A stretch of DNA of 64,000 nucleotides from the NCBI GenBank assembly GCA_934101575.1, contig CAKORJ010000001.1, positions 474,519 to 538,518 of the forward strand. The letters run 5' to 3'. Position numbers and translations under genes: made by a program. This DNA is from an uncultured Bacilli bacterium (GTDB taxonomy: Bacteria > Bacillota_I > Bacilli_A > RF39 > UBA660). Within the stretch, counting starts at the first letter, position 1; the number at the start of each line of letters is the position of its first letter. Of this stretch, positions 1 through 64,000 are shown piece after piece. Below the pieces are notes generated by a model. The model did no database searches, was not told where the DNA came from, and was given only the letters and a program-made list of their open reading frames with translations.

Positions 1-339
1 TGCTAGTTCTGAGTAACTTAATTTGTTACTTCCTATATTCATGTCTAATACAGAGTTTTGTTCTTCTATTTTGATTATTTTATATCCATCATTTTGAAGA
101 TATGATATTACTTCGGCTTTTGAATAAGCATCTAAGTACCCATAAAACTTCTTTCCTTTTTGGTTTTCTACTCTATATTTATATTTTGTTTTTTTACTTT
201 TTAATGTGTCTGCTTTTAAACCATCTTTTGTTGATGTTAATACTTTTTCTTCTTTCTTAGTTTGTGTATTGGTTTGTGTTTGATTGTTATTATAAGTTGG
301 TATGTCGTCCATACCTTGATTTTGACCTTGTCCGTTCAT
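1..339 (-). CDS. Type IV pilus / type II secretion platform protein (PilC/GspF/ComGB family), N-terminal 113 codons; gene runs out of the window
   Basis: Partial, so absent from the ORF track. My translation starts at the ATG at 339..337, with GGAGGTG 6 nt upstream: MNGQGQNQGMDDIP..KYKYRVENQKGKKFYGYLDAYSKAEVISYLQNDGYKIIKIEEQNSVLDMNIGSNKLSYSELA. The frame stays open to position 1. The Y-R-V-x-N-x-x-G-K-x-x-x-G-x-x-x-A-x-S-x-x-E-V-x-x-x-L block resembles the conserved N-terminus of GspF/PilC proteins (recollection, not searched). Confidence 0.5.
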   Translation of the reverse strand, partial: MNGQGQNQGMDDIPTYNNNQTQTNTQTKKEEKVLTSTKDGLKADTLKSKKTKYKYRVENQKGKKFYGYLDAYSKAEVISYLQNDGYKIIKIEEQNSVLDMNIGSNKLSYSELA

Positions 340-457
340 AGTACACCTCCACTATTTTCATATTAATTTTACCTTACTTCTTACAACTTGTAAAGAATAA
401 ACGATTTTAAATGTCAATTTTTTTGTTTTTTGCATAGATTATATTAGGAGGTTCACT

Positions 458-856
458 ATGAATAATAATTATACTTATTTTAATCCTAATCCTTCTTTTA
501 TGAGATCTGTTCCTGCTAGTAGTATTCCTGTTAGGAGTGCTCCTCTTCCTAGATTTAGTTCTCTTCTTGGTGGTTCTAAAGTAGCTAGTGCAGCGGGTGC
601 GGCTGGAGCTTCTAAGGTGACTTTTTCTGGTATTTTAAATGGTGCTAGTAAGACACTTGGTGTTATTAATCAAGCTATACCAGTATTTTATCAAGTAAAA
701 CCTATTTGGAATAATGCTAGAACTATGTTTAGAGTTGTAAAAGAAATTAATAATAAGGATACTAGTAGTAATTCTAGTGTTAATAATAGTACTAGTAGTA
801 ATGCTTCTGTAAAAGAAAACAAAGAACAAGGAAATAGTCCTACATTCTTTGCTTAA
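458..856 (+). CDS. Small Ser/Asn-rich protein, YqfQ/VrrA-like (spore-associated family), function unknown
   Basis: ORF track, 132 aa, with AGGAGG 6 nt upstream of the ATG. The core GILNGASKTLGVINQAIPVFYQVKPIWNNARTMFRVVKE resembles the conserved core of Bacillus YqfQ/VrrA proteins (recollection). Low-complexity S/N tail. Confidence 0.4.
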   Translation: MNNNYTYFNPNPSFMRSVPASSIPVRSAPLPRFSSLLGGSKVASAAGAAGASKVTFSGILNGASKTLGVINQAIPVFYQVKPIWNNARTMFRVVKEINNKDTSSNSSVNNSTSSNASVKENKEQGNSPTFFA

Positions 857-2843
857 GTTTTTCTATTATTTCTTTTGTTATTGTATCTTGATCATATGAT
901 AATCTGTGAAGTACTGAGTATTTGTTTCCACTTTTCATATAATTTGTTACGTTAAATACTAAATCATTTTGATCTAAGTATTTATAATAACTTGTGCATG
1001 ATGATAGTTCTATTACTACCTTAAGTGTGTCTTTTGGTAGTATTTTTTCTTTTTCTTCTGGTTTTAATTTTTCAAATTCTTCTAGAGATGGCATACTTAT
1101 TACTCTTGATGGTATCATATGTTTTTCTAGAGAACTATTTATATCTAGGGCTAGTGATACTTCTGAACCACTTGCTATTATTGATACTTTATCTTGCTCT
1201 CCTTGTTTTAAGATATATCCTCCTTCTAGGGTTTTATTTATATCTGTATGTTCACACATTGGTAATATATCTTTACTTAAGATAATTGCTGTTGGGCCTT
1301 TTTCAGTGAAGGCTTTTTTGTATGCTCCTATTATTTCGTTTCTATCACATGGTCTTATTACTGTTAAATTTGGTATTTGTCTTAACATTTCTATTTGTTC
1401 TATTGGTTGATGAGTTGGGCCATCTTCTCCTACTAAAACACTATCATGGGTAAATACATATATATTACTTAGGTTCATGAGTGCTGCCATTCTTATACTT
1501 GGTATCATATAATTTGAAAATGATAGGAATGTTGAGGTTATAGTTCTTATTCCCATTAGTTCTATTCCATTTGCTATAGCACTTGCTCCTATTTCTCTTA
1601 TACCACATTGCAAGTTTTTGCCTTTTGGATTTTTTGCTGAGAAGTTTTCTATATCTTTAAAAAATGCTTTTGTTGAACTTCTAGTATCTGCGGTAAGACA
1701 CATTATGTCTTTATCTTTTAATTTATTTATTACATGACTTGAAGCATCTCTTCCTGAATAATCTTTTTCTGGGTTAAATTTAAATATACTTTTTTTTAGA
1801 TCTATGTTTGTATTTAATGATTTAATTCTTTCAAAGTCTTTGACTAATTTTTTATCAAATTTGTTTATTAATCTTTCATGTGTTTTATTCCATTTATTTA
1901 TTACTGGTTTGTTTCTTTCATCTATAGATGTTTTCATATAATTACAGGCATCTGATAGTACTGTGAAGGATACATCTCTTATACCTAATTTCTTTTTTAT
2001 TTTTTTTATATCTTCTTTTGTTAATGGTTTTCCGTGTACTATGTTAGTATTTTGATATTTTGAGTCTTTTCCTAGAATTGTTTTTATTTCTATTATTGAT
2101 GGTTTATCTTGGGCATTTTTACTTTTTTCTATTAGGGTATCAAATGTTTCAAAATCATATGGGTCTTCTAGTAGATGAGTGTCCCAGCCCATTGATTTAA
2201 ATCTATCTAAGGTTTTGTCTTCAAATATTCCTTCTGTTTTTCCGTCTAGACTTATATTATTCGAATCATAAAGTACTATTAGTTTTCCTAGTCCTAGTGT
2301 TCCGGCTAGGGATGCTGCTTCTTGAGATATTCCTTCCATTAAATCTCCATCGCTTACTAAGGCATATGTGTAATGATTGATTAGACAACTTTTTAAGTTT
2401 TTGAATTTTTGGTTTAGATAGGCTTCTCCTATTGCCATACCTACTGCTGTTGCTAAGCCTTGTCCTAGTGGACCAGTTGAAGCGTCTACTCCTGGGGTTG
2501 TTCCCACTTCTGGATGTCCTGGAGTTTTTGATCCATATTTTCTAAATTCTTTTAGATCTTGTACTGTTAAATTAAATCCGCTCATAAATAGTGTTGCATA
2601 TAAAAGTGCTGAACCATGTCCACAAGACATTACAAATCTATCTCTATTTATCCATTCTGGGTTTTCATAATCAAATACTAGATGTTTATTATATAATCTA
2701 TACATAATTGGTGCTGCTCCTAAGACTATTCCTGGATGTCCTGATTTTGCTGTGTCTATCATGTCTATTCCTAGTGCTTTTATGTTGGTTATTACTTTTA
2801 GATCTAGTGTATTATCTTTTAGTTTTTTATTTACAAAAGTCAT
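840..2843 (-). CDS. tkt: Transketolase
   Basis: 667 aa. TPP-binding motifs are present: SGHPG, GSALLYA, SDGDLMEGISQEAASLAG, and THDSVLVGEDGPTHQPIEQ. Full-length, transketolase-like throughout. Confidence 0.95.
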   Translation of the reverse strand: MTFVNKKLKDNTLDLKVITNIKALGIDMIDTAKSGHPGIVLGAAPIMYRLYNKHLVFDYENPEWINRDRFVMSCGHGSALLYATLFMSGFNLTVQDLKEFRKYGSKTPGHPEVGTTPGVDASTGPLGQGLATAVGMAIGEAYLNQKFKNLKSCLINHYTYALVSDGDLMEGISQEAASLAGTLGLGKLIVLYDSNNISLDGKTEGIFEDKTLDRFKSMGWDTHLLEDPYDFETFDTLIEKSKNAQDKPSIIEIKTILGKDSKYQNTNIVHGKPLTKEDIKKIKKKLGIRDVSFTVLSDACNYMKTSIDERNKPVINKWNKTHERLINKFDKKLVKDFERIKSLNTNIDLKKSIFKFNPEKDYSGRDASSHVINKLKDKDIMCLTADTRSSTKAFFKDIENFSAKNPKGKNLQCGIREIGASAIANGIELMGIRTITSTFLSFSNYMIPSIRMAALMNLSNIYVFTHDSVLVGEDGPTHQPIEQIEMLRQIPNLTVIRPCDRNEIIGAYKKAFTEKGPTAIILSKDILPMCEHTDINKTLEGGYILKQGEQDKVSIIASGSEVSLALDINSSLEKHMIPSRVISMPSLEEFEKLKPEEKEKILPKDTLKVVIELSSCTSYYKYLDQNDLVFNVTNYMKSGNKYSVLHRLSYDQDTITKEIIEKLKQRM

Positions 2844-2923
2844 TTTACTTCCTCCTATCGTATAAAATAATTATAACAAACATGGTTATAAAACAAAAGA
2901 TAAGATGTAAACTATTTTACATC

Positions 2924-3676
2924 TTATAGGTTTATATCTTTATGTCTTAATATATCTCTTATTTCATCATTTTTTTCTTGTCTTACATTGTTTAAATAAC
3001 TATTTTGGAAGTCTTCATCGGAGAATTCATGTATTTGATCATCGTTTTTAAAGTCGTGCATTTCATTTCCTATACTATTTCTTTCTTTATCTTTGCTATC
3101 TAGTTTTCCTGCTATTTTTCTTACTGCTAAGTTCATAAGAAGGATTCCTATCCAGACAAAGAATATACACATACTTGCTTGTAATAGAATCATTAGTGTT
3201 TCGTTTGAATAGACTTCTTCGACTTCATAGAAACTTATATTTTCTCCTTTTGCTACGTCTAGTATTAGTACTGAAAAGAACCATATTATTATAAAACAAA
3301 AGACGTTACATATTTTTGTTACTTTTGAATAGTGCGGATTTATAAAGTTTATTGCCAGTAGTAATAATGATATTAACAGCATGGATAGATATACTACTAG
3401 ATTAGGAAAATACATTGCTGTGAAGAATTTTTCTACTACACTGTCGTTCATTGAAAAAGCATAAGTTCCATATCTTGCAAATACTAAGATCATTAGAAGT
3501 GCATAACAGATAATTGAGGCATATCTTGGTGCTTTACTTTTTACTTTTACATTTATAATTAATATTACTATTGTTAGAATTATGATTACAAGAAGGGTTA
3601 TGAAAAATGATGATGAGAATATTGTATCAAAAATTGTTTTTATTCTATCCCAAAGTGAGAACTCTGCCATTTTCAT
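2924..3676 (-). CDS. Hypothetical polytopic membrane protein
   Basis: 250 aa with about 6 hydrophobic segments and an acidic/charged C-terminal tail. GGAGGG SD upstream. No recognisable family. Confidence 0.55.
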   Translation of the reverse strand: MKMAEFSLWDRIKTIFDTIFSSSFFITLLVIIILTIVILIINVKVKSKAPRYASIICYALLMILVFARYGTYAFSMNDSVVEKFFTAMYFPNLVVYLSMLLISLLLLAINFINPHYSKVTKICNVFCFIIIWFFSVLILDVAKGENISFYEVEEVYSNETLMILLQASMCIFFVWIGILLMNLAVRKIAGKLDSKDKERNSIGNEMHDFKNDDQIHEFSDEDFQNSYLNNVRQEKNDEIRDILRHKDINL

Positions 3677-3701
3677 CCCTCCTTTTTATTCTTTTTTCTT
3701 T

Positions 3702-4352
3702 TTATAGACTTTTTTCTTCTGTTAATTCAAATATCAATACTAAATAATAAGTTCTATAGTCTGGTCTAGCACAGGTTATTAGAGTTAATTGTTTTTTTTG
3801 ACTGTGTCTGTATACGTCTACTCCATCGCCTTGTCTATCTTTATATTTTTTTACTAATTGATATGTGTATCTTTTTTCTTTATATGTTACATATGCTAGG
3901 TCTCCTAATGATAGGTTATCTAGTCTTGTAAAGTATCCATTCCATCCTGTTCCACTGTGTCCTGCTAGGATAAAGTTACTGTATTTATCATCTGGATATG
4001 TTGATCCTTCCATAATGGCTATATTTTGATCTACATTATTTCCAGAAGTTCCATATTTTACAAATCCCCTATTTAAATTTATTTTTGATATGTTTAATCT
4101 TCCTATATAGTTATAAGTTATTTTTTTCTTTTTTACTCTTCCTGATGTATCTCCAGTTGGTATTGTTTTATTACTTTCTGTAGGTGTTACTGCTTCGACA
4201 TACTCTGGTTCTTGTGATAATAAAATACTCATTTTTTCATAGACATTTGCTCTTTTTTCCATGAAATAATTGTGTCCTACTATAGCTATACCACAAATTA
4301 TTATGATAAGAGCAATTGTTACAAATTGTTTATTATTAAGTCCATCACTCAT
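3702..4352 (-). CDS. Sortase-family transpeptidase (membrane anchored)
   Basis: N-terminal TM segment. Catalytic His context ILAGHSG, catalytic Cys in the TLITC motif (QLTLITCARP), and a downstream Arg. Met5 is preferred as start (GAGGTG just upstream); the track ORF begins at 4364. Confidence 0.8.
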   Translation of the reverse strand: MSDGLNNKQFVTIALIIIICGIAIVGHNYFMEKRANVYEKMSILLSQEPEYVEAVTPTESNKTIPTGDTSGRVKKKKITYNYIGRLNISKINLNRGFVKYGTSGNNVDQNIAIMEGSTYPDDKYSNFILAGHSGTGWNGYFTRLDNLSLGDLAYVTYKEKRYTYQLVKKYKDRQGDGVDVYRHSQKKQLTLITCARPDYRTYYLVLIFELTEEKSL

Positions 4353-4428
4353 AATACACCTCATTATAGTAATATTATAACTATATTTTTTTAAAATCTC
4401 AATATTTTTGTAGAAAAAAAGATAGAAA

Positions 4429-5559
4429 CTATTTGCTGGTTTTGATAATTTTGTTTTTGTTTCTATCGTAAACTGTTGATGTTGTTATATATAAATTATT
4501 TTCTTTTGTTATTTTTTCTTCTTTTCCATCTATGTAAATAATGTGTACTTCTTTTATTGAGTTATCTTGTGTATCATATTTTATTTGTTTTACTTTTTTA
4601 TCTGCGCTTTTTAATGCTGTTGGTATTTCTTTTGACTTTATTACGTTACTATTTATTTCTATTTTATATAATTCATCCTCTTTATCTACTATATATATTG
4701 TATATAAGTAATCTGTTTTTTTATTTAGTTTTTTATATGTTAGACTGGTTATTTCTGTATCTTTTTTTAACTTTAGGACTGAGAACATTTCTTTTACTAC
4801 TATTTCTTTTTTTAGTTCATCTCTTATAGTTTTTTCTTTATTATATCCTAACATGATGTTATCATCAAATGTTTGGTAGACAATAGTTTTTTTACATATA
4901 TCATTTTCCTCTAATGCGCATATATAATTAAAATATGGTCTTTCTTCATTTAAGCTTTTATGTGTTTCATATTTATTCTTGCTATATGTTATATATTCTA
5001 AAGTTTTATTCTCTTTAGCTATTATAAAGTTTGTTTTAAAATTTTTTGTTTCATACACGTATACTTTTTCTTTATCATAGGTTGTTTTATATACATCTTG
5101 GACGTTTTGTCCTATTTCTTGGAATTTGTTATTATCTTTGCTATTTATATTTATTCTGGCATAGTATAAACTATTTTGTTTAGAGACTGCTGCGAGTTCA
5201 TATGTTTCATCATCTATTTTACTATAGTATACATTTAGTACTTCTTTTGGAAGATCTGTTACTGTTTTGTTTAATTCTTCTTTATTTTTTATTTTTATGT
5301 GAAGAGTATTTGTTTTATCTAAATACATATAGATAGTTTTATTCTCATCACTAGAGTTTTTTATATTATCTGCTTTTTTTATGTAGTCATTGTTAAATAA
5401 ATAATCTATGTTGTAGTAATTATCTACTTTTGTTTCGATTTCTTTGTTTTCTTTTTTTGATTTATAACTTTTATATGTACAGTATCCTATTGTTAAAAAT
5501 GATGTTAATATTAATAAGATACATGTTATTTCTAGGACTTTTTTCTTTTTTAAGTTCAT
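4429..5559 (-). CDS. Hypothetical N-terminally anchored extracytoplasmic protein
   Basis: 376 aa. One N-terminal TM (VLEITCILLILTSFLTIGYC), then a K/N/E/Y-rich soluble region. No family recognised. Confidence 0.5.
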   Translation of the reverse strand: MNLKKKKVLEITCILLILTSFLTIGYCTYKSYKSKKENKEIETKVDNYYNIDYLFNNDYIKKADNIKNSSDENKTIYMYLDKTNTLHIKIKNKEELNKTVTDLPKEVLNVYYSKIDDETYELAAVSKQNSLYYARININSKDNNKFQEIGQNVQDVYKTTYDKEKVYVYETKNFKTNFIIAKENKTLEYITYSKNKYETHKSLNEERPYFNYICALEENDICKKTIVYQTFDDNIMLGYNKEKTIRDELKKEIVVKEMFSVLKLKKDTEITSLTYKKLNKKTDYLYTIYIVDKEDELYKIEINSNVIKSKEIPTALKSADKKVKQIKYDTQDNSIKEVHIIYIDGKEEKITKENNLYITTSTVYDRNKNKIIKTSK

Positions 5560-5609
5560 TATATCACCAATTAAATAATACTATAGTAATTTCTTTTTTT
5601 CAAGATAAT

Positions 5610-5930
5610 TTAATCACTTACTACGGAGGATGCTCCACTAAAGATTAGTTTTATAGCATCATCTAAGGCATTTTCTAGTTTTAATGATACTTTATAAATA
5701 TTTGATGTTACTTTATTTTGATAGTTTTTATCTTCATATAGTACATATTTTTTTATATCAATGCTTTTTCCTTTACTGATGTCTTGTTCAAAGTTTTCTA
5801 TTTGCTCTTCTGTTAAAATTTTTGCTTTTTCATTTCTATTTTTATAGTATCCTTGAGACTCAGCTAATAAAAGGATTATAAAGAAACAAAACAGTGAAAG
5901 GAATATACAGAGGAATATTTTATTTTTCAT
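5610..5930 (-). CDS. Small membrane-anchored protein downstream of spoIIP (YqxA/DUF3679-like by position)
   Basis: 106 aa with an N-terminal TM. It overlaps the spoIIP stop by 11 nt, suggesting translational coupling. Bacillus has yqxA in the same position after spoIIP. The assignment rests on position and size only. Confidence 0.4.
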   Translation of the reverse strand: MKNKIFLCIFLSLFCFFIILLLAESQGYYKNRNEKAKILTEEQIENFEQDISKGKSIDIKKYVLYEDKNYQNKVTSNIYKVSLKLENALDDAIKLIFSGASSVVSD

Positions 5931-6732
5931 ATGAGACTCCTATATAATAGTTTATGGCTTCGGATAATGCTTTGGTTGTGTTATAAACTTCTTCTAGGGT
6001 GTTTTCTGGCCCGCCTATTTCAACAAGGAACATATTTTGGCTGTAGCCTTGGTTAAAGTTACTATGTTTTTGATAATAAGTACTACGTACTAAGTTTTTA
6101 TAGTGTTTATTTAGATAACTTTCCATTATTTTTAGATTATTTACATTTTTTTGATAGTTTTTATTTTTAGTTCCTACTAGAAACATCATAGTTGCATATT
6201 TTTTACCTTTTATGGTTGTAACTGATGGTGGGCCTGTCACTGAATCTCTATGTACATCGAAGAAATACTTTATTGTTTTATGTCTTTTTTTTGTATCTTT
6301 TAAATATTCAAAACTTACTGTATAGGTATTTGGATAATCTAGTCCTCTTTTATTTACTTCTTTTGTTATACTTCTTGTTTCTAAAATAGAGCTCACTCCT
6401 AAAGTTTTTAATTCTTCTTTTAATATGTTACTTGCTGTTTTTACAGTCGGTGCTATATTATAAGGAGTGCTTCCATATTCTTCTGTTTCATGAGTATTAT
6501 ATATATAAACAAGTGGTGATTTAGTTTTCTCTTGTTTTTTTTCTGTAGTTTTTTTTATGGGTTTTTCTATGGAGTTACTTAGTTTTTGATTTTTTACTGT
6601 ATTTATTACTACAGACTGCTTATTATCTTTTAAGACAAAATCTATGATGTTGATATCTTTAAAAATCTTGTTTATATAGATTAAGGATATTATTAATAAA
6701 AAAAGACAAAAGAGATTCTTTCCTTTACTCAT
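5920..6732 (-). CDS. spoIIP: Stage II sporulation protein P (engulfment peptidoglycan hydrolase)
   Basis: 270 aa with an N-terminal anchor. SpoIIP signature blocks VYIYNTHETEEY and YFFDVHRDS are present. It sits directly downstream of gpr, as in Bacillus (rpsT-gpr-spoIIP neighbourhood). Confidence 0.8.
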   Translation of the reverse strand: MSKGKNLFCLFLLIISLIYINKIFKDINIIDFVLKDNKQSVVINTVKNQKLSNSIEKPIKKTTEKKQEKTKSPLVYIYNTHETEEYGSTPYNIAPTVKTASNILKEELKTLGVSSILETRSITKEVNKRGLDYPNTYTVSFEYLKDTKKRHKTIKYFFDVHRDSVTGPPSVTTIKGKKYATMMFLVGTKNKNYQKNVNNLKIMESYLNKHYKNLVRSTYYQKHSNFNQGYSQNMFLVEIGGPENTLEEVYNTTKALSEAINYYIGVSYEK

Positions 6733-6771
6733 ATCTTCATCACCATAATTAGTATAAGCTTTGGAATGTTA

Positions 6772-7797
6772 CTATTTTGTCGATATATTATGTATACTTT
6801 TATTTATTGCTTTGCTTAATAGATCTGTTAGTTTTAAGACTATATAATCTATTTCTTTTGGGGTTACTATTAGATTATATCCTATTGGGGTTAATACGTT
6901 ATTTATTAAGAGTTTTTGTTCTTCTTTTGAAAGGTTTCCTAGTGCTCCTAGAAAGTATGTTGTCTCTTCTTTTGATAGGCTATAATTATTATTTTTTAAA
7001 TAGTTTATTTTGTTTTGTGGTACTAGTTTATTTACTAAGTTATCTTTATTTTTTATGTTATAACTAAAATGTTTTTTCATGAAGTTTAATGTATCATTTA
7101 CTATTGTTGTAGCATCTACGACTGTTGGTACTCCTATAGCTATTACTGGGATATTAAATATATCACTTGATATTTCTTTTCTGTTATTACCTATTCCACT
7201 TCCTGGATTTATTCCTGTGTTTGTTATTTGAATTGTTTTTAGGAGTCTATCTATGGAGTCACTTGCTAGAGCGTCTATTATTATTAGAAAATCTGGGGAT
7301 ACTTCTTTTACTACGGATGATATTATATCACTTGTTTCTATTCCTGTTGTACCCATTACTCCTGGTATTAGACATGTACTTATTCTATAACCTTCTTCTA
7401 AGGTTCCTGTTAAATCATATATGTGTTTTGTTACTGTTACTTTTTTTGCTGTTGTTACTCCTAGTTCATCCGCGGTACTTTTTTCGTTTCCTAGTCCTAT
7501 TATCATACATGAATCTTTTTCTTTTATACCACTTTCATTTATTATTTTAGTTAGTTCTTCGACCATTACTTTTAATACATCTTTATAATTTGTTTTATCT
7601 GTTATGTCTTCAAAATGTATTGTTGTATAAAGCCCTTCTTTTCTTTTTAGAAGATTGCTGTTTTCTTTATCTAGTTTTATGTTACTTACTGTTATGTTTT
7701 TATACTTATATTTTGTTTCTAGTTTTGAGTCTTTTTCTATTAAGTCTACGACTAAATCTGTTCTTATTTGATATTTTGATAAGTCTATTTCTCTCAT
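6772..7797 (-). CDS. gpr: Germination protease GPR (SASP-degrading endopeptidase, peptidase A25)
   Basis: 341 aa. Motifs YQIRTDLVVD, IIGLGNEKSTADELG, and ITNTGINPGSGIGNNR are typical of GPR. Divergent from rpsT, as in other spore formers. Confidence 0.9.
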   Translation of the reverse strand: MREIDLSKYQIRTDLVVDLIEKDSKLETKYKYKNITVSNIKLDKENSNLLKRKEGLYTTIHFEDITDKTNYKDVLKVMVEELTKIINESGIKEKDSCMIIGLGNEKSTADELGVTTAKKVTVTKHIYDLTGTLEEGYRISTCLIPGVMGTTGIETSDIISSVVKEVSPDFLIIIDALASDSIDRLLKTIQITNTGINPGSGIGNNRKEISSDIFNIPVIAIGVPTVVDATTIVNDTLNFMKKHFSYNIKNKDNLVNKLVPQNKINYLKNNNYSLSKEETTYFLGALGNLSKEEQKLLINNVLTPIGYNLIVTPKEIDYIVLKLTDLLSKAINKSIHNISTK

Positions 7798-7935
7798 TTT
7801 ATCACCATTTATAGTATGATATTTATAATAAATTTAATACTATTTTTAAAAAAACAGAGAAAATTAACGATTTTATTTGCTTTTTTCTTTGATATTTGTT
7901 AAAATTTAAAGTGTTAAAAAAAGTGAGGTGAAAAA

Positions 7936-8199
7936 ATGCCAAATATTAAGAGTGCTAAAAAAAGAGTAAAAACAGATGCTATTAAAAAAGAAAGAAATAA
8001 GGATAAAGTAGCTAGCATGAGAACTGCTATTAAAAAGGTTAAGTTAGCTTCTAAACAAGGTGATGCTAAACTTGCTGAAGAAAATTTAAAAGTTGCTAAT
8101 AAGAAAATTGATAAAGCTGTAAAAAGTGGTTTAGTTCATAAAAATAAAGCTGCTAGAGATAAATCAAAGCTTACTAAAGCTGTTAATAATATAAAGTAA
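7936..8199 (+). CDS. rpsT: 30S ribosomal protein S20
   Basis: 87 aa. MPNIKSAKKRVKT.. is the canonical S20 N-terminus. GAGGTG SD. Confidence 0.95.
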   Translation: MPNIKSAKKRVKTDAIKKERNKDKVASMRTAIKKVKLASKQGDAKLAEENLKVANKKIDKAVKSGLVHKNKAARDKSKLTKAVNNIK

Positions 8200-8224
8200 T
8201 AAGTTGATTACTTTATTTTTTTTT
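8194..8224 (+). terminator. Rho-independent terminator after rpsT
   Basis: Stem AAGTAAT / ATTACTT with a 6-nt loop, followed by a T-run of more than 10 T. Overlaps the rpsT stop codon. Confidence 0.5.
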
Positions 8225-8249
8225 GTTAGAATATAGTTGGTGATTAATT

Positions 8250-9173
8250 TTGAAAAAAGCAATAATTATTTTGACTATTACTTTGTTGATAGTCGGGGGT
8301 TTTTATTATATAGGGACTCATTATCAAGATGAGATTTATGTTTTTTATAGGGAGAATGTTTTAAAAGTTAAAGATGATATTAAGTTAGAAAAGAATGAAT
8401 ATTATAAAGATAAGGATTATTCTTATGTACAGAATACTAATGATTTTGTTGCTAAAGATAAGAAACATTTACTTAATATATTTTATACTGTTATTAATAG
8501 TGGTATGAATAAGTTTACTTTTTATTGTGATGAGAGTTATAAATCTTGTACTAATGATGTTATTGAACTTGTTAGTAATAAGGAAACTTTATCTAATGTT
8601 AATAATTTTGTTCATCCTTATAATTCTTTTGAAACTATTAATGCTTCTTATGATGATTATGGACAAATTGATTTAACTATTAATAAGGTTTATTCTGAGA
8701 AAGATATTAAGATTCTTAATAATGAAGTTGATAAGATTATAAAATCTAAGATTAAAAAGAAGATGTCTGTTGAGAAGAAGATAGAAGTTATTCATAATTA
8801 TATTATTAATAATGGAAAGTATGCTACTGATAAGATTAGAAAGAAATATCCTGATAAAAGTTATAATAAAGCTGGAGATATTTTAATAAATAAAGTTGGA
8901 CTTTGTAGTGCTTATTCTGATGCTATGGCTTTGTTCTTATATGAGTTTGGGGTTGATAACTATAAGATTGCTAGTGATAGTCATATTTGGAATTTAGTTA
9001 ATATTAATAATAAATGGTTACATCTTGATTTAACTTGGGATGATCCTGTTACACAGACTGGTGTACAAAAGTTAGAAACTATATTTATGCTTATTGATAA
9101 CGATGAGCTTAATAAGTTAAAAGTTTCTAAGCATAAATTTGATAAGACAATATATAAGGAGGCCTTAAATTGA
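8250..9173 (+). CDS. Transglutaminase-like cysteine protease-fold protein, membrane anchored
   Basis: 307 aa with a TTG start 6 nt after GGTGA and an N-terminal TM. Cys-His-Asp core: GLCSAYSDAMALFL, SHIWNLV, WLHLDLTWDD. Confidence 0.7.
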   Translation: MKKAIIILTITLLIVGGFYYIGTHYQDEIYVFYRENVLKVKDDIKLEKNEYYKDKDYSYVQNTNDFVAKDKKHLLNIFYTVINSGMNKFTFYCDESYKSCTNDVIELVSNKETLSNVNNFVHPYNSFETINASYDDYGQIDLTINKVYSEKDIKILNNEVDKIIKSKIKKKMSVEKKIEVIHNYIINNGKYATDKIRKKYPDKSYNKAGDILINKVGLCSAYSDAMALFLYEFGVDNYKIASDSHIWNLVNINNKWLHLDLTWDDPVTQTGVQKLETIFMLIDNDELNKLKVSKHKFDKTIYKEALN

Positions 9174-9180
9174 CCTCCTT
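9156..9180. terminator. Hairpin between the convergent transglutaminase-like gene and dtd (possible bidirectional terminator)
   Basis: AAGGAGG-N11-CCTCCTT perfect 7-bp stem spanning both stop codons. T-rich on the plus side. Confidence 0.35.
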
Positions 9181-9616
9181 ATTTTTCTAATATTATAGTT
9201 ATTGGACCATCATTTGTTAATGATACTAGCATATCTTCACCAAATATGCCCTCTTCTACTTTTAGTCCTGTTTCTTTTAATTTTTTATTGAACTTGTTAT
9301 AAAGTATTATTGCTTCTTCACCATTTAGTGCTTTTATATAGCTTGGTCTATTTCCTTTTTTTGAATCAGCATATAATGTGAACTGTGATACTGAGAGGAT
9401 TTCTCCTTTTATATCTTTTATAGAAATATTCATTATTCCATCTTGATCATCAAATATTCTAAGGTTTGTTATTTTTTTTACCATCCAGTCTATGTTTTCT
9501 TGGGTTTCATTTTGAGTAAATCCTACTAGAAGCAATAATCCTTTGTTTATTTCTCCTACTTTTTTATCTCTTACTGTTACATTTGCATTTTGTACTCTTT
9601 GAACTACTACTTTCAT
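9179..9616 (-). CDS. dtd: D-aminoacyl-tRNA deacylase
   Basis: 145 aa. Motifs MKVVVQRV, GLLLLVGF, SQFTLYADSKKGNRPSY, and a C-terminal NDGPITIIL. Start overlaps the relA stop by 1 nt. Confidence 0.9.
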   Translation of the reverse strand: MKVVVQRVQNANVTVRDKKVGEINKGLLLLVGFTQNETQENIDWMVKKITNLRIFDDQDGIMNISIKDIKGEILSVSQFTLYADSKKGNRPSYIKALNGEEAIILYNKFNKKLKETGLKVEEGIFGEDMLVSLTNDGPITIILEK

Positions 9617-11760
9617 TATCTCATGATCCTTTCTACATCGTTTACATATTTTATTTTATTTAGGTTTGTCATTAGTTTGGTTAAGTCTTCTAGATTTTTT
9701 ACTAGGACATCTATTGAATAGACATTATTATTACTTTTATTTATTAAGTTTACATTTTCTATTGTTATTCCTAAAGATGCGGATGTTTGGACTATGTCTA
9801 CAATTATGTTTTCTTTTGAAGTTGTGTGAATTATTAGTTCGCTATTATATCTGTTATCTGATTTCTCGTTCCAACTTGCATTTATTTTTCTTTCGTCAAA
9901 GAATTCTACATTACTACATTCTTTTCTATGTATTCTTATACCATTTGATTTTGTTATGTACCCTATTATTTCATCACCTGGGACTGGAAGACAACAGTTT
10001 GCTATATGTGTTTCTATGTTTTTTGTATCACCTACTACTATATCATTGTCTGTTGTTTTTATTACTAGTTTTTGTTTTTTGACTTTTACTTCTTCTTTAT
10101 CTTCATGTTTTATGATACTTTTTGGAGAGAATTTATTATTTCCTATGTTTAGATATATGTCTTCTAAGGATGTTAGTTTAAACTGGTTATATATTCTTTC
10201 AAGGTTTTCTTCTTTCAAAAATTCTGTATTTGATATTTTTCTTCTTCTTAGTTCTTTTTCTAATAGGTCTTTTCCGGCATTTATATAGTCTTCTTTGGTT
10301 GTTCTATTGAAGAAGCTTTTTATTTTGTTTTTTGCTCCGGTTGTTTTTACTATGTTTAACCATTCTCTAGATGGACCTTTGGAATTATTGCTTGTTATTA
10401 TTTTTATTATGTCGGCATTTTTCAATTCATAAGTTAATGGAACCATGTTGTTATTTACGATTGCTCCGGTCATTTTATCTCCTATTTGAGAGTGAACTCT
10501 ATAGGCAAAGTCTATTGGTGTTGCCCCTTTTGGCATTTCCATTACGTCACCTTTTGGAGTGTATACATATATATTATTACTTAGTACTTCATTTTTTACT
10601 TTGTCTACGAAGTCTTCACTTGTTAATTTATCATCTTTTAATTCAATTATTGATTTATAAAATTGTAGTTTTTGTTCTGTTATATTTTGCATTTCTACGG
10701 CAGCGTTTTTATGTTCTTTATAGGCCCAGTGGGATGCTATTCCATTTTCTGCTATTTCATCCATATCATATGTTCTTATTTGAATTTCAAATAGATTACC
10801 TTCTAGACCAAATACTGTGGTATGAAGAGTTTGATATAGATTAGTTTTAGGCATTGCTATAAAGTCTTTAAATCTTTTTGATACTGGTTTATATTTTGAG
10901 TGAATTAAACCTAGTGCTAAGTAGCATTCTTGTTCTTTGTCTACTAGTATTCTTATTGCAAGAAGATCATATATATCATTAAAGCTACGTCCTTTATCTA
11001 GTTTTTTGTATATACTATATATACTTTTAGCACGTCCTTTTATTTCATGTTTTATTCCGTTTTGATTTAGAAGATTGCTTACTTCGTCCATCATCTTTTT
11101 TACGCATTCTTCTCTTTCTTTTTTGGTTTTATTTAATTTTTCTACGACATCTCTATAGGCTTCGGGTTTTAGGTATTTAAGTGATAGTTCTTCTAACTCA
11201 CTTTTTATTTTATTCATTCCTAGTCTATGTGCTATTGGTGCTAGTATTTCTAATGTTTCTTTGGCTTTTCTTTTTTGTTTTTCGTGATCTAAAGCATAAA
11301 GAGTTCTCATGTTATGAAGACGATCTGCTAGTTTAATTATTATTACTCTTACATCTTCACTCATTCCTACTATTATTTTTTTGTAGTAGCTTGTTAAGTA
11401 TTCATTATCTGTGGATACATTTATATTATTTATTTTTGTTACTCCATCGACTAGATTGGCCACGGTTTCTCCAAATTTTTCTTTTATGTCATTTTTGCTT
11501 GTTTCAGTATCTTCGACTACGTCGTGAAGGAGCGCTGCTATAATTGTATCTTTATCGGCATTTATTGAAGTTAGGATATATGCTACAAAAAGTGGATGTA
11601 TTATGTACTCTTCTCCGGTTTTTCTATATTGACCTTTATGTTTTTCTTTAGCGTATAAATATGCTTTTTTTATTTCTTTTTGATCTTCTTCGGATAAATA
11701 CTCCTTTATTCTTTTTTCTAAATCTTCGTAATCTATTGTTCTATTTGTCAAGCTTATCAC
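9616..11760 (-). CDS. relA: Bifunctional (p)ppGpp synthetase/hydrolase, RelA/SpoT (Rel) family
   Basis: 714 aa. HD hydrolase domain (HPLFVAYIL, HDVVEDT), synthetase block (RAKSIYSIYKKL, DLLAIRILV, FEIQIRT), then TGS and C-terminal ACT-like regions. Conserved rel-dtd gene pair. Confidence 0.92.
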   Translation of the reverse strand: MISLTNRTIDYEDLEKRIKEYLSEEDQKEIKKAYLYAKEKHKGQYRKTGEEYIIHPLFVAYILTSINADKDTIIAALLHDVVEDTETSKNDIKEKFGETVANLVDGVTKINNINVSTDNEYLTSYYKKIIVGMSEDVRVIIIKLADRLHNMRTLYALDHEKQKRKAKETLEILAPIAHRLGMNKIKSELEELSLKYLKPEAYRDVVEKLNKTKKEREECVKKMMDEVSNLLNQNGIKHEIKGRAKSIYSIYKKLDKGRSFNDIYDLLAIRILVDKEQECYLALGLIHSKYKPVSKRFKDFIAMPKTNLYQTLHTTVFGLEGNLFEIQIRTYDMDEIAENGIASHWAYKEHKNAAVEMQNITEQKLQFYKSIIELKDDKLTSEDFVDKVKNEVLSNNIYVYTPKGDVMEMPKGATPIDFAYRVHSQIGDKMTGAIVNNNMVPLTYELKNADIIKIITSNNSKGPSREWLNIVKTTGAKNKIKSFFNRTTKEDYINAGKDLLEKELRRRKISNTEFLKEENLERIYNQFKLTSLEDIYLNIGNNKFSPKSIIKHEDKEEVKVKKQKLVIKTTDNDIVVGDTKNIETHIANCCLPVPGDEIIGYITKSNGIRIHRKECSNVEFFDERKINASWNEKSDNRYNSELIIHTTSKENIIVDIVQTSASLGITIENVNLINKSNNNVYSIDVLVKNLEDLTKLMTNLNKIKYVNDVERIMR

Positions 11761-11966
11761 CTCATTTTACTTATTTCTAGTTTTAAAATATCATTTACTA
11801 TTTCATTTAACGACAGGTTTTTACTGTGCATCCATTTGTTTTGTTTTAAATATAGCCAGATATCTTCTTCACTAATGTTATGTCCTAATGTTTTAAAATC
11901 ATTTGCTCTTTTGCTTAAAGCAGGCATTACTCTTTCTTTTAGTTCTTCTAATGAATTAAAGTTCAT
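11757..11966 (-). CDS. ComN/YrzD-like post-transcriptional regulator family protein
   Basis: 69 aa. LEELKERVMPALSKRANDFKTLGHNISEEDIWLYLKQNKW..LNEIVNDILKLEIS parallels Bacillus ComN (recollection). 4-nt overlap with relA. Confidence 0.5.
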   Translation of the reverse strand: MNFNSLEELKERVMPALSKRANDFKTLGHNISEEDIWLYLKQNKWMHSKNLSLNEIVNDILKLEISKMR

Positions 11967-12007
11967 ATTATCACTCCTAATATTTATTTAATTATATATT
12001 AATTTAT

Positions 12008-12865
12008 TTAATTTTTAAAGTTTAAATAGGGTTTCATTTTATCTTTATATGGTCCATATAGAAATAAATCTTGTTGGTCTTTTGTAAATAGGATGTAATT
12101 ATTACTTAATTTAGGAATTATTCCGCCATTTGTTATTATTTTTTCTAACTCTTTAGGAGGAGTCATCTCTTCTAAATTAAATATTTCTCTTATATCTAAC
12201 AATTTATATCTATCTTGTTTTATGTCTTCTAGAGTGCAGGCTTCTTCTATATTAAATGGTCCTTGTGCTACTCTTTCTAGATTACTCATACAAAGAGGCA
12301 CTTCTAATTGTTTGGATATATCATTTATTAGACTTCTTATATAGGTTCCTTTACTGACATGGCATGTAAATGAAAAATATTTTTTATGTTCTTTTTCATA
12401 TGTTTTTATTTCATTTATATCATAGATTGTTACTTCTTTTTTTGGAAGTGATACTTGTTTATTTTCTCTTGCATACTCATATAGTTTTTTACCATGTAGT
12501 TTTACTGCACTATAGATTGGTACTTGTTGATTGTAAGTTTTTATAAAACTTTTTAGGGTTTCTTCTATTTTATTTTGTGTTATGTTTATGTTTTCTTTTG
12601 TTTCTAAGACTTTTCCTGTTATATCATAGGTATCTGTACTTGTTCCTATTAATACTTCGGCTTTGTATTTTTTGTCATCGAATAAATTAAAGTTTCCTAT
12701 TTTTGTTAGAGCTCCTATTCCTATTATTAGGAGCCCTGTTGCTAAGGGATCTAATGTTCCTAGGTGCCCTACTTTTTTTGTATCTAGTTTTTTTGATATT
12801 ATGTTTACTATGTCTCTTGAGGTGTAGTTTTTTTCTTTGTTTACTAATATTACTTTATTTATCAT
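12008..12865 (-). CDS. truB: tRNA pseudouridine(55) synthase
   Basis: 285 aa. Contains the catalytic-Asp block KVGHLGTLDPLATGLL. TruB length and layout. Confidence 0.9.
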   Translation of the reverse strand: MINKVILVNKEKNYTSRDIVNIISKKLDTKKVGHLGTLDPLATGLLIIGIGALTKIGNFNLFDDKKYKAEVLIGTSTDTYDITGKVLETKENINITQNKIEETLKSFIKTYNQQVPIYSAVKLHGKKLYEYARENKQVSLPKKEVTIYDINEIKTYEKEHKKYFSFTCHVSKGTYIRSLINDISKQLEVPLCMSNLERVAQGPFNIEEACTLEDIKQDRYKLLDIREIFNLEEMTPPKELEKIITNGGIIPKLSNNYILFTKDQQDLFLYGPYKDKMKPYLNFKN

Positions 12866-12923
12866 ATGATCACTTCCAAATATATATAAATTATATCAAA
12901 AAAAAGAAGATTTTTAAACCTTC

Positions 12924-14681
12924 TTACATTGCTCTTTTAAATAGTTTTTCTAGTTCATAGAATGTATAATTTATTACTGTTGGTCTTCCATGAGGACATG
13001 TATAAGGGTTTTCACACTTTAATAATGTTTCTAATAGTTGTTCTGCTTCTTCTAGGGAAATATAATCATTTGCTTTTATGGCCATTTTACATGATAGATT
13101 TATGGCTACTTTTTCGTTAAATTTTTCTTTAGAAAAGCTTTTTTCTTTTATTACTATTTCTAATATTTTTCTTAATGATTCTGTTATATATCTTGGATTT
13201 ATCCATTTTGGATGTTTTCTTATTACTACTGTGTTATGACCAAATTCTTCATATTCTATTCCTATTTTTTCTACTACTTCTTTTTTGTCTTTTAGTTCTA
13301 GAAATTCTTCATTTGTGAACTCTAGTTTTATGGGGATTAGGACTTCGGTTAACTCTTTTGTTTCTTTTCCTAACTCTTTTTTGTATTTTTCATAATTTAT
13401 TCTTTCTTGCGCTGCATGTTGGTCTATTATATACATTCCATCGTCATTTTCTCCGACTATATATGTATTGTGAACTATTCCTACTGGTGTTATCTTTTTT
13501 ACTGTTTCTTTTTCTTTTGGAGTTTCTACACTATATATTTGTTGTTCTTCTTCTACATTAAAGTCAAATGATATTTCTTCATATTCTGGTTTTACCTGTT
13601 CTATACTTTTGTCTTTGAAATCTAGTGCTGTGTTTATGGTAGTTATTTTATCTATGTTTGATACTACTTTTTCTGATGATTTTATTTCTGGGACTAATAC
13701 TAGTTTTAGTAGTGCATTATTTATTGTTTTATATAATAGATCTTGTAATTCTTCTTGTTTTGAGAACTTTATGTCCATTTTTGTTGGGTGGACGTTTACA
13801 TCTATTATTGATGTGTCTGCTTCTATGTTTATTACTACTATTGGGTTTCTTCCTATTCCTAGATAAGTATGATATGCTTCTAATATTGTTTTTATTATAC
13901 TATTATTTCTTATATATCTTCCGTTTACAAACATTGTTATAAAGTTTCTTGATGCTCTGTTTACTTCTGGATATGATATGTATCCATTTATTTCATAGTC
14001 ACTGTTTTCAGCATTTATTTTTATCATTTTTTTTGTTACATCTAAGCCGTATATACTATTTATTACTTTTAGGAGATTCCCTGAGCCATCTGTGTTTAAT
14101 AGTGTTTTGTCATTGTTTAGTAGAGTAAATTTAACATTTGGATATGATAGAGACATTTTGTTTACATATGATGTTATGTTAGCTAGTTCTGTATGAAGGT
14201 TTTTTAAATATTTTAATCTTGCTGGGGTGTTATAGAAAATATCTTTTACTGTTATTTTTGTTCCTGTTCTTAAAGATGACGATTCTACTTTTTCTATAAT
14301 TCCTCCATTTATTGTTACTGTTGTACCTTCATTATTATCTGATGTTTCTATTTGCATTTTGGCCACTGATGCTATGGAAGGAAGTGCTTCCCCTCTAAAA
14401 CCTAGAGTGTCTATATGAAATAGATCTTCATCTTTATATAATTTACTTGTTGCATGTCTTTTTAAACAGTTTTGGGCATCTTCTCTACTCATTCCTATTC
14501 CATCATCTGATACACATATTTCTCTTGTTCCTGCGTCTATTAATGATATTTTTATATTTGTTGCTTCGGCATCAATACTATTTTCTACTAGTTCTTTTAC
14601 TACATTCATTAATGTTTCTACTACTTCACCAGCGGCTATTTTATTTGATAGATTGATGTCCATTACTTTTATTTTGTTCAT
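12924..14681 (-). CDS. mutL: DNA mismatch repair endonuclease MutL
   Basis: 585 aa. GHKL ATPase N-domain (IAAGEVVE, ELVENSIDA, DDGIGM, GFRGEAL). C-terminal endonuclease motif DQHAAQERINYEK, plus CPHGRP. Confidence 0.93.
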   Translation of the reverse strand: MNKIKVMDINLSNKIAAGEVVETLMNVVKELVENSIDAEATNIKISLIDAGTREICVSDDGIGMSREDAQNCLKRHATSKLYKDEDLFHIDTLGFRGEALPSIASVAKMQIETSDNNEGTTVTINGGIIEKVESSSLRTGTKITVKDIFYNTPARLKYLKNLHTELANITSYVNKMSLSYPNVKFTLLNNDKTLLNTDGSGNLLKVINSIYGLDVTKKMIKINAENSDYEINGYISYPEVNRASRNFITMFVNGRYIRNNSIIKTILEAYHTYLGIGRNPIVVINIEADTSIIDVNVHPTKMDIKFSKQEELQDLLYKTINNALLKLVLVPEIKSSEKVVSNIDKITTINTALDFKDKSIEQVKPEYEEISFDFNVEEEQQIYSVETPKEKETVKKITPVGIVHNTYIVGENDDGMYIIDQHAAQERINYEKYKKELGKETKELTEVLIPIKLEFTNEEFLELKDKKEVVEKIGIEYEEFGHNTVVIRKHPKWINPRYITESLRKILEIVIKEKSFSKEKFNEKVAINLSCKMAIKANDYISLEEAEQLLETLLKCENPYTCPHGRPTVINYTFYELEKLFKRAM

Positions 14682-14693
14682 GATTTATCCCTT

Positions 14694-15260
14694 CTATTTA
14701 GTAAAGTATCTACATAGGCTATTTGAATTCTCATAGTCATTTATTACTTCTTCACCGTTTACTTTTAATATTATACATAATAGTTCTTCTTTAGATGGTT
14801 CTATAGCTCCATTATTTTTTTGACATGATTTTATTATTTTATTATCTTTTACTGTTGTAGTTACTAGACATGTTCCATCTGCAATTTGTTTTTCTTCTGT
14901 TTGGCTTTCATTTGTATAGTTTGTTTTGTTTAGCAAATCTCCTTTTATTTTTAGGTTAAACTCACTGCCATTTATATCTTTTAGGCTTAGCCTTTGACCA
15001 TTGAAGCTTAATTCTTCAAAGTATGAGTTGTAGGCTTTATTATTATCATTACTTATTGTTATATTTTTTTCATACTTTCCCATTTGTCCTTGTCTATATG
15101 TATCGTATGCTGCTTCTATAGTTGAATGAAGCTGGATTAGTTCTTTGTCTCTTACTTCTTTTCTATATCTTGATACTCCGACTATTGCTATTGTTGATAG
15201 TATTCCTAATATTACTATTATTGCCATTAGTTCTACTATTGTAAATCCTTTATTCTTCAT
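14694..15260 (-). CDS. Prepilin-type N-terminal cleavage/methylation domain protein (type IV pilin or pseudopilin)
   Basis: 188 aa. MKNKG|FTIVELMAIIVILGILSTIAIV is a textbook class III signal: G-F-T-x-x-E followed by a hydrophobic helix. It lies 12 nt upstream of mutL on the same strand. Confidence 0.8.
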   Translation of the reverse strand: MKNKGFTIVELMAIIVILGILSTIAIVGVSRYRKEVRDKELIQLHSTIEAAYDTYRQGQMGKYEKNITISNDNNKAYNSYFEELSFNGQRLSLKDINGSEFNLKIKGDLLNKTNYTNESQTEEKQIADGTCLVTTTVKDNKIIKSCQKNNGAIEPSKEELLCIILKVNGEEVINDYENSNSLCRYFTK

Positions 15261-15313
15261 AGTTAAACACCTCTATTAGTATTTTAACATAAAAAAAAAT
15301 AAAAAAGAAGATT

Positions 15314-16012
15314 CTAGTAATTTATTTCTCCTTTTCTTATAAATTCTCTTAATATTTTAGTTATTGCTCTTTTTTCTATTCTTGATACATAACTTCTTGA
15401 TATATTTAGGTCTTTTGCTATTTCTTTTTGCGTTTTTTCTTCTTCGTTGTTTAGTCCATATCTTTTTATTAGTATTTCTTTTTCTCTTGGTGTTAGTTTT
15501 TTGATATATTCTTTTAAATCTTTTATGTTGTCTTTTAGATGCATTTTTTCTATATAGTCTGGTTTTGGTGTTTTTAAAACATCTAGTATTGTTATATCGT
15601 TTCCTTCTTTATCATATCCTATTGAATCATCTAAGGATATGTTATTGTTATTTTTTTTGTTACTTCTAAAGAACATTAATATTTCATTTTCTATGCATTT
15701 GGCACAGTATGTTGTTATTTTTGTTCCATGTTTTTTGGAATATGAATCTATTCCTTTTATTAATCCTATGGTTCCTATGCTTATTAAATCATCATTATCT
15801 ATATTAGTGTTTTCATATTTTTTTGTTATATGGGCAACTAATCTTAAATTATGTTCTATTAGTTTATCTCTGGCTGTTTTATCTTTTTTTAGTAATAGAT
15901 TTATATATTTTTCTTCTTCTTCTTTTGATAATGGTTCTTTAAATACGTTATTTGAATATGATGTTTTGAATAACATTAGTGTTTTTAGTATTGAAAGAAT
16001 ACTTGTTAACAT
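15314..16012 (-). CDS. sigK: Sporulation sigma factor SigK (pro-sigma-K), uninterrupted
   Basis: 232 aa with a pro-sequence-like hydrophobic N-terminus. NNVFKEPLSKEEEEKY, LIEHNLRLVAHITKKYENT, DLISIGTIGLIKGIDSY, CIENEILMFFR, ISRSYVSRIEKRA are near-collinear with B. subtilis SigK. Confidence 0.8.
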   Translation of the reverse strand: MLTSILSILKTLMLFKTSYSNNVFKEPLSKEEEEKYINLLLKKDKTARDKLIEHNLRLVAHITKKYENTNIDNDDLISIGTIGLIKGIDSYSKKHGTKITTYCAKCIENEILMFFRSNKKNNNNISLDDSIGYDKEGNDITILDVLKTPKPDYIEKMHLKDNIKDLKEYIKKLTPREKEILIKRYGLNNEEEKTQKEIAKDLNISRSYVSRIEKRAITKILREFIRKGEINY

Positions 16013-16094
16013 ATTATCACCTAATTAATAATATGAGTTTTGTTTTTTTATATGTTTTTATTTTTTTATGTGATACAATTATTGTGGTGATAGT

Positions 16095-16508
16095 ATGAAG
16101 AAGGAAAAATCTTGTGGGTGTGTTGTTTATAAAATTATTGGTGAGGATATTTATTTTTTAATTATTAAGCATCTTGCTGGGCATTATTCTTTTCCTAAAG
16201 GACATGTAGAGAGTAATGAGTCTGAACATGATACTGCTTTAAGAGAAGTAAAAGAAGAAACTGGTTTTGATATTTCTTTTACTGGAGATTTTCGTGATGT
16301 TATTACATATAGTCCAGATAGTAATACTTTAAAGGATGTTGTGTTTTTCTTAGGTTGTGTTTCTGGGGGCGCTTTATCTATTCAAGAGGAAGAAGTTTCT
16401 TTTGCAGATTGGTTTGATTATGATTCTGCGTTTAACATTATTACTTATAATGAAGATAGAAATGTTTTAAAAAGGGCATATAATTATATTAGAGAGAATA
16501 ATCTTTAG
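16095..16508 (+). CDS. NUDIX hydrolase
   Basis: 137 aa. Nudix box GHVESNESEHDTALREVKEETG, matching G-x5-E-x7-REVxEETG. Confidence 0.8.
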   Translation: MKKEKSCGCVVYKIIGEDIYFLIIKHLAGHYSFPKGHVESNESEHDTALREVKEETGFDISFTGDFRDVITYSPDSNTLKDVVFFLGCVSGGALSIQEEEVSFADWFDYDSAFNIITYNEDRNVLKRAYNYIRENNL

Positions 16509-16559
16509 TTTTTTGGAAAGTTATTCTTTTTTTTACATATAAATATATAGGTGAAGAAA

Positions 16560-17093
16560 ATGAAAGATAAATTTAATAGTGATTATTATAATGTTTTTAG
16601 AAAAGATATTGATGATATTTTTGATAAATTTGATTCTTATATTGCTAATTTGGATGATTGGTATTTTGATCAGAGTGTTATTTTAGAAGATGATAAGAGT
16701 ATTGTTTTTAAGTCTATTTGTGATGGTGATAAAAAACTTGGTAATCAGATTATTACTAAATGTTTTGGAGATAATGCATCTTATAATCTAATTATTTTAG
16801 ATAATTTTATTAGTTTAACTGTTTCTTCTTATGAGAATAATAATTTGGTCAAAGAGTCTAGAAAAATAACTTTTGAGGATAATGTATGTATTAGAGAGTG
16901 TTCTGTAAGTGTTAATGATAATGATTTTAAATATAGAGAAATGCATGACTTTAACGGTGGTAATACTTGTGTTATTGATAGTGATTTTTCTTATGAATGT
17001 CTTTTTGATAAATCTTTAGATGAGATTATTGGTGTTATTAAAAATTCTTGTGATATTTTGAAGAAGTCTAAGATTCTTAAAAGATCTTTATAG
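16560..17093 (+). CDS. Hypothetical protein
   Basis: 177 aa from the ATG 5 nt after AGGTGA (the track ORF starts 9 nt earlier at a GTG). Acidic, Cys-containing, with no recognised family. Confidence 0.45.
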   Translation: MKDKFNSDYYNVFRKDIDDIFDKFDSYIANLDDWYFDQSVILEDDKSIVFKSICDGDKKLGNQIITKCFGDNASYNLIILDNFISLTVSSYENNNLVKESRKITFEDNVCIRECSVSVNDNDFKYREMHDFNGGNTCVIDSDFSYECLFDKSLDEIIGVIKNSCDILKKSKILKRSL

Positions 17094-17102
17094 GTCTTTT
17101 TA

Positions 17103-18227
17103 TTATAGTTTTATCATTTTTACTTTGTTTTTATCTAGCTCTAACTTATCTTTATTTAGGGAGAAGACAAAGTTTTTACCACTATGGTTATATCTTCCGT
17201 TTGTTTCTCTTTCTTTTGTTATGATATTTTTTTCTAATAAGGGATCTAGCATTTCTTCTTTTATGTCTTTTATTCGTTTTTTTTCGTTTTTTTGATTATA
17301 TAGATAAGTATAATCTTTTAGAGTTCTTAATCCTTTCATTGATAATATATCTAGAACTGTAGTTATTTCTGTTGTAGATAAGTTTTTATTTTGAGTACTT
17401 TGTATTACTTGCATTATATATTCTTTTTCTAGTTCTTGTTTTACACTTTTTAATAAATAATTTATAAAGCTTGTTAGATTGTTGCTTTGTTTTGCTTTTA
17501 GTATTTCTTTATAGTATATGTTTTTGGTGTTTCCTATTCCTCTATTAAATATTATATAGGGATAGGCTTCGTTTTTTAAAAGATGCCACATTGAGGTTGT
17601 TCGGGCTGTTCTACCATTTATATCAAAGTATGGATGAATATATATGAAGTAGAAATGAGCTATTTGAGATTTTATATAGTGATCGGTCATTGTTTCTTCT
17701 TTTTGATTATTTAAAAACTTAAAGTAATTATTCATATGCTCTTCTATTTGTTGTTTTTGTATTCCTTTATCTGGTGGTATTTGAACATTGTCTGAATAGT
17801 ATATAAAAACATCGTCATCTCTATAGTAAGGTCCCATATGGTCTAAATCATATTTTGATAATAAGTCTTTTGATAGAACTTTATATAGTGTTTTTAGGTT
17901 TTCTTTACTTATTTCTTGTTTTGTTAATATATATTTGTATCCTTTATATAGATTTATTATTCTACTTCTTTTTTCTTTGTCTTTTATACTTGAATCGTTT
18001 TTTATTATTTCTTCTATTTCTTCTATGTTATCGAAGTACCCTTCTATGTTATTGTTTGTTTTTACTTCTTGAGATTGCATTACTTTTTTTGAGAAGGACA
18101 ATGTTTTCATTTCTTTTTCGTCTTTTAGAAATGTTTCTAGTTCTTCTTTTATTGGGTTTAATCTTTTTAAATCTATGTAAAAGTTTGTGTTTTTGTCTGT
18201 TTTTATTCCTTGTATTTGTTCTATCAT
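17103..18227 (-). CDS. Fic/DOC family protein (probable AMPylase-type), Fic_N-containing
   Basis: Fic motif variant HPYFDINGRTARTTSMW (canonical HxFx[D/E]GNGRxxR). N-terminal NNNIEGY resembles the Fic_N / inhibitory-helix region. Start placed at the ATG 4 nt after AAAGGAGGA (Met48 of the track ORF). The longer ORF would overlap the divergent tmcAL gene. Confidence 0.8.
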   Translation of the reverse strand: MIEQIQGIKTDKNTNFYIDLKRLNPIKEELETFLKDEKEMKTLSFSKKVMQSQEVKTNNNIEGYFDNIEEIEEIIKNDSSIKDKEKRSRIINLYKGYKYILTKQEISKENLKTLYKVLSKDLLSKYDLDHMGPYYRDDDVFIYYSDNVQIPPDKGIQKQQIEEHMNNYFKFLNNQKEETMTDHYIKSQIAHFYFIYIHPYFDINGRTARTTSMWHLLKNEAYPYIIFNRGIGNTKNIYYKEILKAKQSNNLTSFINYLLKSVKQELEKEYIMQVIQSTQNKNLSTTEITTVLDILSMKGLRTLKDYTYLYNQKNEKKRIKDIKEEMLDPLLEKNIITKERETNGRYNHSGKNFVFSLNKDKLELDKNKVKMIKL

Positions 18228-18317
18228 ATGTCCTCCTTTTAGTTTTTTATTATATACTATATTTTGCTTAATTGCTATATTATTTCTTTTATTGTATAAT
18301 AATTTCAGGTGATTTTT

Positions 18318-19439
18318 ATGGATGTTATTGGTATTGTTGCTGAGTATAATCCTTTTCATAATGGACATTTATATCATATTAATAAAATTAAGGAGATGTA
18401 TCCGGATTCTGTTTTAATAGCTTGTGTTTCTTCTTCTTTTACTCAACGAGGAGAAGTTAGTGTTTTAAACAAATGGGATAAAACTAGTATTGCTCTTAAA
18501 AATGGAATTGATATAGTCGTGGAACTTCCTTTTGTTTATTCTACTCAAAGTGCGGATATTTTTGCTTATGGTGCTCTTAAAATCCTTAATTTTCTTGGCG
18601 TTAAGAAGATTGTTTTTGGTAGTGAATGCGATGATATTGACAGACTTTATGAAATAGCAAATGTACAAGTTAATAATAAAGAGTTTGATGATTTAGTTAG
18701 TAAGTATGTTAGTTTAGGTAATAATTATCCTACTAGTATTTCTCTTGCTTTAAAGAATTTTAATATAAAAAAAATTGATAGTCCTAATGATTTGCTTGGA
18801 GTTTCTTATATTAAGGAAATTATTAAGAATGAATATGATATTGTTCCTGTTTCTATAAAAAGGACTAATAATTATCATGGTAACAATATTGGTAATGTTC
18901 TTAGTGCTAGTGAGCTTAGAAATATGATTAATGATGGATGTGATATTAGTAAATATATCAATTATGATTCTAGTATTATTTATAGTGGTGCTAATTATAT
19001 GAAGTTACTTAGATATCAAATTATCAGTAATTATAACTGTTTAGATAAGTTTTTGACCGTGGATGAAGGGATTGAAAATAGAATTCTTAAGTATGTTAAT
19101 TCTGGTTACTCTATTTCTGATATTGTTAATCATATTAAGACTAAGAGGTACACGTATAATAAAATCAATAGGATGCTTATTCATATTCTTTGCTCTCTTA
19201 AGAAAGATGAGGCTTCTTTAGATATTGATTATGTTAGAATTCTTGGTTTTAGTAGCTTTGGAAGATCATATTTAAATAAAATTAAGAAGGGGTCTAATGT
19301 TCCTATTATTACCAGGTATAAAGATATTGATAGTCCTTTGCTTGATATTGAAAAAAGAGTTACTTTTATATATTCGTTAATTGTTAATGAAGATAACTTA
19401 ATAAAAAAAGAATTTAGTAAACCTATTTTTTGGGACTAA
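18318..19439 (+). CDS. tmcAL: tRNA(Met) cytidine acetate ligase (YlbM/TmcAL, HIGH nucleotidyltransferase)
   Basis: Near-collinear with B. subtilis YlbM: MDVIGIVAEYNPFHNGHLYHI, RGEVSVLNKWDKTSIAL, GIDIVVELPFVYSTQSA, FGSE, TKRYTYNKINRMLIHIL. Start placed at the ATG 6 nt after AGGTGA. Confidence 0.8.
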   Translation: MDVIGIVAEYNPFHNGHLYHINKIKEMYPDSVLIACVSSSFTQRGEVSVLNKWDKTSIALKNGIDIVVELPFVYSTQSADIFAYGALKILNFLGVKKIVFGSECDDIDRLYEIANVQVNNKEFDDLVSKYVSLGNNYPTSISLALKNFNIKKIDSPNDLLGVSYIKEIIKNEYDIVPVSIKRTNNYHGNNIGNVLSASELRNMINDGCDISKYINYDSSIIYSGANYMKLLRYQIISNYNCLDKFLTVDEGIENRILKYVNSGYSISDIVNHIKTKRYTYNKINRMLIHILCSLKKDEASLDIDYVRILGFSSFGRSYLNKIKKGSNVPIITRYKDIDSPLLDIEKRVTFIYSLIVNEDNLIKKEFSKPIFWD

Positions 19440-19445
19440 GTTCTT

Positions 19446-20603
19446 TTAATTTACTTCTCCTGTTAGAAAGTTTTTTATTACTCTTATATATTGTTTTAAG
19501 ATGCTTGCTTTTTCTATATTTTGATCTGTTGTTAAAGGAACTTTTTTTATTGTTTTATTTGTTGTTTGTTCTTTTAGGTATAAATACCCTATTGTGTCTC
19601 CTTTTTTTACTGGATATGATAGTTTATTTAGTTTTATGTTATATGTATATTTTTTTTTGAATTCTCCTTTTTTAGTTGTTATTGTAAGATCATCTTTTAA
19701 GAATAAATTTACTTTATTTATATTTGATTTATCTAGTTTTATTTCTTTTATTTTTTTTGTTTTTTCTATTAATGTTTTACTTTCGTATTGATGGAATCCA
19801 TAATCTAACATAGCTATTGTTTCACTGTTTCTTGTTTTTGTGTTGTTGTATCCTAATGATATGGCTATTAATCTTAGTCCATTTTGTTTAGCTGTTACGG
19901 CAAGGGAAGATCCGGCTTGTTCTGTATATCCTGTTTTTAATCCATCTACTCCTTTGTAGAATTTTACTAGTTTATTTGTATTCACTATCCATGTTTTATT
20001 ATCTGTATTTTCTCTTATGTAACTTTCATATTCTTTTGTATAGTTTAGTACTTTTTTATGTTTTATTAGTTCTTTGGCTATTATTGCTGTATCGTATGCT
20101 GTGGAGTAATTTTCTTCTTCATCTAGTCCTGTTGAATTTACAAAGTTTGTATTTTTTAAATTTAGTTCTTTGGCTTTTTTATTCATTTCTTTTACAAATT
20201 CTTGTTCTGTTCCACTTACTCTTTCTGCCATTAGTACCATTGCATCATTGGCACTTGCCATTGTTATTCCTTTTATTAAATCTTTTACGCTTATTTTTTC
20301 TCCTTCTTCTAACCATATTTGTGTTCCGCCCATTTCTTTAGCATTTTTGCTTGTTGTTAATATTTCATCTTGTTTTAATGAACCATTTTCTATTTTTTCA
20401 AATATTAAGATTAATCCCATCATTTTTGTTAAGGATGCTATGCTTGTTTTTTTATCTTTGTTTTTTTCATAAAGGATTTCTCCAGTATCATAATCCATTA
20501 AAATTGCTTTGCTAGCATTTGGTGTTATATCTAAAGTATTTGCTTTTACTACAGTTGGAATAAAAATTAAACTTATTATTAAAGGAATAAATATTTTTTT
20601 CAT
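19446..20603 (-). CDS. D-alanyl-D-alanine carboxypeptidase (peptidase S11, PBP5 type, with PBP5 C-terminal domain)
   Basis: 385 aa with a signal peptide. Active-site motifs SxxK (SIASLTKMM), SxN (SANDA), and KTG (LKTGYT). Confidence 0.88.
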   Translation of the reverse strand: MKKIFIPLIISLIFIPTVVKANTLDITPNASKAILMDYDTGEILYEKNKDKKTSIASLTKMMGLILIFEKIENGSLKQDEILTTSKNAKEMGGTQIWLEEGEKISVKDLIKGITMASANDAMVLMAERVSGTEQEFVKEMNKKAKELNLKNTNFVNSTGLDEEENYSTAYDTAIIAKELIKHKKVLNYTKEYESYIRENTDNKTWIVNTNKLVKFYKGVDGLKTGYTEQAGSSLAVTAKQNGLRLIAISLGYNNTKTRNSETIAMLDYGFHQYESKTLIEKTKKIKEIKLDKSNINKVNLFLKDDLTITTKKGEFKKKYTYNIKLNKLSYPVKKGDTIGYLYLKEQTTNKTIKKVPLTTDQNIEKASILKQYIRVIKNFLTGEVN

Positions 20604-20746
20604 TTGATCACCTACTTAAAAATATGTCTAAATCTGTTAGATAGAATTAAAAATATAATTTTTTGTTTTTTTAATTTTGGTTTTTTCTTTATGATTTTTA
20701 TAAAATATTTCTATTTTATATACATATTCTTTATTAGGTGATTGTT

Positions 20747-21610
20747 GTGTTTAATGGGAAAAGACTTACTCTTATATGTGTGTTGATTTTGATTGGTGTT
20801 TTGATTTTTGGTATTACTAAGATATATGAGAAAAGGTTTATATCTAAAAATGAATTTAGCAATATTAGTCCTTATGCTCCATATGAAAAGATTTATTCTT
20901 ACGAGGTCCAAAACAGGGAAAGATATGTTAGATATCATAGTAAGAATAAAGATTTGAGTTATGAGGATGTTGTTGTTAGGGTTAATATTGGACTAGATTA
21001 TGATTTTTATAAGTTTATCAATAATGCTAATTATGATAAAGATATTTTTATTTTGGTTAATAAATATACTAGACTTGGAAGTGATTATGTTCCTAATGAT
21101 TTAGAAAAGATTGATGATAAGTATTTTATTAATGGTAATAAGAATGTTAGACTCATGAGAAAAGAAGCTAAAGAAGCTTTTGAAAGACTGAGTTTGGCTT
21201 CTGCTAAAAGTGGATATCCTGTTTATGGTCAAAGTGCCTATAGGGATTATAATAGACAGGAAGAAATTTATAACTTGGAGGTTAAGAATTATGGTGTTTC
21301 TGGGGCGGATAAGGATGTAGCAAGGCCTGGACATTCAGAACATCAAACTGGGCTTTCTATTGATGTTAGTTCTAATAAAAGTGGGGATATGTTAAAGTTT
21401 GATAAGACTCCTTCTTTTAATTGGATGATGAATAATGCTTATAAATATGGTTTTATTTTGAGGTATCCTAAGGGTCTTGAGAATATTCATGGTTTTATTT
21501 ATGAGTCTTGGCATTTTAGATATGTTGGAGTTAAGGTAGCTAGTGATTTGCATAATAAGCATAGTAATTTGACTTATGATGAATATTATTATACATTTTT
21601 ATATAAATAA
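20747..21610 (+). CDS. LD-/DD-carboxypeptidase of the VanY/LdcB (peptidase M15B) family, membrane anchored
   Basis: Zn-ligand blocks SAYRDY, RPGHSEHQTGLSIDV, ESWHFRYVG. N-terminal TM. Start ambiguous: GTG at 20747 (5 nt after AGGTGA) is preferred over the track start at 20738. Confidence 0.8.
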   Translation: MFNGKRLTLICVLILIGVLIFGITKIYEKRFISKNEFSNISPYAPYEKIYSYEVQNRERYVRYHSKNKDLSYEDVVVRVNIGLDYDFYKFINNANYDKDIFILVNKYTRLGSDYVPNDLEKIDDKYFINGNKNVRLMRKEAKEAFERLSLASAKSGYPVYGQSAYRDYNRQEEIYNLEVKNYGVSGADKDVARPGHSEHQTGLSIDVSSNKSGDMLKFDKTPSFNWMMNNAYKYGFILRYPKGLENIHGFIYESWHFRYVGVKVASDLHNKHSNLTYDEYYYTFLYK

Positions 21611-21626
21611 AAAAGGACTATTTGTC

Positions 21627-22265
21627 CTAGTGTTCATATAATCCATGTATTTTTTGTCTTGTTGTATCATCTATGTCATTTAATGTCCATACATTGTCTA
21701 CTTTTGTTAGTTTAAAATCTATTGTGTATTTTACTCTATCTTTTGCATCTTTTAGTTTGCCTAGTCTGTACTCTACAAATTTTGAATCTGAGTTTGTTCC
21801 TGTTACTGCGTCTTTGGCGTCTTTGGTTGCATCTTTTGCTCCTTCAATGATATCTTCTGTTGCATTTTTTGCATCATCCACTATGCCATTTCCTGTTACT
21901 GATTTAAATTCATCTGGATTCTTATTGTAGTAATCTTCGGCATCTTTGTTTATTTTGTAGTAATCATAGACTTCTATTTCTGCTGTTACAGTTGCAGTAT
22001 CTCCATCGATAGTTTCATCTTTTATTTCGTATGACATGTCTTTGTATTGTTTTTTTATTATGTCTTGATATGTTTCTTTTTGTGTGTCGTCCATTAATGA
22101 ATCTGTATCTACCATGTCTTTTAATTGATTTAGTACTGTTTCATCTTGATTTTTATAACTATCTAGAAATTTTTCTACTTTTTTAGTTGGAGTATTATCC
22201 ATGGTGCAACCGCTCAATAATACAATAGCCATAATACATGAAAAACATAATAATATTTTTTTCAT
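21627..22265 (-). CDS. Putative lipoprotein (acidic), function unknown
   Basis: Lipobox LLSGC after the MKKILLCFSCIMAIV signal. Start placed at the ATG 8 nt after GGGAGGA (the track ORF is 5 codons longer). Last gene of the 28862..21627 minus-strand string. Confidence 0.6.
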   Translation of the reverse strand: MKKILLCFSCIMAIVLLSGCTMDNTPTKKVEKFLDSYKNQDETVLNQLKDMVDTDSLMDDTQKETYQDIIKKQYKDMSYEIKDETIDGDTATVTAEIEVYDYYKINKDAEDYYNKNPDEFKSVTGNGIVDDAKNATEDIIEGAKDATKDAKDAVTGTNSDSKFVEYRLGKLKDAKDRVKYTIDFKLTKVDNVWTLNDIDDTTRQKIHGLYEH

Positions 22266-22312
22266 AATAAATCCTCCCATTTCTATTATGAGAGGATTAT
22301 TATTTTTTTATA

Positions 22313-23086
22313 CTAGATTTTGTTTAAACTATTTTTTTTGTTTTTTAAAACTATTATGATTATTATTGCTACAACTGAAAGGAGAATGAATACTGATGCT
22401 ATAATGATGCCTGCATATGGATTTTGATCTTTTGTTTCTGGTGTTTGTTGATCTTCTGTTTGATCTGTTGTGTTGTCTGATGAATCATCAGCTTCAGGAT
22501 CTTCACCAACTATTTCATCCATTGATTTGTTTTCTTTGCTTTTATTTTGGGATACGCCGAAATAAAGATTAAAACTATCATCTGTAGGGTACCAAGTATA
22601 TACATTATTATTGTGTTCTTTGGCATTATTACTTAAAACTGCTAAGTTTGTTTTTATATTTATTGTTATTGAATCTGCTCTGGAAGAACAATAGAATGGT
22701 GAAGTGGTTTTTATTGATATTTTTGCTCCATCGTTAACTATATCATATTTACTAAAACATTCTTTTATAATTCTACTACCTGCCAAAAATGATGGATTGT
22801 AATCATTTTTTAATGTAATAGTATATACTCCATTACTTTTTTTTGATGTTTTTTTGTATTTTACTTGTCTGTCTTCATCAAAGTTTATTTTATCTTTGAC
22901 TACTGATGTCATAAAATCGTAATATCCGGTTTTACTTAACTCACTTTCTTTTACTGTGTATATATTATTTTCATGAAAGTTCATATCATCATCTATTGTT
23001 AGATTGTACTCTATACTACTTGCATATGTATTAATAGTAGCTAGCATAAAGCATATTGCAAAAAAGAATATATATTTTAATTTCAT
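22313..23086 (-). CDS. Bitopic surface protein: signal peptide + ~190-aa domain + acidic/Thr-rich stalk + C-terminal TM anchor; paralogue of 23096..23878
   Basis: 257 aa. Signal ..TINTYASS, stalk EDPEADDSSDNTTDQTEDQQTPETKDQ, C-terminal TM IIIASVFILLSVVAIIIIIVL followed by KNKK. Shares blocks with its neighbour (N[IL]TID.., NN[VI]YTW). Confidence 0.55.
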   Translation of the reverse strand: MKLKYIFFFAICFMLATINTYASSIEYNLTIDDDMNFHENNIYTVKESELSKTGYYDFMTSVVKDKINFDEDRQVKYKKTSKKSNGVYTITLKNDYNPSFLAGSRIIKECFSKYDIVNDGAKISIKTTSPFYCSSRADSITINIKTNLAVLSNNAKEHNNNVYTWYPTDDSFNLYFGVSQNKSKENKSMDEIVGEDPEADDSSDNTTDQTEDQQTPETKDQNPYAGIIIASVFILLSVVAIIIIIVLKNKKNSLNKI

Positions 23087-23095
23087 AATTACCTC

Positions 23096-23878
23096 CTATA
23101 GTTCTGATGCCTTATGTTTTTTTCTTATGAAAATAATTGTTGTTATGATTGCACCTGATAGTATTACAATTACTAATATTATACTTAATACGTTGTTTTT
23201 TTTACTTTCAGGTTCTTTTATATTTTTATTATCATTTGTTTTATTAGAATCATCTTGGTTGGATTTTTCTGTTTCATTATATTTTTGTCCATAATCTATT
23301 GTTATATTTATACCTTTGCTTTGAGAATTTTTATTATTAAACTCCCATGTATATATGTTATCATCATTATTTATTTTATCTGCATTATTATAAATAACTT
23401 TGTATGGAGTTTTTACATTTACTGAAAAATTATTAAATTCGCATGTAAGGCCTTTACTTGTTGCAAAAGTAATAGCATTTGAATTATCTTCTGACTCTGC
23501 TATGTTATAGTATTCAAAACAATTTCTGATTGCTGATGATTTTGTATGTTCTGATAATGGAAAGTTTCCTGTGACTATAACTTGTCTTTTTGTGTCATCT
23601 GCTCTTGAATTATAATAATCTATTCCAGATTCTTTTTCTCCAGTTGTAGAATATGGATTTTTTAAATTTGCATCATAATATAATGGTGTAGGATATGTTG
23701 CATTTTCTTTTATTTTACTGTAATCTGAACTACTACCATATATTATATATTCTTCTTTTATATTGTTTTTATCTATAGTAATATTAGCTGTTGCTGTGCA
23801 TCCTGTCATAAGGAAAACTGCTATTACTAATAATATGATTTTTTTCAAACTATCACCTATCCTTTTGAAATGATCCAA
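23096..23878 (-). CDS. Bitopic lipoprotein-like surface protein with C-terminal TM anchor; paralogue of 22313..23086
   Basis: 260 aa. Lipobox LMTGC, a domain of about 190 aa, a K/N/D-rich linker, and a C-terminal TM (LSIILVIVILSGAIITTIIFI RKKHK). Its start overlaps the upstream hydrolase gene by 22 nt. Confidence 0.55.
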   Translation of the reverse strand: MDHFKRIGDSLKKIILLVIAVFLMTGCTATANITIDKNNIKEEYIIYGSSSDYSKIKENATYPTPLYYDANLKNPYSTTGEKESGIDYYNSRADDTKRQVIVTGNFPLSEHTKSSAIRNCFEYYNIAESEDNSNAITFATSKGLTCEFNNFSVNVKTPYKVIYNNADKINNDDNIYTWEFNNKNSQSKGINITIDYGQKYNETEKSNQDDSNKTNDNKNIKEPESKKNNVLSIILVIVILSGAIITTIIFIRKKHKASEL

Positions 23879-26376
23879 TATTGTTTTGATGCTGGTACTA
23901 CAACATCTTTGAATGAATACATTTTTGATGGATTATTTTTATTTGGATCTTGAACGAATACCTCACCATCTTTATGTGATGTTAGAACTATATAATGTCC
24001 TTTGCTTGTAAATGGTTTTTTATCTGTAGATGCAATAACTAATTTTTTACCGCTATTTAAAGCTATTAGAACTTCTTCTTGTCCTTTTTTATCATTTGTT
24101 ACTTGTTGTACTGTTAAACCATATTTTTTCCCTGCTGCTGCAAAGAATGAGTAAGCTGTTCCTTGTCCTTGAACTCTATGTCCATTATCGCATGAGAATT
24201 TTGCAAGTTCTACTGGATCATGTTCTTCGCCTAATAATGATGATGTAACTATGGCCATAGCAGTTGGTCCACATCCACTTGTGGCTATTGTATTACTTCC
24301 AGAACAATATGCATTTTTATAGTCATTTTGATAATATGGATAAATTTTACCTGAATAACCATCTCCGCCAACTGTACATGTTCCTCCAGTTACTCCTGTT
24401 ATTTCTATTCCATCAGCATAGAAATATTTTAGAATTTCATCGAATTTTTTTCCTTCGTCTTGCATTTGTCTTGCTACATATTGACTCATTCCATGAGCAT
24501 GACCTGCTCCATTTAAACCACCACTATATGCTGCTCTGCTATGTGGGGACTTTACTGTTATTTTATGTTTTTCTTTCGAAGGAACTTTTGTATATGTTAC
24601 TGTACATGTTGTTCCACTACAACTTGCATCTGGACAGTCCTCGTCATGTATACAAAATGCGTCATACTGAGCTGAGAAAACTTTTCTGTTGTATAGCATT
24701 ACTGAACCTGCTGTTTCTTGAGCTGCTTTTTTTGCTCTTTCATTTGCTTTTTGATATACTTGAGCTGATTGACTATTTCCAATTGATTTTGAACAGTTAC
24801 TAGTTGAGTTTACTGCATAAGTTCTTGCTGCTATAGCTTGAGCTTTCATTGCTTCTATATTATCTGGATCTTGGGAATTTTTATATGAATTTTCTGCTGA
24901 TACTACTCCGGCTATATAATCTTCTAAACTTATTGTACCCGTTCCACTTACTGTTATTCCATTTGGACAGTAATTTCCTGTTTCTCCTGTTGAAATAGAA
25001 CTACTTGTGTCGCAACATTTTTCTTCCCCAGATGTACTACTATCATTTTGATAATCTGTAGCATCATTTGCAGCATTGGCACTGTCTCCAGCTGGCTCTC
25101 CATCCCATTTACTACCACAACTTGTTTTAAATGCTTGATAGTTCATGAAATAATCTACATAGCCATATACAAGAGTGCCATTTACTTTCATACCGAAATG
25201 TAAATGATTTCCTGTTGATCTTCCAGAGCTTGCTACATTTCCTATTAGTTGTCCTTTACCGACTTTGTCACCTTTTTTTACTTTGATTGAATTTTTTACC
25301 ATGTGGTAGTAGTGAGTTTCTATTACTCCACCATGTTTTATTGCTACGAAATTTCCTCTTGATTCACCACCGCAATTGGTACTACTTGCTACGGTTTCAT
25401 TATCTTTACAACCATCATTAACTTCTGTAACAACACCAGCTTGCGCTGCATATATTGGAGTTCCTCTTCCTATTGCTAAGTCGATTCCTCTATGGGTACT
25501 TCCCCACCTTGGACCTGGTTTTGATGTTATTGTATAGTTAAATTTTTTCCCTAATGGATTTTGCATTTTACATAAAAAATCTGTTTCAGAGGCTGACCCT
25601 GAATAATCTGCTCCATTATATGTACTTCCAGATGTAGTACTACCACCATCATCACTACAAATTGAAGCTATTACTCCAGCGCTTACTCCACCAAATAATG
25701 CAGCTATTACAACAAATGCTAGTAAGACTAATACTAATATTCCAGTTACAATTACTGCTACTTTTATTTTTATTGTTATAGGTAAGGCAGCAAATGACTG
25801 TTTAATTTTTGAGGTAGCCATTTGTTTTCCAGCGCTTTGTTCTTTTTCGCCACCTTTATCTGTTGAATTTTTACTTCCTAATCCTAATTTTGATTTTATT
25901 CCTTGTCCAACTCTATTAAGTGGATTTAATTTTGAACCAAGTTTTTTCTTTGTCTCTGCATCTTTGTTATTGTTTTGGTTTTTTTTGGTGTTATTTTGGT
26001 TATTTTCCTTATTATTTTGCCCATTATTTTTTTCTTTATTGTTTTCATCGTTTTTACCATTTTTATTGTTTTGGTTCTTTTTTTTGTCTCCTGGGCCACC
26101 CTTTTTTCCTATATTCTTATCTGGTTTGTTTTGACCATTCATTAATTTATTCTTAATTTTTTCGCCTACCCCTGTGGCTAGACTTTTTTTATTGGGATTT
26201 CCTACATTTCCTTTTACACCTTGAACGAGTCCTTTTCCAAAGTCTGTTACTCCATTGGCAATGCTCCCCATAGATGATTGTCCGCTTGCTCTCGGAAATT
26301 GTCCATTTCCTGCGGGTTCTTGAGGCTGAGTTTCAGAACCAACATTAATATCTTCTTGCTCATTATTTTCGTTCAT
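23857..26376 (-). CDS. Membrane-anchored triple peptidoglycan hydrolase: M23/LytM + SpoIID/LytB + papain-like C39-type domain
   Basis: 839 aa. Residues 1-195 form a K/N/G-rich low-complexity tail, with a TM at about aa 196-238. M23 has intact HxxxD (STHRGIDL) and HxH (GNHLHFG). SpoIID blocks: LEDYIAGVVSAE, KAQAIAARTYAV, SAQVYQ, GHAHGMSQYVARQM, EILKYFY. The C-terminal domain has SGCGPTAMAIV (Cys), KGHYIVL (His), and VQDPN (Asp). GGTGATG SD. Confidence 0.85.
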   Translation of the reverse strand: MNENNEQEDINVGSETQPQEPAGNGQFPRASGQSSMGSIANGVTDFGKGLVQGVKGNVGNPNKKSLATGVGEKIKNKLMNGQNKPDKNIGKKGGPGDKKKNQNNKNGKNDENNKEKNNGQNNKENNQNNTKKNQNNNKDAETKKKLGSKLNPLNRVGQGIKSKLGLGSKNSTDKGGEKEQSAGKQMATSKIKQSFAALPITIKIKVAVIVTGILVLVLLAFVVIAALFGGVSAGVIASICSDDGGSTTSGSTYNGADYSGSASETDFLCKMQNPLGKKFNYTITSKPGPRWGSTHRGIDLAIGRGTPIYAAQAGVVTEVNDGCKDNETVASSTNCGGESRGNFVAIKHGGVIETHYYHMVKNSIKVKKGDKVGKGQLIGNVASSGRSTGNHLHFGMKVNGTLVYGYVDYFMNYQAFKTSCGSKWDGEPAGDSANAANDATDYQNDSSTSGEEKCCDTSSSISTGETGNYCPNGITVSGTGTISLEDYIAGVVSAENSYKNSQDPDNIEAMKAQAIAARTYAVNSTSNCSKSIGNSQSAQVYQKANERAKKAAQETAGSVMLYNRKVFSAQYDAFCIHDEDCPDASCSGTTCTVTYTKVPSKEKHKITVKSPHSRAAYSGGLNGAGHAHGMSQYVARQMQDEGKKFDEILKYFYADGIEITGVTGGTCTVGGDGYSGKIYPYYQNDYKNAYCSGSNTIATSGCGPTAMAIVTSSLLGEEHDPVELAKFSCDNGHRVQGQGTAYSFFAAAGKKYGLTVQQVTNDKKGQEEVLIALNSGKKLVIASTDKKPFTSKGHYIVLTSHKDGEVFVQDPNKNNPSKMYSFKDVVVPASKQYWIISKG

Positions 26377-26456
26377 TTACATCACCACATTTCTTAAGTA
26401 TCTTCTATATTACTATATCATAAAAAACGACAAAAAAAAAGGAAAACTTAGTTTCC

Positions 26457-28862
26457 TTAAATCATTTTATACTTTCTATAAATTATATAACTTCCTCCAC
26501 CAATTAGTAATAATCCTCCAACTATTGTTGAAATAGCTACTACACTTCCTGTGTTTGGAACACTGATTTTTTTAGGACTATTGTATATTTTTAAGTGGTC
26601 TAGGTCAGTATCATCTTTTTCTTTTGATTTTTCTAATTTATATAAGTTTGATTTTGCACTTATTAATTTGATATTACCATCTGTTAATACTCTGAATTTA
26701 ACTTCTGTTTTTAATGTTTGATATCCTTTTGGTGCTAGTGTTTCAGTTAGAGTATAATCACCAATTGGAATTGCAAAGTCTTTTGGAGTTCCATCAGATT
26801 TATATTTTAGGAATGTTTCTCCTTTTTCATTTTTTATTTCTATTTTTGCACCTTTTATTTCTTTTTCGTTAGTAATATCAACTTTGCTTATTTTCATATC
26901 GATTGGTTTATTTGTTAGTGATATTGTTACTCTTTTTTGATATGTTTCATATTCAAATTCTTTTAATGCATCAGGTATTACTGTGTTATCACCATCTATA
27001 TATTTTTGTAATAGTGCTTTATCATTTTCATCTACTTTGTTATCTTTATTAACATCCGATGCGTAGAATTGAATCTTTGTTTCTTCTATTTTTTTAGCTA
27101 TAATGTCTTCGATTACTTTTATATCCTCTGCATCAATCTTTCCATCATTTGTTGGATCTCCTAAACGATATTTTTCATTTTCTATCATGATTTCGTCTTT
27201 TTCTGGAACAGCATTTGTTCCTTGTGATTTATATTTTAAAGCATCATTATCTTTATTTAATGTAAATTCATATGGCTCTTCTAAAATTTTATACCATGAA
27301 TCTGCTTTTACTTCGACTAATATATAATCTCCATAAGGGATGTCTACAAATTCAGCAATTCCTCTTTCATCTGTTTTTACGTTTTTAACTACATTACCAT
27401 GAATATCTACTGCTGGTTCTTTTTTAGGATTATTCTTTAATAATTGGAATTCTACTCCTGGAATTACTTTCTTTGTTTCAACATCTGTTTTAAGTATTGT
27501 TACATTACCATATGGTATGTTATAAACAGCTTGTACTACTTTTTCGTGATCTTCTAATATTTGTGCTCCTAGTGGGGTTCCAGAAGTGTTTTCTTTCCAA
27601 TCAGCTGTTACTTTTACTGGAATACAATTATTTTTTGCTCCTAGTTTTTCTAATTGATCACTATCTAATGCATAACCTTCAAGAATTGGGTCTATTTCTT
27701 TTACATAATATGTTCTTGATTCACCAAGTTTTAGTGGATAGTATAAATCATTCCATTCTATTATACCATTTTTGTCAGATTTTTTTGCTGGGAGTTCTTT
27801 TCCAAGATAATTTACAGCTTTTTTACTACATGTATCATCACTAAATATTCCAAATGTTGCACCTTTCATATTTTTACCTGTATACTTATCAATTTTATGA
27901 ATCTTAACTGTTCCTTTACCAATTTTTTCATATTGATATGGTGCATAACCTACTACTGTTTTATATTTAGGTACAAAATATTTTGTAGTTTGTATTCTTG
28001 TTCCTTTTCTTGTGTAAACTGTTCCGCCATCACTATATGTTCTTGACATGCTTATTGGTGTAGTAACACTGTCATCTTTTGAAGTGATTGTTAACGTATT
28101 TCCACTTTGTGTTGCTGTTACACTTGTTGGGTTAGAACCTAATTTAAATTTAGAAAATACTGCCTTTGTATCGGTCATACTTCCTGAAAAGTTTCTATTT
28201 GCCTCGCTATATTTTAGTATTGGTTTATCAGTAACTTTTTGTGCTGCTTCAACTGATGCATAGGCGAAACTAGGTATAACTTCATGATTTCTCATTTCTG
28301 TTAATAAATTGTATGCTAAGTCAACTACTGCCGATGCACTGCTTCCTGCAACTAAACTTGATATTGTTGATTTGCTAACTGAACTTTCAGATAGAATATT
28401 AAATCCACCATCAGCTTGTTGTTTTGTAGCCATCCATACAATTAACTGTGTAGCTAAAAAGTTATTGTTACATGTTGGTGTTGAAGTATTTGCTTGATAT
28501 CCGTATGCTAATGCTCTTGCAACCAAGTCACTATTAACATTTGCTGCGGATGCTATATAACTAGGATTATCACTATTGTTTAAATAATGTGCACTTCTTT
28601 CAACACAATATACTAAGTGTCCACTATTAGATACATAACCAGTAAAGTGGTCTGATGGGGTATTGTTGTTTTCTTCTTTCCACTCGTTCCAAACACTATT
28701 TATTATAAAGTATTGATGTTGGATACTACCGCTTGCTGGTCTTATTACACTTTTATCGCATTGTTTAACTGAGATTTCAGCTGCATCTACCTTTCCTATC
28801 CCTATTATACTTACTAACGCCATAAGTAATAACGCCATAAATATATTTATTTTTTTTGACAT
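26457..28862 (-). CDS. Sortase-anchored adhesin: thioester (TQxA-type) domain + Cna-B/SpaA-like repeats + internal dockerin-like module + VPNTG sorting signal
   Basis: Start placed at Met7 of the track ORF (AGGAG 7 nt upstream), followed by a signal peptide. Thioester motifs are LVYCVERSAH (Cys) and LATQLIVW (Gln), with ALAYGYQ between them. Three Ig-like repeats: GTVKIHKIDKYTGKNMKGATFGIF, GNVTILKTDVETKKVIPGVEFQLL, MKISKVDITNEKEIKGAKIEIKNEKG. C-terminus is VPNTG + hydrophobic stretch + RKYK. Confidence 0.8.
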   Translation of the reverse strand: MSKKINIFMALLLMALVSIIGIGKVDAAEISVKQCDKSVIRPASGSIQHQYFIINSVWNEWKEENNNTPSDHFTGYVSNSGHLVYCVERSAHYLNNSDNPSYIASAANVNSDLVARALAYGYQANTSTPTCNNNFLATQLIVWMATKQQADGGFNILSESSVSKSTISSLVAGSSASAVVDLAYNLLTEMRNHEVIPSFAYASVEAAQKVTDKPILKYSEANRNFSGSMTDTKAVFSKFKLGSNPTSVTATQSGNTLTITSKDDSVTTPISMSRTYSDGGTVYTRKGTRIQTTKYFVPKYKTVVGYAPYQYEKIGKGTVKIHKIDKYTGKNMKGATFGIFSDDTCSKKAVNYLGKELPAKKSDKNGIIEWNDLYYPLKLGESRTYYVKEIDPILEGYALDSDQLEKLGAKNNCIPVKVTADWKENTSGTPLGAQILEDHEKVVQAVYNIPYGNVTILKTDVETKKVIPGVEFQLLKNNPKKEPAVDIHGNVVKNVKTDERGIAEFVDIPYGDYILVEVKADSWYKILEEPYEFTLNKDNDALKYKSQGTNAVPEKDEIMIENEKYRLGDPTNDGKIDAEDIKVIEDIIAKKIEETKIQFYASDVNKDNKVDENDKALLQKYIDGDNTVIPDALKEFEYETYQKRVTISLTNKPIDMKISKVDITNEKEIKGAKIEIKNEKGETFLKYKSDGTPKDFAIPIGDYTLTETLAPKGYQTLKTEVKFRVLTDGNIKLISAKSNLYKLEKSKEKDDTDLDHLKIYNSPKKISVPNTGSVVAISTIVGGLLLIGGGSYIIYRKYKMI
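26547..26561 (-). other. Cell-wall sorting motif VPNTG of the adhesin
   Basis: GTT CCA AAC ACA GGA on the minus strand, followed by 23 mostly hydrophobic residues and RKYKMI. Confidence 0.7.
26991..27161 (-). other. Dockerin-like double EF-hand module inside the adhesin
   Basis: GDPTNDGKIDAEDIKVIEDIIAKK and SDVNKDNKVDENDKALLQKYIDG. These are two D-x-N-x-D-G/N-K-[IV]-D-x-x-D calcium loops, each followed by a helix, spaced as in type I dockerins. Confidence 0.6.
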
Positions 28863-28940
28863 TATATCACTCCTATTCATATAATCTAGACTAATTATAA
28901 CTTATTATTTTTAGAATAGCAATGATTTTTTTGATTATTT

Positions 28941-29573
28941 TTATTTTTGTTTTTCTTTTGACAAATGGAGTATTTTGAATATTTTTATATGTTTATCATT
29001 AAAATCTTTCAAGCTGTTTGTTAATGTTTTATATATATATTCTATGTTGTTATTTTCTTTGTTTGTAAACTCATAATATATATATATTAGTTTTTCTATT
29101 TCATTATTTTTGTACAGCTCTTTTATTTCTTTTTCTAGGGTTTCTTTTATTATATTTTCTTTTCTTGTTAAATTATTTTGTTTTTCTCTTCTTTTTTCTA
29201 ATATTTCATAACTAAATGTTATCATGTTTATGTTTTCTGATATTTCTAGGGTTTCTTCTTCTTCATCTAATAATAGTCTTGATACTTTTTCTACTTTGTT
29301 TTGTTTTATTAGGAGTCCTATTACTATTAACCCATCTGTTAATAAGCATATACTTCCAGCATTTTTTTCTCCATTCATTTCATACTTTGGTATTTTGTTT
29401 GTAAAGTTTGTGTCTAATAATACTTTATTTTGTGCTATGTCTTTTATTATTTTATTTGGTACTTTAAAGAGTATTACTTTTTTTACATATTTTATTTTAT
29501 CTTTTTCTTCCCATTCAAAATGTTCTATTAAATTGTTATTAAAGTTTAGCAATATATCATAAATATAAGTCAT
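28941..29573 (-). CDS. UPF0736/YjbA-like (DUF3603) cytoplasmic protein
   Basis: MTYIYDILLNFNNNLIEHFEWEEKDKIKYVKKVILFKV parallels Bacillus YjbA ([26 protein letters not shown]..; recollection). Start placed at Met22 of the track ORF (GAGGGA 6 nt upstream). Confidence 0.45.
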   Translation of the reverse strand: MTYIYDILLNFNNNLIEHFEWEEKDKIKYVKKVILFKVPNKIIKDIAQNKVLLDTNFTNKIPKYEMNGEKNAGSICLLTDGLIVIGLLIKQNKVEKVSRLLLDEEEETLEISENINMITFSYEILEKRREKQNNLTRKENIIKETLEKEIKELYKNNEIEKLIYIYYEFTNKENNNIEYIYKTLTNSLKDFNDKHIKIFKILHLSKEKQK

Positions 29574-29667
29574 ATTTGATCCCTCAAAAATAGTATATAC
29601 AATATTTTTAATTTTAATCTGTTTAATTTTTGACAAAAATAGTATATAATTAATTGTGGTGATTATA

Positions 29668-30477
29668 ATGATAGAAATAATTCAATATATAGTTTTGGGA
29701 ATAATACAAGGTTTTACGGAACCTATTCCTGTTTCTTCTTCTGGACATGTTATGATTTTAAACAATTTACTTAATACTAATATTGATATTGGACTTCTTG
29801 CTGTCCTTACTAATTTTGGTAGTTTAATTGCTATTATTGTTCTTTATTGGGATAGAATTAAGACTTTGTTTTTAGATTTTTTTAATTATCTTAAGAACGA
29901 TGATCCTTCTTCTAAGGAAAACTTTAGGTACTGTATTTTACTTATTGTTGCTACTATTCCTGCAGGGGTTATGGGACTTGTTGTTACTAAACTTGGACTT
30001 TTTGATGTTTTAGAGAAGAATATTAAATTTATTGGAGTTACTCTTCTTATTACTGCTGGTTTCTTATTTTTAATTAGAAATATTAAAGGTAAAAAAGATA
30101 ATAAACATATTACTTTAAAAGATGCTATTATTATTGGTTTGTTTCAGGTTATAGCTCTTGTTCCTGGTATTTCTAGAAGTGGTTCTACTATAGTTGGGGG
30201 TATGCTTAGAAATTTAAAACGTGATACAGCTTTTGATTTTTCTTTTTTACTTTATATTCCTATTAGTGTTGCTACTACTATGCTTGGTTTTAAAGATTTA
30301 TTTTCTAGTAACTTATCTTTTATTATTATTATTTATTATTTGATTGCTACTGTTATTGCTGGATTTGTTACTTACTTTGCTACTAAGTGGTTTAGGAATG
30401 TTGTTAAGAATGGAAAACTTATTTATTTTGTAATATATTGTCTAGTTGTGGGATTACTTGTTATTTTATTTCTATAA
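29668..30477 (+). CDS. uppP: Undecaprenyl-diphosphate phosphatase
   Basis: Motifs GIIQGFTEPIPVSSSGH and PGISRSGSTIVGG, with about 8 TM segments. Start placed at the ATG 5 nt after GGTGA (the track ORF is 4 codons longer). Confidence 0.9.
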   Translation: MIEIIQYIVLGIIQGFTEPIPVSSSGHVMILNNLLNTNIDIGLLAVLTNFGSLIAIIVLYWDRIKTLFLDFFNYLKNDDPSSKENFRYCILLIVATIPAGVMGLVVTKLGLFDVLEKNIKFIGVTLLITAGFLFLIRNIKGKKDNKHITLKDAIIIGLFQVIALVPGISRSGSTIVGGMLRNLKRDTAFDFSFLLYIPISVATTMLGFKDLFSSNLSFIIIIYYLIATVIAGFVTYFATKWFRNVVKNGKLIYFVIYCLVVGLLVILFL

Positions 30478-30505
30478 AAGTTCTAATTTGTAGAACTTTT
30501 TTTAT
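30477..30505 (+). terminator. Rho-independent terminator after uppP
   Basis: AAAGTTCTA-ATTTG-TAGAACTTT hairpin followed by TTTTTTATTTT. Confidence 0.55.
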
Positions 30506-30550
30506 TTTATTTTTTTATTTTTAGAATAGAGTTATCTAGGAGATGATTTT

Positions 30551-31456
30551 ATGACTATTGGTATCCCTAGATCACTTTTTTATTATAGGTATCAGACTCT
30601 TATTAAGGCTTTTTTTAATGAACTTGATGTTGATTATATTATATCTGATCCTACTACTAAGAAGACTTTGGAGGATGGTATTAAGCTTGCTCCTTCGGAA
30701 TCTTGTATTAGTATTAAGCTTTTTTTAGGACATGTTAATAATTTAGTTTCTAAATGTGATTATGTTTTTATACCTAGAATTGCTAGTATTAGAAAAAATG
30801 AGAAGATGTGTACTAACTTTTATGCTATTTATGACTTAGTTAATAATTTGTTTGATGTTAATATACTGGATATTAATATAGATGAGGATAACTCTAAACA
30901 TGAGAGGAATGCTTTTATAGAACTTGGTCTTTTTTTAGGTTTTTCTTTTAATAAAGTTTCTTCTTCTTATAAACGTGCTAAAGAAAAAGAAAAGAAGGTT
31001 CTTAATAATTTACTTCTTAAACAGACTAATATGTTAAATGGTAATAACAAGAAAGTTCTTTTAGTTGGACATCCTTATAATATTTATGATGAACTTATAG
31101 GTAAACCTATTATTAATATTTTAAAGGATAATGGTATTGATGTTATATACTCGGATATATATGATAGAAAGGATACTGATAAGGATTGTTTTATGATTTC
31201 TGATGGCGTATACTTTTCTATTAATAAAGAACTTATGGGTGCTACTTATAAATATAAAGATAATGTTGATGGTATTATTTTGGTTTCTTCTTTTCCATGT
31301 GGTCCTGATTCTATTTGTAATGAGATTATTATTAGAAAAGTTAAAGATATTCCTATAATTAATTTAATTGTAGATGAAGAGATGAGTGTTACTGGTCTTA
31401 TTACTAGACTTGAGAGTTTTATAGATATAATTAATAAGGAGGATGTTTATGAATGA
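30551..31456 (+). CDS. Acyl-CoA dehydratase activase-related protein (DUF2229 / HgdB-like subunit)
   Basis: 301 aa. MTIGIPRSLFYYRY, APSESCISIKLFLGH, MCTNFYA, and SSFPCGPDSICNE are typical of the DUF2229 halves of 'CoA-substrate-specific enzyme activase' proteins. Overlaps the next gene by 14 nt. Confidence 0.7.
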   Translation: MTIGIPRSLFYYRYQTLIKAFFNELDVDYIISDPTTKKTLEDGIKLAPSESCISIKLFLGHVNNLVSKCDYVFIPRIASIRKNEKMCTNFYAIYDLVNNLFDVNILDINIDEDNSKHERNAFIELGLFLGFSFNKVSSSYKRAKEKEKKVLNNLLLKQTNMLNGNNKKVLLVGHPYNIYDELIGKPIINILKDNGIDVIYSDIYDRKDTDKDCFMISDGVYFSINKELMGATYKYKDNVDGIILVSSFPCGPDSICNEIIIRKVKDIPIINLIVDEEMSVTGLITRLESFIDIINKEDVYE

Positions 31457-32510
31457 TAGAATAATATCTTTTCCTCATTTGGGTGATTATTCTTATTTTA
31501 TTAAACCTTTACTTTATAACGTTACTGGGTTTAAAGTGATGGTTGCTCCGCCTATTACTAAGAAAACTGTATCTTTAGGTAGTAAGTATTCCCCGGATTT
31601 TATATGCCTTCCTTTTAAATATAATTTGGGAAACTATATTGAAGCATTAGATAATGGTGCTAACGTTTTGTTTCAATTTGGTGGGGGTTGTAGATATGGT
31701 AATTATGGAACTTTACAAAAGACTATTTTAGAGGATTTAGGATATAATTTTTTGTTTTATGAGTTTATTAAAAATGGTAAAACTGGTTCTAATTATGTAT
31801 ATAGAATGTTTAAGGAAATTAATCCAGATTTATCTAGAAGTTGTTTGTTTAAGAATTTAGTTGTTATTTTTATAAAGATTATGTTATTTGATAAGTTAGA
31901 CGATTATAGGAGAAGAAAGGTTTTTTGTGATAATAAGGAAGCTAAGAGACTAAAATATAAGTTTATAAATGATGTTAAGGATGAGATAAATTTATTTAAA
32001 ATATTTAAGATTTGGAATAGATATTTTAAGAAGTTTAGGAAACTTAAGAAGAAGAAACCTATTTTAAAGATTGGTGTTATTGGAGAGCTTTATACTGCTA
32101 TGGAACCTTTTTCTACTTATAATTTAGAGGATGTTTTAAAAGATATGGATATTAGTGTTAAAAGGTTTACTGATGTTTCTTTTTTACTGATTTATAAGAA
32201 GATTTTATGGCCTTATGTTAAGTTTAAGACTCGTGATTATTTAAAGTATAAACAGGGAGCGGATGCTAGTTTTAATGTTTATAGGACTTTGTTTTTGAGT
32301 AAAAAGAAATATAATGGTATTATTCATACTAAACCTTTTGGGTGTACTCCGGAGGTATCTGTTATTCCTATTATTGATAAGATTGCGTGTGAGAAAAAAA
32401 TGCCTATTATGTATTTATCTTTTGATACTCAGTCTAGTGGTACGGGAATTAGGACTAGGCTTGAAGCTTTTATTGATATGCTTGTTATGAGAAAGGAAAA
32501 TAAAAAATGA
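31443..32510 (+). CDS. Acyl-CoA dehydratase activase-related protein (second DUF2229 / HgdA-like subunit)
   Basis: 355 aa. Motifs FPHLGDYSYFIKPLL, SPDFICLPFKYNLGN, GGGCRYGNYG, KPFGCTPEVS. ATGA overlap with the downstream ATPase gene. Confidence 0.7.
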   Translation: MFMNDRIISFPHLGDYSYFIKPLLYNVTGFKVMVAPPITKKTVSLGSKYSPDFICLPFKYNLGNYIEALDNGANVLFQFGGGCRYGNYGTLQKTILEDLGYNFLFYEFIKNGKTGSNYVYRMFKEINPDLSRSCLFKNLVVIFIKIMLFDKLDDYRRRKVFCDNKEAKRLKYKFINDVKDEINLFKIFKIWNRYFKKFRKLKKKKPILKIGVIGELYTAMEPFSTYNLEDVLKDMDISVKRFTDVSFLLIYKKILWPYVKFKTRDYLKYKQGADASFNVYRTLFLSKKKYNGIIHTKPFGCTPEVSVIPIIDKIACEKKMPIMYLSFDTQSSGTGIRTRLEAFIDMLVMRKENKK

Positions 32511-33451
32511 AAAAGAAAGCTTATTTGGGGATAGATATTGGTTCTATTTCTACTAAAGGTGTTATTATTGATAATGATAATAGGATTCTTGCTAAGGATT
32601 ATATTTGGACTAAGGGTGATCCTATTTGTGCTGTTAAGATGCTTCTTAATAATTTAAAGAGTCAGATTTCTGATGATTTTGTTGTGGTTTCTTCTGGGAC
32701 TACTGGGAGTGCTAGAAGATTAATTGGTATAATGATTGGTGCTAATGTTATTAAAAATGAGATTACTGCTCATGCTATTGGTACTTCTTCTTTTTACAAG
32801 GATGTTAGGACTATTTTTGAGATTGGTGGTCAGGATTCTAAAATTATTCTTGTTGAAAATGGTATTGTTACAGATTATGCTATGAATACTTTGTGTGCGG
32901 CGGGAACTGGGGCTTTTCTTTCTAGTCAGGCTAAGAGACTTGAGGTGGATATAAGGGATTTTGGAAAGATTGCTCTTACTTCAAAGAGTCCTACTAAGAT
33001 TGCTGCTAGATGTACTGTTTTTGCTGAATCTGATTTGGTTCATAAAGCTCAAATTGGTCATAAGAAAGAAGATATTATTGCAGGGCTTTGTGAGAGTGTT
33101 GTTAATAATTATTTAAATAATGTTGCTAAGGGTAAAAAAATAAAACCCCCCATTGTGTTTCAAGGCGGTGTTAGTAAAAATATTGGAGTTGTTAAAGCTT
33201 TTGAAAAGATAACTGGCGAGGATATTATTACTGATAATAATGGTCATTTGATGGGGGCTATCGGGGTTGCTATTTTGTCTAAGTCTTGTAAGGAAGAAGA
33301 ATTTGATTTTAATGTTTTGGATTTGAATTTTGAAACTAAGGGATATGAGTGTAAAAGATGTCCTAATCACTGTGAGATTATTGCTATAAAGAAAGATAAA
33401 AAAATTATTGATTCTTGGGGAAATCGTTGTGAAAGAGGTTCTCTTATTTAA
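32507..33451 (+). CDS. BadF/BadG/BcrA/BcrD-type ATPase (HgdC-like activase / archerase)
   Basis: 314 aa. ASKHA ATPase motifs YLGIDIGSISTKGVI and EIGGQDSK. Cluster-bridging Cys contexts TLCAAGTGAFL and AARCTVFAESD. C-terminal CxxCxxxC..C (ECKRCPNHCE..NRCE). Confidence 0.85.
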   Translation: MKKKAYLGIDIGSISTKGVIIDNDNRILAKDYIWTKGDPICAVKMLLNNLKSQISDDFVVVSSGTTGSARRLIGIMIGANVIKNEITAHAIGTSSFYKDVRTIFEIGGQDSKIILVENGIVTDYAMNTLCAAGTGAFLSSQAKRLEVDIRDFGKIALTSKSPTKIAARCTVFAESDLVHKAQIGHKKEDIIAGLCESVVNNYLNNVAKGKKIKPPIVFQGGVSKNIGVVKAFEKITGEDIITDNNGHLMGAIGVAILSKSCKEEEFDFNVLDLNFETKGYECKRCPNHCEIIAIKKDKKIIDSWGNRCERGSLI

Positions 33452-33477
33452 AAAGAGTTTTTTAAACTCTTTATTTT
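33451..33477. terminator. Hairpin between convergent genes (bidirectional terminator candidate)
   Basis: AAAGAGTT-TTTT-AAACTCTTT, flanked by A-run and T-run. Confidence 0.45.
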
Positions 33478-34073
33478 ACATCTATATGAATACTTGATGC
33501 CATGGTTGGTACTTTTGGGTATTCTTTTCTATATTTCCATCTTGCATAACCATTACAGTATGAGTAATACATTTTTAAACAATTATTAGCATACCAATTT
33601 ATTATTTTTTTTCTGTTTGCTAATCTTTTTACTGAGTAATTGGTATAGAAATCTATGGCTTTTCCTTTTGTATGTTTAGAACCTCTTATTCCTCCGATTA
33701 GGGTATTATATTTTGTACATCTTATTCCACTTGTTATATACACTGCTCCATATTTTTTTCTTATCTCTTGAGTATATTTCAATAGATTTATATCTAATAT
33801 TTCTGGGTATCCTGTACAATATCTTTCTGCACATCCACATTTAAATTCTTCTAATTTAAAGTTTTTGGTATATGTTTTTACTCTGTAAGCATTTATTAAA
33901 AGTTTTTCTGTGTTACTTCCATATATTCCATCTATATCTTTTTGCCTTTTAAAATACTTTTTTTGGAGTTTTTTATAGGCATTTTTTGTTTCTTTTCCTT
34001 CTATACTATCTATTTTTCCTTTATAAAAACCTAGTTTTTTTAGATATTGTTGTCTTTTCTTTATACTTAACAT
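33471..34073 (-). CDS. Peptidoglycan-binding domain + peptidase M15A (YcbK/DUF882-like) metallopeptidase
   Basis: 200 aa. PG_binding_1-like N-terminus (RQQYLKKLGFYKGKIDSIEGKETKNAYKKLQ). M15A blocks: EEFKCGC, ITSGIRCTKYN, GSKHTKGKAIDF, SSIHIDV. Confidence 0.7.
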   Translation of the reverse strand: MLSIKKRQQYLKKLGFYKGKIDSIEGKETKNAYKKLQKKYFKRQKDIDGIYGSNTEKLLINAYRVKTYTKNFKLEEFKCGCAERYCTGYPEILDINLLKYTQEIRKKYGAVYITSGIRCTKYNTLIGGIRGSKHTKGKAIDFYTNYSVKRLANRKKIINWYANNCLKMYYSYCNGYARWKYRKEYPKVPTMASSIHIDVK

Positions 34074-34139
34074 TTTATCCCTCCTAGTATATTTTATTAT
34101 ACTTATATATTTATAAAGATAGATTTAACCTAAAAAGAC

Positions 34140-34168
34140 TTGAAAACTTTTTAATATTATAGTATAAT
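34140..34168 (+). promoter_or_regulatory. Sigma-A-type promoter for tRNA-Arg
   Basis: TTGAAA (34140..34145), a 17-nt spacer, then TATAAT (34163..34168), 16 nt upstream of the mature tRNA 5' end. Confidence 0.55.
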
Positions 34169-34184
34169 TTATTTGTTGTTTGAA

Positions 34185-34261
34185 GCGCCCATAGCTCAAT
34201 TGGATAGAGCGTTTGGCTACGGACCAAGAGGTTGAGGGTTCAAATCCTTCTGGGCGCGCCA
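34185..34261 (+). tRNA. tRNA-Arg (anticodon ACG)
   Basis: Cloverleaf folded by hand: acceptor GCGCCCA/TGGGCGC, D-arm GCTC..GAGC, anticodon stem TTTGG/CCAAG with loop CTACGGA, T-arm GAGGG-TTCAAAT-CCTTC, encoded CCA. Confidence 0.92.
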
Positions 34262-34271
34262 TTTTGTAAGT

Positions 34272-34294
34272 AAAACCATTTGTGGTTTTTTTTT
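34272..34294 (+). terminator. Rho-independent terminator after tRNA-Arg
   Basis: AAACCA-TTTG-TGGTTT followed by a T-run. Confidence 0.55.
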
Positions 34295-34310
34295 GTACAA
34301 AAAAAATAGA

Positions 34311-35009
34311 CTATTTGTCTATTTCAAAATAATTACCACTATCGAGGAAGAGTTTTCCTGTTTTTCCTTCTAGTTTTGTTACCATTTCATCATATTTGTT
34401 AAAACTTTTAAACTTTGGTAAATTTATATATACTCTATTTGAATCGTTCATATATAATATGAATCTATCTTCATCGTATTTTGTTGGGGAATACATTATT
34501 TGAGATATTTTTTTTATTAAGATATAGTCTATTTTATTTAGTTTTTCTATTAGTTCTTTATATTTTGTATCTGGAACATAGTTTATTAATGATGGTATGT
34601 TTAGATCATACTCTTCTTTGTTTTCTATTTCTTTTCCATTTGATAGAACTATTTTGTTTTGGTCTTCTCTTATAAAATATGGTTTGTATTCTTCTATATA
34701 TATATTTATTTCAAATAAGATGTTTTTTGTTGTTTTTACTTCTTTTATGAAGGGGTTTTTCTTGAGTGTTTTAGTTATGTCTACTGTACTTGTTAAAAAG
34801 AAATTTGGGTTTTCTTCTAGATTTATACTATCTAATATTTCTGACTCTGGTAGATAACTATTACCGTGTACTATTATTGATTTAGCTGGAATTTTAAAGA
34901 CATATGCTCCGAGCATTATTATTATAAATGTTAGTAATAGTAAGAATCCTATTATTAATATAAATATTCTAAATTTTCTTTTACCCTTTTTTTCTTTTTT
35001 CTTACTCAT
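34311..35009 (-). CDS. divIB: Cell division protein DivIB/FtsQ (POTRA domain)
   Basis: 232 aa with a basic N-terminus and one TM. POTRA-like IIVHGNSYLPESEILDSINLEENPNFF. Immediately downstream of murG-murB, as in Bacillus. Confidence 0.7.
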   Translation of the reverse strand: MSKKKEKKGKRKFRIFILIIGFLLLLTFIIIMLGAYVFKIPAKSIIVHGNSYLPESEILDSINLEENPNFFLTSTVDITKTLKKNPFIKEVKTTKNILFEINIYIEEYKPYFIREDQNKIVLSNGKEIENKEEYDLNIPSLINYVPDTKYKELIEKLNKIDYILIKKISQIMYSPTKYDEDRFILYMNDSNRVYINLPKFKSFNKYDEMVTKLEGKTGKLFLDSGNYFEIDK

Positions 35010-35010
35010 A

Positions 35011-35916
35011 TTATTTCTCCCAATTGAATAATTCTTGCTCTCTATGTAAATCTATATCATATTTTTTTAATACTTCATCGTGTGCTAGATCCATTAGATG
35101 TTTTATGTCTTTGGATGTAGCATCTTTTTTATTTATTATGAAGTTTGCATGTTTACTACTGATTTCTCCTCCGCCATGGTTATATCCTTTTAAGTTACAG
35201 TCTTCTATTAGTTTTCCGGCATACATTCCTTCTGGATTTCTAAATACTGAACCTGCGGATGGGTATTCTAGTGGTTGAGATTTTACTCTTCTCATTTTTC
35301 TATCTTCTATTAAATCTATTAGATCTTTTTTGTTACTTTTTGTTAGTTTTAAATATGCTTTTAACACTATCCACTTTTTTTTCATTAGTAATGAATTTCT
35401 ATAATTATAGTCTAAATCTTTTTTTTCTATTGTTCTTATATTTTGATTTTCGTCTAATACTTCTATTTTTTCTAAAACATTACTTATATCACTTAGGTAT
35501 GCACCGGCATTCATATAGACTGCTCCACCTACTGTTGCAGGTATTCCACAGGCAAAGTCTAATCCAGAATAACCTAGTTTTGTTACTTTGTTTGCTAATA
35601 GTCCTAGATTATATCCTGCTTCTACTTCGATGTTTCCATCTATTATTTCTAATTTATTTAAGTTTTTTAGTTTTATAATTACTCCATTATAATCATTATC
35701 ACTTGCTAGTATGTTAGAACCATTTCCAAATACTTTGAATTTTATATTATTTTCTTTTATATATAAAAGTGCTTTTTTTAGAGATTGTACATCTTTAGGA
35801 TAGAATACTAACTTAGCATTTCCTCCGGTTCTATATGTTGTTAATGTCTTAAATGATACGTTTTCTTTGTAGTCTCCTAAGTTTTCTTCTTTTATATAAT
35901 TTATCAAGTTTTCCAT
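35011..35916 (-). CDS. murB: UDP-N-acetylenolpyruvoylglucosamine reductase
   Basis: 301 aa. FAD-binding block TYRTGGNAKL..GNGSNIL, plus GIPATVGGAVYMNAGAY and SAGSVFRNP. Confidence 0.93.
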   Translation of the reverse strand: MENLINYIKEENLGDYKENVSFKTLTTYRTGGNAKLVFYPKDVQSLKKALLYIKENNIKFKVFGNGSNILASDNDYNGVIIKLKNLNKLEIIDGNIEVEAGYNLGLLANKVTKLGYSGLDFACGIPATVGGAVYMNAGAYLSDISNVLEKIEVLDENQNIRTIEKKDLDYNYRNSLLMKKKWIVLKAYLKLTKSNKKDLIDLIEDRKMRRVKSQPLEYPSAGSVFRNPEGMYAGKLIEDCNLKGYNHGGGEISSKHANFIINKKDATSKDIKHLMDLAHDEVLKKYDIDLHREQELFNWEK

Positions 35917-35924
35917 TTAATCAC

Positions 35925-36998
35925 CTATTTAATCAATTTTTTTATTTCGTTATATATTTTTGTTGCACTATCAGATATTCCTATTTTTTTAGAGGCATCA
36001 CTCATTTTGTGATATACTTTTGAGTCATTTATTATTTCATCTATTTTATTTATTAGTTCTTTACTGTCAAACTTATCTTCATATTCTATGTATGCTGCTC
36101 CTTTTTCTTCTAGATCTTTTGCATTTATCACTTGATGATTATTCGCAACATACGGACTAGGTATTAGTATTGCAGGAAGGCCTAGTGCTGTTATTTCTGC
36201 TATTATGGTTGCACCTGCTCTTGTTATTATTAGATCTGTATATTTTAATACTTCACCCATTTTTTCTATGTATGGTACTACTTTTATATTTTTTGGAAAC
36301 TGATTAGTAATTACATTTTCATAGTCTTTTTTTCCTGTTACTAATAAAACTTCATAGTTTTTATTTTCTAGTTCTGGTAACATGTTTATTATTTTTTGAT
36401 TTATTGTTGATGCTCCTAATGAACCCATTGTTATTAAGACTAATTTTTTTGTTATTTTTAGTTCATAGTCTTTTTTATTTCCTTTTTTTACTTTCAGTAT
36501 TTCTTCACTTCTTGGATTTCCTGTTAGTACTATATTTTTATGATTAAAGTACTTTCTTGAGTTTTCCATAGATATGCATACTGTATCGGCATATTTACTA
36601 AGTCTTATATTTGCTTTTCCTGGTATGCTGTTTTGTTCATGTAATACTACTTTTATTTTTAAATCTTTAGCTGCTAGGACTACTGGTACTGTTATGTATC
36701 CTCCTACTCCTATTACTACATCTGGTTTGAATTTTTTCATTATTTTTTTACATTTTTTTATACCTGTTAGGGTATTAAAGACAAAACCACATATTTTTTT
36801 TATGCTTTTCCCTAAGCCATTCATTTTTATTCCATAGTATTCTATTCCTAAATTTGGTACTATATCTTTTTCCATTCTATCTGTTGTACCTATATATAGG
36901 ATTTCTGCTTGTTTATCTTCTTCTTTTATTTTATCTATAATGCTAAGGGCAGGATATATGTGTCCTCCTGTACCTCCTGCTGAGATAATATACTTCAT
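35925..36998 (-). CDS. murG: Undecaprenyldiphospho-muramoylpentapeptide beta-N-acetylglucosaminyltransferase
   Basis: 357 aa. Motifs GGTGGHIYPALS, VIGVGGYITVPVVLAA, HEQNSIPGKAN, ITRAGATIIAEI. Confidence 0.93.
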   Translation of the reverse strand: MKYIISAGGTGGHIYPALSIIDKIKEEDKQAEILYIGTTDRMEKDIVPNLGIEYYGIKMNGLGKSIKKICGFVFNTLTGIKKCKKIMKKFKPDVVIGVGGYITVPVVLAAKDLKIKVVLHEQNSIPGKANIRLSKYADTVCISMENSRKYFNHKNIVLTGNPRSEEILKVKKGNKKDYELKITKKLVLITMGSLGASTINQKIINMLPELENKNYEVLLVTGKKDYENVITNQFPKNIKVVPYIEKMGEVLKYTDLIITRAGATIIAEITALGLPAILIPSPYVANNHQVINAKDLEEKGAAYIEYEDKFDSKELINKIDEIINDSKVYHKMSDASKKIGISDSATKIYNEIKKLIK

Positions 36999-37055
36999 AA
37001 ATTATCACTCCTATTTAATTATATCATTAAATTTGTATAGTATTAAGATTTTTTG

Positions 37056-37643
37056 TCAATTTCTTACTGAGTATTTACACCCACAATAGTCTTGTCTATA
37101 TAAATTATACTTATTTGATAGGATTATGCTTTGTTTATAACCATCTTTCTTTTTAAAATCAGAATATAAATATGGCATATTAAACTCTTTTTCTAGTCTG
37201 TATCCTATTTCATTTATCATTGTACTGTTTTTATGAGGGCTTACTGATAGTGTTGTGGTGTAATAGTCATAATTGTGTTTTTTAGCATATATACAAGCTT
37301 TTTTCATGCGAAGTTCTATGCATTTTTTACAACGAAGTCCTCCCTCTTTTTCTTGTTCTAGACCTATTACTTCTTTTTGATATTCTTCTTCATTGTATTC
37401 TTCTTTGATTAGTCCTACGTGCTCACTTAACTTTTTTATTAATCTTTCTTGTTCTTTTTCTCTTTTGTTATACTCTGATTCTGGATAAATATTTGGGTTA
37501 TAATAATATACATCTACAGTAAAATATTTTGTTAATAATTCTAATACTGAAGTTGAACAAGGTGCACAACAACTGTGTAATAATAATTTTGGTTTTGTTT
37601 TTAGACTTTTTAAGAATTGTTCAAATTCGTTATAAGAGTTCAT
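37056..37643 (-). CDS. queH: Epoxyqueuosine reductase QueH (DUF208)
   Basis: 195 aa. Motifs LLLHSCCAPCS, YYNPNIYPESEY, RCKKC, and a C-terminal YCGC. Confidence 0.8.
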   Translation of the reverse strand: MNSYNEFEQFLKSLKTKPKLLLHSCCAPCSTSVLELLTKYFTVDVYYYNPNIYPESEYNKREKEQERLIKKLSEHVGLIKEEYNEEEYQKEVIGLEQEKEGGLRCKKCIELRMKKACIYAKKHNYDYYTTTLSVSPHKNSTMINEIGYRLEKEFNMPYLYSDFKKKDGYKQSIILSNKYNLYRQDYCGCKYSVRN

Positions 37644-37654
37644 ATTATCGCTTC

Positions 37655-38302
37655 CTATTTTCTAATTTTTACTTTTTTATTACTTGTATTACTTTCTATA
37701 AATGAATCATTTTTACAATTATGATAGTCTATTTTTAATACTATTTCTTTTATTTCTCCTAGTTTAAAATCATTTATTGTGTTTAATGATAAGTTTTCTC
37801 TTTGTACTTTTTTTAGTTTTTCCTGTAGTTTTTTTGATAATTCTTTACAGAAGTTATCACTTGATAGATATAGTTTTATTTGTTGCATATTTTCTACGAA
37901 CATTAAGTCTTTTTCATAGTCTTCTTCGGCTTCTTTGGCTTTTGTTGTTCCCATTAGATAATATGTTGCTGCGCCGGCTCCTACTCCTATTAAGGCTCCC
38001 ATTTTGGCAGAGTTACTTAGTTCTAGACCATTTGCTACTCCTTCTTGAGTCATTAATAGCCCTGATGCTGCTGCGACTCCCAATGAAGTTATAGTTGTAG
38101 ATAATGAACCTGATAAGACTTTATCTATTTCATATTCATAGAATTGTTCTAACATTAATTCATCTAAATAATTTATATTTTCTTTACTATTTTCTATTTG
38201 TTTTAGGGAATTGTCACCTAGTACTAAATTTATTTTATCTCCTACTACATGATATTCCTTTAAAAAACTTTTATTATTTTTATCTATTAGATATTTTTTC
38301 AT
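37655..38302 (-). CDS. Hypothetical protein with central Gly/Ala-rich membrane-associated segment
   Basis: 215 aa. SLGVAAASGLLMT and MGALIGVGAGAATYYLMG look like glycine-zipper segments. No family recognised. Confidence 0.45.
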   Translation of the reverse strand: MKKYLIDKNNKSFLKEYHVVGDKINLVLGDNSLKQIENSKENINYLDELMLEQFYEYEIDKVLSGSLSTTITSLGVAAASGLLMTQEGVANGLELSNSAKMGALIGVGAGAATYYLMGTTKAKEAEEDYEKDLMFVENMQQIKLYLSSDNFCKELSKKLQEKLKKVQRENLSLNTINDFKLGEIKEIVLKIDYHNCKNDSFIESNTSNKKVKIRK

Positions 38303-38372
38303 TTAACCTGTTCCTCCCTGTTACTAGGTAAGAATATATTACTATAATTTTTGAAAAAACACAAGAAAAGAG

Positions 38373-39074
38373 TTAATTTGTGATAACTCTTGTCCCTTCT
38401 TTTCCTTTTAATACTTCATCTATATTTTTTATCATATTAGAATTATACACATACATTGGAACTTTGTATTTTGCTAGTTTTGCTAAAGCTTCTATATCTA
38501 ATATCATCAGTGATGATGCTCCTTGTTTTAGGGACATTTCAAGTAATTGTTCATGAGTTATTTCATCTAGTTTTTTAGCATCTTTTTCTTTTGGATCTCT
38601 ATCATATATTGCATCTATGTTTTTAGCCATTAATATTAAGTCGGCACTATACTCTACTGCTTTTGATACTGTTGTCATGTCTGTTGATAGATTGGGTATC
38701 CCTAGGCCTCCGCCTAATATTACTATTTTTCCTTCTTTTAGATCTCTTTCCACATCATATACATTTTGTTTTTTTATGATACCTGGTACTTCAAAGGCAC
38801 TATAGCATGTGGTTGATATATTATTCTCATTAAAATAAGAATTTATAGCAATAGAATTCATTACTGTTGATAACATTCCTATTTGATCTGAGATAGCACT
38901 TTTTATTGCTAAGTCATTTCTACCTCGCCAAAAGTTTCCTCCTCCACACACTAGTATTAATTCATTGTTTTCTTTTATTTGTTTTATTTCCTTTAGTAGA
39001 TTATTTAGGTTGTTACTGGAGATATTATTTTCATTTTTTAAAGCTTCTCCACTTATTTTCATTATTATTCTCAT
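38373..39074 (-). CDS. pyrH: UMP kinase
   Basis: 233 aa. Motifs KISGEAL, LVCGGGNFWRG, and ILGGGLGIPNLSTD match amino-acid-kinase-fold PyrH. Not flanked by tsf/frr here. Confidence 0.85.
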   Translation of the reverse strand: MRIIMKISGEALKNENNISSNNLNNLLKEIKQIKENNELILVCGGGNFWRGRNDLAIKSAISDQIGMLSTVMNSIAINSYFNENNISTTCYSAFEVPGIIKKQNVYDVERDLKEGKIVILGGGLGIPNLSTDMTTVSKAVEYSADLILMAKNIDAIYDRDPKEKDAKKLDEITHEQLLEMSLKQGASSLMILDIEALAKLAKYKVPMYVYNSNMIKNIDEVLKGKEGTRVITN

Positions 39075-39259
39075 ACTTCCTCCAAAAAAAATTCAAGAAC
39101 TTGGTCCTGAATAAATTAAAATAAAATAGTAAAACTAAAGGATAAAAAATATTCTTTTATTTTTTGTGAATAATTTTTTGTTTCTTGATCTTTTAGTTTC
39201 ATATTATTACCTCATTAAAATTATATTATTTTTATTTTGTTTTTTCAATATTTTAAATG

Positions 39260-39985
39260 TTATTTACTTTCATTTATTGCTAAATTATATAACTGTTTTA
39301 CTTCTTTTGGGGTTAAGACTCTATATTCTTTAGAAGCTAAACCATCTAATGTAAGAAAGGCTATTCTTTCTCTTTTTAGTTTTAATACTTTATGTCCTAC
39401 TTCGTTAAACATTCTTTTTACTTGATGATTTCTTCCTTCAGTTATACCTATTTCTATAATACTTGTGTCTGTCTTTTTATCGTATTTCTTGATTTTAACT
39501 CTAGATTTTCTTGTTTTTTTACCATCTATTATGACTCCTTTTTTTAAGGCCATCATTTCATTAGGTAGTAGTTTTCCATTTATTTTTGCTATGTATACTT
39601 TTTCTATTTTGTTTTTCGGACTTGTCATTAGGTTTGCAAATTCTCCGTCATTTGTTAGAATTATTAGTCCTGTTGTATCATAGTCAAGTCTTCCTACTGG
39701 AAATACTCTTAAATCTGTATCAATTAAAGAAGTTATTATTTTTCTATGTTTATCATCTTCGGTTGTACATACTACTTCTCTTGGTTTATTTAATAAGAAA
39801 TATACTTTATTTTCTTTTTCTAGTAAAACTTCATCTATGTGTATCTCATCTTTTGATTCTACTTTATATCCTAATTCTGTTACTGTTTTTCCGTTTACTT
39901 TTACTCTTCCTTCTTTTATTAACTCTTCAGCTTTTCTTCTTGATGTATATCCAGAAGAGGCTATTCGTTTTTGTAATCTTTCCAT
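39260..39985 (-). CDS. rluB: Ribosomal large-subunit pseudouridine synthase B (RsuA/RluB family)
   Basis: 241 aa. S4 domain (RLQKRIASSGYTSRRKAEELIKEGRVKVNGK) and catalytic block VGRLDYDTTGLIILTNDGEF. Confidence 0.85.
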   Translation of the reverse strand: MERLQKRIASSGYTSRRKAEELIKEGRVKVNGKTVTELGYKVESKDEIHIDEVLLEKENKVYFLLNKPREVVCTTEDDKHRKIITSLIDTDLRVFPVGRLDYDTTGLIILTNDGEFANLMTSPKNKIEKVYIAKINGKLLPNEMMALKKGVIIDGKKTRKSRVKIKKYDKKTDTSIIEIGITEGRNHQVKRMFNEVGHKVLKLKRERIAFLTLDGLASKEYRVLTPKEVKQLYNLAINESK

Positions 39986-40018
39986 AAAATCACCTGGATA
40001 AATTATAGACTATTTTCT

Positions 40019-41092
40019 TTAATTAAGCAAGTGTTTGAAGAATGATTTTATCTTATCCGCTAATGAAACTTTTTCTTGTTTTAGATATAGTTTTTCTCTA
40101 TGAATTATATCATCTTTTAAATATATTAATATCTCTCCTACTTGGTCTTCTTTTTTGCCGTTATATACTATCTTTTTGGATATATTTTCTTTTTCGTTTT
40201 TTGTTAGTGGATAAGAAAATGAGTTTCCTATATAAGGTTTTCCTTTTAGATTGGTTTTTAGTTTAAGGTTATTTTTGTCTAGTAGTTTATAGTTTTTATA
40301 GTTTGAAAATATTTTATTGTATAAGTCTATATGATTTTGATAGCCATAGTCTATTTTACTTATGGAGGCTATTACTAGATTTAGGTTATTGTTTGTGGCA
40401 CTTGATACTAGGATTCTTCCTGCTGTGGGGGTGTATCCTGTTTTTGCCCCGGTTATTCTATCGTCCATACTTAGTATTTTTGATCTATTTTTAAAATAAT
40501 AACTTTTAGTGCTACTGGTTGCTTTATATGTTTTTGTTTTTAGAATATCTCTAAAGGCTTTATTTTTATAGCCATAACTGTATATTAGACTTAGGTCATG
40601 GACTGTTGAGATATTTTTTTCATTATCATCTAGACCAGTTGGATTATTAAAATGAGTGTTTTTTAGATTTAGCTGTTTTGACTTTTGATTCATTAACTTT
40701 ACGAAGTTTGATACTGTGTTACCTGTGTGCCTTGCTATTGTCATTGCTGCGTCATTGCCACTTCTTAGGATCATTCCATATTCAAGGTCTTGCATTAATA
40801 TATTTTCATTCATTTCTAGATATATATTAGAACCATCTATTGTTAGGATTTCATCTTTTACTGTTACTACATCTTCTTGATTTGAGTTTTCTAGTGCTAC
40901 TATAAGAGTCATTATTTTAGTTGTAGAAGCTGGTAGTTTTTGCTCATCTTTATTTTTTTCTTCAAATATTCTTTTACTATCTATGTCCATGACTATATAA
41001 TTATCAAATATATTGTTTAGAGCAGATATTTTAGTTGGAATTAATATAAGTGTTAGTGTTATTAAAAATAGTAGTTTTTTCAAATTTATCAC
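40019..41092 (-). CDS. D-alanyl-D-alanine carboxypeptidase (peptidase S11), DacB-like by neighbourhood
   Basis: 357 aa with a signal peptide. SxxK (ASTTKIMT), SxN (SGNDA), KTG (AKTGYT). Adjacent to rluB, as is sporulation dacB in Bacillus. Confidence 0.82.
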   Translation of the reverse strand: MINLKKLLFLITLTLILIPTKISALNNIFDNYIVMDIDSKRIFEEKNKDEQKLPASTTKIMTLIVALENSNQEDVVTVKDEILTIDGSNIYLEMNENILMQDLEYGMILRSGNDAAMTIARHTGNTVSNFVKLMNQKSKQLNLKNTHFNNPTGLDDNEKNISTVHDLSLIYSYGYKNKAFRDILKTKTYKATSSTKSYYFKNRSKILSMDDRITGAKTGYTPTAGRILVSSATNNNLNLVIASISKIDYGYQNHIDLYNKIFSNYKNYKLLDKNNLKLKTNLKGKPYIGNSFSYPLTKNEKENISKKIVYNGKKEDQVGEILIYLKDDIIHREKLYLKQEKVSLADKIKSFFKHLLN

Positions 41093-41176
41093 CTATATAT
41101 TTATATGAAGGATGTTTTTGTTTTATTCTTTAGAAAAAAGTATGGCAATTAACCATACTTTATAAGAGTTATTTTG

Positions 41177-43201
41177 TTAGGGTGTTATTATGAGACGAGA
41201 GGAAATACTAGCTACCGATGCGCCTCCGCTATAATTGGAATAAAATATACCAGAACTTGCACCATTTCGGTAATAACCTCCACGAAGAAACCAGGAATTA
41301 TTATGGTTGGCAAGATTGGAGCCATCACTATACCAGCCACTCGAACTACTTTTATATACCTCTTTTATTCCATCTCCTAACTTGCTTCTTATTCTAGTGG
41401 TATTGCTTGTGCTAAAACTGTATTTATCATAATATTTGTTATTTGGATAATCTATTCCAGTATATGATGTGTAATTGCCTGAATCATAAATTATTCCTTT
41501 ATATCCTGAATTTCTAGATGAACTATAACCACTCATCATTGTTGTTCCATCATTACTTACTATGTTTGCCATCGTATATTCATAGGATCCTCCGTTCACA
41601 TCATATACTCCGTATATATTATGTGTTGTTGAAGCACTTGGCCCATCTCTACTTTCTCCTATTAATGTTTTACTTTCTTTTATTGTTGGACTATCTAATA
41701 CTTTTATATTTTTTATATATCCTGTATCTGTTCCTTTTGTCCCTGAACTATCTTTTCTATATGTAAATGTTAATTCATATGTTCCTTTATCTAGTTTTTT
41801 TGATACATTATTATAGATTAATGCACTTTCTGTTGTTCCTAAATCTGTTCCTCCTATTTTTGTACTTGTTCCTGTATCTGATAAAGTTGTTCCATCTTTT
41901 GTTATTGTATAATATAAATAATCATAACTTGCACTTTCACTTGATACACTCCAGTCAAATGATATATATGTATTATTAGTTGGTGCTGTAAAACTAAATT
42001 TTAGATTAGTTGTTGTAGAATCTTTTCCTTGATTTGAACTTTTATATAAACCATCTGAAGAAGTCCACGGATATGTTGTATCATTTGTTACTGTTGCTGC
42101 TATTGCAGTTCCCCCAGTCATTGTTGTTGTATTTTTTTTAGTTTCATTATATTTATATGTTCCTTCTGCAGAACTTGATGTGCTTGAGGTTCCTCCACTT
42201 CTTCCTGTATAATAACTAGAACTATTATTTACATTTACTTCTTTACATGTACCATCTGTACATGTTCCATATTTTGAGTGTGATAGGTACGCTACTGCTC
42301 CCCATTCACTATTCTTTATCATATGTGTATCGGTAGTTGTGTTTAAACCATACTGATTACCACTATTTTTCATATTCATTATATTTGTTTCAAATGTACT
42401 TACACTTTGTTCTCTTACACTACTTAAATTTGGTTTTGTTGTTATATTACTTACTGTTCCTGTAAGTTCAAACTTTCCTATCCAGAATCCCTTTATTTCT
42501 TCATTTCCAAATGTAAATGCTGGATGGGTATATGTTTTATTATTACATGTATCATCAGTACATGTTGCATTAGTACTTTTTAATTTACATGTTTCTGAGG
42601 CTGCTCCATCTGTTCCACTTATTGAATCTTGACATGTTATTTCTCCAGTTGTTCCTGTACCATTTTCCCATGTTATGTCTATTTGTTGCGGATTGCTAGT
42701 CTTTGTTCCATCTGCATTATAATTCCATACTTTATATTTATATCTTGGTATCCAAACCTCCATTGTTAATATATCATCCATTGGTATTTCTGTTCCTACA
42801 CTTGCTGATAAGTATTTACTTCTATTAGTGCTACTTACTGTTACACTATTTGCCCATATTTTCTTATCATAATTATACCATCTATATTTTTCATTTGAAT
42901 TTTTTTTGTCAGCTTTCTTCCATGTTTCTGTATTTTCATCATAATATACTGGTATCATTCCTTCGTCTAGTTCTGGTTCATTTGCTCCACTTGTGTCTAC
43001 ATTATTTGCTTTCACTATTAATTCTATTGTTTTAGTTCCTAATTCAGTGTCTGAAAATATTGCATATGATGAGTTTATTTTATATGATATGCATCCTACT
43101 GTTAATAGGAATACTATACATAATATTGATAACTTTATTTTATTAAACTCTTTTATATTTTTATTTAAGAGTATATATATTGACTCCCTCGTTTGTTTCA
43201 T
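41177..43201 (-). CDS. Large secreted Thr/Ser/Asn-rich protein with SipW/TasA-type signal peptide; lectin-like folds suspected; function unknown
   Basis: 674 aa with AAGGTG SD. N-terminus is ..LSILCIVFLLTVGCISYKINSSYAIFSDTELG. Blocks include MIPVYYDE..W.KAD..YRWYNY..IWANSVTV, VWIPRYKYKVW, THPAFTFG..GFWIGKFE, and NSEWGAVAYLSHSKYG. The C-terminal WFLRGGYYRNGASSGIFY..ISSRLII is reminiscent of the end of FGE-sulfatase/C-type-lectin-like domains. A beta-sandwich-looking insert covers NLKFSFTAP..YIKNIKVLD. Confidence 0.65.
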   Translation of the reverse strand: MKQTRESIYILLNKNIKEFNKIKLSILCIVFLLTVGCISYKINSSYAIFSDTELGTKTIELIVKANNVDTSGANEPELDEGMIPVYYDENTETWKKADKKNSNEKYRWYNYDKKIWANSVTVSSTNRSKYLSASVGTEIPMDDILTMEVWIPRYKYKVWNYNADGTKTSNPQQIDITWENGTGTTGEITCQDSISGTDGAASETCKLKSTNATCTDDTCNNKTYTHPAFTFGNEEIKGFWIGKFELTGTVSNITTKPNLSSVREQSVSTFETNIMNMKNSGNQYGLNTTTDTHMIKNSEWGAVAYLSHSKYGTCTDGTCKEVNVNNSSSYYTGRSGGTSSTSSSAEGTYKYNETKKNTTTMTGGTAIAATVTNDTTYPWTSSDGLYKSSNQGKDSTTTNLKFSFTAPTNNTYISFDWSVSSESASYDYLYYTITKDGTTLSDTGTSTKIGGTDLGTTESALIYNNVSKKLDKGTYELTFTYRKDSSGTKGTDTGYIKNIKVLDSPTIKESKTLIGESRDGPSASTTHNIYGVYDVNGGSYEYTMANIVSNDGTTMMSGYSSSRNSGYKGIIYDSGNYTSYTGIDYPNNKYYDKYSFSTSNTTRIRSKLGDGIKEVYKSSSSGWYSDGSNLANHNNSWFLRGGYYRNGASSGIFYSNYSGGASVASISSRLIITP

Positions 43202-43308
43202 ATGATCACCTTAGTATTTTATAGATTAATTATACTATACTTATTTTGTTTTTGGAATAGTGTTTTTTTGTATTTATAAAAAAAATAGCTAAGATTTTTA
43301 TTTCTTAA

Positions 43309-45681
43309 CTATTTGTCTCTTATTTCACAGTTAAATTTTGTTGTTACTTTTGTTATTATATTTCTGAATACTTTGTCTACTTCTTCTTCTGTTAGGGTTT
43401 TGTTATAATCATTGAATGTTAGACTGTATGCTATTGACTTTTTGTTTTTATTTATTTTTTCTCCTTGGTACAAATCGAATACTTCTATATTTGTTAATAT
43501 TTTTGTTCCTTGTTTTTTGATTTCTTTTTCTACATCACTATTCATTATATTTTTATCTAGAATAAATGCTACATCTTTTGTTATGTCTGGGTACTTTGAT
43601 GCTTCTTGGTACTTTAATGTTTTTGCTTTTTTATTATATAGCTTTGTTAATGATAGTTCTGCTAGGTATATTTCATCTTTGTTTATTGATGGATGGATTC
43701 TTCCTATTACTCCTACTTCATCTCTATCTATCATTATTTTTGCGCTTATTCCTGGATGCATATCTTCTATTTTTTCTTCTATTAGATAATGTCTATTTTC
43801 AAATCCTAGATAATCTAATAAGTTTTCTATTATTCCTTTTAGATGATAGAAATCACATTTTTCTGTTGTATGCCATTTGTTTGTTATATAGTTTCCTTTT
43901 GTTAATATTGCTATTTTTGTTTCTTCATTATATTCTTTGTCGTATGTTTTTGCTATTTCATAGATGTTTATATCTTTTACATTTCTTTTTTTGTTATAAC
44001 TATATACATTTAGAAGTGATGGTAGTATTGTTGTTCTTATTACTGACTTATCTATACTCATTGGATTTGGTAATACTACTTTTGCTTTGTGTTCATAATT
44101 AAACATTTTTGACATTTCTGGACTTGTTAATGTATATGTTTTTGTTTCGTTTAATCCAAGTGTTCTTAGTCTTTTTGATATTTGTTTTCTTAGGGCTATA
44201 TCTTTTAGATACATTCCTCTTTTTGTTTCTACTCTTGGAAGTGTTGATTTTAAGTTTTCATATCCATATAATCTTCCTATTTCTTCGGCTATGTCATTTA
44301 CATTTGGATCTATATCTAATCTTCTATATGGTATTGTCACTAGGAAATTATCATTTTCTTTTTTATATGGAAACATTAATCTATTTAGTTCTGTTTCTAT
44401 GTCTTGATCTGTTAATTCTAATCCTAATAAGGTACTTACTTCTTTTGTTTTGAAGGTTACTTGTTTTTTGGTTTTATCTATTTTGTCATATTTTATTGTT
44501 CCAGATAGGACTTTTGCATTTGCATATTTTTCTAATAAATAGCATGCTCTTTCTATGGCTTTGTCTGTGTATTCAAATGATAGTCCTTTTCCATATCTTA
44601 TTGAGGCTTCACTTCTTAGATTCAATTTACTTGATGTATATCTTATGCTTACTGGATCAAATATTGCACTTTCTATTAAAATATTTTTTGTGTTTTGGTC
44701 TACTTCAGTGTTTTCTCCGCCCATTACTCCGGCTATTGCTACTGGTTTTTTGGTATCTGTTATTACTATATCATTTGTTGTTAGTGTTCTTTTTTGTCCA
44801 TCTAATGTTGTTATTTCTTCATTTTGTTTTGCGTCTCTTACTAGGATGTTATTTCCTAATTTGTCTTTATCAAAGAAATGAAGTGGTTGTCCATATTCTA
44901 ACATTACATAATTTGATATATCTACGACATTGTTTATTGGTCTCATTCCTGCGGATATTAGTCTTCTTTTTATAAAGTCTGGGGAATCTTTTACTGTTAT
45001 ATCTTTGACCATTTTTGCTGTATAATATGGACATTTATCTGTTTGTACTTCTATATTTATTTCATCTTTTACATTTTCTTTTAGTTCTTTGTGTTTATCT
45101 TCTGGAAGTGTTACTTTTTTATTTAGAATACTTGCTATTTCATAAGCAAAACCTATGTGATAATAACAATCATTATTTCTATGTTTATGAATATCTAATT
45201 CGTATAGAGTGTCTTCTGTTCCTAGGTATATATTGGCATCTGTTCCTGGTTTTAGATCTGTTTTTAATACTTCTATTCCTTTGTCATAGTTTTCTTTTGT
45301 TTTTTCTTCTAGGCCTAGTTCAAATAGTGCACATATCATTCCATTTGATTCTTGTCCTCTTATTATTCCTTTTTTTATTTCTATATTTCCTGGCAAGATA
45401 CATCCTGGTAGTGCTACTAGGACTTTTATTCCTTCTTTTACATTTGATGCTCCACATACTATTTGTACTGTTTTTTCTCCTATGTTTACTTTACATATAT
45501 TTAAATGATCACTATCTGGGTGTTTTGTGCACTTTTCTATTTGCCCTATTACTAGGTTTTCTATACGATTATCTATTATTTTTTCTATGTTTACTCCGGC
45601 TTTAGTTATTTTTTCTGCTAATTTATGTAGGTCCTCATCTTTTATATCTACGTAATCTTTTACCCAATCTAAGCTCATCAT
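43309..45681 (-). CDS. pheT: Phenylalanine--tRNA ligase beta subunit
   Basis: 790 aa with the tRNA-binding domain, B3/4, B5 and FDX-ACB layout. It follows pheS with a 1-nt gap. Confidence 0.95.
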   Translation of the reverse strand: MMSLDWVKDYVDIKDEDLHKLAEKITKAGVNIEKIIDNRIENLVIGQIEKCTKHPDSDHLNICKVNIGEKTVQIVCGASNVKEGIKVLVALPGCILPGNIEIKKGIIRGQESNGMICALFELGLEEKTKENYDKGIEVLKTDLKPGTDANIYLGTEDTLYELDIHKHRNNDCYYHIGFAYEIASILNKKVTLPEDKHKELKENVKDEINIEVQTDKCPYYTAKMVKDITVKDSPDFIKRRLISAGMRPINNVVDISNYVMLEYGQPLHFFDKDKLGNNILVRDAKQNEEITTLDGQKRTLTTNDIVITDTKKPVAIAGVMGGENTEVDQNTKNILIESAIFDPVSIRYTSSKLNLRSEASIRYGKGLSFEYTDKAIERACYLLEKYANAKVLSGTIKYDKIDKTKKQVTFKTKEVSTLLGLELTDQDIETELNRLMFPYKKENDNFLVTIPYRRLDIDPNVNDIAEEIGRLYGYENLKSTLPRVETKRGMYLKDIALRKQISKRLRTLGLNETKTYTLTSPEMSKMFNYEHKAKVVLPNPMSIDKSVIRTTILPSLLNVYSYNKKRNVKDINIYEIAKTYDKEYNEETKIAILTKGNYITNKWHTTEKCDFYHLKGIIENLLDYLGFENRHYLIEEKIEDMHPGISAKIMIDRDEVGVIGRIHPSINKDEIYLAELSLTKLYNKKAKTLKYQEASKYPDITKDVAFILDKNIMNSDVEKEIKKQGTKILTNIEVFDLYQGEKINKNKKSIAYSLTFNDYNKTLTEEEVDKVFRNIITKVTTKFNCEIRDK

Positions 45682-45682
45682 A

Positions 45683-46714
45683 TTAGTTATCCCTCCTGTC
45701 GAATTGTTTTTCTTCTCTTAGGTCTGTTTGATAAAATGCTCTTATATCATTGATGTCATATTTTAACATTGCTAGACGTTCTGCGCCAAAACCAAAGGCA
45801 AATCCTGACCACTTTTTTGGATCGTATCCACAATTTCTAAGTACATTGGGATGAACCATTCCTGCTCCACTTACTGTTATCCAGCCTGTGTTTTTACATA
45901 AACTACACCCTTTTCCTTTACAGTTAAAGCATGATATATCTGTTTCTACGGATGGTTCTGTAAACTGATAATAACTTGGTCTAAATCTTGTTTTACAGTC
46001 TTCGCCAAATAGTCTTTTTGCTATTACATCAAACGTTCCTTTTAAGTCTGATAATCTTATGTCTTTATCTATCAATAATCCTTCTATTTGCATGAATTGA
46101 TGAGAATGTGTTGCATCGTCATCGTCTCTTCTATAGGTTTTCCCAGGGCATATAACTCTTACTGGTTTGTTTCCTCCGGCTTCTAACATTGTTCTTACTT
46201 GAACTGGAGAGGTTTGGCTTCTTAATAATATTTTTTCATCTTCTATATAGAATGTATCTTGGGCATCTCTTGCTGGATGTCCTTTTGGAATATTTAACAT
46301 TTCAAAATTGTATTTATCTTCTTCTATTTCTGGTCCATCTACTACATCATATCCCATGGACATAAATACTTCTTCTACTTCTTCTATTATTTTTTCTAAG
46401 ATATTTGGTGCTCCTACTTCTATTTTTGTTCCTGGAAGTGTTACATCTATTTTTTCACTTGCTAGTTTTTCTTCTAGTTCTTTTTGTTCTAATTTTGTTT
46501 TTATTTCTTCATATTTGTCATTAAACATATTTTTTAATTCATTTATTTTTTTACCATATTCTTTTTTTTCTTCATTTGGTATTTCTTTCATTTTTGAATA
46601 TAGTTCTGTTATTATACCTTTTTTTCCTATGTATTTTATTTTTAAATCATTTAATGTTTTTATATCTTGTACATTTTCTAAATCTTGTTGTATATCTTTT
46701 TTTATATTTTCCAT
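45683..46714 (-). CDS. pheS: Phenylalanine--tRNA ligase alpha subunit
   Basis: 343 aa. Class II motifs GHPARD, FRPSYYQFTEPS, and GFAFGFGAERLAML. Confidence 0.95.
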   Translation of the reverse strand: MENIKKDIQQDLENVQDIKTLNDLKIKYIGKKGIITELYSKMKEIPNEEKKEYGKKINELKNMFNDKYEEIKTKLEQKELEEKLASEKIDVTLPGTKIEVGAPNILEKIIEEVEEVFMSMGYDVVDGPEIEEDKYNFEMLNIPKGHPARDAQDTFYIEDEKILLRSQTSPVQVRTMLEAGGNKPVRVICPGKTYRRDDDDATHSHQFMQIEGLLIDKDIRLSDLKGTFDVIAKRLFGEDCKTRFRPSYYQFTEPSVETDISCFNCKGKGCSLCKNTGWITVSGAGMVHPNVLRNCGYDPKKWSGFAFGFGAERLAMLKYDINDIRAFYQTDLREEKQFDRRDN

Positions 46715-46717
46715 AAC

Positions 46718-46905
46718 TTCCTCCTTAAAAATAAAAAGATGGTTACCAAAGGACGATTTAATCGTGGTACCACCTTATTTTATAGTTTAACTATCTCTTT
46801 CCTTTAACGCAGGTTTACGATTTTAACTAGAGAGTGAATTCATAAGAATTTATTTTTGAAGTTTTCACCAACCACTTCTTCTCTTTAAAATAAATATTTT
46901 CTTAT
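46718..46905 (-). promoter_or_regulatory. T-box riboswitch leader (Phe specifier UUC) controlling pheST
   Basis: Read on the minus strand: an AGAGA box, GAAUUCA with UUC at 46838..46836 followed by a purine, and the T-box core AAGGUGGUACCACG (46776..46763). The terminator GGUGGUACC..GGUAACCAUC (46774..46738) is followed by UUUUUAUUUUU just before the AAGGAGG SD. Confidence 0.8.
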
Positions 46906-46973
46906 TACTATGTTCTCATCTTGGTTAACTGTTATTATTTTATCACAACTTAATTACTTGTTAAAGTATTTTT

Positions 46974-47801
46974 TTATTTTTTATGTCTTTTTCTTCTATA
47001 TTCTAAGTATTCTTCATTTGATAATTTTTCATCTTTTTTATATAGAGGTTCTTCTTCATAGTCACCATTATATAATTGTTCTGGGTTCTTTATTATTTGC
47101 TTTGTTATTTTATTTTCTTCCTCATAATGATTTTCGTATATTTCTTTTGCTGCTTCACTTAGAAGCATATTTTTTATTCCTAATTTTGAATCGTTAATTG
47201 CCATTTTTACTAGCCATTTTAATTTAGCTAGTGCGGCTAAACTTAAGTTTGTTTCTTTTTGTATTTGTCCTTCTTGATAACCTAGCTCATATAAGCCTAT
47301 TAATTCTTCGTTTTCTAAGCTATATGCATAACAACACTCATCAAAATAACCATCCATATATCCAAATGTGTAAACTTGTTCTTCTGTGTTTTCTGTTAAT
47401 TCATCATCGTACATAAAGATATCTATCATCTCACTATTGGCACATCTTACTTTATAGTAGTTTCTTTTATAAATATCTTTATATTTTTTACTTATTTTTC
47501 TAGGTGCTATGTTGTTTTCTCCATCATACTGAGCTAATTTCATGATTAATTCTGTCTTTTCTATTTGAAGTGTCTCTTTTGTTTCTTTTAATCTATCATT
47601 GGTTCCTGTGGTATATCCTCTTTCATAATTTGCATTGTTATCCTCTGTATACTCAAAATTTCCTATATATATTTCTTCATCAAAGTATCCATCTAGGTAA
47701 CCAAATGCTTTACAATTTCTGGCTATTGCTTGTTTTGATTTTTCTTTTATTTCTGTTTTGTATATAAAATTTTGTAATGGATTTTTGTTTTTTGTACTCA
47801 T
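46974..47801 (-). CDS. Hypothetical protein with two-fold internal repeat (FGY-x-DGYFDE .. GY-x-x-G)
   Basis: 275 aa. FGYLDGYFDEEIYIGNFEY..ERGYTTG recurs as FGYMDGYFDECCYAYSL..ELGYQEG, each followed by a helical charged segment. No family recognised. Confidence 0.5.
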   Translation of the reverse strand: MSTKNKNPLQNFIYKTEIKEKSKQAIARNCKAFGYLDGYFDEEIYIGNFEYTEDNNANYERGYTTGTNDRLKETKETLQIEKTELIMKLAQYDGENNIAPRKISKKYKDIYKRNYYKVRCANSEMIDIFMYDDELTENTEEQVYTFGYMDGYFDECCYAYSLENEELIGLYELGYQEGQIQKETNLSLAALAKLKWLVKMAINDSKLGIKNMLLSEAAKEIYENHYEEENKITKQIIKNPEQLYNGDYEEEPLYKKDEKLSNEEYLEYRRKRHKK

Positions 47802-47862
47802 ATTTTTCCACGCCTTTCTTTAGTGAATTATTATAGGTTTTATCTTTTGTTTTGTCAATTGT

Positions 47863-49278
47863 TTATTTTAAGACTTTTTGTTTTGATGGTTTGCCCTTTA
47901 ATCTTGTTTTTGTTTTATATGTTGGCATTATTGAAATTATATTTTTTGTATTTAGTGGGGTTATTACCATTACTTTATTACTTGGTTTATTATCTGTATC
48001 ATATACAGTTTCATCTATTTCTACTATATATAAATCTTCGGCGGATATAGTGTCATAATAGTTGTCTTCGGTTAATTTTTCTTTTACTTGTTTTAGGATA
48101 CTTTCTATGTTTTTGCTGCCTTTGAAAAACTTTCTTGATATATTTTTTGTTTTTTCTTCATCAAAATCTTCTAATTGCGATACATAGTAAACACTTTTAT
48201 CCAATTCTTCACCATCTTTATATTTTAGATATGTTAATATTCTTCGGTAGTTTTTAAAATCTGTTGTTTCTTTTAGATCACTTAAGCTTATTTTACTTAT
48301 TATTTTTTTTGCTGCGTCTATGTTTTCTTCTTTTAAAAATATATCTGTTAGTGTTAATAATGACTTTATTTCATATCTTGTGTTTATACAGTGTAATAGT
48401 TCTTCTTTTGATTCTTCTTTATTTCCTGACTGTTTTAAAAGAATTGCTAGTCTATAGTTTATTGCAGGGTTTTCTTCTATTTCTTTGGCTTGTTGATATG
48501 TTTGGTATGCTTCGTCATATTTTTTCATCATTTCACATACCATTCCTTTTTCGAGGTATGCTATTGTGCTTTTTTTACTTTTTACTGCTTTGTCTATATA
48601 TTTTTTTGCTTCGTTTAGGTGACCTTGTTCTCTTTCGCACTTACTTAATTCCGTTAAAGCACATATATTATTTGGTTCTATTTTGATTCCTCTTATTAAA
48701 TATTCTTTGGCTTTTTCTATATTTCCTGATTTTAATTCTAATATTCCTATTTTTATTAGTGTTCTTAAATCATATCTTTTTAGGTTTAATACTTTTTGAT
48801 AATACATACGTGCTTTATCTATATCTTGGTTTTCTTCGGCTAAAAGACCTAATTCATAGAGCGCTCCTTTATCTTGTTTTAAATCTGCTAAATCTAAAAG
48901 ATGATATTTTGCTTGCAATTGATCCCCACTTTTTTTATAAGCCTTTGCCATTTCTAGTTTTGATTTTGTTGATAATGGATCTTGAAATAATGATTCCTTA
49001 AAATGTTTTATTGCTTGTTCATAGTTTTTATCATATGTTTCTAACTTTCCTATTTCATAACTTATTTGTGATGGGTCATATACGTCTTTCATAAGTTCTA
49101 GCAATTCTTTTACTCTTTCTCTATTAGATGGATATGTTCCTATTATTTTTAAAATATTGTACATTATTTCATAGTTTTCTTCATGTTTTTTTAGCATTTG
49201 TGATAGTAGTTTTAGTTTTTTGATTCTATCTTTTTCTTTTAGTATTTCGTATAAGTTTTTTCTATCTTCTTTTGTCAT
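47863..49278 (-). CDS. Tetratricopeptide-repeat (TPR) protein
   Basis: 471 aa. Repeated 34-residue A-x-x-Y/F-x-x-A-L patterns: AKAYKKSGDQLQAKYHL, ARMYYQKVLNL, AKEYLIRGIKIEPNN, AKKYIDKAVKS, AYQTYQQAKEIE. The C-terminal ~120 aa are non-TPR. Confidence 0.65.
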   Translation of the reverse strand: MTKEDRKNLYEILKEKDRIKKLKLLSQMLKKHEENYEIMYNILKIIGTYPSNRERVKELLELMKDVYDPSQISYEIGKLETYDKNYEQAIKHFKESLFQDPLSTKSKLEMAKAYKKSGDQLQAKYHLLDLADLKQDKGALYELGLLAEENQDIDKARMYYQKVLNLKRYDLRTLIKIGILELKSGNIEKAKEYLIRGIKIEPNNICALTELSKCEREQGHLNEAKKYIDKAVKSKKSTIAYLEKGMVCEMMKKYDEAYQTYQQAKEIEENPAINYRLAILLKQSGNKEESKEELLHCINTRYEIKSLLTLTDIFLKEENIDAAKKIISKISLSDLKETTDFKNYRRILTYLKYKDGEELDKSVYYVSQLEDFDEEKTKNISRKFFKGSKNIESILKQVKEKLTEDNYYDTISAEDLYIVEIDETVYDTDNKPSNKVMVITPLNTKNIISIMPTYKTKTRLKGKPSKQKVLK

Positions 49279-49390
49279 GTCATATTTTCCCCCTTTTTTA
49301 GATTAGTTGTTATTATACTATGTGAATCTATAAAAAGCAAATAAAAAAATATTTATATTTTAGCTTTATAAATATCTTATATTATATATT

Positions 49391-50326
49391 TTACTTTAGT
49401 ACTTTGTTTAGTAATTTTTCTTTTTTTACTCCATTTAAGTAATCTTTTACTGGTACTTGTTTTTTTCCTGGTACTTGTATCTTTGTTATTGCTATTTCTT
49501 TATCTTTACAACATACATATATTTTATCTTTATCTATTTCTGATATTGTTCCTGGTTCTTTTTTTGCTTCTTTATCTGTTTTTTCTGAAAGTAATATTTT
49601 AATTCTATTGTTTTCTAATAATGCATATGTTCCAGGGGTGCTTGATAATGCTCTTATTTTATTATGTACTATTTCTTGACTGTTATTAAAATCTATGTGT
49701 TCATCTTCTTTCTTTATTACTGGTGCTAGTGTTTTTTTGTTATGATCTTGTTTTATTCTTGGGGCTGTTTGGTTAAATATATCTGGTAATGTTTGTTTTA
49801 AGAGTTTTGCTCCTAGTTTACTCATTTTTTCGCTTATTATGTCATATGTATCATTTTCTTTTATTTCTAGTGTTTCTTCGGTTATTATATCACCACTATC
49901 CATGCCTTTATCTGTATACATTATAGTGATGCCTGTTTCTTTTTCTCCGTTCATTATGGCGTGCTGAATTGGTGCTCCTCCTCTATATTTTGGAAGTAGT
50001 GATCCGTGAACATTTACTGTATTGTATTTTGGAGCATATATTAATTTTTCTGGGATAATTTGTCCATAGGCACATGTTATTATTATATCTGGATTTAAAT
50101 CTATTATGTCTTGATACTCTTCTCTTAATTTTTTTGGTGATAATACTTTTATGTTATGTTCTAAAGCATACTCTTTTACTTTGCAAGGTGTTAATACTTT
50201 TTTTCTACCTACTTCTTTATCTGGTTGAGTTACTACACCAATTACATCTGTATTTTCTATTAACATTTCTAAAACTGGGATACTATAACTTGGAGTTCCC
50301 ATAAATACTACTTTTTTGTCTTTCAT
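49391..50326 (-). CDS. fmt: Methionyl-tRNA formyltransferase
   Basis: 311 aa. Motifs VVFMGTP, VVTQPDKEVGRKK, NVHGSLLPKYRGGAPIQ. Confidence 0.93.
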   Translation of the reverse strand: MKDKKVVFMGTPSYSIPVLEMLIENTDVIGVVTQPDKEVGRKKVLTPCKVKEYALEHNIKVLSPKKLREEYQDIIDLNPDIIITCAYGQIIPEKLIYAPKYNTVNVHGSLLPKYRGGAPIQHAIMNGEKETGITIMYTDKGMDSGDIITEETLEIKENDTYDIISEKMSKLGAKLLKQTLPDIFNQTAPRIKQDHNKKTLAPVIKKEDEHIDFNNSQEIVHNKIRALSSTPGTYALLENNRIKILLSEKTDKEAKKEPGTISEIDKDKIYVCCKDKEIAITKIQVPGKKQVPVKDYLNGVKKEKLLNKVLK

Positions 50327-50337
50327 AAATTTCCTTT

Positions 50338-50808
50338 CTACCTAGATGATTTACCTTTTTTTACTTGTGATTCGTATTCAAGTTGACTTTCTATGATAAA
50401 TCTTCTTCTTTCTTCAGTTTCTTGTTCTAATAATTCTAGTTTTTTTGATATTGTTTTTAATTCTTCCTCTTCCATATATTCTTTATATTTTGTATATATA
50501 AGATCTCTTAATCTTTGTATTTCTGTTATGGCTAACATATATGGAGTATCATCATCACCATCATCATCTTCATATATAATTTTAAGCATTTTTAATATTC
50601 TTTCATAATGCTTGTTACATTTTTTATCTATTAATTTTTTTATTAAACCGGGATTTATTATTACCATTTCATTTACATTTATCATGTTTTCAAACTCTAT
50701 ATTGTGTTTTGGTTTTACTTTAAATCCTTTTCTTTTGTCATATTCCATATATATTACTGCATCTGTTTTAGCATCTTTTTTTACTACAAATTTTCTTGAT
50801 ACGGACAT
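50338..50808 (-). CDS. Hypothetical acidic protein
   Basis: 156 aa with an acidic DDDGDDD tract and a coiled-coil-like C-terminus. Sits between trmD and fmt. No family recognised. Confidence 0.45.
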   Translation of the reverse strand: MSVSRKFVVKKDAKTDAVIYMEYDKRKGFKVKPKHNIEFENMINVNEMVIINPGLIKKLIDKKCNKHYERILKMLKIIYEDDDGDDDTPYMLAITEIQRLRDLIYTKYKEYMEEEELKTISKKLELLEQETEERRRFIIESQLEYESQVKKGKSSR

Positions 50809-50817
50809 ATTATCACC

Positions 50818-51477
50818 TTACTTTTCTTTACTTTGTTTTTCTTTTGTTAATCTGATTTGTTCTTGTTTTCTATATTCTTCTATTTTCTTATGATTGCCAC
50901 TTAGTAATACTTCTGGTACTTTCATGCCTTTAAAGTCTCTTGGTTTGGTGTATACCGGATAATCAAGCAAATCTTTACTAAATGATTCACTTTCTAAAGA
51001 CTCTTTACTTATTACACCATCTATTAATCTTATTACGGCATCACTTATCATCATTGCAGGTAATTCTCCGCCAGTTAAAATAAAATCTCCTATTGAAATT
51101 TCTTCATCTACTAACAGTTTTATTCTATCATCAAAGCCTTCATAGTGTCCACATATTATGATTATGTGTTTTTTTTGCGATAATTGTTCTGCTTTTTTTT
51201 GATTAAATGTTGTCCCGGTTGGGGTTAATAATATTATATGTGAATCTTTTGTTTTTAAATGTTCTAGAGCATCATATATTGGTTGTATTTGTAAAACCAT
51301 GCCCGCTCCTCCGCCAAATGGTGTGTCATCTACTTTGCCATGAGGATCTGTTGTGTAATCTCTAAAGTTTATTATGTTTATTTTTATTTTTTTCTTTTCT
51401 ATTGCTCTTTTTATTATTGATTCTGTTAGAAATCCATTAAACATTTCTGGAAATAGTGTTAATATATCAATCTTCAT
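50818..51477 (-). CDS. trmD: tRNA (guanine37-N1)-methyltransferase
   Basis: 219 aa. Motifs MKIDILTLFPEMF, DDTPFGGGAGMVL, ICGHYEGFDDR, GDFILTGGELPAM, SGNHKKIEEYR. Confidence 0.93.
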   Translation of the reverse strand: MKIDILTLFPEMFNGFLTESIIKRAIEKKKIKINIINFRDYTTDPHGKVDDTPFGGGAGMVLQIQPIYDALEHLKTKDSHIILLTPTGTTFNQKKAEQLSQKKHIIIICGHYEGFDDRIKLLVDEEISIGDFILTGGELPAMMISDAVIRLIDGVISKESLESESFSKDLLDYPVYTKPRDFKGMKVPEVLLSGNHKKIEEYRKQEQIRLTKEKQSKEK

Positions 51478-51964
51478 TTAATAATCCCTCCACGTTTTTT
51501 AATATTATTCTGTCTTCTTTTATTACTTTTTCTATAAAGTTATCATTTAATGGAACTAAGACTTCTTCTTTGCCTTGTATTTCTAAAACATAATTTTTGT
51601 TTCCACAGTCTATTATATCTTTTACTTTACCTATGTTTTTTTCTTTATAATAACAATTTAAATTTATATAATCTTCAAATACGTATTCATTTTCTTTTAG
51701 ATTTAGGTCTTCTTTGTTTATATATATCTTTTTATTTCTTAGGTTTTCTACTAGATTTATATCTTCTAGATTTTTAAATGTTAATAATATATATTTGTTA
51801 TGTTTCCTTTGTTTTTTTAGTTTTACGTGGTGTTTTTCTTCACCAATATAAAAATTAAAATCTTCTTTTAGAATGTTATCTTTGTACTTAAAATCTGTTG
51901 TTAATTTTAATTCTCCTTTTAGTCCATGTGTACTATGTAGTTTCCCTATATAGATATATTTCAT
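51467..51964 (-). CDS. rimM: 16S rRNA processing protein RimM
   Basis: 165 aa. Contains GKLHSTHGLKGELKL and a PRC-barrel C-terminus. Overlaps trmD by 11 nt. Confidence 0.85.
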   Translation of the reverse strand: MKYIYIGKLHSTHGLKGELKLTTDFKYKDNILKEDFNFYIGEEKHHVKLKKQRKHNKYILLTFKNLEDINLVENLRNKKIYINKEDLNLKENEYVFEDYINLNCYYKEKNIGKVKDIIDCGNKNYVLEIQGKEEVLVPLNDNFIEKVIKEDRIILKNVEGLLNED

Positions 51965-52038
51965 ATAAAAACACCTCGAATCAATATTTATTATACATTA
52001 ATTTTTTGTTTTTTTAAAGAAAAAAAGACCTTATGGTC

Positions 52039-52731
52039 TTATGAATACTTTCTTTTTAATAGTATTGTTGATCCTACTATTATGCAAAGTGGAACTAAGT
52101 ACATTGCATAATCACTTATTCCTGTATTTGGATTTGATTCTGATCGTACTGTTGTTTCATCTTCATCTGTTGTTTGTGATGTTGTTACTGTTTTATCTGA
52201 ATCTAGGAATGCTATTTCTCCTAATGTTGTTGAACTTGTTGATTCTAAAATCATTCTATCTATATATACTTTTGATGTGTCTCCATCTTTAACTGCTGCT
52301 ACTGCTAAAACATATCCGTTATGTTTTCCAGATTCATATGTTAATCCACTTAATGTTATTTCATTATCACTTGATAATGTCCATTTTTCTAGATCTGCGG
52401 CTTTTACTGTTCCTATTTTGCTTTGAAATTGTGATTCATAGTCTCCAACACTTGATGCTGCTTTTGAATATTGATCTGTACTTGAATCAGTATTATCTAT
52501 TGTATATCTTGCTTTTACATAATCACTAAATTGTGTTTGATCTAGTGCTACGTATTTATAATAAAATTTATATTTATTTGCTGTATCTACTTGTACTATT
52601 TCTTTATCGCTACCGCCTATTGTTTTAGATATTGTAGCTACACTTGATAAACCTTGTTCATCGGCATTAACAGAACCTATAAAGCTTAATCCAATTACAA
52701 ATACAGTTATTATTGATAGTATCTTTTTCAT
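52039..52731 (-). CDS. Small sortase-substrate surface protein (NPNTG sorting signal)
   Basis: 230 aa with signal peptide ..SVNADEQ. C-terminus is NPNTG (52134..52120) + hydrophobic stretch + KRKYS. The body is Ser/Thr/Asp-rich with no recognised family. Confidence 0.65.
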   Translation of the reverse strand: MKKILSIITVFVIGLSFIGSVNADEQGLSSVATISKTIGGSDKEIVQVDTANKYKFYYKYVALDQTQFSDYVKARYTIDNTDSSTDQYSKAASSVGDYESQFQSKIGTVKAADLEKWTLSSDNEITLSGLTYESGKHNGYVLAVAAVKDGDTSKVYIDRMILESTSSTTLGEIAFLDSDKTVTTSQTTDEDETTVRSESNPNTGISDYAMYLVPLCIIVGSTILLKRKYS

Positions 52732-52806
52732 ATTATCACTCCTTATAATAATAATATAACTTTAATTTTTAGTTGTGTAAATGTTTTTTGAAATAAGTTT
52801 ACGTTC

Positions 52807-54039
52807 CTATTGTAAACTAGTGTCTAGTGGCAATTTTATTATTACTTTTGTATATTTATTTTCTTCTGATTTATAGATTAATTCTCCATTGTGTTGACTT
52901 ATTATTTCTTTTGATAAGGCTACACCTATACCACAACCTTTTTGTTTTGATGAGTAGAATAAATCCCCTATTTTTTCTAGATTTTCTTTTGAAATGCCAC
53001 ATCCATTATCTTTTATTTCTATTGTTACTGTTTTTTTGTTTTGTTTTATACTTATTTTAATTAATCCTTGTGTTTTTATTGCTTCACTACTATTTTTTAA
53101 TATGTTGATAAGTACTTGTTTTAATCTTTTGTAGTCTCCATTTATATATATTTCATCTACTGATTTGTATTCTATTTTTATATTTTTTGTTTTAAATATT
53201 GGCATTAGGCTATCTATAGTATCATTTATTAAATAGTCTATATCCATTATATCTTTTTTTATACTTATTTTTGTGTACTGACTAAAGTTATCCATTATAT
53301 CTAAAGCTCTATCTATTTCACTTAGAATTATTTCATTATATTTTTGGGATTTTTCTTTATTATCATAGTCTATCATTGATAGATATCCTTTACAGACTGC
53401 TATTGGGTTTTTTACTTCATGTGTTATTTTAAATAATGAATTTTTTAGATTTTTTTCTTTTTCTAGTTCTTTTAGGGTTTGATTTAATGATATAGTCTCC
53501 TCTATTTTACTTATTATATTTATTACTAATATTCCTATTAAATAGAATACTGTTAATGATATGATTATTTTTATTATTGTTTCTATATTTTGATTATTTG
53601 ATATGTAGTACTCTTCTATGGTCATTACTATTCCTTTTATACAGGTAAATGTTAGTATTATTGTTTCTTGTTTTTTTATTTTTATTGTTAATACTACAAA
53701 TATTAATATATAAAATAAATACTCTAGGACTGTTATTATTGTGTTTTCTCCCATACTACAGTTAAATATTATTAGTATTAGTGATATTACTATTGTTGTG
53801 TGTTTTCTGTTATATAATATTGATATTATAATAGGCATGTTTACTAATAGGACATCATAAGGCATTTCTTTATTATAGTACTTTATTAATAAAAATAAAC
53901 TTGTGATGCTTGCTATATCTATTAGGGTATCTTTTTTTAACTTTCCTATATTTTTATAATAAGCTTTTAATATTGTTACTGCTAAAACTGGAAATATTAT
54001 TAATATTACATCTAAAATTATTGTATCAAAAAATGACAT
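52807..54039 (-). CDS. Orphan sensor histidine kinase with polytopic N-terminal membrane domain
   Basis: 410 aa with about 6 TM segments. H-box ITHEVKNPIAV, N-box LINILKNSSEAI, G1 IKDNGCGI, G2 GCGIGVALSKEI. No response regulator is adjacent. Confidence 0.82.
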   Translation of the reverse strand: MSFFDTIILDVILIIFPVLAVTILKAYYKNIGKLKKDTLIDIASITSLFLLIKYYNKEMPYDVLLVNMPIIISILYNRKHTTIVISLILIIFNCSMGENTIITVLEYLFYILIFVVLTIKIKKQETIILTFTCIKGIVMTIEEYYISNNQNIETIIKIIISLTVFYLIGILVINIISKIEETISLNQTLKELEKEKNLKNSLFKITHEVKNPIAVCKGYLSMIDYDNKEKSQKYNEIILSEIDRALDIMDNFSQYTKISIKKDIMDIDYLINDTIDSLMPIFKTKNIKIEYKSVDEIYINGDYKRLKQVLINILKNSSEAIKTQGLIKISIKQNKKTVTIEIKDNGCGISKENLEKIGDLFYSSKQKGCGIGVALSKEIISQHNGELIYKSEENKYTKVIIKLPLDTSLQ

Positions 54040-54101
54040 ATTATCACCTGTTTATATAATATAGGAAATAAATGTCATATTTTGTCGAATTTTGTCTTAT
54101 A

Positions 54102-54413
54102 TTATTTTATTTCGTCGATATATTTTTTTAATTGTTTTGAGTTTGGACCTAGTATTATTTTTAACTGATTGTCTAATTCTACTATTCCTTTTGCTCCTAG
54201 ATTTATTATTGCATCTTTATTTACTTTTTCTATATCTTGTAATGTTACAATAAATCTTGATAAGTTTACTTCTGTATCTATTATGTTATCTTTTCCTCCT
54301 AGATACTCTACTAATTTATTCATATCTAGTTTTACATCTTTTTTGTTTATTTTTAGTATTGCTAATAATACTATAACAAATACTACAATAATTATAAAAT
54401 ATTCATAAGTCAT
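54102..54413 (-). CDS. Membrane-tethered PTS EIIB(Glc)-like domain lacking the phospho-accepting Cys
   Basis: 103 aa. N-terminal TM, then LVEYLGGKDNIIDTEVNLSRFIVTLQD..INLGAKGIV. This matches the EIIB pattern l..lGG..NI....hCaTRLRf, with Cys replaced by Asn-Leu. Confidence 0.55.
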   Translation of the reverse strand: MTYEYFIIIVVFVIVLLAILKINKKDVKLDMNKLVEYLGGKDNIIDTEVNLSRFIVTLQDIEKVNKDAIINLGAKGIVELDNQLKIILGPNSKQLKKYIDEIK

Positions 54414-54555
54414 AAAATCACCTATAGTAATTATACAATAAAACTGTCAAAAATAAAACATTTTTTCATACTATTTAGTAAATAGGTATTAGTAGTGTTT
54501 TTGTTATGTCATTATGAATATCTTATATTAGAAAGAAAAAAGGGGCGTGATATAT

Positions 54556-54960
54556 ATGAATAATAGCTCATGTTGTATTAATGACATTTTAGAAGTTATA
54601 AATGTTTTGCAGAATCAAGCTGAAAAAATTGATGATATTCCTAGTTCTTGTGATAGACCTTTTTTAGGAGGGGTTAATAGTTCTAATACTTTTGTTTATA
54701 ATACTAGACCTGTTACTTTGTATACTTCTAATAATACATTATTTAGTGCACCTTATAGTTTAAATGGTGTTGATGGTACTTCTAATGTATTTAGGGTTGA
54801 AAAAGTTACTGATAGTACTGCTACTTTGATGGTTCTTGCTAATAATCCTGATGATACTAGTGTTTTTCCATATGTGAAGACTGATTCATACATAATTGTA
54901 AACAGTAATTGTGTTTGTGCTATTAGATGTTTGGCTGATACATTTGTTGATTGTGTATAG
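54556..54960 (+). CDS. Spore coat/exosporium protein, CotY/CotZ/ExsY family (copy 1)
   Basis: Cys-rich. Motifs CCINDILEVINVLQ, SCDRPFLGG, NTRPVTLY, FRVEKV, and the C-terminal CVCAIRCL (compare B. subtilis CotZ CFCAINCL). Start placed at the ATG at 54556, since the track GTG is too close to the SD. Confidence 0.72.
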   Translation: MNNSSCCINDILEVINVLQNQAEKIDDIPSSCDRPFLGGVNSSNTFVYNTRPVTLYTSNNTLFSAPYSLNGVDGTSNVFRVEKVTDSTATLMVLANNPDDTSVFPYVKTDSYIIVNSNCVCAIRCLADTFVDCV

Positions 54961-54975
54961 AAAGGAGGTTAGTCT

Positions 54976-55377
54976 ATGTGTTCAAATGATAATAACTGCG
55001 ATGGTTTAAGAGATACTTTATGTACTATTATAAATCTTCAAAAACAAGGACAATGTATAGATGATGGAATTAAATCTTGTGATAGACCTTATTTAGGGCT
55101 TAATAATAATACTGCATATAATACTAGGCCTATAACATTCTACACTTGTCCTAATAACACATTATGGTCTATGCCATATACACTTAATGGTACTGATGGT
55201 GTTTCTAATGTTTTTAGAGTTGAGACTGCTAATGATTGTTGCTGTACTTGTAGGGTTTTAGCTCCTTCTGATGATGCTACTAATCCTTATCAAGCTACTG
55301 ATTCATTCTTTACTATTAATCTTAACTGTGTTGGAGCTATTAGATGTCTTAATGATACGTATGTTTCTTGTATTTAA
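54976..55377 (+). CDS. Spore coat/exosporium protein, CotY/CotZ/ExsY family (copy 2)
   Basis: 133 aa with GGAGGT SD. Motifs SCDRPYLG, NTRPITFY, FRVETA, CVGAIRCL. Tandem paralogue of the preceding gene. Confidence 0.72.
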   Translation: MCSNDNNCDGLRDTLCTIINLQKQGQCIDDGIKSCDRPYLGLNNNTAYNTRPITFYTCPNNTLWSMPYTLNGTDGVSNVFRVETANDCCCTCRVLAPSDDATNPYQATDSFFTINLNCVGAIRCLNDTYVSCI

Positions 55378-55400
55378 AAAACTTCAAAAAGAAGTTTTTT
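55376..55400. terminator. Hairpin terminator between convergent genes
   Basis: AAAAACTTC-AAAAA-GAAGTTTTTT. Confidence 0.5.
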
Positions 55401-55704
55401 ATTTTTGATAAATCTTAATTATGTCATTTATATTTATTGAATCATTATCTAGTGTTATTAACCTGTTTCCTATTTTGCCTGCTATTCTTGTTTCATACTT
55501 TTTGTCTTTTGTTACGATTACTACGTCTTTGTCAAAGATATAGGTTCCACTCTTTGATAATTTATTTATAAAATCTATTGGGGATTCATTTATTGATTCT
55601 TCTTTTCTTTCTATATCTAATCTATCATCTAAAAATGAATAATAAGCTTTTGTGTTATTGTTTATGTTTCCTATATTTGGTTTATATATCTCTGGTTTTT
55701 TCAT
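55399..55704 (-). CDS. Hypothetical small protein
   Basis: 101 aa with GGAGGA SD. No family recognised. Its position next to the coat genes is only suggestive. Confidence 0.45.
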   Translation of the reverse strand: MKKPEIYKPNIGNINNNTKAYYSFLDDRLDIERKEESINESPIDFINKLSKSGTYIFDKDVVIVTKDKKYETRIAGKIGNRLITLDNDSININDIIKIYQK

Positions 55705-55773
55705 AAGTCCTCCTTTATTATTATATTTTATGTTTTGAGGAGTAAAAAATTCTAAAAAAGATATAATAATACT

Positions 55774-56862
55774 ATGAAAACAAATAAATCTTTTATATAC
55801 GTATTATTAATTTTTTTTGTTATAAGTATTAATTCTATTTATAGTTTTTCTTCTTTTTTGACTTATGATACTTATAGTTTTATTATTAGACAGGCTTGTT
55901 TTTATCTTGTTGGGATTATTTTTATTTTCATTTGTATTAAGATTGGTCCTAATAGGATTCTTAAATATTCTTTTTTTATATATTTATTTAATGTTTTAAT
56001 ACTTGTTTTAGTTCTTTTTATTGGGAAGGAGGTTAATGGTACTAAAGCATGGTTTAATGTTCCTTTTATTGGAACTTTTCAACCTAGTGAGTTTATGAAA
56101 ATTGGTATTATTTTGTTACTTGCTAAGGTTATTAGTAAACAAAAGATTAATTGTTTTAAGGATGAACTTGTTCTAGTCGTTAAGGCTTTTGTTATTTTAT
56201 TAATTCCTTCTTTTATTACTTTTTTAGAACCTGATACTGGGGCTGTACTTATATATATTGTTATTACTTTTGTTATGTTATTTACTTCTAAGATTAGAAT
56301 AAGATGGTTTTTGATTCTTTTTGGAATTGTTTGTGTGTTAGGATTTGGTTTGTTTTATATTTATATTTTTAATACTGATTTATTTATTAAGATTTTTGGT
56401 AATAGCATGTTTTATCGTTTTGATAGGATATTTGATTGGAGTAAGTCTTCGGGAATGCAACTTGAAAATTCTGTTATTTCTATAGGTTCTAGTGGTTTAT
56501 TTGGGCATGGTATTAGTAATATTTTGTTATATTTTCCGGAAGGTCATACTGATTTTATATTTGCTTCTTTTGCTTCTATATATGGTCTTACTGGGATGAT
56601 GATTCTTGTTTGTTCTATTGTTTGGTTTGATATTTTACTTATCAGAACTAAGACTAAGAATTTAGAATATAAGTATATTATTTCTGGGATGTGTGCGGCA
56701 CTTTTTTATCAACAGATTCAGAATATTTCTATGACTATTGGACTTATGCCTATTACAGGGATTACTTTGCCTTTTATTTCTTATGGTGGTAGTAGTTTAA
56801 TATCTTATATGATTCTTTTAGGAATTGTACTTAGTATTAGAAAAGAAGAAGGTAATAATTGA
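55774..56862 (+). CDS. FtsW/RodA/SpoVE-family peptidoglycan glycosyltransferase (SEDS)
   Basis: 362 aa with about 10 TM segments. Motifs FQPSEFMKIGIILLLA, EPDTGAVL, HTDFIFA, GLMPITGITLPFISYGGSS. Confidence 0.87.
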   Translation: MKTNKSFIYVLLIFFVISINSIYSFSSFLTYDTYSFIIRQACFYLVGIIFIFICIKIGPNRILKYSFFIYLFNVLILVLVLFIGKEVNGTKAWFNVPFIGTFQPSEFMKIGIILLLAKVISKQKINCFKDELVLVVKAFVILLIPSFITFLEPDTGAVLIYIVITFVMLFTSKIRIRWFLILFGIVCVLGFGLFYIYIFNTDLFIKIFGNSMFYRFDRIFDWSKSSGMQLENSVISIGSSGLFGHGISNILLYFPEGHTDFIFASFASIYGLTGMMILVCSIVWFDILLIRTKTKNLEYKYIISGMCAALFYQQIQNISMTIGLMPITGITLPFISYGGSSLISYMILLGIVLSIRKEEGNN

Positions 56863-56873
56863 TGCTTTTATAG

Positions 56874-56917
56874 AAAAAGATATAAGAAGTTTTAATGATT
56901 TCTTATATCTTTTTTTA
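56874..56917. terminator. Bidirectional rho-independent terminator (copy 1 of a duplicated hairpin)
   Basis: Perfect 12-bp stem AAGATATAAGAA (56877..56888) / TTCTTATATCTT (56900..56911) with A-run and T-run on either side. Serves the convergent SEDS gene and the glycine-rich protein gene. Confidence 0.65.
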
Positions 56918-59449
56918 TTCTATATTAAACTTTTGTTTATCATAATTGTAATTATGAGTTATTTCTTCTTCTGTTAGTGCTTTTCCATATAATTTCATTT
57001 GATTTATTTTTACATTTGAATAACTTGATGTTTGATATCTTCCTATTGTTAAGGGATTATTCGAATGAGAAAACGCGCTTGATGTGTTTGTTCTTCTATT
57101 TTTTAATACACCATTTATGTATATACTTTCTACGTTATCTTTATAAGTTGCTACTACATTATAAGTCTTTTTTAACTGTATTGTTCCGCCGGATAGATAT
57201 GGAAAATCTGAAGTTGATTGTCTTGTTCCGAATACTACTGTATTATCAGCATTTAATTCTATTGTGTAACCGAACCATTTAACAAATAGTACACTTCTTG
57301 AATTTTTTACTATAGATTGTTTTGAAAATGTTAAGTCTATTGTGAATTCTGTTGGGGCAAGTGTTTGAGAATATGGTATTGTTGCATAATCATCTACCCC
57401 ATCTAATAATAGATAGTTTTTATACCAACTTGATCCCGTTACTGTAGCATTTCCACTTTTACCACTTAAATCTTTCCATGTTGATGTTGAGGATAAATGA
57501 TTTTCTCCTGAATTTGAGAATCCATCTAACCAAAGGTTTAGATTATCCTGAACATATCCATTTATGTTGTTATCGTATGCTGTTATTCTTCTTCCATTTG
57601 ATGTTTGTACTGTGTCTTCTTCTGTTATTGCTGTAAAGTTTTTATTGTCACTTGATACATATGTTTTTGTGTTATGATATACTCTACTATCTCCAAAATA
57701 ATTCCATACTGCTACTTCATCTAAGTCATATGTCTCTTCTAAATCTACTGTTATGCATTGATTAGTGGATGAACTTGATGGCATTGAGTAGTTTCCGTAT
57801 GTTATATCTCCGTCTGTTATTTGTGAATATGCTCTGGTTGTATCATTATATTGAGAAGTTGTTCCTGTTACGGTCTTTCCTTTTGCTATGTTTACTCCAT
57901 CTTTTATTGCCTGTAATTCTATCCAATGATTATCATTATTACTACTATTATAGCCACTACAGTCTTTTATATATCTCACATTATTTAATTTAGTATTTAC
58001 TTTTTTGGGTTTACGTCCTATGTAAATGATTTTTGCATAACCATCTTTTTTAGTTTGATCTTCTTTTATTTTTCCGTTTAGGAAATATTTATTACTATAA
58101 TGCATTGTTGCGTTTGTATGAGTTATTGTTGTGGAATTTTTTACTGAATTCACTCCGGCATAGCCACTTATATATGAGGATCCTCCACAGGAATAGGTTT
58201 CTGAAGTCCCTCCGCCATAGTAGCCTCCACCTCCGCCTGGACCGTATTTTGAGCTTACTATTGCTCCTACCCCAAATCCAGAATCTGTTCCGCTTGTTCC
58301 TGTTCCACCAGCTGTTTGTGAACCGCCTGTACATGTATAACTTCTATCACTTCTTGTATAATAGCCTTGACTTCCGTATAGATATCCGCCTGCTCCACCG
58401 TTATAACTGTATCCAGAACTTGCTGTTCCCATATAGTTACTTGATCCTGCTCCGCCTCCGGCTACCATTATTCTTGAAATCAATGATTTTGTATCATTCC
58501 ATGTTCCACCTACTAATCTAACATCTGTTGCTCCTCCGCCTGAACCATAGTATGTGTTTCCTCCAGTATACTGAAGACTTTTTCCACCACCATTATAGCC
58601 ACCGTTTTCTCCACAACATGTTTTTGAGGAACTACAAACGCACCTTTTTCCAGCACCACCTACATAAATATATAATTTTTCTCCTTCTTTTAGATTTATA
58701 TAGCCTGATGTTATTGATCCTTTTCCACCTTCGTATAATTCATTATCTTCTTGGTAAGATGCTCCTCCTTGAGCCCCTCCTAATTCTACATAATAATATC
58801 CATCTCTTAAAACTGTATACTCTTGAGCATTTCCAGTATAGGTAAATGTTTTAGGCTCTCCTTCTCTATCCATACTTTCTGGTCTTTGTTCTGCTTCTAT
58901 TTTTAGTTTTAAGAAGGCTTTATAATCCTCAAGTTTTGATATCTCTTCTTCTTTAGACTTATCAAGCCATATTCTTAATTTATAGTTTATTATTTCACTT
59001 GCATATATTACATCACTGTCAATTATATTTTTTATTTTTTCCAAGGACATTGGTCCATATTCTTCACCATTTATTTCAAGTCCTACTTTTATGTATTTTG
59101 TATCAAGTACTTTTCCTGTATAGGTACTTGGTACTTCATTTATTAATTTTAAATCATATTTAGCTGGGGATGATCCAATATTTTTTAGATTGAAATCATA
59201 TGTTTCCTCTTGTAACAAGCCTTCTTCATCACCCATAATAGATATTTTTTTATTGATTGTTTCGTAGTTTTCGGTTAGTTTTAATTTTACACTTCCTGTT
59301 TTTATTACTTGTTCATTACTATCGCTATTAACTTCCTTTAAAATAGCATAACTAGTACCACAAAAAAGAGATACTATTCCAAAAAGAGCAATAAAAAGAC
59401 TTATTATATATTTTTTGTTCTTAATGACCCCCCCCCCCCGAGAAAACAT
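56915..59449 (-). CDS. Secreted glycine-rich-domain / discoidin / LamG-like protein, paralogue 1; poly-G tract in codons 4-7 (phase-variation candidate)
   Basis: 844 aa from the ATG at 59449. Signal-like IISLFIALFGIVSLFCGTSYAILKE. An N-terminal ~170-aa beta-rich domain (VIKTGSVKLKL..AFLKLKIEAEQ) is TasA/camelysin-like in pattern. The Gly-rich domain includes FTYTGNAQEYTVLRDGYYYVELGGAQGG, LYIYVGGAG, GGGATDVRL, and SRIMVAGGGAG. The F5/8-type-C-like domain includes NVRYIKDC..HWIELQAIKDG..QCITVDLEETYDLDEVAVWNYF. The LamG-like C-terminus includes LNLWLDG..LLLDGVDDYATIP..YGKALTEEEITHNY. The SD (AAGGAG) actually serves a GTG at 59462, which is out of frame with 12 G. Confidence 0.85.
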   Translation of the reverse strand: MFSRGGGVIKNKKYIISLFIALFGIVSLFCGTSYAILKEVNSDSNEQVIKTGSVKLKLTENYETINKKISIMGDEEGLLQEETYDFNLKNIGSSPAKYDLKLINEVPSTYTGKVLDTKYIKVGLEINGEEYGPMSLEKIKNIIDSDVIYASEIINYKLRIWLDKSKEEEISKLEDYKAFLKLKIEAEQRPESMDREGEPKTFTYTGNAQEYTVLRDGYYYVELGGAQGGASYQEDNELYEGGKGSITSGYINLKEGEKLYIYVGGAGKRCVCSSSKTCCGENGGYNGGGKSLQYTGGNTYYGSGGGATDVRLVGGTWNDTKSLISRIMVAGGGAGSSNYMGTASSGYSYNGGAGGYLYGSQGYYTRSDRSYTCTGGSQTAGGTGTSGTDSGFGVGAIVSSKYGPGGGGGYYGGGTSETYSCGGSSYISGYAGVNSVKNSTTITHTNATMHYSNKYFLNGKIKEDQTKKDGYAKIIYIGRKPKKVNTKLNNVRYIKDCSGYNSSNNDNHWIELQAIKDGVNIAKGKTVTGTTSQYNDTTRAYSQITDGDITYGNYSMPSSSSTNQCITVDLEETYDLDEVAVWNYFGDSRVYHNTKTYVSSDNKNFTAITEEDTVQTSNGRRITAYDNNINGYVQDNLNLWLDGFSNSGENHLSSTSTWKDLSGKSGNATVTGSSWYKNYLLLDGVDDYATIPYSQTLAPTEFTIDLTFSKQSIVKNSRSVLFVKWFGYTIELNADNTVVFGTRQSTSDFPYLSGGTIQLKKTYNVVATYKDNVESIYINGVLKNRRTNTSSAFSHSNNPLTIGRYQTSSYSNVKINQMKLYGKALTEEEITHNYNYDKQKFNIE
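59428..59439 (-). repeat. Homopolymeric G(12) tract (C12 on plus strand) in the 5' coding end of paralogue 1
   Basis: Counted directly: plus-strand C at 59428..59439. Confidence 0.97.
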
Positions 59450-59567
59450 TTGTTCGTTTCACTTTGATCACTCCTTAGTATTATTTATACATTTATTTTA
59501 TAACAAATTTGTTATTTATTCAAGGAATAATTCACCTTTATTTTTCTAGATATGTTAATAATTTTTT

Positions 59568-59854
59568 TTAAATAGTTTTGTCTTCGACTTTGTTTATAAC
59601 AAAACAGCTTTTGCCTAAATCTTTAAAGGATGCTCCTGAGTGATATAATATTTTTTTATCTATTATTATAAATATATCATATAGATTATCTTTTTTATTA
59701 TTGTTAGTTTATTATACTGAGTTTGATATTTTCTTATTAGTTCTTCGTTTGTATTTTTTTTGTGTAAAGTGTTATTTGGTTTTTTTGTTTTTGTTAGGAT
59801 ATCTAATAGTTTTTTCTCTGCATAGTTATCTATTATGATTATTTCTTGTTTTGA
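59568..59854 (-). pseudogene. Decayed 3' fragment resembling the C-terminal region of ORF6N-domain (KilA-N-related) proteins
   Basis: My minus-strand translation: SKQEIIIIDNYAEKKLLDILTKTKK..NSV**TNNNKKDNLYDIFIIIDKKILYHSGASFKDLGKSCFVINKVEDKTI*. It has two in-frame TAA stops, no start and no N-terminal part. The IIDNY.. and DRFLIID..VYHIGASLKDLGKK.FAF blocks are remembered from ORF6N-family C-termini (not searched). Confidence 0.35.
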
Positions 59855-59954
59855 TTATATTATTCGTTTGTTATCTCCTTTTTTGTTTGTAACTATACTA
59901 TATACTAATTGATTTTTATTGTAAAACTGGGAATTTTGTGTTTTGTATTAAAAA

Positions 59955-59989
59955 AAGATATAAGAATTTTTAATATTTTCTTATATCTT
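59955..59989 (-). terminator. Rho-independent terminator downstream of paralogue 2 (copy 2 of the duplicated hairpin)
   Basis: Same perfect 12-bp stem AAGATATAAGAA / TTCTTATATCTT as at 56877..56911, with an 11-nt loop differing at a few positions and flanking A- and T-runs. Confidence 0.6.
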
Positions 59990-60046
59990 TTTTTGTTTTT
60001 GATGTGTTTATTTGTTTTGAAATGTTATAAAGTAATAAATTTGTTT

Positions 60047-62217
60047 TTATTCTAAATTAAATCTTTGTTTATCGTAGTTGTAGTTGTGTGTTATTTCTTC
60101 TTTTGTTAGTTCACCACTAAAGATTTGGAATAGTTTTATATTACCTTTAAAGTATGTTCCACTTGGCCTTTTTCCTATATATGATTTTGATTCTGTCCAA
60201 CTCCAATATTCTGTTGAAGATAGTTTTGGTATTTCTTTGTTATTTACATATATTGTTTTATCAGTTAAACTTCTAAATATTACATCTACTTTGTAATATT
60301 TATCTAAAGTTATTGTTCCTGCGTCATACATATTTGTTGCGCTTACTAATGATGTGATAAATTTGTTATTTTGATATAGTCCTATTGCGGCATTATTTAA
60401 GTTATGTCCAAATATTATTTGACTGTCTGTACTATTAGTTTTATATATGAATGAATATGTCATTGGAAATGTATATTCTTTGTTTGTAAATGCTACATAG
60501 TCGTTGGTTCCATCGAAGGATAGACTATCATTTATCCAAGTTGCTCCGGATACTGTTGCTGTATAACCAGAAGAATTTGTAGATAGATTTTTCCAAGTTG
60601 TGGTTGTATTATTTCTTGTTGTTCCTGTATTTGCTAGTCCATCTAACCACATTGTCATTTTATTTCTTGCTGAATAACCATTTATGTTATCTATATAGGC
60701 ATTTACTCTTATTCCATTTGATGTTTGTATGACATTTTCATCAACTATTTCTGTGAAATTTGTATTATCACTTGATACGGAAGTTATTGTATTGTGATAT
60801 ACTCTTGTATCTCCAAAGTAGTTCCATACTGCTACTTCATCTAAATCATAGGTGTTTTCTAAATCAACTGTTATGCATTGATTACTATTGTCTTCGGATG
60901 TAGTTGTTGCAACATAATTTGAATTATCAATGTCCCCAGTTGTTAGAATTAGAAAATTACTAGTATCTGTATGTTGTGGGGTAAATGTTCCTGTTACTGT
61001 TTTTCCTTTGGCTATGTTTACTCCGTCTTTTATAGCCTCTATTTCTATCCAATGCTTACCTGGATTAGCACTATTGCTTGTACTACAATCTTTTATATAT
61101 CTAACGTTATTAAGTTTTGTGTTTTTTCTTTGAGGTTTGTTATGAGCATAAGTTATTTTGGCATATCCGTTTCCAGAGTTTTGTCCTTCTATCATTTGTC
61201 CACCTACAAAATATTTACTGCTGTAGTGGATTGTTTGATTTGTATGAGTGATTGTTGTTGATTCTTTTACCGAATTTACTCCGGCATAACCTGATATATA
61301 TGATGAGCCTCCGGCTCCTCCACCATTTCTTCCACTTGCTCCAGAGCCACCATAGTATCCACCACCTCCAGCACCAGAGCCATGAGAATAATCAGAATCG
61401 TATCCACCGTTTCCTCCTTTTGCTAGCTGTCCTTTTGTTCCTAAAACAACATATTGCGATTGATAACTATCGGCCTCTCGTTTCCCTGAGCCTATTGGAC
61501 CACTTGTTTTTTGTTGGCCGCCATGACCACCACCTAAAAAGTTTTCTGATAGATCTCCTCCGTCGGTTCCATATAAGGTCCCTCCGTCTCCTCCGGTTAC
61601 ATAATCATTAAATATTGCTCCGCCTCCGCCTCCTCCTGCTACCATTATTCTTGATATTAGCGAAGACATATCATCCCAAGAACCGCTTGTTAATCTTACA
61701 TCTGTTGCACCACCACCTGTTCCTGCTTGATGATTAGCAGAACCTCCACCATTAAATCCTCCTGATGTGTATTCTACATTTGATGAGGCTGTTGTTCCTT
61801 TTCCTCCAACATAAAAATAAAGTTTTTCTCCTTTTTTTAGTTTTATGTAACCACTTGTTTTTGCTCCTAATCCAGCATATGCTTTTGAAGCTCCTCCTGA
61901 TGCTCCTTCTAATTCTATATAGTAATAACCATCTTTTGGAATTGTATATTCTTGTGGTTTTCCAGTATAATTAAATGTTTTTTCATATTCAAATAGGGGT
62001 TCTATTTCTATTGTTTTTGTTCCTGTTATTTCATCTGAAAATAATGCATAAGAATTAGTTATTTTATATGATATAAATCCTACACTAAAAAGAAATATTA
62101 TTATAAATAAAGATAAAACTACCGTATTTAATTCTCTTATATCTTTATTTAATAGATTATAAAAATACCCCCCCCCCCGAACGAATGTTCACTGTCTTGA
62201 TTTTGTTCTTTCTTCAT
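60047..62217 (-). CDS. Secreted glycine-rich-domain / discoidin / LamG-like protein, paralogue 2; frameshifted at a poly-G(11) tract in this sequence (phase OFF or pseudogene)
   Basis: The ATG at 62217 (AAGGAGG 10 nt upstream) encodes MKKEQNQDSEHSF, followed by 11 G. The frame that is open from 62167 to the stop at 60047 encodes YFYNLLNKDIRELNTVVLSLFIIIFLFSVGFISYKITNSYALFSDEITGTKTIEIEPLFEYEKTFNYTGKPQEYTIPKDGYYYIELEGASGG.. and continues into the 540-aa track ORF (MSSLISRIMVAGGGGGG..). That frame is +1 relative to the ATG. Confidence 0.8.
62168..62178 (-). repeat. Homopolymeric G(11) tract (C11 on plus strand) in the 5' coding end of paralogue 2
   Basis: Counted directly: plus-strand C at 62168..62178. 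Confidence 0.97.
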
Positions 62218-62292
62218 ACTTTTACGTCCTCCTTAGTATTTTATATATTAATAATACATTAAAAATACTACTTTTTCAAGCAGTATTATTTT

Positions 62293-62994
62293 TTATACTT
62301 TAGTTTCTATTTTTGATACTTTATCTATTTCTTTTACTGCACTTACATATAGAATTATTATAAATCCTAGAAATACTATTAGATACCATATATTTTCTTT
62401 CATTAAGAAAAAGTTATATACTGTATGTAATAGTGTTGGAACTAATATACTTAGAGTCATATATAATTTATATTTTGTTTTGTCTTTTTTTTCTACAGTT
62501 TTTGCAAGGCCTAGATAATAACCCATGAATACTCCAAATGCTACGTGTCCTGGGACTGAGAATATTGCTCTATATATTCCTAAAGTTATACCTCCTTGAA
62601 GTACATATAGGGCATTTTCTATTGCTGCAAAGCCTAGTGCTACGAAAGTTGAATACACTATTATGTCATAGAACTGGTCAAAGTCTTTATGATGATATCC
62701 TATTGTTCTTATCATTACCCATTTACTAAGTTCTTCGACTAAGGCTATTTCTAGGAATATTAAAATGAATAGTTTAAAAAAGCCAAAGTTTTGATAATTG
62801 TCTGAAAGGTATAAATCTGGGATTATAAGTGCTGTTAAGATATTTATTATTACTACTATGAATGATGATATTAATCCAGATACAAATAGGATTAATAAAA
62901 GTGATTTTGGTTCTTTTACTGTGTCTTTATTATATATATATAGTCCTAGTAATATTACTGGTATCATTGATATTGTTATTAGTAAGAATTTCAT
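62293..62994 (-). CDS. PrsW-family intramembrane metalloprotease
   Basis: 233 aa with about 7 TM segments. Motifs ALVEELSKW (EExxK), FAAIENALY, PTLLHTVYNF (HxxxN). Confidence 0.7.
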   Translation of the reverse strand: MKFLLITISMIPVILLGLYIYNKDTVKEPKSLLLILFVSGLISSFIVVIINILTALIIPDLYLSDNYQNFGFFKLFILIFLEIALVEELSKWVMIRTIGYHHKDFDQFYDIIVYSTFVALGFAAIENALYVLQGGITLGIYRAIFSVPGHVAFGVFMGYYLGLAKTVEKKDKTKYKLYMTLSILVPTLLHTVYNFFLMKENIWYLIVFLGFIIILYVSAVKEIDKVSKIETKV

Positions 62995-63034
62995 ATTATC
63001 ACCAATATCATTTTATCATATTATTTTAGAAAAT

Positions 63035-63066
63035 TAAAAAAAGATTAACTTTTTTTGTTAATCTTT
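63035..63066 (-). terminator. Rho-independent terminator after the cold-shock gene
   Basis: Minus strand: AAAGATTAAC-AAAAAAA-GTTAATCTTT followed by a T-run. Confidence 0.5.
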
Positions 63067-63072
63067 ACATTT

Positions 63073-63285
63073 CTATATATGTTGTTTTTCTTTTAGTGTT
63101 ACATTTTTTGCTTGGTAACCTTTATTTGTTTCAATTAGATCAAATTCTACTAGTTGATCTTGTGAAAGTGTTTTGTATCCGTCTCTATTTATTGCTGAAT
63201 AATGAACAAATATATCTTCCATCTCTCCATTATCTAGAAATCCATATCCTTTCGCGTCGTTGAACCATTTGACTTTTTTTATCAT
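63073..63285 (-). CDS. Cold-shock protein (CspA family)
   Basis: 70 aa. KVKWFNDAKGYGFL (RNP1) and DIFVHYSAI (RNP2). Confidence 0.92.
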   Translation of the reverse strand: MIKKVKWFNDAKGYGFLDNGEMEDIFVHYSAINRDGYKTLSQDQLVEFDLIETNKGYQAKNVTLKEKQHI

Positions 63286-63455
63286 AGTTTTTACCTCTCT
63301 TTCTTTTTTATACTGCTATTAAAATATAGCACATAATGATGTCTTTTTTTGTCAAAAAATGCTTAAGGATTAGTTTTTTAGGATTTTTCGCTTTATTGTA
63401 GTTGTTCGTTTGTTGTTTTTGTTTGTATGGCGGGATTTTTATTTGTTTTTAGCAT

Positions 63456-63481
63456 AATAAAAAACCCTTAAAAATAGGGTT
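63456..63481 (-). terminator. Rho-independent terminator closing the tRNA cluster
   Basis: Minus strand: AACCCT-ATTTTTA-AGGGTT followed by TTTTTTAT, immediately after tRNA-Phe. Confidence 0.55.
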
Positions 63482-63494
63482 ATATTCTCTTCAT

Positions 63495-63570
63495 GGTGGC
63501 TCCAGTTGGAATCGAACCAACGACACCAGGATTTTCAGTCCTGTGCTCTACCGACTGAGCTATGAAGCCA
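63495..63570 (-). tRNA. tRNA-Phe (anticodon GAA)
   Basis: Hand-folded: acceptor GGCTTCA/TGGAGCC, anticodon stem CAGGA/TCCTG with loop CTGAAAA, T-arm GTTGG-TTCGATT-CCAAC, encoded CCA. Confidence 0.9.
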
Positions 63571-63579
63571 AAAATAATT

Positions 63580-63655
63580 GGCGGTTCCGACGGGACTTGA
63601 ACCCGCGATCTCCTGCGTGACAGGCAGGCGTGATAACCACTACACCACGGAACCA
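63580..63655 (-). tRNA. tRNA-Asp (anticodon GUC)
   Basis: GGTTCCGTGGTGTAGTGGTTATCACGCCTGCCTGTCACGCAGGAGATCGCGGGTTCAAGTCCCGTCGGAACCGCCA. Anticodon loop is CTGTCAC. Confidence 0.92.
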
Positions 63656-63656
63656 T

Positions 63657-63734
<78 letters not shown>

Positions 63735-63750
63735 TATAAAAATTTTTCAT

Positions 63751-63843
63751 GGCGGAGGAAAAGGGATTCGAACCCCTGCGCCGCTCGCACGACCTCCCGG
63801 TTTTCAAGACCGGTCCCTTCAACCAGACTTGGGTATTCCTCCG
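63751..63843 (-). tRNA. tRNA-Ser (anticodon UGA)
   Basis: Acceptor GGAGGAA/TTCCTCC, anticodon stem CCGGT/ACCGG with loop CTTGAAA, long variable arm, encoded CCA. Confidence 0.9.
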
Positions 63844-63867
63844 TATAAATAACTAATAAAAATAAAT

Positions 63868-63956
63868 GGTGCCTAAGGCCGGACTTGAACCGGCACGAGG
63901 TTTGATCCTCGCAGGATTTTAAGTCCTGTGCGTCTACCAATTTCGCCACTCAGGCA
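63868..63956 (-). tRNA. tRNA-Leu (anticodon UAA)
   Basis: Acceptor GCCTGAG/CTTAGGC, anticodon stem CAGGA/TCCTG with loop CTTAAAA, long variable arm, encoded CCA. Confidence 0.9.
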
Positions 63957-63965
63957 ATAATAAAT

Positions 63966-64000
63966 GGTGTCCCGCAGGCGACTCGAACGCCTGACCCTTT
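63966..64000 (-). tRNA. 3' portion of a further tRNA (identity not determinable; anticodon lies outside the window)
   Basis: Minus strand reads ..AAGGGTC AGGCG-TTCGAGT-CGCCT GCGGGAC A CCA, giving the T-arm, the 3' acceptor strand and CCA only. Confidence 0.7.

Follow-up and report, generated by a model that had tools for sequence, protein, structure and literature searches.

An uncultured, spore-forming gut bacterium carries on its chromosome a gene for a single polypeptide in which three putative wall-cleaving domains are combined behind a membrane anchor. The locus raises the question of what such a protein serves, as hydrolases of this design are familiar from conjugation systems and none is visible here. 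The window, that is the whole 64-kb stretch of DNA that was analysed, and all other sequences in this study are metagenome assemblies. The features discussed below are collected in Table 1.

Table 1. Features of the hydrolase locus in window coordinates
Feature	Coordinates	Strand	Basis
Tri-domain membrane-anchored peptidoglycan hydrolase, 839 aa	23857..26376	-	ORF and translation, ATG start
Low-complexity N/K/G-rich N-terminal tail, residues 1-197	25786..26376	-	composition
Single transmembrane segment, about residues 203-238	25663..25770	-	Kyte-Doolittle
Peptidase_M23 with intact zinc site, residues 294-402	25171..25497	-	Pfam, 82.1 bits
SpoIID/LytB-type lytic transglycosylase domain, residues 468-660, catalytic E495	24397..24975	-	Pfam, NCBIfam, structure alignment
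Cys-rich segment CIHDEDCPDASCSGTTC inside the SpoIID domain, residues 575-591	24604..24654	-	sequence
C39_2-type papain-like cysteine peptidase, residues 661-839	23860..24396	-	Pfam, AF2 model, Foldseek
First downstream protein, 250 aa: lipobox signal, LppM-fold ectodomain, C-terminal TM anchor	23096..23848	-	homologue starts, AF2
Second downstream protein, 257 aa: signal peptide, paralogous LppM-type ectodomain, C-terminal TM anchor	22313..23086	-	hhalign
Third downstream protein, 217 aa lipoprotein	21627..22280	-	conservation
Terminator-like hairpin and T-run, immediately behind the final gene of the block	21614..21628	-	consensus match only
Hypervariable allelic block: hydrolase TM and whole ectodomain, first small protein, ectodomain of the second	22478..25657	.	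blastn vs L067
Surface adhesin: TED, three SpaA domains, type I dockerin, VPNTG (LPXTG-type) anchor	26457..28880	-	Pfam, NCBIfam, C-terminus
Weak hairpin GGAAAC-TAA-GTTTTCC and T9, between adhesin and hydrolase	26432..26456	-	read from sequence
231 aa protein, frequent upstream neighbour, module membership uncertain	28941..29636	-	synteny
SpoIIP gene, 17.1 kb from the hydrolase	5920-6732

Domain architecture and catalytic residues

The original prediction had read a three-domain protein from the sequence and proposed HMM searches for Peptidase_M23, SpoIID and Peptidase_C39_2. The reading frame is real and lies on the minus strand, and all three Pfam domains score above their gathering thresholds (SpoIID, residues 481-562, 56.7 bits; Peptidase_C39_2, residues 680-812, 51.6 bits), while the NCBIfam model SpoIID_LytB gives 93.6, its cut-off being 83.3. 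The hydrolase family comprises about 28 clusters and the architecture is common to all of them. The catalytic signatures had been described as intact, and this is borne out, as the named motifs are present and the catalytic residues of all three domains do not vary among 27 aligned family members with 42-59% identity to the window protein (the first row of the alignment lacks Met1, so that the true residue number is the alignment number plus one).

The M23 site consists of H295xxxD299, H391xH393, H348 and H358; its PDB profile matches are ShyA, LytM and lysostaphin, and the domain is predicted to cleave peptide cross-links. In the SpoIID-type domain, E495 lies within VVSAE, and its counterpart in the SpoIID structures 4RWR and 5I1T is the region of the catalytic Glu; the GHAHGMSQ block occupies residues 625-632. 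This domain is predicted to cleave glycan strands, and it is known that characterised SpoIID enzymes require glycan stripped of peptides (PMC6221140). The catalytic residues of the C39-like domain are C702, H794 and D810. Its AF2 model (pLDDT 90.2) gave as top Foldseek matches the pseudomurein endoisopeptidase PeiR, Alr0975, the C39 domains of ComA and PCAT1, and the C39-like protein 3ERV of B. anthracis. The papain-like fold and the Cys-His-Asp arrangement are shared with PeiR/PeiW, 3ERV and ComA/PCAT1, but identity to PeiR/PeiW and the C39-like group is only 14-19%. PeiR hydrolyses peptide bonds of the cell wall, and the domain, which has this cell-wall isopeptidase as its closest structure, is predicted to cleave stem or cross-link peptide and amide bonds. 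It is not fused to an ABC transporter and is therefore not a bacteriocin-leader peptidase.

The Cys-rich insert noticed earlier within the SpoIID domain is present as FCIHDEDCPDASCSGTTC, residues 574-591. Its longer form occurs in 15 of the 27 aligned family members and a shortened form in the other 12. The zinc motif of C. difficile SpoIID was considered as its counterpart and rejected, because the positions do not coincide (comparison with PMC6221140).

The long tail and membrane anchor that had been proposed are likewise evident. Residues 1-197 contain 18% N, 17% K and 14% G with a net charge of +17, and the transmembrane segment (Kyte-Doolittle maximum 3.3, windows 206-224) is the sole hydrophobic stretch of the protein; it has no N-terminal signal peptide. 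The tail is thus probably cytoplasmic, and about 600 residues would be extracellular and tethered to the membrane. The G+C content rises modestly over the gene, to 0.35 against about 0.27.

The downstream membrane proteins and the neighbourhood

The original prediction recognised neither the three membrane proteins encoded downstream as constant partners nor the ectodomain as recombining and hypervariable. It had stated that the hydrolase gene overlaps the next one by 22 nt. The genes are indeed tightly packed, but the overlap came from the start chosen by the ORF caller. Homologues of the first downstream protein begin with MKK, which places its start at a TTG at 23848 preceded by GGTGA, and leaves an 8-nt gap after the TAG stop of the hydrolase (23859-23857).

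The AF2 model of the first downstream protein has a pLDDT of about 90 over residues 20-190, and its sole significant PDB match is LppM of M. tuberculosis (2NC8, E=4.5e-6, probability 1.0), with a TM-score of 0.41-0.57 and 14% identity. Barthe et al. are said to have described in 2016 an N-terminal lipobox and a C-terminal hydrophobic anchor in LppM, a combination that is also found in the first downstream protein. The LppM fold (Rv2171) is a pseudo-beta-barrel (PMC6151718). The ligands of LppM are mycobacterial glycolipids, and no connection of this protein with a hydrolase or a type IV secretion system (T4SS) is known. The second downstream protein is related to the family of the first (hhalign probability 97%, E=7.6e-11) and is kept in all type-B loci; its ectodomain falls within the variable block and its C-terminal anchor outside. 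The third is the most conserved member of the module, with 59-79% identity across relatives. It is unrelated to the other two small proteins and has no family match in Pfam, NCBIfam or PHROGs.

These three membrane proteins are the constant partners of the hydrolase. In close relatives the conserved unit consists of the hydrolase, two LppM-fold membrane proteins and the third lipoprotein, co-directional and tightly packed, and it was found in more than a dozen loci with 41-55% hydrolase identity. It is followed in most of them by vanY on the opposite strand. Conservation of the fusion and gene order, which had been proposed as a check, therefore holds for the hydrolase and three-small-gene block; the domain cassettes are swapped and the upstream genes vary. 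No genome with two hydrolase matches was seen in a scan of species representatives.

The gene follows an adhesin gene, as had been stated, and the two are adjacent in several relatives (L002, L004, L067, L068 with two copies, and L075). However, the adhesin is missing in L005, L069, L003, L007 and L009, all of which keep the hydrolase and the small-protein block, and a weak hairpin lies between the two genes. The hairpin scores under the G+C-pair threshold of the scanner and could be a partial terminator. The functional tie to the adhesin that had been suggested thus has partial support only. The 231 aa protein lacks a signal peptide and is recognised by neither Pfam nor NCBIfam; it matches phrog_7257, of unassigned function. 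It is encoded next to BacA in several loci and directly beside the hydrolase in the adhesin-less L005 and L069. The module sits among cell-wall genes, namely uppP/bacA, vanY, a dacA-like PBP5-type carboxypeptidase, an M15 peptidase and murG-murB-ftsQ.

Allelic replacement within species

Comparison of the window with L067, a locus of the same species, revealed flanks of 97.2% identity on one side (10.7 kb) and 98.1% on the other (8.5 kb), with no blastn similarity across the intervening 3.2 kb block. L067 carries M23, phage lysozyme and CHAP domains at the position of the window hydrolase. Residues 1-28 and 76-175 of the hydrolase and the third downstream protein are essentially identical in the two alleles. 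The adhesin is not variable between them either, so that general surface-antigen variation does not account for the block.

The cassettes found at the orthologous position are M23 with SpoIID and C39_2, M23 with phage lysozyme and CHAP, and M23 with glucosaminidase and C39_2. In another species, three strains with flanks of 97-100% identity (mostly 99-100%) have the alleles M23-a/x/x, M23-b/x/x and M23-a/y/y, where x and y denote SpoIID and C39 together with the first lipoprotein. The M23 cassette is thus swapped without change in the downstream genes. Pairs of hydrolases that are mosaic at the level of domains are also present, and the inter-domain junctions rank with the best-conserved parts of the protein. 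Identity of the first lipoprotein follows that of the C39 domain (r=0.76). The second and third small proteins vary with the genomic background, to which the SpoIID cassette shows no coupling. The transmembrane segment, the ectodomain and the first lipoprotein are therefore a hypervariable cassette that recombines domain by domain within species. Outside the cell, the first lipoprotein is probably the specific partner that belongs to the C-terminal peptidase cassette, though their co-variation could be mere linkage because the genes are adjacent.

Homologues in secretion clusters and known systems

A likeness to PrgK-type conjugation hydrolases had been pointed out in the original prediction, together with the absence of conjugation genes from the window. 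The latter is confirmed; VirB4, VirD4, VirB6, relaxase, integrase and phage structural genes were not found in the 64 kb. Neither is there a T4SS gene within +/-10 kb of the locus in any close relative. The likeness to PrgK is strengthened by SpoIID-bearing homologues that lie between VirB4 and VirD4 in the T4SS clusters of sister gut Bacilli. The order in L016 is TrbL_4/VirB6-like, p105, p184, VirB4-like ATPase, hydrolase, lipoprotein and VirD4, and it is repeated in L011, L012, L014, L015, L017 and L018; L070 and L071, whose contigs both begin within VirB4, show VirB4, hydrolase, lipoprotein(s) and VirD4. The L016 hydrolase has an N/Q-rich tail of the same low-complexity kind, a TM segment, SpoIID and CHAP, and its SpoIID domain contains a similar Cys-rich segment and is 44% identical to that of the window. 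The lipoprotein that follows these hydrolases belongs to the family of the first downstream protein (hhalign 98.9%, E=2e-17; tblastn E=1e-9 to 1e-13).

Outside the hydrolase family, the SpoIID domain has its nearest relatives in T4SS hydrolases. Similarity to the T4SS-embedded hydrolases is limited to the SpoIID domain, the tails being alike in composition only, and this weakens the case for common descent because the SpoIID domain is itself a mobile cassette. As judged from sequence, common descent is suggested largely by the lipoprotein family and the shared gene order.

Among known systems the closest design is that of PrgK, the T4SS hydrolase of E. faecalis pCF10 ('DELTA' class), and the related TraG of pIP501. 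In pCF10, genes for surface adhesins precede that of PrgK in a common operon. The PrgK protein starts with an intracellular N-domain, which is followed by a TM helix (254-274) and by LytM, glycan-cleaving and CHAP domains, and it binds PrgL, the product of the next gene (PMC11323569). Compared by architecture, the window hydrolase has an intracellular N-region, one TM, M23/LytM, a glycan-cleaving domain and a Cys peptidase, and it too would have a specific partner from the next gene; the lysozyme and CHAP allele of the locus is even closer to PrgK. There are differences as well. The M23 site is intact here and degenerate in the LytM domain of PrgK, the glycan-cleaving domain is SpoIID-type instead of SLT/muramidase, and the peptidase is C39_2/PeiR-like instead of CHAP. 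The window partner has the LppM fold and not the VirB8-like fold of PrgL, so the analogy between the two pairs is functional only. Unlike PrgK, the window locus is chromosomal, syntenic and hypervariable within species, with no T4SS genes nearby. Patescibacteria, which are host-associated and have reduced genomes, carry chromosomally fixed, relaxase-poor monoderm-type T4SS with peptidase and lysozyme genes just downstream of virB4 (PMC12102498). The type-A loci of the present set, with the hydrolase inside a T4SS cluster, look analogous, but the window has no T4SS and its lineage is Bacilli.

Alternative explanations

The engulfment machinery of spore formers had framed the original prediction, and the protein could be an engulfment hydrolase of a fused, DMP/SpoIIQ-like kind, or else a lytic enzyme of the mother cell or the cortex. 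The organism has SpoIIP, at the distance of about 17 kb noted earlier, and Gpr, and a relative has a YlbD coat-like gene. The GHxxGMSQ block and the catalytic Glu are common to SpoIID, SpoIIQ has an M23 domain, and the fused peptidases could act as the peptide-stripping partner that SpoIID needs (PMC6221140). Such a role is nevertheless improbable, and the framing does not hold. The protein reaches 69.7 bits against a cut-off of 234.75 on the SpoIID equivalog TIGR02870, so that it is not a common sporulation SpoIID orthologue, and 24 against 250 on the SpoIIQ equivalog. Lysozyme and CHAP replace SpoIID and C39 entirely in the same-species L067, the SpoIID cassette does not follow the genomic background, and its nearest relatives are found in T4SS hydrolases. 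A separate SpoIIP is encoded in the window, and unlike SpoIID, SpoIIP and SpoIIQ the hydrolase is multi-domain with a tail of roughly 200 residues. An integrated conjugative element or prophage is the least probable reading and is contradicted for the window, in spite of the PrgK-like design, the upstream adhesin as in pCF10, and M23 matches to phage endolysin and tape-measure families in PHROGs. The genes of such an element are absent, synteny with core genes is kept across species at 41-55% hydrolase identity, the G+C rise is modest, and viral contigs and PHROGs match through the M23 domain only, as do plasmids in tblastn.

A housekeeping autolysin that serves growth or the separation of daughter cells in a lineage with small genomes, regulated by the tail and membrane partners, would agree with the fixed chromosomal site amid cell-wall genes, the lack of a second match in any scanned representative genome, the strongly conserved catalytic residues and the tolerance of isofunctional domain replacement, if any glycan-cleaving or peptidase cassette suffices. 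We regard it as rather unlikely, since housekeeping enzymes are not normally swapped for unrelated cassettes between strains with flanks of 97-100% identity, the sister-lineage homologues are dedicated T4SS components, and the co-segregating lipoprotein is left unexplained. Also unlikely, yet the least so of the alternatives, is a kin-discriminating or antagonistic effector, in which the tethered hydrolase would attack the wall of neighbours through the adhesin or cell contact and the LppM-fold lipoprotein would be the immunity or exclusion factor for the same allele. A conserved N-terminal part joined to a hypervariable enzymatic part, with a co-segregating downstream gene, is a hallmark of polymorphic toxin and immunity systems, and several sharply bounded swaps within species are suggestive of diversifying or frequency-dependent selection next to an invariant adhesin. 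The structural neighbours of the C39-like domain include papain-like peptidase toxins paired with immunity proteins, and staphopain-staphostatin complexes. A precedent is YddJ of ICEBs1, a lipoprotein encoded near the T4SS hydrolase gene cwlT. YddJ is an exclusion protein that specifically recognises a surface-exposed T4SS component, ConG/VirB6 (10.1101/2021.01.25.428195). Like YddJ and polymorphic immunity proteins, the first lipoprotein is a small envelope protein whose specificity would co-vary with the surface-exposed part of its neighbour; it has no sequence or fold kinship to YddJ, and its partner appears to be the C-terminal cassette of the hydrolase and not VirB6. Against an antagonistic role, the enzyme is fixed in the membrane with some 600 residues outside the cell, and neither a delivery system nor a secretion signal is recognisable. 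Even a fully extended PrgK would, by estimate, get no further than roughly the middle of the wall (PMC11323569). Further, arrays of orphan cassettes or immunity genes did not turn up downstream, the M23 cassette is exchanged while the downstream genes stay unchanged, and adjacency can account for the co-variation.

A proposed wall-breaching module apart from its secretion system

The reading we favour, with somewhat better than even confidence, is that of a PrgK-class (VirB1-type, 'DELTA'-like) wall-breaching module detached from its T4SS and kept with a cognate lipoprotein partner. With no T4SS gene in the window or within +/-10 kb in close relatives, it would be a wall-breaching enzyme without a visible machine to serve. 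The hydrolase and the adjacent LppM-fold lipoprotein may be an ancient pair, the same pair that is found inside the chromosomal T4SS clusters of sister gut Bacilli. In the window lineage no T4SS ATPase or channel gene accompanies the pair, the lipoprotein is duplicated and a third lipoprotein added, and the cassette of TM, ectodomain and first lipoprotein is exchanged domain by domain by recombination within species. The first lipoprotein could be a docking partner, by analogy to PrgL for PrgK, or a regulator or inhibitor like the inhibitor and immunity proteins of papain-like peptidases. From the identity of its domains, one tethered polypeptide of this kind could make a local opening in the thick wall just over the point where it is anchored.

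Architecture and catalytic residues of the hydrolase

The hydrolase gene is read from the minus strand, and a plus-strand reading of the same interval was rejected because stop codons occur throughout. The original prediction held that the catalytic signatures of its three enzymatic modules are intact. All three domains were recovered by profile search over their gathering scores (Table), and every motif named was present and invariant in an alignment of 27 family members with 42–59% identity to the window protein (numbering of the alignment plus one gives the true residue). In the M23 domain these are H295xxxD299 and H391xH393, together with H348 and H358. Its profile matches were ShyA, LytM and lysostaphin, and with its zinc and catalytic residues and the extra histidines it would be of the active LytM type. 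The SpoIID domain carries E495 within VVSAE as well as GHAHGMSQ; E495 aligns to the catalytic-glutamate region of the SpoIID structures 4RWR and 5I1T, and the NCBIfam SpoIID/LytB model TIGR02669 is matched with 93.6 bits against a cut-off of 83.3. The cysteine-rich segment within this domain (residues 574–591) is a family-specific insert, found in part of the family only. It was also considered as the zinc motif of Clostridioides difficile SpoIID and rejected, since that motif aligns to residues ~536–548, where Cys and His are lacking.

In the C-terminal domain C702, H794 and D810 are invariant. The AF2 model predicts a papain-like fold (pLDDT 90.2), which is closest in the PDB to the pseudomurein endoisopeptidase PeiR, the phytochelatin-synthase-like Alr0975, the C39 domains of ComA/PCAT1 and a C39-like protein of B. 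anthracis. Profile score, Cys/His/Asp set and predicted fold all place the domain in Peptidase_C39_2. It was not taken as the bacteriocin-leader peptidase C39, which is fused to or associated with an ABC transporter and acts on double-glycine leaders, as it is instead the last domain of a wall hydrolase outside the cell; its PF03412 score of 21.0 is under the cut-off of 22.

The ectodomain is strikingly rich in cysteine, given that the protein is extracellular and the bacterium presumably a gut anaerobe. The invariant cysteines include a CC pair in the M23–SpoIID linker and one residue right after the TM helix; disulfide bonding or metal binding may be their role. The G+C content over the ectodomain (window 24001–26000) is 0.35 as compared to ~0.26–0.29 in neighbouring genes, a rise that either an import of cassettes or the amino-acid composition could explain.

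Features of the window and of the hydrolase
Feature	Position	Strand	Remarks
Pfam-less gene	2924-3676		250 aa; beside sortase gene
Sortase	3702-4364	-	between two Pfam-less genes
Pfam-less gene	4429-5559		376 aa; beside sortase gene
Prepilin-type N-methylation-motif protein	14694-15260	-	188 aa; next to sigma-70-family gene
Sigma-70-family factor	15314-16012	-	232 aa; 81-89% identical across these lineages
217-aa lipoprotein	third gene downstream of hydrolase	-	unrelated to other two small proteins
257-aa protein	second gene downstream of hydrolase	-	paralogue of 250-aa protein (hhalign 97%)
250-aa lipoprotein	first gene downstream of hydrolase	-	C-terminal TM anchor
Hydrolase	23857-26376	-	ATG start, 839 aa
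N/K/G-rich region of hydrolase	residues 1-197		net charge +17
Hydrophobic segment of hydrolase	residues ~203-238		the only one in the protein
Cysteine-containing ectodomain of hydrolase	residues 240-729 (window 24190-25659)		17 Cys, 9 invariant across family
Peptidase_M23	residues 294-402		Pfam, 82.1 bits
SpoIID	residues 481-562		Pfam, 56.7 bits
Peptidase_C39_2	residues 680-812		Pfam, 51.6 bits (cut-off 24)
Adhesin	26457-28880	-	TED, three SpaA, dockerin, VPNTG anchor
Dockerin of adhesin	adhesin residues 574-628		type I; between SpaA domains
231-aa protein	28941-29636	-	no Pfam/NCBIfam family; matches phrog_7257 (function unknown), E=2.3e-6; conserved
674-aa ORF	41177-43201	-	no Pfam match at E<=0.001; between PBP5-type carboxypeptidase gene and pheT
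Large protein with PF12810	56915-59449	-	128 bits
Large protein with PF12810	60047-61669	-	68 bits

Genomic setting

The window belongs to the core chromosome of a spore-former with low G+C (~27%). It contains sporulation genes (SpoIIP, Gpr), genes for cell wall and division (two PBP5-type carboxypeptidases, VanY, an M15 peptidase, FtsQ and FtsW/RodA) and further core genes (RelA, MutL, TruB and PheT), along with the sortase. Within the 64 kb no T4SS, relaxase, integrase or phage genes were found, in agreement with the earlier statement that conjugation genes are absent here. An ICE or prophage was thus rejected, PHROGs, viral contigs and plasmids matching the M23 domain only; in a tblastn search of the hydrolase against 72,556 plasmids such matches covered at most 29% of the query.

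On the minus strand the order is 231-aa protein, adhesin, hydrolase, 250-aa lipoprotein, 257-aa paralogue, 217-aa lipoprotein and a terminator-like hairpin. The adhesin and hydrolase genes are separated by 80 nt containing a weak hairpin and a T9 run, and the gaps downstream of the hydrolase gene are 8, 9 and 32 nt. A 22-nt overlap with the next gene had been reported, but it depends on the choice of start codon: in homologues the protein starts with MKK, equivalent here to a TTG at 23848 that has GGTGA in front of it, and this start leaves the 8-nt gap. The overlap was therefore discarded as a sign of translational coupling. A promoter scan over this AT-rich DNA gave 51 sites against 56.6 expected, and no claim about sigma factors was drawn from it.

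Several other features of the window may be mentioned. The dockerin is kept in the adhesins of relatives, and no cohesin partner for it was seen in the window; one related locus (L068) has two tandem adhesin paralogues. The sortase is a candidate for anchoring the VPNTG adhesin 22 kb away. Another N-methylation-motif protein is encoded immediately upstream of the hydrolase in locus L007. The ALK/LTK-type glycine-rich domain PF12810 is unusual for a bacterium; both proteins that carry it have a galactose-binding-like domain too, and one has Laminin_G_3.

Conservation of the block among relatives

The fusion of M23, SpoIID and C39 proved common to relatives, about 28 protein clusters sharing the architecture, every one of them from metagenomes or MAGs. 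Among species-representative genomes, members of the family were found in MAGs that bear the labels uncultured Bacilli, Tenericutes, Mycoplasma or Erysipelotrichaceae. The hydrolase gene and the three small genes are kept together in the window and in the loci L001–L009, L068, L069, L074, L075 and L080, and vanY on the opposite strand follows the block in most loci. Only two small genes come after the hydrolase gene in L067, a locus of the same species as the window. The upstream genes vary and may be adhesin and bacA, or Tex/YlbD/pilin-like, alanine racemase, YkuD or TopA genes. Thus, of the proposed association between adhesin and hydrolase, it holds that the adhesin is a frequent neighbour, while it is not an obligatory one. 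The homologues P0011 and P0023 (loci L072 and L073) differ from each other in the SpoIID cassette only. Their metagenome contigs break off no more than ~60 bp from the hydrolase gene's 3' end, which is consistent with assemblies broken at a strain-variable block; upstream they have TopA and an ABC transporter, yet another context.

Exchange of hydrolase cassettes

Three domain combinations of the hydrolase were observed at the orthologous site: M23, SpoIID and C39_2; M23, phage lysozyme and CHAP; and M23, glucosaminidase and C39_2. Judged by its domain families, each is a putative set of an endopeptidase, a glycan-cleaving domain and a cysteine peptidase. Within the family, members of one pair are 98–99% identical outside the SpoIID segment and only 47% identical within it. 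In a second pair SpoIID and C39 are 97–100% identical and M23 is 45% identical, and in a third the tail and M23 are 93–95% identical and SpoIID and C39 34–52%.

The exchange is also seen within species. The window and L067 have flanks of 97.2% identity over 10.7 kb and 98.1% over 8.5 kb, and between window positions 25657 and 22478 nucleotide similarity to L067 is not detectable. This variable block extends from a point shortly ahead of the TM helix to roughly residue 195 in the 257-aa protein. In L067 it encodes an ectodomain of a different M23 domain, lysozyme and CHAP, and one LppM-family protein. Three strains of another species have flanks that are 97–100% (mostly 99–100%) identical; one pair of these strains differs in the M23 cassette only, and another pair in SpoIID, C39, the whole first lipoprotein (40% amino-acid identity) and the first ~45 codons of the second small gene. 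A comparison of the window with L068 as a recent M23 transfer was set aside as weak evidence, 83.9% nucleotide identity being only moderately raised over the 68–78% of the flanks.

Over 11 loci the identity of the first lipoprotein tracks the C39 domain best (r=0.76). The other two small proteins vary with the genomic background (r=0.8–0.9), from which the SpoIID cassette is uncoupled. Conservation within the family is highest in two motifs, WDGExAGDSA in the M23–SpoIID linker and YDEILKFFY at the SpoIID–C39 junction, which fits recombination at conserved junctions.

It had been considered that the protein could simply be the SpoIID orthologue of sporulation. Scores against the equivalog models were low, with 69.7 bits for SpoIID (TIGR02870, cut-off 234.75) and 24 for SpoIIQ (cut-off 250). 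A sporulation gene of this kind would be stable, indispensable and single-copy, and the same-species allele in L067 has phage lysozyme and CHAP in place of SpoIID. Because of these scores, the L067 allele and the uncoupling of the SpoIID cassette from the genomic background, the reading of the hydrolase as the engulfment SpoIID was rejected, and so was orthology to SpoIIQ.

Homologues in type IV secretion clusters

Distant homologues of the hydrolase lie inside T4SS clusters with the order VirB6/TrbL-like, 105-aa and 184-aa proteins, VirB4-like ATPase, hydrolase, lipoprotein and VirD4. The full order is present in L011, L012 and L014–L018, and the truncated contigs L070 and L071 have the part from VirB4 to VirD4. 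VirB4 or VirD4 next to the hydrolase was found only in these loci, and neither in the window nor in the loci organized like it. The L016 hydrolase has an N/Q-rich tail, a TM helix, SpoIID and CHAP, a layout as in the window protein, and the two SpoIID domains are 44% identical with the cysteine-rich segment included. The lipoprotein that follows the L016 hydrolase and the 250-aa protein of the window belong to one family (hhalign 98.9%, E=2e-17). In a scan of species-representative genomes with two sequence patterns, WDGExAGDSA and YDEILKFFY, no genome with both types of locus was found.

The confident model of the 250-aa protein is a beta-rich pseudo-barrel with the LppM fold of M. tuberculosis as its only significant match, and none of the best 50 hits is a VirB8-type entry. 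An analogue of VirB8/PrgL/TcpC/Orf13, with N-terminal TM helix and NTF2-like domain, was rejected on this predicted fold. Pfam signals in the small proteins (DUF5305, CD1107-like, DUF6548 and others) were set aside as weak and lying on low-complexity or TM tails.

The secretion clusters themselves deserve a remark. L016:4102-14054 is an example of a compact Gram-positive-type T4SS cluster. In L017 core genes lie on both sides, with infB–rbfA upstream and, inferred from gene sizes matching L016, rmuC–rnr downstream. Neither relaxase nor integrase was seen within ±10 kb of such clusters. Their VirB4 has more than 7,000 database matches; the best 120 of these are at least 86% identical, nearly all 594 aa long, and come from MAGs labelled 'Acholeplasma sp.', 'Ca. 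Faecisoma' or 'Bacilli', some on contigs above 1 Mb. The T4SS looks like one chromosomally fixed in a gut Bacilli lineage, and it recalls the relaxase-poor T4SS of Patescibacteria.

Discussion

The best-supported reading of the present data is that the hydrolase is a PrgK-class wall-breaching enzyme with an ancestral lipoprotein partner. In the lineage of the window this pair occurs without genes for T4SS ATPases or channels at its side. [quoted passage not shown] PrgK/TraG is the closest known system, the likeness being seen at the level of layout: an intracellular N-terminal region, one TM helix and an extracellular multi-hydrolase region (a topology that is predicted from sequence for the hydrolase), with LytM/M23 followed by a glycan-cleaving domain and a cysteine peptidase. 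The domain families, however, differ. The glycan-cleaving domain is SpoIID-type instead of SLT/muramidase, the cysteine peptidase is C39_2/PeiR-like instead of CHAP, and the partner has a predicted LppM fold where PrgK/TraG has a VirB8-like one. The M23 domain is intact whereas the LytM of PrgK is degenerate, and the CHAP of PrgK has no measurable activity whereas the cysteine-peptidase site of the window family is intact. Further, the window locus, unlike PrgK/TraG, has no adjacent T4SS, a fixed chromosomal position and intraspecific cassette polymorphism. A full-text literature search found no description of a SpoIID-type T4SS (VirB1-type) wall hydrolase, SpoIID-like domains being mentioned only in a few polyvalent proteins of phages and conjugative elements (PMC5512222).

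Since SpoIID-type transglycosylases need denuded glycan (PMC6221140), it is proposed that the SpoIID domain acts after the peptidases. The M23 and papain-like peptidases would cut or strip peptides and leave denuded glycan, the SpoIID domain would then cut it, and a single tethered polypeptide could in this way make a local opening in the wall. The first lipoprotein is most simply taken as the cognate partner of the C-terminal cassette with which it travels, with docking, regulation or inhibition as its possible function.

The sharply bounded swaps within species are suggestive of diversifying selection. A variable C-terminal enzymatic part on a conserved N-terminal part, along with a co-varying gene directly downstream, is what characterizes polymorphic toxin/immunity systems, and the present locus shows this arrangement. 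Neither domains nor neighbour genes for toxin delivery (T5/T6/T7SS, LXG, Rhs, CDI) or for release of a toxin domain were found, and the hydrolase is TM-anchored. An effector–immunity or exclusion system is nonetheless kept alive by the several such swaps and by its precedents, YddJ of ICEBs1 for exclusion and papain-like toxin/immunity pairs, which are also structural neighbours, although a membrane-anchored enzyme with no visible delivery route speaks against it. We also consider, as a rather improbable extension, a system of allelic recognition in a Gram-positive gut bacterium, derived from a T4SS and independent of it, in which a tethered three-enzyme hydrolase with swappable ectodomain and its matched, co-inherited LppM-fold lipoprotein would mediate allele-specific attack, protection or exclusion between neighbouring cells. 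If true, a VirB1-type enzyme would here form the basis of a new type of module for contact-dependent kin discrimination or antagonism.

The PrgK-class reading would bring a SpoIID-type transglycosylase, a PeiR-like cysteine peptidase and M23, all with intact active sites, into a PrgK-type enzyme. As LytM is degenerate and CHAP shows no measurable activity in PrgK, the present family may be the better model for the cutting of thick walls. The locus is a clear natural case of domain-by-domain, isofunctional cassette exchange in one gene, with breakpoints near conserved interdomain junctions, and one of the cassettes has a neighbouring lipoprotein co-segregating with it. Such a pattern suggests a hitherto undescribed specificity between enzyme and partner, be it of a regulator, inhibitor, immunity or exclusion factor. 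The uncultured low-GC Bacilli concerned are common in human and animal gut metagenomes, and the conserved but strain-variable surface module, together with the highly conserved chromosomal T4SS of the sister lineage, are candidate determinants of cell–cell interaction.

Follow-up and report, generated by a model that had tools for sequence, protein, structure and literature searches.

The window analysed here, a 64-kb stretch of DNA (27% GC) from an uncultured human-gut 'Bacilli bacterium', carries on its minus strand two tandem genes for related multidomain proteins. Copy 1 (56915..59449) is an intact 844-aa open reading frame (ORF) that opens at an ATG at 59447-59449; copy 2 (60047..62217), with its ATG at 62215-62217, is frameshifted in the window by a run of eleven Gs. 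The original prediction had placed the tandem genes at these positions, and this proved correct; the frameshift in copy 2 is a correction to it, and its description of the products as 'giant' was overstated for proteins of 844 and 723 aa. The similarity of the copies (46% identity over 693 aa, E = 2e-146) is much too high to be coincidental and marks them as paralogues; it is unevenly spread, with 69% identity in the discoidin domain, 27% in the LamG domain and 85% in the C-terminal tail. These figures bear out the proposed pattern, in which the core is conserved and the distal LamG domain diverges, and temper the claim that the discoidin domains are nearly identical.

Domain architecture of the two proteins

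Both proteins follow a single domain order: an optional Ig/PapD-like stalk, a glycine-rich domain (GRD) of the ALK/LTK type, a discoidin/CBM32-like domain and a LamG/ConA-like domain. Copy 1 begins with a putative signal peptide identified by eye (aa 1-35, 59345-59449; KNKK-YIISLFIALFGIVSLF-CGTSYA↓I), which has a hydrophobic stretch between KNKK and SYA↓I and forms a helix at aa 12-29 in the AF2 prediction. On the same minus strand follow the beta-sandwich stalk (aa ~36-195, 58865-59344), the GRD (aa ~196-478, 58016-58864), the discoidin/CBM32-like domain (aa ~479-632, 57554-58015) and a Laminin_G_3 domain (aa ~633-844, 56918-57553). Copy 2, also on the minus strand, lacks the N-terminal beta-sandwich; a leader (aa 1-17) and a putative signal peptide up to about A58, again recognized by eye (K/R-rich VVLSLFIIIFLFSVGFI-SYKITNSYA↓L), precede its GRD (aa ~80-359, 61142-61981), discoidin-like domain (aa ~360-516, 60671-61141) and Laminin_G_3 domain (aa ~517-723, 60050-60670). 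Both proteins are probably exported through the Sec pathway. NCBIfam gave no match for either protein or their N-termini, SipW-type signal models included, and Pfam and the C-termini revealed no LPXTG motif and no SLH, CWB2 or choline-binding repeats in either; both end in a LamG helix, ...EEITHNYNYDKQ.FN.E.

The sequence motifs on which the GRD had originally been recognized are all present in the ORFs (FTYTGNAQEYTVLRDGYYYVELGGAQGG or FNYTGKPQEYTIPKDGYYYIELEGASGG, LYIYVGG or LYFYVGG, GGGATDVRL and SRIMVAGGG), and a Pfam HMM, a family profile and Foldseek now agree on the assignment in both copies. PF12810 (ALK_LTK_GRD; gathering score 24.5 bits) matched aa 213-476 of copy 1 with 128.3 bits (E = 6.5e-37) and aa 95-357 of copy 2 with 140.1 bits (E = 1.6e-40). 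Against solved structures, the family profile recovered ALK ectodomain chains (E = 1.5e-8) and LTK (E = 1.2e-4), together with a LamG-type S-layer protein (4qvs, E = 6.5e-6) and, weakly, CBM32 (4a3z, E = 0.006). The AF2 model of copy 1 (mean pLDDT 82.7, pTM 0.77) matched the TG domains of LTK and ALK in Foldseek (7nx1, 7nx0, 9g5i, 7lrz and others) with E values of 6e-8 to 1.4e-6 and a probability of 1.00, with moderate superposition (target-normalised TM 0.38-0.45, rmsd about 10 A). In this model, aa ~336-425 are nearly free of DSSP helix or strand at a pLDDT of mostly 80-97, which is consistent with a putative polyglycine-II lattice. Pfam found no kinase or EGF-like domain in either copy; on these grounds, and as the protein ends in LamG, we rejected an identity as receptor tyrosine kinases.

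The two distal domains are supported to different degrees. As an F5/8 type C domain, the discoidin region falls short in Pfam, where PF22633 (F5_F8_type_C_2) scored 24.9 bits in copy 1 and 20.0-21.3 bits in copy 2 against a gathering score of 27.8 bits, but it can be tentatively assigned by its homologues, many of which have precomputed PF00754 or PF22633 matches, by the weak CBM32 match and by its predicted fold, a confident all-beta domain at aa ~491-625 of copy 1 in the AF2 model. It contains two invariant cysteines, C497 and C565. The motifs quoted for this domain and for the C terminus were also recovered (NVRYIKDC...AIKDGVNIAKGKTVTGT, NQCITVDLE.TYDLDEVAVWNYFGD.RVYHNT and LT.EEITHNYNYDKQ.FN.E). 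The LamG-like domain was confirmed in both copies: Laminin_G_3 (gathering score 27.6 bits) scored 66.9 bits in copy 1 (E = 2.8e-18) and 51.1 bits in copy 2 (E = 2.2e-13), the latter when the C-terminal 227 aa were scanned alone, as the match is absent at E<=0.01 when the entire protein is scanned. Its structural matches in Foldseek include a trans-sialidase lectin, BoNT Hc-N, AbnA domain 4 and the lectin module of Streptococcus sanguinis PilC.

Self-contained cassettes with poly-G leaders

Each gene has its own promoter-like site, ribosome-binding site (RBS), poly-G leader and hairpin terminator. The 5'-UTR is conserved among cassettes as AATACTAAGG(A/T)G with the RBS, and the leader carries a run of 9-13 Gs before the hydrophobic core of the signal peptide. 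Candidate promoters lie at 59495..59523 for copy 1 (TTGAAT-17-TAAAAT) and at 62251..62279 for copy 2 (TTGAAA-17-TATTAT), both on the minus strand. The promoter-like block is conserved among the upstream regions of paralogues; in DNA this AT-rich, however, such sites show no enrichment over shuffled sequence, and we treat them as candidates only. The terminators are AT-rich hairpins with a U-run on the minus strand, almost identical in sequence, at 56874..56914 for copy 1 (-13.3 kcal/mol, z -6.4) and at 59950..59994 for copy 2 (-15 kcal/mol, z -6.9), and for neither did any of 200 shuffles fold equally well. A consensus terminator scan returned no terminators because these hairpins contain no G-C pairs; they were detected by direct folding.

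The window contains only two G/C homopolymers of at least 7 nt, the poly-G tracts of copy 1 (G12) and copy 2 (G11), and the shuffle expectation for G runs of at least 9 is 0.00 (100 shuffles). In copy 1 the tract (59428..59439, minus strand) spans codons 4-8 in the frame of the ATG and precedes the hydrophobic core of the signal peptide. An RBS (AAGGAG, 59460..59476 with its start codon, minus strand) serves, across an 8-nt spacer, a GTG at 59460-59462, in whose place the related contig L007 has an ATG. This GTG is in frame with the body only if the tract length is 2 mod 3 (G11 yields 848 aa), and with G12 its frame meets a stop after 13 codons. The body is open at G12 from the ATG at 59447-59449, which has no Shine-Dalgarno sequence. 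Because two of the three frames yield a full-length ORF, the ON or OFF state of copy 1 is unreadable from sequence alone; as it is open in the window only from the ATG without a Shine-Dalgarno sequence, with the RBS-served GTG out of frame, it is probably weakly expressed or OFF.

Copy 2 has a simpler arrangement. Its RBS (AAGGAGG, 62215..62234 with the start codon, minus strand) lies 10 nt from the ATG at 62215-62217, and its G11 tract (62168..62178, minus strand) is out of frame, so that the ORF ends after 22 codons at a stop at 62149-62151 and the longest listed ORF in the window is 540 aa (60047..61669). Addition of one G restores a 723-aa ORF, and G9 would give 722 aa. The reconstruction has the same N-terminus and length as P0153, a protein called in other samples, and the in-frame form is present in P0153, L008, L011, L012 and L013. 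An internal GTG in a different frame (62190-62192) gives the 714/715-aa calls if the tract is 1 mod 3. The tract is the only lesion in copy 2, which is 99.9% identical to in-frame versions. In the window, copy 2 with its G11 thus reads as OFF.

Tract length differs between otherwise identical strains. We compared the window with eight independent metagenome contigs, L008-L014 among them, that are 99.88-99.98% identical to it over about 10.3 kb each (about 9 kb for L013). Across the window and these contigs, the copy 1 tract is G10 in four cases, G11 in one, G12 in two and G7TG4 in one, and the copy 2 tract is G10 in one, G11 in two, G12 in five and G13 in one, as read from short-read metagenome assemblies, in which homopolymer lengths carry some error. 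L010 differs from the window by no mismatches and two gaps, which are the two tracts, and the copy 1 tract of a contig with 99.4% identity is interrupted, or 'locked'. Gene calls among orthologues, taken within 90%-identity clusters and each found on several to many contigs, spread over all three reading frames: 848 aa (MKRTNVFSGGGV start), 844 aa (MFSRGGGV) or 773 aa (internal Met) for copy 1, and 722/723, 714 or 680 aa for copy 2. The separate expression units and the length polymorphism among near-identical strains agree with the proposal that the two genes would be individually switchable.

A dispersed family and its genomic context

Scoring of 8000 candidates returned 1573 relatives at E<=1e-5, and 56 of 182 retrieved proteins (120 matches plus 62 cluster members) carry a leader run of at least three glycines. 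Family members occur in many unrelated genomic contexts. In two metagenomic relatives, P0055 and P0083, the GRD-discoidin unit sits behind a type IV prepilin N-terminus (PF07963 in P0055). A scan of genome contigs added six distant or fragmentary loci (labelled inconsistently as Lachnospiraceae, Bacteroidaceae and 'uncultured Bacilli'), and one of viral contigs only five distant GRD relatives.

A sister assembly, whose PheS is 89% identical to that of the window, contains 13 leader and poly-G sites on 11 contigs (G10 in ten, G11 in two and G9 in one). The nearest named PheS relatives, entered as 'MAG: [Bacilli bacterium]', reach 78-80% identity. The bodies behind these leaders are of several kinds: GRD-discoidin-LamG, GRD-only, Flg_new, DUF6273 and bodies without a Pfam match. 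Cassette number and content therefore differ among relatives, as the survey suggested in the original prediction might have revealed, rather than being single-copy and invariant. Twelve of the 13 tracts are out of frame, above the two-thirds expected at random, an excess that could reflect selection for OFF or something not understood.

A third gene in the window (41177..43201, minus strand) shares its 5'-UTR signature and its signal-peptide module with copy 2 (59% identity over 54 aa, E = 2e-16) but has no poly-G tract. Its body differs from those of copies 1 and 2 and has no Pfam match; in the sister genome, G10 leaders precede homologues of that body (L046, L026). We take this gene to be a tract-less relative of the cassette family.

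The neighbours in the window are chromosomal housekeeping genes (PrsW, FtsW/SpoVE, two CotZ, fmt, TrmD, RimM, PheST and tRNAs), and an Rfam scan found only tRNAs. Directly downstream of copy 1, on the opposite strand and with their own signals, lie the two CotZ-family genes and the FtsW/RodA/SpoVE gene. No phage genes are among the neighbours of the two copies, and a prophage origin was rejected on this gene context.

Probable phase variation and alternative explanations

We consider it likely that these genes belong to a multigene family that is phase-variable by slipped-strand mispairing and encodes proteins that are secreted or surface-located and probably bind glycans; two self-contained expression cassettes of this family are represented here. 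Mispairing at the G run during replication would add or remove one G and so bring the body into the frame of the RBS-served start codon or take it out of that frame; the ON/OFF switch of each gene would be heritable, reversible and independent of the gene next to it. The glycine codons belong to the n-region of a signal peptide that would be cleaved off, so tract changes that keep the frame would leave the mature protein unaltered. The outcome may be that cells display, stochastically and in different combinations, adhesins or lectins that bind glycans or surfaces, with the distal LamG domain setting the binding specificity; such display could help the cells to colonise the gut or to evade immunity or phage there. 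The adhesive, antigenic-variation and phage-receptor roles first suggested for the pair are likewise putative. Literature searches returned nothing on bacterial GRD proteins, their ligand or phenotype, and nothing on poly-G switching in such Firmicutes.

A broader proposal, which we put forward tentatively, is that the lineage, an uncultured gut 'Bacilli bacterium' that forms spores and is abundant in samples from the Hadza, has a genome-wide phase-variable set built on one portable module. That module would comprise the promoter, the AATACTAAGG UTR, the poly-G leader and the signal peptide, and copies of it would stand before at least 13 different exoprotein genes.

Among the alternatives, the most probable concerns function only and is compatible with the phase-variation mechanism: the proteins would be domesticated phage tail-fibre-like modules with an anti-phage role (decoy- or superinfection-exclusion-like), or used for inter-bacterial targeting, rather than host or glycan adhesins. 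The GRD is 34-39% identical to a Clostridioides difficile phage 'glycine rich protein / tail fiber protein' and has matches to PHROGs 1589, 5811 and 7388 with E values of 1e-24 to 1e-42, the discoidin region matches a 'tail protein' PHROG (8.4e-11), and BFVD is rich in phage proteins that pair the GRD with ConA-like domains. CwpV of C. difficile, moreover, is a phase-variable surface protein, has a variable C terminus and blocks phage (PMC4737114). However, PADLOC gave no match, phage genes are absent nearby and the proteins here have predicted Sec-type signal peptides, which virion proteins lack; we regard this alternative as unlikely.

Somewhat less probable is a reading in which the proteins of the long type are TasA/camelysin-like fibre subunits or tip proteins whose N-terminal beta-sandwich would polymerise by donor-strand exchange after SipW-type cleavage. 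By eye, the SYA[IL][LF] site and the K-T-G-S-V-x-L-x-L-T-E-N strand are TasA-like, hhalign against TasA aligns exactly that stretch (69 columns, E = 0.0063), and the fourth-ranked Foldseek match is the TasA-like archaeal bundling pilin AbpA (7ueg, E = 8.7e-3, TM 0.33-0.35). Yet the hhalign probability is only 6%, against an approximate TasA sequence; there is no Peptidase_M73, other Pfam or NCBIfam match (copy 1 at E<=10, 17 relatives at E<=1) and no PDB profile match; TM-scores do not exceed 0.45, and the best Foldseek matches are generic ASH/PapD/MSP sandwiches, with TasA itself outside the top 50 (N-domain model pLDDT 78). The domain is also missing from copy 2. The TasA/camelysin resemblance originally noted in the N-terminal domain of copy 1 is therefore not established, the signal being weak and non-specific and without an HMM match.

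A further explanation dispenses with a programmed switch altogether: the tract differences would be homopolymer sequencing or assembly errors, and copy 2 the decaying pseudogene of a duplicated gene. The comparison sequences are indeed all short-read metagenome assemblies, in which long G runs are error-prone, and copy 2 is disrupted in the window. Against this, a G run of at least 9 is conserved at a fixed place in the leader of diverged paralogues and in different species whose genomes have 24-30% GC, and neutral decay would interrupt such runs; copy 2 is otherwise free of lesions; the three frames all recur on many independent contigs; and interrupted, 'locked' alleles coexist with perfect tracts. 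We judge this explanation very improbable. That these are spore-surface (exosporium or coat) proteins is barely credible, as Sec signal peptides are unexpected for coat proteins made in the mother cell, relatives occur in many unrelated contexts, and the CotZ pair and FtsW/RodA/SpoVE gene that adjoin copy 1 are read in the other direction from signals of their own, even though YutH is also found near the equivalent locus in L015.

The broader proposal, if true, would give a gut commensal Firmicute combinatorial, stochastic surface repertoires and would for the first time open the function of the bacterial and phage ALK-type GRD to study as a surface-binding module. Repertoires of this kind have so far been documented mainly in small-genome pathogens, through simple-sequence repeats, and in Bacteroides and C. 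difficile, through DNA inversions. If confirmed, the phase-variation reading would mean that homopolymer contingency switching, classically known from Campylobacter, Neisseria, Haemophilus and mycoplasmas, acts on a large secreted-protein family of an uncultured commensal Firmicute of the human gut, and that many 'truncated' or 'frameshifted' calls in such metagenome-assembled genomes are OFF states, not pseudogenes. The system could also offer a tractable bacterial context for the ALK/LTK-type GRD, which travels with lectin-like domains here as in phage tail fibres.

Comparison with known systems

The closest known counterparts of the GRD are the TG domains of ALK and LTK (PF12810; 7LRZ, 7NWZ, 7NX0/1), which share the Pfam domain and the profile and Foldseek matches, a likeness at the domain level only. 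These receptors have EGF-like, transmembrane and kinase parts that are absent here, whereas the GRD described here follows a bacterial signal peptide and is joined to discoidin-like and LamG lectin-like domains, and an ALKAL-type ligand is not expected. The C. difficile phage glycine-rich proteins resemble the window proteins through the GRD (34-39% identity over ~130-180 aa), often with ConA-like domains, but they are encoded in tail modules without signal peptides or poly-G leaders, whereas the window genes lie amid housekeeping genes. The lectin module of S. sanguinis PilC (7OA8) is matched by the LamG part; the window proteins carry a predicted Sec-type signal, not the class III prepilin signal of such modular type IV pilins with their grafted lectin modules.

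C. difficile CwpV, a phase-variable surface protein linked to aggregation and phage resistance (PMC3080850, PMC4737114), is likewise from a gut Firmicute and joins a conserved part to a strain-variable C-terminal part. It has no sequence relationship to the window proteins, and it is the product of a single gene, is anchored by cell-wall-binding repeats and is switched by RecV-mediated DNA inversion, whereas the window proteins are multi-copy, have no anchor motif and would be switched by poly-G frameshift.

In mechanism, the nearest parallels are contingency loci. These include the poly-G genes of Campylobacter jejuni, the opa repeats of Neisseria, which lie in the signal-peptide region, and Haemophilus lic1 with its alternative starts. 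As in those loci, a hypermutable homopolymer in the 5' coding region would set the frame, its location in the leader or signal would spare the mature protein, and many loci would switch independently in one genome; as in lic1, there are two start codons in different frames. Here, by contrast, the organism is a low-GC gut Firmicute that is uncultured and forms spores, not a small-genome Gram-negative pathogen, and the switched products would be GRD and lectin-like exoproteins, with one portable leader-plus-signal module serving unrelated bodies.

Poly-G tracts and reading frames

As read from its sequence, the locus is a real, well-delimited cassette pair of a predicted poly-G phase-variable exoprotein family. 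Copy 1 (56915-59449, minus strand) is an intact ORF of 844 aa. In the region of copy 2, upstream of copy 1, the longest ORF listed has 540 aa (60047-61669). The DNA there features a start codon, ATG 62215-62217, served by a good ribosome-binding site (RBS); a run of 11 G's comes next, and the frame of this ATG runs for 22 codons before a stop. Insertion of a single G gives a 723-aa protein with the same N-terminus and length as P0153, a gene call from other samples. The two tracts, G12 in copy 1 (59428-59439, minus strand) and G11 in copy 2 (62168-62178, minus strand), are the sole G/C homopolymers of at least seven nucleotides in this 64-kb window of ~27% GC, for which shuffling gives an expectation of 0.00 for G runs of at least nine. 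Both tracts follow the start codon and precede the hydrophobic core of an N-terminus that resembles a signal peptide.

Tract length was compared across seven metagenome contigs (L008-L014) from different samples that are 99.88-99.98% identical to the window, over ~10.3 kb for six of them and ~9 kb for L013. With the window included, the copy 2 tract was found once as G10, twice as G11, five times as G12 and once as G13; that of copy 1 was G10 (four), G11 (one), G12 (two) or G7TG4 (one). Between L010 and the window there are no mismatches and two gaps, one at each tract. In L007, a contig 99.4% identical over 8.7 kb, the copy 1 tract is interrupted and 'locked' in frame (GCGGGTGGGG). In clusters at 90% identity, gene calls fall into each of the three possible frames, and every form is present on several to many contigs: 848 aa (MKRTNVFSGGGV...), 844 aa (MFSRGGGV...) and 773 aa (internal Met) for copy 1 orthologues, and 722/723, 714 or 680 aa for those of copy 2.

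The frame follows from tract length modulo 3. For copy 1, a remainder of 2 is in frame with an RBS-served GTG at 59460-59462 (ATG in L007) and yields 848 aa; a remainder of 0, as in the window, leaves as the only in-frame start an ATG 13 nt downstream that lacks a Shine-Dalgarno (SD) sequence (844 aa); and a remainder of 1 leaves no full-length frame. For copy 2, a remainder of 0 places the RBS-served ATG in frame (722/723 aa), 1 opens an internal GTG without an SD sequence (714/715 aa) and 2, the state in the window, is OFF. These tract lengths and start codons predict that copy 2 is OFF in the window genome and that copy 1 is probably weakly expressed or OFF. The poly-A run just after the ATG also differs among paralogous leaders (ATGAAAAAAATAC versus ATGAAAAAATAC, A7 versus A6; L015 9960-10050 and leaders of the metagenome assembly ERZ857965). 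Because this change shifts the in-frame G-tract length (G9 versus G10), the poly-A run could be a second slippery site.

Conserved core and divergent distal domain

The copies are 46% identical over 693 aa (E 2e-146), with regional values of 64% for the N-terminal part of the ALK/LTK-type glycine-rich domain (GRD), 44% for the Gly-rich part, 68% for the C-terminal part of the GRD, 69% for the discoidin-like part, 27% for LamG and 85% for the C-terminal 20 aa. These identities bear out the original prediction of a conserved core with a divergent distal domain, and all of the motifs it quoted are found in the window. It overstated matters in calling the discoidin parts 'nearly identical', given their 69% identity, and the proteins 'giant', given lengths of 844 and 723 aa. 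The truly giant members of the GRD family lie outside the window: P0309, P0311, P0312 and P0326 have ~7,000-7,700 aa, each with up to nine query-matching stretches (best in the GRD region).

The predicted GRD was recovered by Pfam ALK_LTK_GRD (E 6.5e-37 in copy 1, 1.6e-40 in copy 2), and the LamG domain by Laminin_G_3 (E 2.8e-18 in copy 1; 2.2e-13 in copy 2 with the C-terminal part scanned alone). The discoidin assignment fared less uniformly: F5_F8_type_C_2 falls under its cut-off of 27.8 bits in both copies (24.9 bits in copy 1, 20-21.3 in copy 2), whereas many relatives carry precomputed PF00754/PF22633 matches. Two cysteines of this domain are invariant. A family profile built from 80 sequences and searched against the PDB matched ectodomain chains of ALK (E 1.5e-8) and LTK (E 1.2e-4), a LamG-type S-layer protein (E 6.5e-6) and CBM32 (E 0.006). 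For copy 1, AlphaFold2 gave a confident model (pLDDT 82.7, pTM 0.77) that matches the TG domains of LTK/ALK (Foldseek probability 1.0, TM 0.38-0.45); its LamG part matches a trans-sialidase lectin, BoNT Hc-N, AbnA domain 4 and the PilC pilin lectin module.

Copy 1 additionally has an N-terminal domain of ~160 aa, an Ig/PapD/ASH-like sandwich. The resemblance to TasA/camelysin once proposed for it is unproven: no Pfam, NCBIfam or PDB-profile match supports it, hhalign against a TasA sequence gave a probability of 6%, and Foldseek with the domain model reached the TasA-like pilin 7ueg at E 8.7e-3 only.

Cassette boundaries and the wider family

Each copy is predicted to form a transcription unit of its own, conserved at its 5' and 3' ends and variable in between, as both have a promoter-like site (TTGAA(A/T)-17-TA(T/A)(T/A)AT), a UTR conserved in the two genes (AATACTAAGG) and an AT-rich hairpin terminator nearly identical between them (-13.3 kcal/mol, z -6.4 in copy 1; -15 kcal/mol, z -6.9 in copy 2). 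The promoter-like and UTR block is also conserved 5' of paralogues elsewhere. Copy number and content at the site vary among relatives, in line with the original prediction: L007 lacks copy 2, and its copy 1 adjoins a RecX/RpoZ/patatin neighbourhood; the 857-kb contig L015, which belongs to a more distant relative, carries two other cassettes of the long type, with the extra N-terminal beta-sandwich, after the same CSD-PrsW genes. L007 matches window positions 50915-59585, after which RecX/RNA polymerase omega/patatin (L007 1-5005) replaces copy 2 and PrsW; the switch at 59585 reflects a rearrangement at the cassette boundary or else chimeric assembly of the contig.

A word-indexed search returned 1573 relatives at E<=1e-5 among 8000 scored candidates, and when 1.84 billion cluster representatives were searched exhaustively, 7417 matched, 447 of them at E<=1e-30; the GRD-discoidin unit recurs in proteins as long as 7,663 aa. 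Leaders with a run of at least three Gly occur in 56 of the 182 retrieved proteins (120 search matches and 62 cluster members), many others being N-terminally truncated gene calls. Four metagenomic relatives (P0055, P0083, P0074 and P0053) have prepilin-like N-termini ahead of the GRD-discoidin unit (MKNKGFTLIELL is one example; P0055 matches PF07963) and would be modular type IV pilins.

Scanning for the leader sequence plus at least seven G's identified 13 sites on 11 contigs (among L022-L051) of ERZ857965, which has a coverage of 11-12x, looks like a single genome and encodes a PheS 89% identical to that of the window. Its tracts are G9 (one), G10 (ten) and G11 (two), and the bodies behind the leaders are GRD-discoidin-LamG, GRD-only, Flg_new-repeat, DUF6273 or Pfam-less. 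Twelve of the 13 tracts are out of frame with the ATG, more OFF than the random two-thirds (p ~0.04, binomial estimate). The window also encodes a third gene, directly after pheST (41177-43201, minus strand; 674 aa), with the AATACTAAGG UTR, no G run and the signal-peptide module of copy 2 (59% identity over 54 aa). Pfam matched nothing in its body, which is rich in Ser, Thr and Gly and has homologues behind G10 leaders in the sister genome (L046, L026).

Host and probable function

The pair has chromosomal neighbours of housekeeping and sporulation type (PrsW, FtsW/SpoVE, two CotZ, a histidine kinase, fmt, TrmD, RimM, PheST and a tRNA cluster), with no phage genes among them in the window. 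The tRNA genes (Phe, Asp, Met, Ser and Leu; 63494-63955, minus strand) lie at the window edge, just past PrsW. The window PheS is present on 104 contigs, the longest of 708 kb, and its closest named relatives are 'MAG: ... [Bacilli bacterium]' entries at 78-80% identity; most of the contigs near-identical to the window stem from Hadza gut metagenomes. Given these neighbours, PheS relatives and contig sources, the host is an uncultured gut Firmicute. Two tandem Cys-rich CotZ-family genes of spore-coat/exosporium type (54547-55377, plus strand; 137 and 133 aa) adjoin the FtsW/RodA/SpoVE gene, which suggests that the host forms spores. Two other minus-strand genes encode proteins without a Pfam match: one of 230 aa (52039-52731) that looks like a sortase substrate, with a signal peptide at the N-terminus and, at the C-terminus, an NPNTG motif before a hydrophobic stretch and KRK, and an acidic one of 275 aa (46974-47801) with an internal duplication of a segment containing FGY[LM]DGYFDE.

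Our literature search on the GRD-discoidin-LamG family found nothing relevant and no experimental work. The GRD is found in C. difficile phage tail-fibre proteins and phage protein families, and in relatives the GRD-discoidin unit is grafted onto type IV pilin N-termini. Together with the putative signal peptides, the invariant discoidin cysteines and the lectin-type folds, these associations point to a surface-binding role for both copies, probably glycan binding, with specificity set by the divergent LamG. The two proteins may also act in phage defence, for which C. difficile CwpV, a protein with such a role (PMC4737114), offers a precedent, although PADLOC returned no match. Both the lineage of the host and the ALK-type GRD architecture of these putative surface-binding proteins have been undescribed so far, as have the size and modularity of their family; the proposed poly-G switching mechanism is of the classical kind.

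What the first reader, a model, noticed from the sequence alone, without database searches (positions are those of the whole stretch)
59428..59462. Second poly-G(12) tract in the paralogue: two alternative start codons in different frames flank the switch
The minus strand reads AAGGAG-N8-GTG AAA CGA ACA AAT GTT TTC TC(G)12 TCATTAAG.

The GTG at 59462 has the good SD and spacing. With 12 G, however, its frame reads VKRTNVFSGGGGH and then stops at TAA. An internal ATG (59449), 21 nt from the SD and so poorly placed for initiation, is in frame with the 844-aa ORF at 12 G.

The GTG would read through with 11 or 14 G. The tract length therefore decides which initiation codon, strong or weak, feeds the long ORF. 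This could give graded rather than binary expression.

Both paralogues are out of frame with their SD-linked starts in this sequence. That state is expected for a contingency locus captured in the OFF state. It is also what homopolymer miscalls would produce.
Basis: partly seen in the sequence, partly recalled or inferred. Interest (0 to 1): 0.82.

Follow-up and report, generated by a model that had tools for sequence, protein, structure and literature searches.

The report
Poly-G on/off switch, surface protein
A run of 12 G at the start of a secreted lectin-like protein gene in a low-GC, spore-forming gut bacterium changes length between otherwise identical strains and shifts the gene in and out of frame: a classic slippage switch, found here in a gene family and a group of bacteria for which I found no earlier report.

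Summary
On the minus strand, AAGGAG-N8-GTG is followed by G12 (59439-59428). At G12 the GTG frame stops at TAA 59423-59421. The ATG at 59449 is in frame with the 844-aa ORF.

The tract is hypermutable. In 12 syntenic metagenome assemblies it reads G10, G11, G12 or G13, and the sister tract at 62178-62168 reads G10 to G13. In an 8.4-kb alignment the only indels are these two tracts. Four loci with zero substitutions carry four different tract genotypes. All three frame states occur: 848 aa from the GTG, 844 aa from the ATG, and 773 aa from neither.

Some strains carry non-slippery alleles (AGC GGT GGA, GCG GGT GGG). These are in frame with the SD-linked start, which marks it as the real start.

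The "graded expression through two starts" idea is not supported beyond chance. The ATG has no SD, and a codon shuffle of this leader creates an alternative-frame start 17% of the time. The idea already has a precedent in H. influenzae licA and lic2A.

Verdict: a real homopolymer contingency locus and a new member of a known kind. At G12 the gene is probably OFF or weakly expressed. Poly-G tracts recur across this glycine-rich-domain family, in 5' coding regions and apparently in promoter spacers.

The parts
59495..59523 (-). Promoter-like site TTGAAT-17-TAAAAT upstream of par1
   Evidence: Consensus scan, 9 of 12 matches. The number of such sites in the region is not above the shuffled expectation, so this is only a candidate.
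59466..59476 (-). Shine-Dalgarno AAGGAG (59476-59471), extended match AAGGAGTGATC
   Evidence: Read directly from the sequence. The same AAGGAGTGAT-N-start arrangement occurs at the third paralogue locus, where the start is ATG.
59460..59462 (-). SD-linked GTG start, 8 nt after the SD. Out of frame at G12; in frame at G11 or G14.
   Evidence: L005 has G11 and an 848-aa product MKRTNVFSGGGVIKN. Non-slippery alleles use TTG or ATG at this position, in frame.
59447..59449 (-). Internal ATG in a different frame, 21 nt from the SD. In frame with the long ORF at G12.
   Evidence: It has no SD of its own. Gene callers used it in 9+3 contigs, giving the 844-aa proteins P0121 and P0125.
59428..59439 (-). 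Poly-G tract, 12 nt: the hypermutable switch
   Evidence: Its length is G10, G11, G12 or G13 in 12 syntenic assemblies, and it is one of only two indel sites in 8.4 kb.
59421..59423 (-). TAA that ends the GTG frame at G12, closing the 13-codon ORF VKRTNVFSGGGGH
59345..59428 (-). Signal peptide or signal anchor, VIKNKKYIISLFIALFGIVSLFCGTSYA, immediately downstream of the tract
   Evidence: Read from the translation. G31, S33, Y34 and A35 are nearly invariant in the family alignment. Because it lies after the tract, either start would give an export-competent protein (inference).
56915..59449 (-). par1 ORF, 844 aa from the ATG or 848 aa from the GTG at G11. Domains: N-terminal beta domain, ALK/LTK-type glycine-rich domain, galactose-binding-like domain, LamG lectin-like domain.
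   Evidence: Pfam PF12810 E 6.5e-37, PF13385 E 2.8e-18, PF22633 E 3.2e-5, the last below its gathering score. PDB profile search: ALK GRD E 2e-5, 4qvs E 2e-7. AF2 model plus Foldseek.
62251..62279 (-). Promoter-like site TTGAAA-17-TATTAT upstream of par2
   Evidence: 10 of 12 matches. Nearly the same sequence precedes the third paralogue locus and L092.
62215..62234 (-). par2 SD AAGGAGG (62234-62228) and its ATG start (62217-62215). Out of frame at G11; in frame at G9 or G12.
   Evidence: G12 alleles give a 723-aa product.
62190..62192 (-). par2 internal GTG in another frame, in frame at G10 or G13. No SD.
   Evidence: Gene calls of 714 and 715 aa in the G10 and G13 assemblies.
62168..62178 (-). 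Sister poly-G tract, 11 nt, in par2
   Evidence: It reads G10 to G13 across assemblies.
60047..62188 (-). par2 open frame of 713 codons. At G11 it has no in-frame start before 61669.
   Evidence: Pfam PF12810 E 5.5e-41.

Best explanation
The G12 run is a hypermutable simple-sequence repeat in the 5' coding region of a secreted or surface-anchored lectin-like protein gene. Slipped-strand mispairing during replication adds or removes G residues. Each 1-nt change moves the long ORF relative to the SD-linked GTG at 59462.

The states are:
- G11 or G14: ON. Full pre-protein MKRTNVFSGGG-VIKNKK...
- G10 or G13: null.
- G12, the state in this window: the GTG frame terminates after 13 codons. Only an SD-less internal ATG remains in frame, so the gene is OFF or at most weakly expressed.

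The neighbouring paralogue (G11 here, ON at G12) and at least one more paralogue elsewhere in the genome carry the same device. A clonal population can therefore display different combinations of these surface proteins.

Shown here: the tract, the frame arithmetic, length polymorphism confined to the tracts in otherwise identical DNA, all three frame states in nature, and non-slippery in-frame alleles.

Inferred: replication slippage as the cause, reversibility within a lineage, surface exposure, and selection by host immunity, phage or glycan niche.
For: 1. The tract and frames are as described.

2. These are the only two G/C runs of 8 or more in 64 kb at 27.7% GC. Both sit at the same place in paralogous genes.

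3. Twelve syntenic assemblies from independent gut metagenomes give par1 G10 x6, G11 x1, G12 x3, G13 x1 and G7TG4 x1. The 11 with par2 resolved give G10 x3, G11 x2, G12 x5 and G13 x1.

4. In an 8.4-kb alignment of 10 loci the only indel columns are the two tracts, while twelve A/T runs of 7-8 nt are invariant. The window, L001, L005 and L007 have 0 substitutions between them but tract genotypes (11,12), (13,10), (11,11) and (10,12). L178 and L179 have 0 substitutions but (10,12) against (12,10).

5. Members of the 90%-identity cluster are called as 848 aa (MKRTNVFSGGGV...), 844 aa (MFSRGGGV...) and 773 aa (MGDEEG...) on 4+1, 9+3 and 10+3+2 contigs.

6. Alleles with the run replaced by TCT AGC GGT GGA or TTT GCG GGT GGG are in frame with the SD-linked TTG or ATG.

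7. A third paralogue locus has AAGGAG-N8-ATG...TCT-G12, which is ON. Protein variants in its cluster correspond to G9, G10 and the null frame, and a JGI contig has TC-G10.

8. The tract position is conserved in distant relatives at 43-48% identity. In total, 29 of 120 family representatives have an N-terminal GGG(G) before the signal anchor, behind at least 7 different leader peptides.

9. The protein has a signal anchor plus ALK-type glycine-rich and lectin-like domains.
Against: - No read-level or single-colony data are available, so within-lineage reversibility and switching rate are not shown.
- All sequences are short-read consensus assemblies, in which long G runs are error-prone. One assembly shows G7TG4, which may be an error.
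- The fully ON state (G11) is the rarest par1 state seen at DNA level: 1 of 12 loci. That is unexpected if expression were usually favoured.
- Nothing here shows that the protein is made or reaches the surface.
- The organism was not identified.
Confidence: 0.85

Rival explanations
1. Three-level rheostat. Both the SD-linked GTG and the internal ATG are used. G11 would then give high expression, G12 low expression and G10 none, as reported for H. influenzae licA and lic2A.
For: - The ATG is open through the tract into the 844-aa ORF.
- The signal anchor lies after the tract, so the shorter product would still be exported (inference).
- par2 has an analogous internal GTG, and UMGS1449-type leaders have an internal ATG or a TTG overlapping the tract boundary.
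- In 11 genomes with both tracts resolved, none has both paralogues in the null frame. Chance would give this about 27% of the time (my arithmetic).
- A ribosome terminating at TAA 59423, 26 nt downstream, could in principle re-initiate at the ATG (established knowledge of reinitiation; inference here).
Against: - There is no SD within 4-14 nt of the ATG. Most window genes have GGAGG or GGTGAT at 4-10 nt.
- A codon shuffle gives an alternative-frame start in 17% of shuffles of this leader. Across leaders, 4 of 7 were observed against 2.3 expected.
- The ATG arises from an Asn-Val pair (AAT GTT) and is kept in non-slippery alleles where it is useless.
- All non-slippery alleles use the SD-linked frame.
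Confidence: 0.25
2. Homopolymer miscall. The true tract in this genome is G11 (gene simply ON), and the length differences between assemblies are sequencing or assembly noise.
For: - Long G runs are error-prone.
- L006 shows G7TG4.
- All the data are consensus contigs with 5-19x coverage, as given in the contig names.
Against: - Four lengths occur at each of two tracts, in independent combinations.
- The same 844-aa call appears on 9+3 contigs and the 773-aa call on 15 contigs.
- The A/T runs are invariant.
- Tracts are conserved at the same gene position across species, and related genes carry what look like promoter-spacer tracts.
- Noise would not create a 10-13 nt G run in 28% GC DNA in the first place.
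Confidence: 0.08
3. RNA-level slippage. RNA polymerase stuttering or ribosomal frameshifting on the G run makes every DNA state partly ON, so the DNA length only tunes the output.
For: It rests on general knowledge that long homopolymers cause transcriptional slippage.
Against: - Slippage is best documented for A/T runs (my recollection, not tested here).
- The population carries discrete DNA length alleles and non-slippery alleles, which suggests that DNA state matters.
Confidence: 0.07
4. Decaying pseudogenes that happen to be frameshifted at a fragile site.
For: Both paralogues are out of frame with their SD-linked starts in this window.
Against: - The ORFs are intact for 836 and 706 codons downstream of the tracts.
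- There are no other indels in 8.4 kb across 10 loci.
- ON alleles exist in identical backgrounds.
Confidence: 0.02

Closest known systems
Intragenic poly-G contingency loci of Campylobacter jejuni, Helicobacter and Neisseria (e.g. meningococcal hmbR/hpuA, PMC3786947; the Campylobacter phasome, PMC6321876)
   Same: A run of about 8-13 G in the 5' part of a surface-related gene. Changes of 1 nt toggle the reading frame. Several loci per genome switch independently.
   Different: The host here is a low-GC, spore-forming gut Firmicute with CotZ and SpoVE/FtsW neighbours. The gene family is an ALK-type glycine-rich-domain lectin-like protein. Switching has not been measured here.
Haemophilus influenzae licA and lic2A: several initiation codons in different frames upstream of a CAAT repeat (PMC2212159; Dixon et al. 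2007 J Bacteriol 189:511, cited in PMC6479036)
   Same: Start codons in two of the three frames lie upstream of the repeat, so two repeat-length classes can give product and one cannot.
   Different: The repeat there is a tetranucleotide, and use of the alternative codons was tested experimentally. Here the alternative ATG has no SD, its use is untested, and its presence is not beyond chance.
Listeria monocytogenes inlA 5' poly(A) tract (PMC2831843)
   Same: A Firmicute surface protein gene with a homopolymer in the first codons. Its frameshifts give a very short truncated product and revert at high frequency.
   Different: That tract is poly(A) of about 7-8 nt in a single gene. Here the tracts are long poly-G runs in AT-rich DNA, recurring across a multigene family.
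Promoter-spacer homopolymer switches (Mycoplasma hyorhinis vlp poly-A and N. meningitidis opc/porA from my own knowledge; fetA, PMC13293289)
   Same: Relatives of this gene in other MAGs carry G8-G13 between -35-like and -10-like hexamers.
   Different: This applies to related loci, not to the window. In the window the tract is inside the coding region.

Membership tests
Homopolymeric-tract (SSR) translational phase-variable contingency locus | A long mononucleotide repeat inside the 5' coding region, far longer than composition predicts | tested here: met
   G12 at 59439-59428. It is one of only two G/C runs of 8 or more in 64 kb at 27.7% GC.
Homopolymeric-tract (SSR) translational phase-variable contingency locus | Repeat length polymorphic among closely related strains while flanking DNA is invariant | tested here: met
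   G10 to G13 in 12 assemblies. The only indels in 8.4 kb are the tracts, and loci with 0 substitutions differ at both tracts.
Homopolymeric-tract (SSR) translational phase-variable contingency locus | Length changes place the start codon in or out of frame with an otherwise intact ORF | tested here: met
   Frame arithmetic. Gene calls of 848, 844 and 773 aa. ORF intact for 836 codons.
Homopolymeric-tract (SSR) translational phase-variable contingency locus | High-frequency, reversible switching within a clonal lineage | not testable with these tools
   No reads or cultures are available. The only support is indirect: four tract genotypes on one zero-substitution background.
Homopolymeric-tract (SSR) translational phase-variable contingency locus | Expression changes with tract length | not testable with these tools
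   Needs a reporter or an immunoblot.
Multi-start phase-variable genes (licA / lic2A type, more than two expression levels) | Start codons in at least two frames upstream of the repeat, each open into the repeat | tested here: met
   GTG 59462 and ATG 59449.
Multi-start phase-variable genes (licA / lic2A type, more than two expression levels) | The alternative start has its own initiation signals, or is conserved beyond chance | tested here: not met
   No SD. Codon shuffle P=0.17 for this leader; 4 of 7 leaders against 2.3 expected.
Multi-start phase-variable genes (licA / lic2A type, more than two expression levels) | Both starts are used in vivo with different efficiency | not testable with these tools
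   Needs reporter fusions or initiation-site profiling.
ALK/LTK glycine-rich domain proteins (Pfam PF12810) | Match to the family profile above the curated threshold | tested here: met
   par1 128.3 bits and par2 141.6 bits, against a cut-off of 24.5. A PDB profile search hits the ALK GRD at E 2e-5.
ALK/LTK glycine-rich domain proteins (Pfam PF12810) | Fold resembles the solved ALK/LTK TG domain | tested here: inconclusive
   Foldseek probability 1.0 and E 2.7e-8 to the LTK TG domain 7nx1, but TM only 0.47 on the target and rmsd 11 A. The model has mean pLDDT 67.6.

The most novel reading that the evidence does not exclude
The leader-plus-poly-G module is a three-state dial (strong, weak, off) rather than a binary switch. 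Alternative-frame start codons (ATG in par1, GTG in par2, ATG or TTG in distant relatives) would be maintained so that two of three tract-length classes give product. Combined over several paralogues, this would give uncultured gut Firmicutes a graded, combinatorial repertoire of lectin-like surface proteins.
Probability: 0.2. Interest if true: 0.6.

Novelty: new member of a known kind. Interest (0 to 1): 0.5.

Why it matters
In gut commensals and in C. difficile, phase variation has mostly been described as DNA inversion (papers listed; review read). My literature searches found no report of poly-G slippage switches in clostridia-like gut spore-formers.

Here a family of secreted proteins with ALK-type glycine-rich and lectin-like domains is repeatedly tied to poly-G tracts. 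The family is widespread in uncultured low-GC gut bacteria. The tracts lie in 5' coding regions, between promoter-like hexamers, and in a short upstream ORF. This marks the proteins as likely targets of fluctuating selection from immunity, phage or glycan niches.

There are two practical consequences:
- Gene callers split these genes into 848, 844, 773 and 540-aa "variants", which inflates protein catalogues.
- Metagenome pipelines that treat homopolymer indels as errors would erase real biology.

Tried and rejected
- NCBIfam scan of par1, par2 and the neighbouring 101-aa ORF: no family. I therefore dropped my guess that the signal peptide is of a SipW/TasA type.
- First JGI metagenome scan, with both tract flanks specified: 0 hits.
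- Second scan, with the 17-nt leader: 83 hits, of which only one (L162) was a true relative.
- The GTDB genome scan did not return the window's own species. The best hits were 51-60% identical, so the organism stays unidentified beyond [quoted passage not shown]. Rfam and tRNA scans found only tRNAs and no rRNA.
- Terminator scan around the locus: none found. Promoter-like hits were not above the shuffled expectation.
- Enrichment test for alternative-frame starts: not significant. That test missed start codons overlapping the tract boundary, such as TTG in CTT-Gn leaders. Those leaders are paralogous, so I did not recount them as independent.
- Paired par1/par2 states: there is no both-ON and no both-null genome, but the numbers are too small and the strains too related to conclude anything.
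- Pseudogene reading: rejected, because the ORFs are intact and ON alleles occur in identical backgrounds.
- Dixon et al. 2007 (PMC1797379) could not be read, so it is cited only through PMC6479036.
Full report

Yes. The minus strand reads AAGGAG (59476-59471), tgatcaaa, GTG (59462-59460), aaacgaacaa, ATG (59449-59447), ttttctc, G12 (59439-59428), tcattaag.

- At G12 the GTG frame gives VKRTNVFSGGGGH and ends at TAA 59423-59421.
- The ATG frame runs 844 codons, to 56915.
- The GTG is in frame at G8, G11 or G14, and the ATG at G9, G12 or G15.

The window is 27.7% GC. Its only G or C runs of 8 or more are this tract and C11 at 62168-62178. By my arithmetic, base composition predicts about 5e-5 runs of 11 or more in 64 kb.

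The second tract sits at the equivalent place in the neighbouring paralogue. There the order is AAGGAGG 62234-62228, ATG 62217-62215, and G11 62178-62168. The ATG frame stops at 62151-62149. The 713-codon open frame 62188-60047 has no in-frame start before 61669.

**2. What are the genes?**

Both products match Pfam PF12810, the ALK/LTK glycine-rich domain, with E 6.5e-37 and 5.5e-41. par1 also has a LamG-type lectin domain (PF13385, E 2.8e-18). Both have a weaker galactose-binding-like match that falls below the gathering score.

- A family profile finds the ALK glycine-rich domain in the PDB at E 2e-5, and an S-layer-associated LamG domain (4qvs) at E 2e-7.
- An AlphaFold model is mostly beta, with mean pLDDT 67.6.
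- Foldseek matches this model to ALK/LTK TG domains and to lectin-like jelly rolls of trans-sialidases and clostridial neurotoxin binding domains. The fit to the TG domain is loose: TM 0.47 on the target.

Directly after the tract comes KNKK followed by an 18-residue hydrophobic stretch ending GTSYA. This is a signal peptide or signal anchor, and it is nearly invariant in the family. NCBIfam has no model for these proteins.

The neighbouring genes are a PrsW protease, an FtsW/SpoVE protein, two CotZ spore-coat proteins, a PTS EIIB protein and a histidine kinase. The locus is therefore chromosomal, in a low-GC spore-former. I could not name the species. The family scan of GTDB representative genomes returned only relatives at 60% identity or less. 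These were labelled uncultured Bacilli, "Tenericutes" UMGS1449, Lachnospiraceae, Clostridium sp. and similar.

**3. Does the tract vary?**

This was the decisive test, and the answer is yes.

*Protein level.* The 90%-identity cluster that contains the window's protein has three kinds of member:

| Length | N-terminus | Start in frame | Contigs |
|---|---|---|---|
| 848 aa | MKRTNVFSGGGVIKN | GTG | 4+1 |
| 844 aa | MFSRGGGVIKN | ATG | 9+3 |
| 773 aa | MGDEEG | neither | 10+3+2 |

*DNA level.* I fetched syntenic contigs from independent human gut metagenomes. Written as (par2, par1), the tract lengths are:

| Locus | (par2, par1) |
|---|---|
| window | (11, 12) |
| L001 | (13, 10) |
| L002, L003, L004, L179 | (12, 10) |
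| L005 | (11, 11) |
| L006 | (12, G7TG4) |
| L007, L178 | (10, 12) |
| L176 | (10, 13) |
| L177 | (not available, 10) |

*Alignment control.* In an 8.4-kb alignment of ten of these loci, the only indel columns are the two tracts. Twelve A/T runs of 7-8 nt never vary.

- The window, L001, L005 and L007 have zero substitutions among them but carry four different tract genotypes.
- L178 and L179 have zero substitutions but carry (10,12) and (12,10) (a first version is).

The tracts therefore change much faster than anything else in the region, and the two tracts change independently of each other. Neither is met.

**4. Which start is the real one?**

Three lines point to the SD-linked codon.

- At a third paralogue locus elsewhere in the genome, the same AAGGAGTGAT-N-start arrangement carries an ATG where par1 has GTG. 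That locus sits in a SpoU / Methyltransf_4 context. Its tract is TCT-G12 and is in frame, giving 853 aa.
- Some strains have replaced the run with non-slippery codons. L090 reads TTG AAG CGG ACA AAT GTT TTC TCT AGC GGT GGA ATC. L091 reads ATG AAA CGA ATA AAT GTT TTC TTT GCG GGT GGG GTC. Both are in frame with the SD-linked start.
- Most genes in the window have GGAGG or GGTGAT 4-10 nt before the start. The ATG at 59449 lies 21 nt from AAGGAG and has no SD of its own.

**5. Is the two-start arrangement more than chance?**

I could not show that it is. Shuffling the codons of the par1 leader creates an alternative-frame start that is open into the tract in 17% of trials. Over seven leaders from the family, four have such a start, against 2.3 expected.

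Several other leaders do have alternative starts:
- par2 has an internal GTG (62192-62190) that is in frame at G10 or G13. This explains the 714 and 715-aa gene calls.
- L028 has an internal ATG.
- UMGS1449-type leaders end in CTT-Gn, so a TTG overlaps the tract boundary. My shuffle test did not count these.

None of these alternative starts has an SD. The leaders are also partly paralogous, so they are not independent. The ATG in par1 is simply AAT GTT (Asn-Val), and it is kept in the non-slippery alleles where it cannot be used.

In favour of the graded idea:
- The signal anchor lies after the tract, so a product started at the ATG would still be export-competent.
- A ribosome terminating at TAA 59423 could in principle re-initiate 26 nt upstream (inference).
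- Of the 11 genomes with both tracts resolved, none has both paralogues in the null frame. Chance alone would give that result about 27% of the time (my arithmetic).

I rate the graded reading at about 0.25.

**6. Could it be sequencing error?**

For this one assembly, yes. G12 against G11 is a single base in a long G run, and L006's G7TG4 looks like an error or a genuine interruption. Error does not explain the rest:
- four lengths at each of two tracts, in independent combinations;
- identical calls repeated on many contigs;
- stable A/T runs;
- the existence of 10-13 nt G runs in 28% GC DNA at all;
- their conservation at the same gene position across species.

**7. The wider family**

Among the 120 best cluster representatives, 29 have GGG or GGGG just before the signal anchor. 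At least seven unrelated leader peptides precede it.

P0007 joins the par2-type leader (MKKEQNQDSKHSF) to a par1-type body exactly at the glycine run. This suggests recombination at or near the tract.

I then looked at 566 kb around family members in GTDB representative genomes.
- There are 17 G/C runs of 8 or more, and all 17 read as poly-G on the strand on which the family match was placed.
- Nearly all lie within or just upstream of a family ORF. The exceptions are the first L087 tract and the L054 tract at the end of its locus, where the downstream ORF was not checked.
- Five are 5'-coding tracts in UMGS1449, homologous in position to par2 (...CTT-G9/10-TAT CTT TAT AA...).
- Others lie between -35-like and -10-like hexamers. 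Examples are L033 TTGACAacatt-G10-TATAAT, L034 TTGATTttcaca-G13-TATAAT, and L087 (twice) TTGACT-G8-taataatt-TATAAT.
- In one MAG (L054, L064, L077) the tract lies in a short upstream ORF. In L064 and L077 a hairpin plus T-run follows it, and the sequence ends too soon to see this in L054.

These last two placements were read by eye from the sequences. I did not test them further.

**8. Comparison with known systems**

The mechanism is the classic homopolymeric-tract contingency locus, as in meningococcal hmbR/hpuA (PMC3786947) and the Campylobacter phasome (PMC6321876). A Firmicute precedent is the 5' poly(A) tract of L. monocytogenes inlA (PMC2831843).

The two-start idea is also known. H. 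influenzae licA has three candidate initiation codons in two of the three frames upstream of its CAAT repeat (PMC2212159). lic2A was studied for exactly this "differential expression" (Dixon et al. 2007, cited in PMC6479036; the paper itself was not available).

In my searches, phase variation in C. difficile and in gut Bacteroides appears as DNA inversion (papers listed; review read). I found no paper linking PF12810 proteins or clostridia-like gut bacteria to poly-G switching. These searches cover only the held library.

**9. Verdict**

This is a real feature and a new member of a known kind. The window captures par1 with its SD-linked start out of frame, so it is OFF or weakly ON through an SD-less ATG. 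par2 is fully OFF.

- Confidence in the contingency-locus explanation: 0.85.
- Confidence in the graded two-start refinement: about 0.25.
- Interest: 0.5. The mechanism and the multi-start twist are textbook. What is new and useful is the gene family, the host group, and the repeated use of poly-G in several placements across uncultured gut bacteria.

Noticed in passing
window 62168-62178 (- strand), with ATG 62217-62215 and GTG 62192-62190: The sister tract (G11) in par2 has its own alternative-frame start. An internal GTG is in frame at G10 or G13, while the SD-linked ATG needs G12. At G11 neither is in frame, so par2 is fully OFF in this window.
   Followed up: yes
L090 4001-4040; L091 4001-4040: Some strains carry par1 alleles in which the G run is replaced by non-slippery codons (TCT AGC GGT GGA, or TTT GCG GGT GGG). 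These are in frame with the SD-linked TTG or ATG, so they are apparently fixed-ON versions. Their upstream neighbours differ: an ISL3-type transposase fragment in L090, and RecX in L091.
   Followed up: partly
L008 4025-4036, L009 4025-4036, L010 1154-1165, L162: A third paralogue at a different chromosomal place (SpoU / Methyltransf_4 context) has the same SD, leader and internal ATG, with TCT-G12 in frame. Cluster members correspond to G9, G10 and the null frame. L009 has a different upstream context (PGK-TIM-Spo0A) for the same protein.
   Followed up: partly
L033 198-207; L034 87-99; L087 389-396 and 2587-2594; L081 3566-3573; L068 3658-3665: In other MAGs, genes of the same family have the poly-G run between -35-like and -10-like hexamers, for example TTGACAacatt-G10-TATAAT and TTGATTttcaca-G13-TATAAT. 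That would make it a promoter-spacer switch rather than a frameshift switch. This was read by eye and not tested.
   Followed up: partly
L064 3358-3367; L077 3901-3909; L054 5133-5142: In one Firmicutes MAG the G9-10 run lies inside a short upstream ORF (M[RK]K[IM]DS[IL]MLTWGGG...). In L064 and L077 this is about 80-130 nt before the family gene and is followed by a hairpin (aacaag...cttgtt) and a T-run. In L054 the tract is at the locus end and its downstream gene was not seen. It may be an attenuation-type use of the tract.
   Followed up: no
P0007 (protein); window par1 and par2 leaders: P0007 joins the par2-type leader MKKEQNQDSKHSF to a par1-type signal anchor and body exactly at the glycine run. 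Leaders, promoters and bodies seem to be shuffled between paralogues. The par2 promoter region is nearly identical to that of the third locus and of L092.
   Followed up: partly
L092 1364-3898: One strain has a single family gene between PrsW and FtsW instead of two. Its tract context is different (TCC-G11-C), and it is again in the frame served only by the internal ATG.
   Followed up: partly
L012, L014, L016, L018, L024, L025, L028, L039, L043, L047 (URXR01 contigs): The MAG UMGS1449 ("uncultured Tenericutes") carries at least ten copies of this gene family on different contigs. Five were seen with 5' poly-G tracts whose leaders end CTT-Gn, so a TTG start codon overlaps the tract boundary.
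   Followed up: partly
window and L001-L007, L176-L179: Across 11 genomes with both tracts resolved, the two paralogues are never both fully ON and never both in the null frame. When par2 is ON (G12), par1 is usually G10. The numbers are small and the strains are related, so this may mean nothing.
   Followed up: partly
L006 4011-4022: One assembly shows the par1 tract as G7-T-G4. The total length is 12, the same frame as the window. It is either an assembly error or a real interruption that would stabilise the tract.
   Followed up: no
window 59477-60046: About 570 nt of AT-rich sequence lies between the par2 stop and the par1 SD, with no ORF of 80 aa or more and no terminator-like site. Its function was not examined.
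   Followed up: no
window 63494-63955 (- strand): A cluster of five tRNA genes (Leu-taa, Ser-tga, Met-cat, Asp-gtc, Phe-gaa) lies upstream of the cold-shock / PrsW / par2 region.
   Followed up: no
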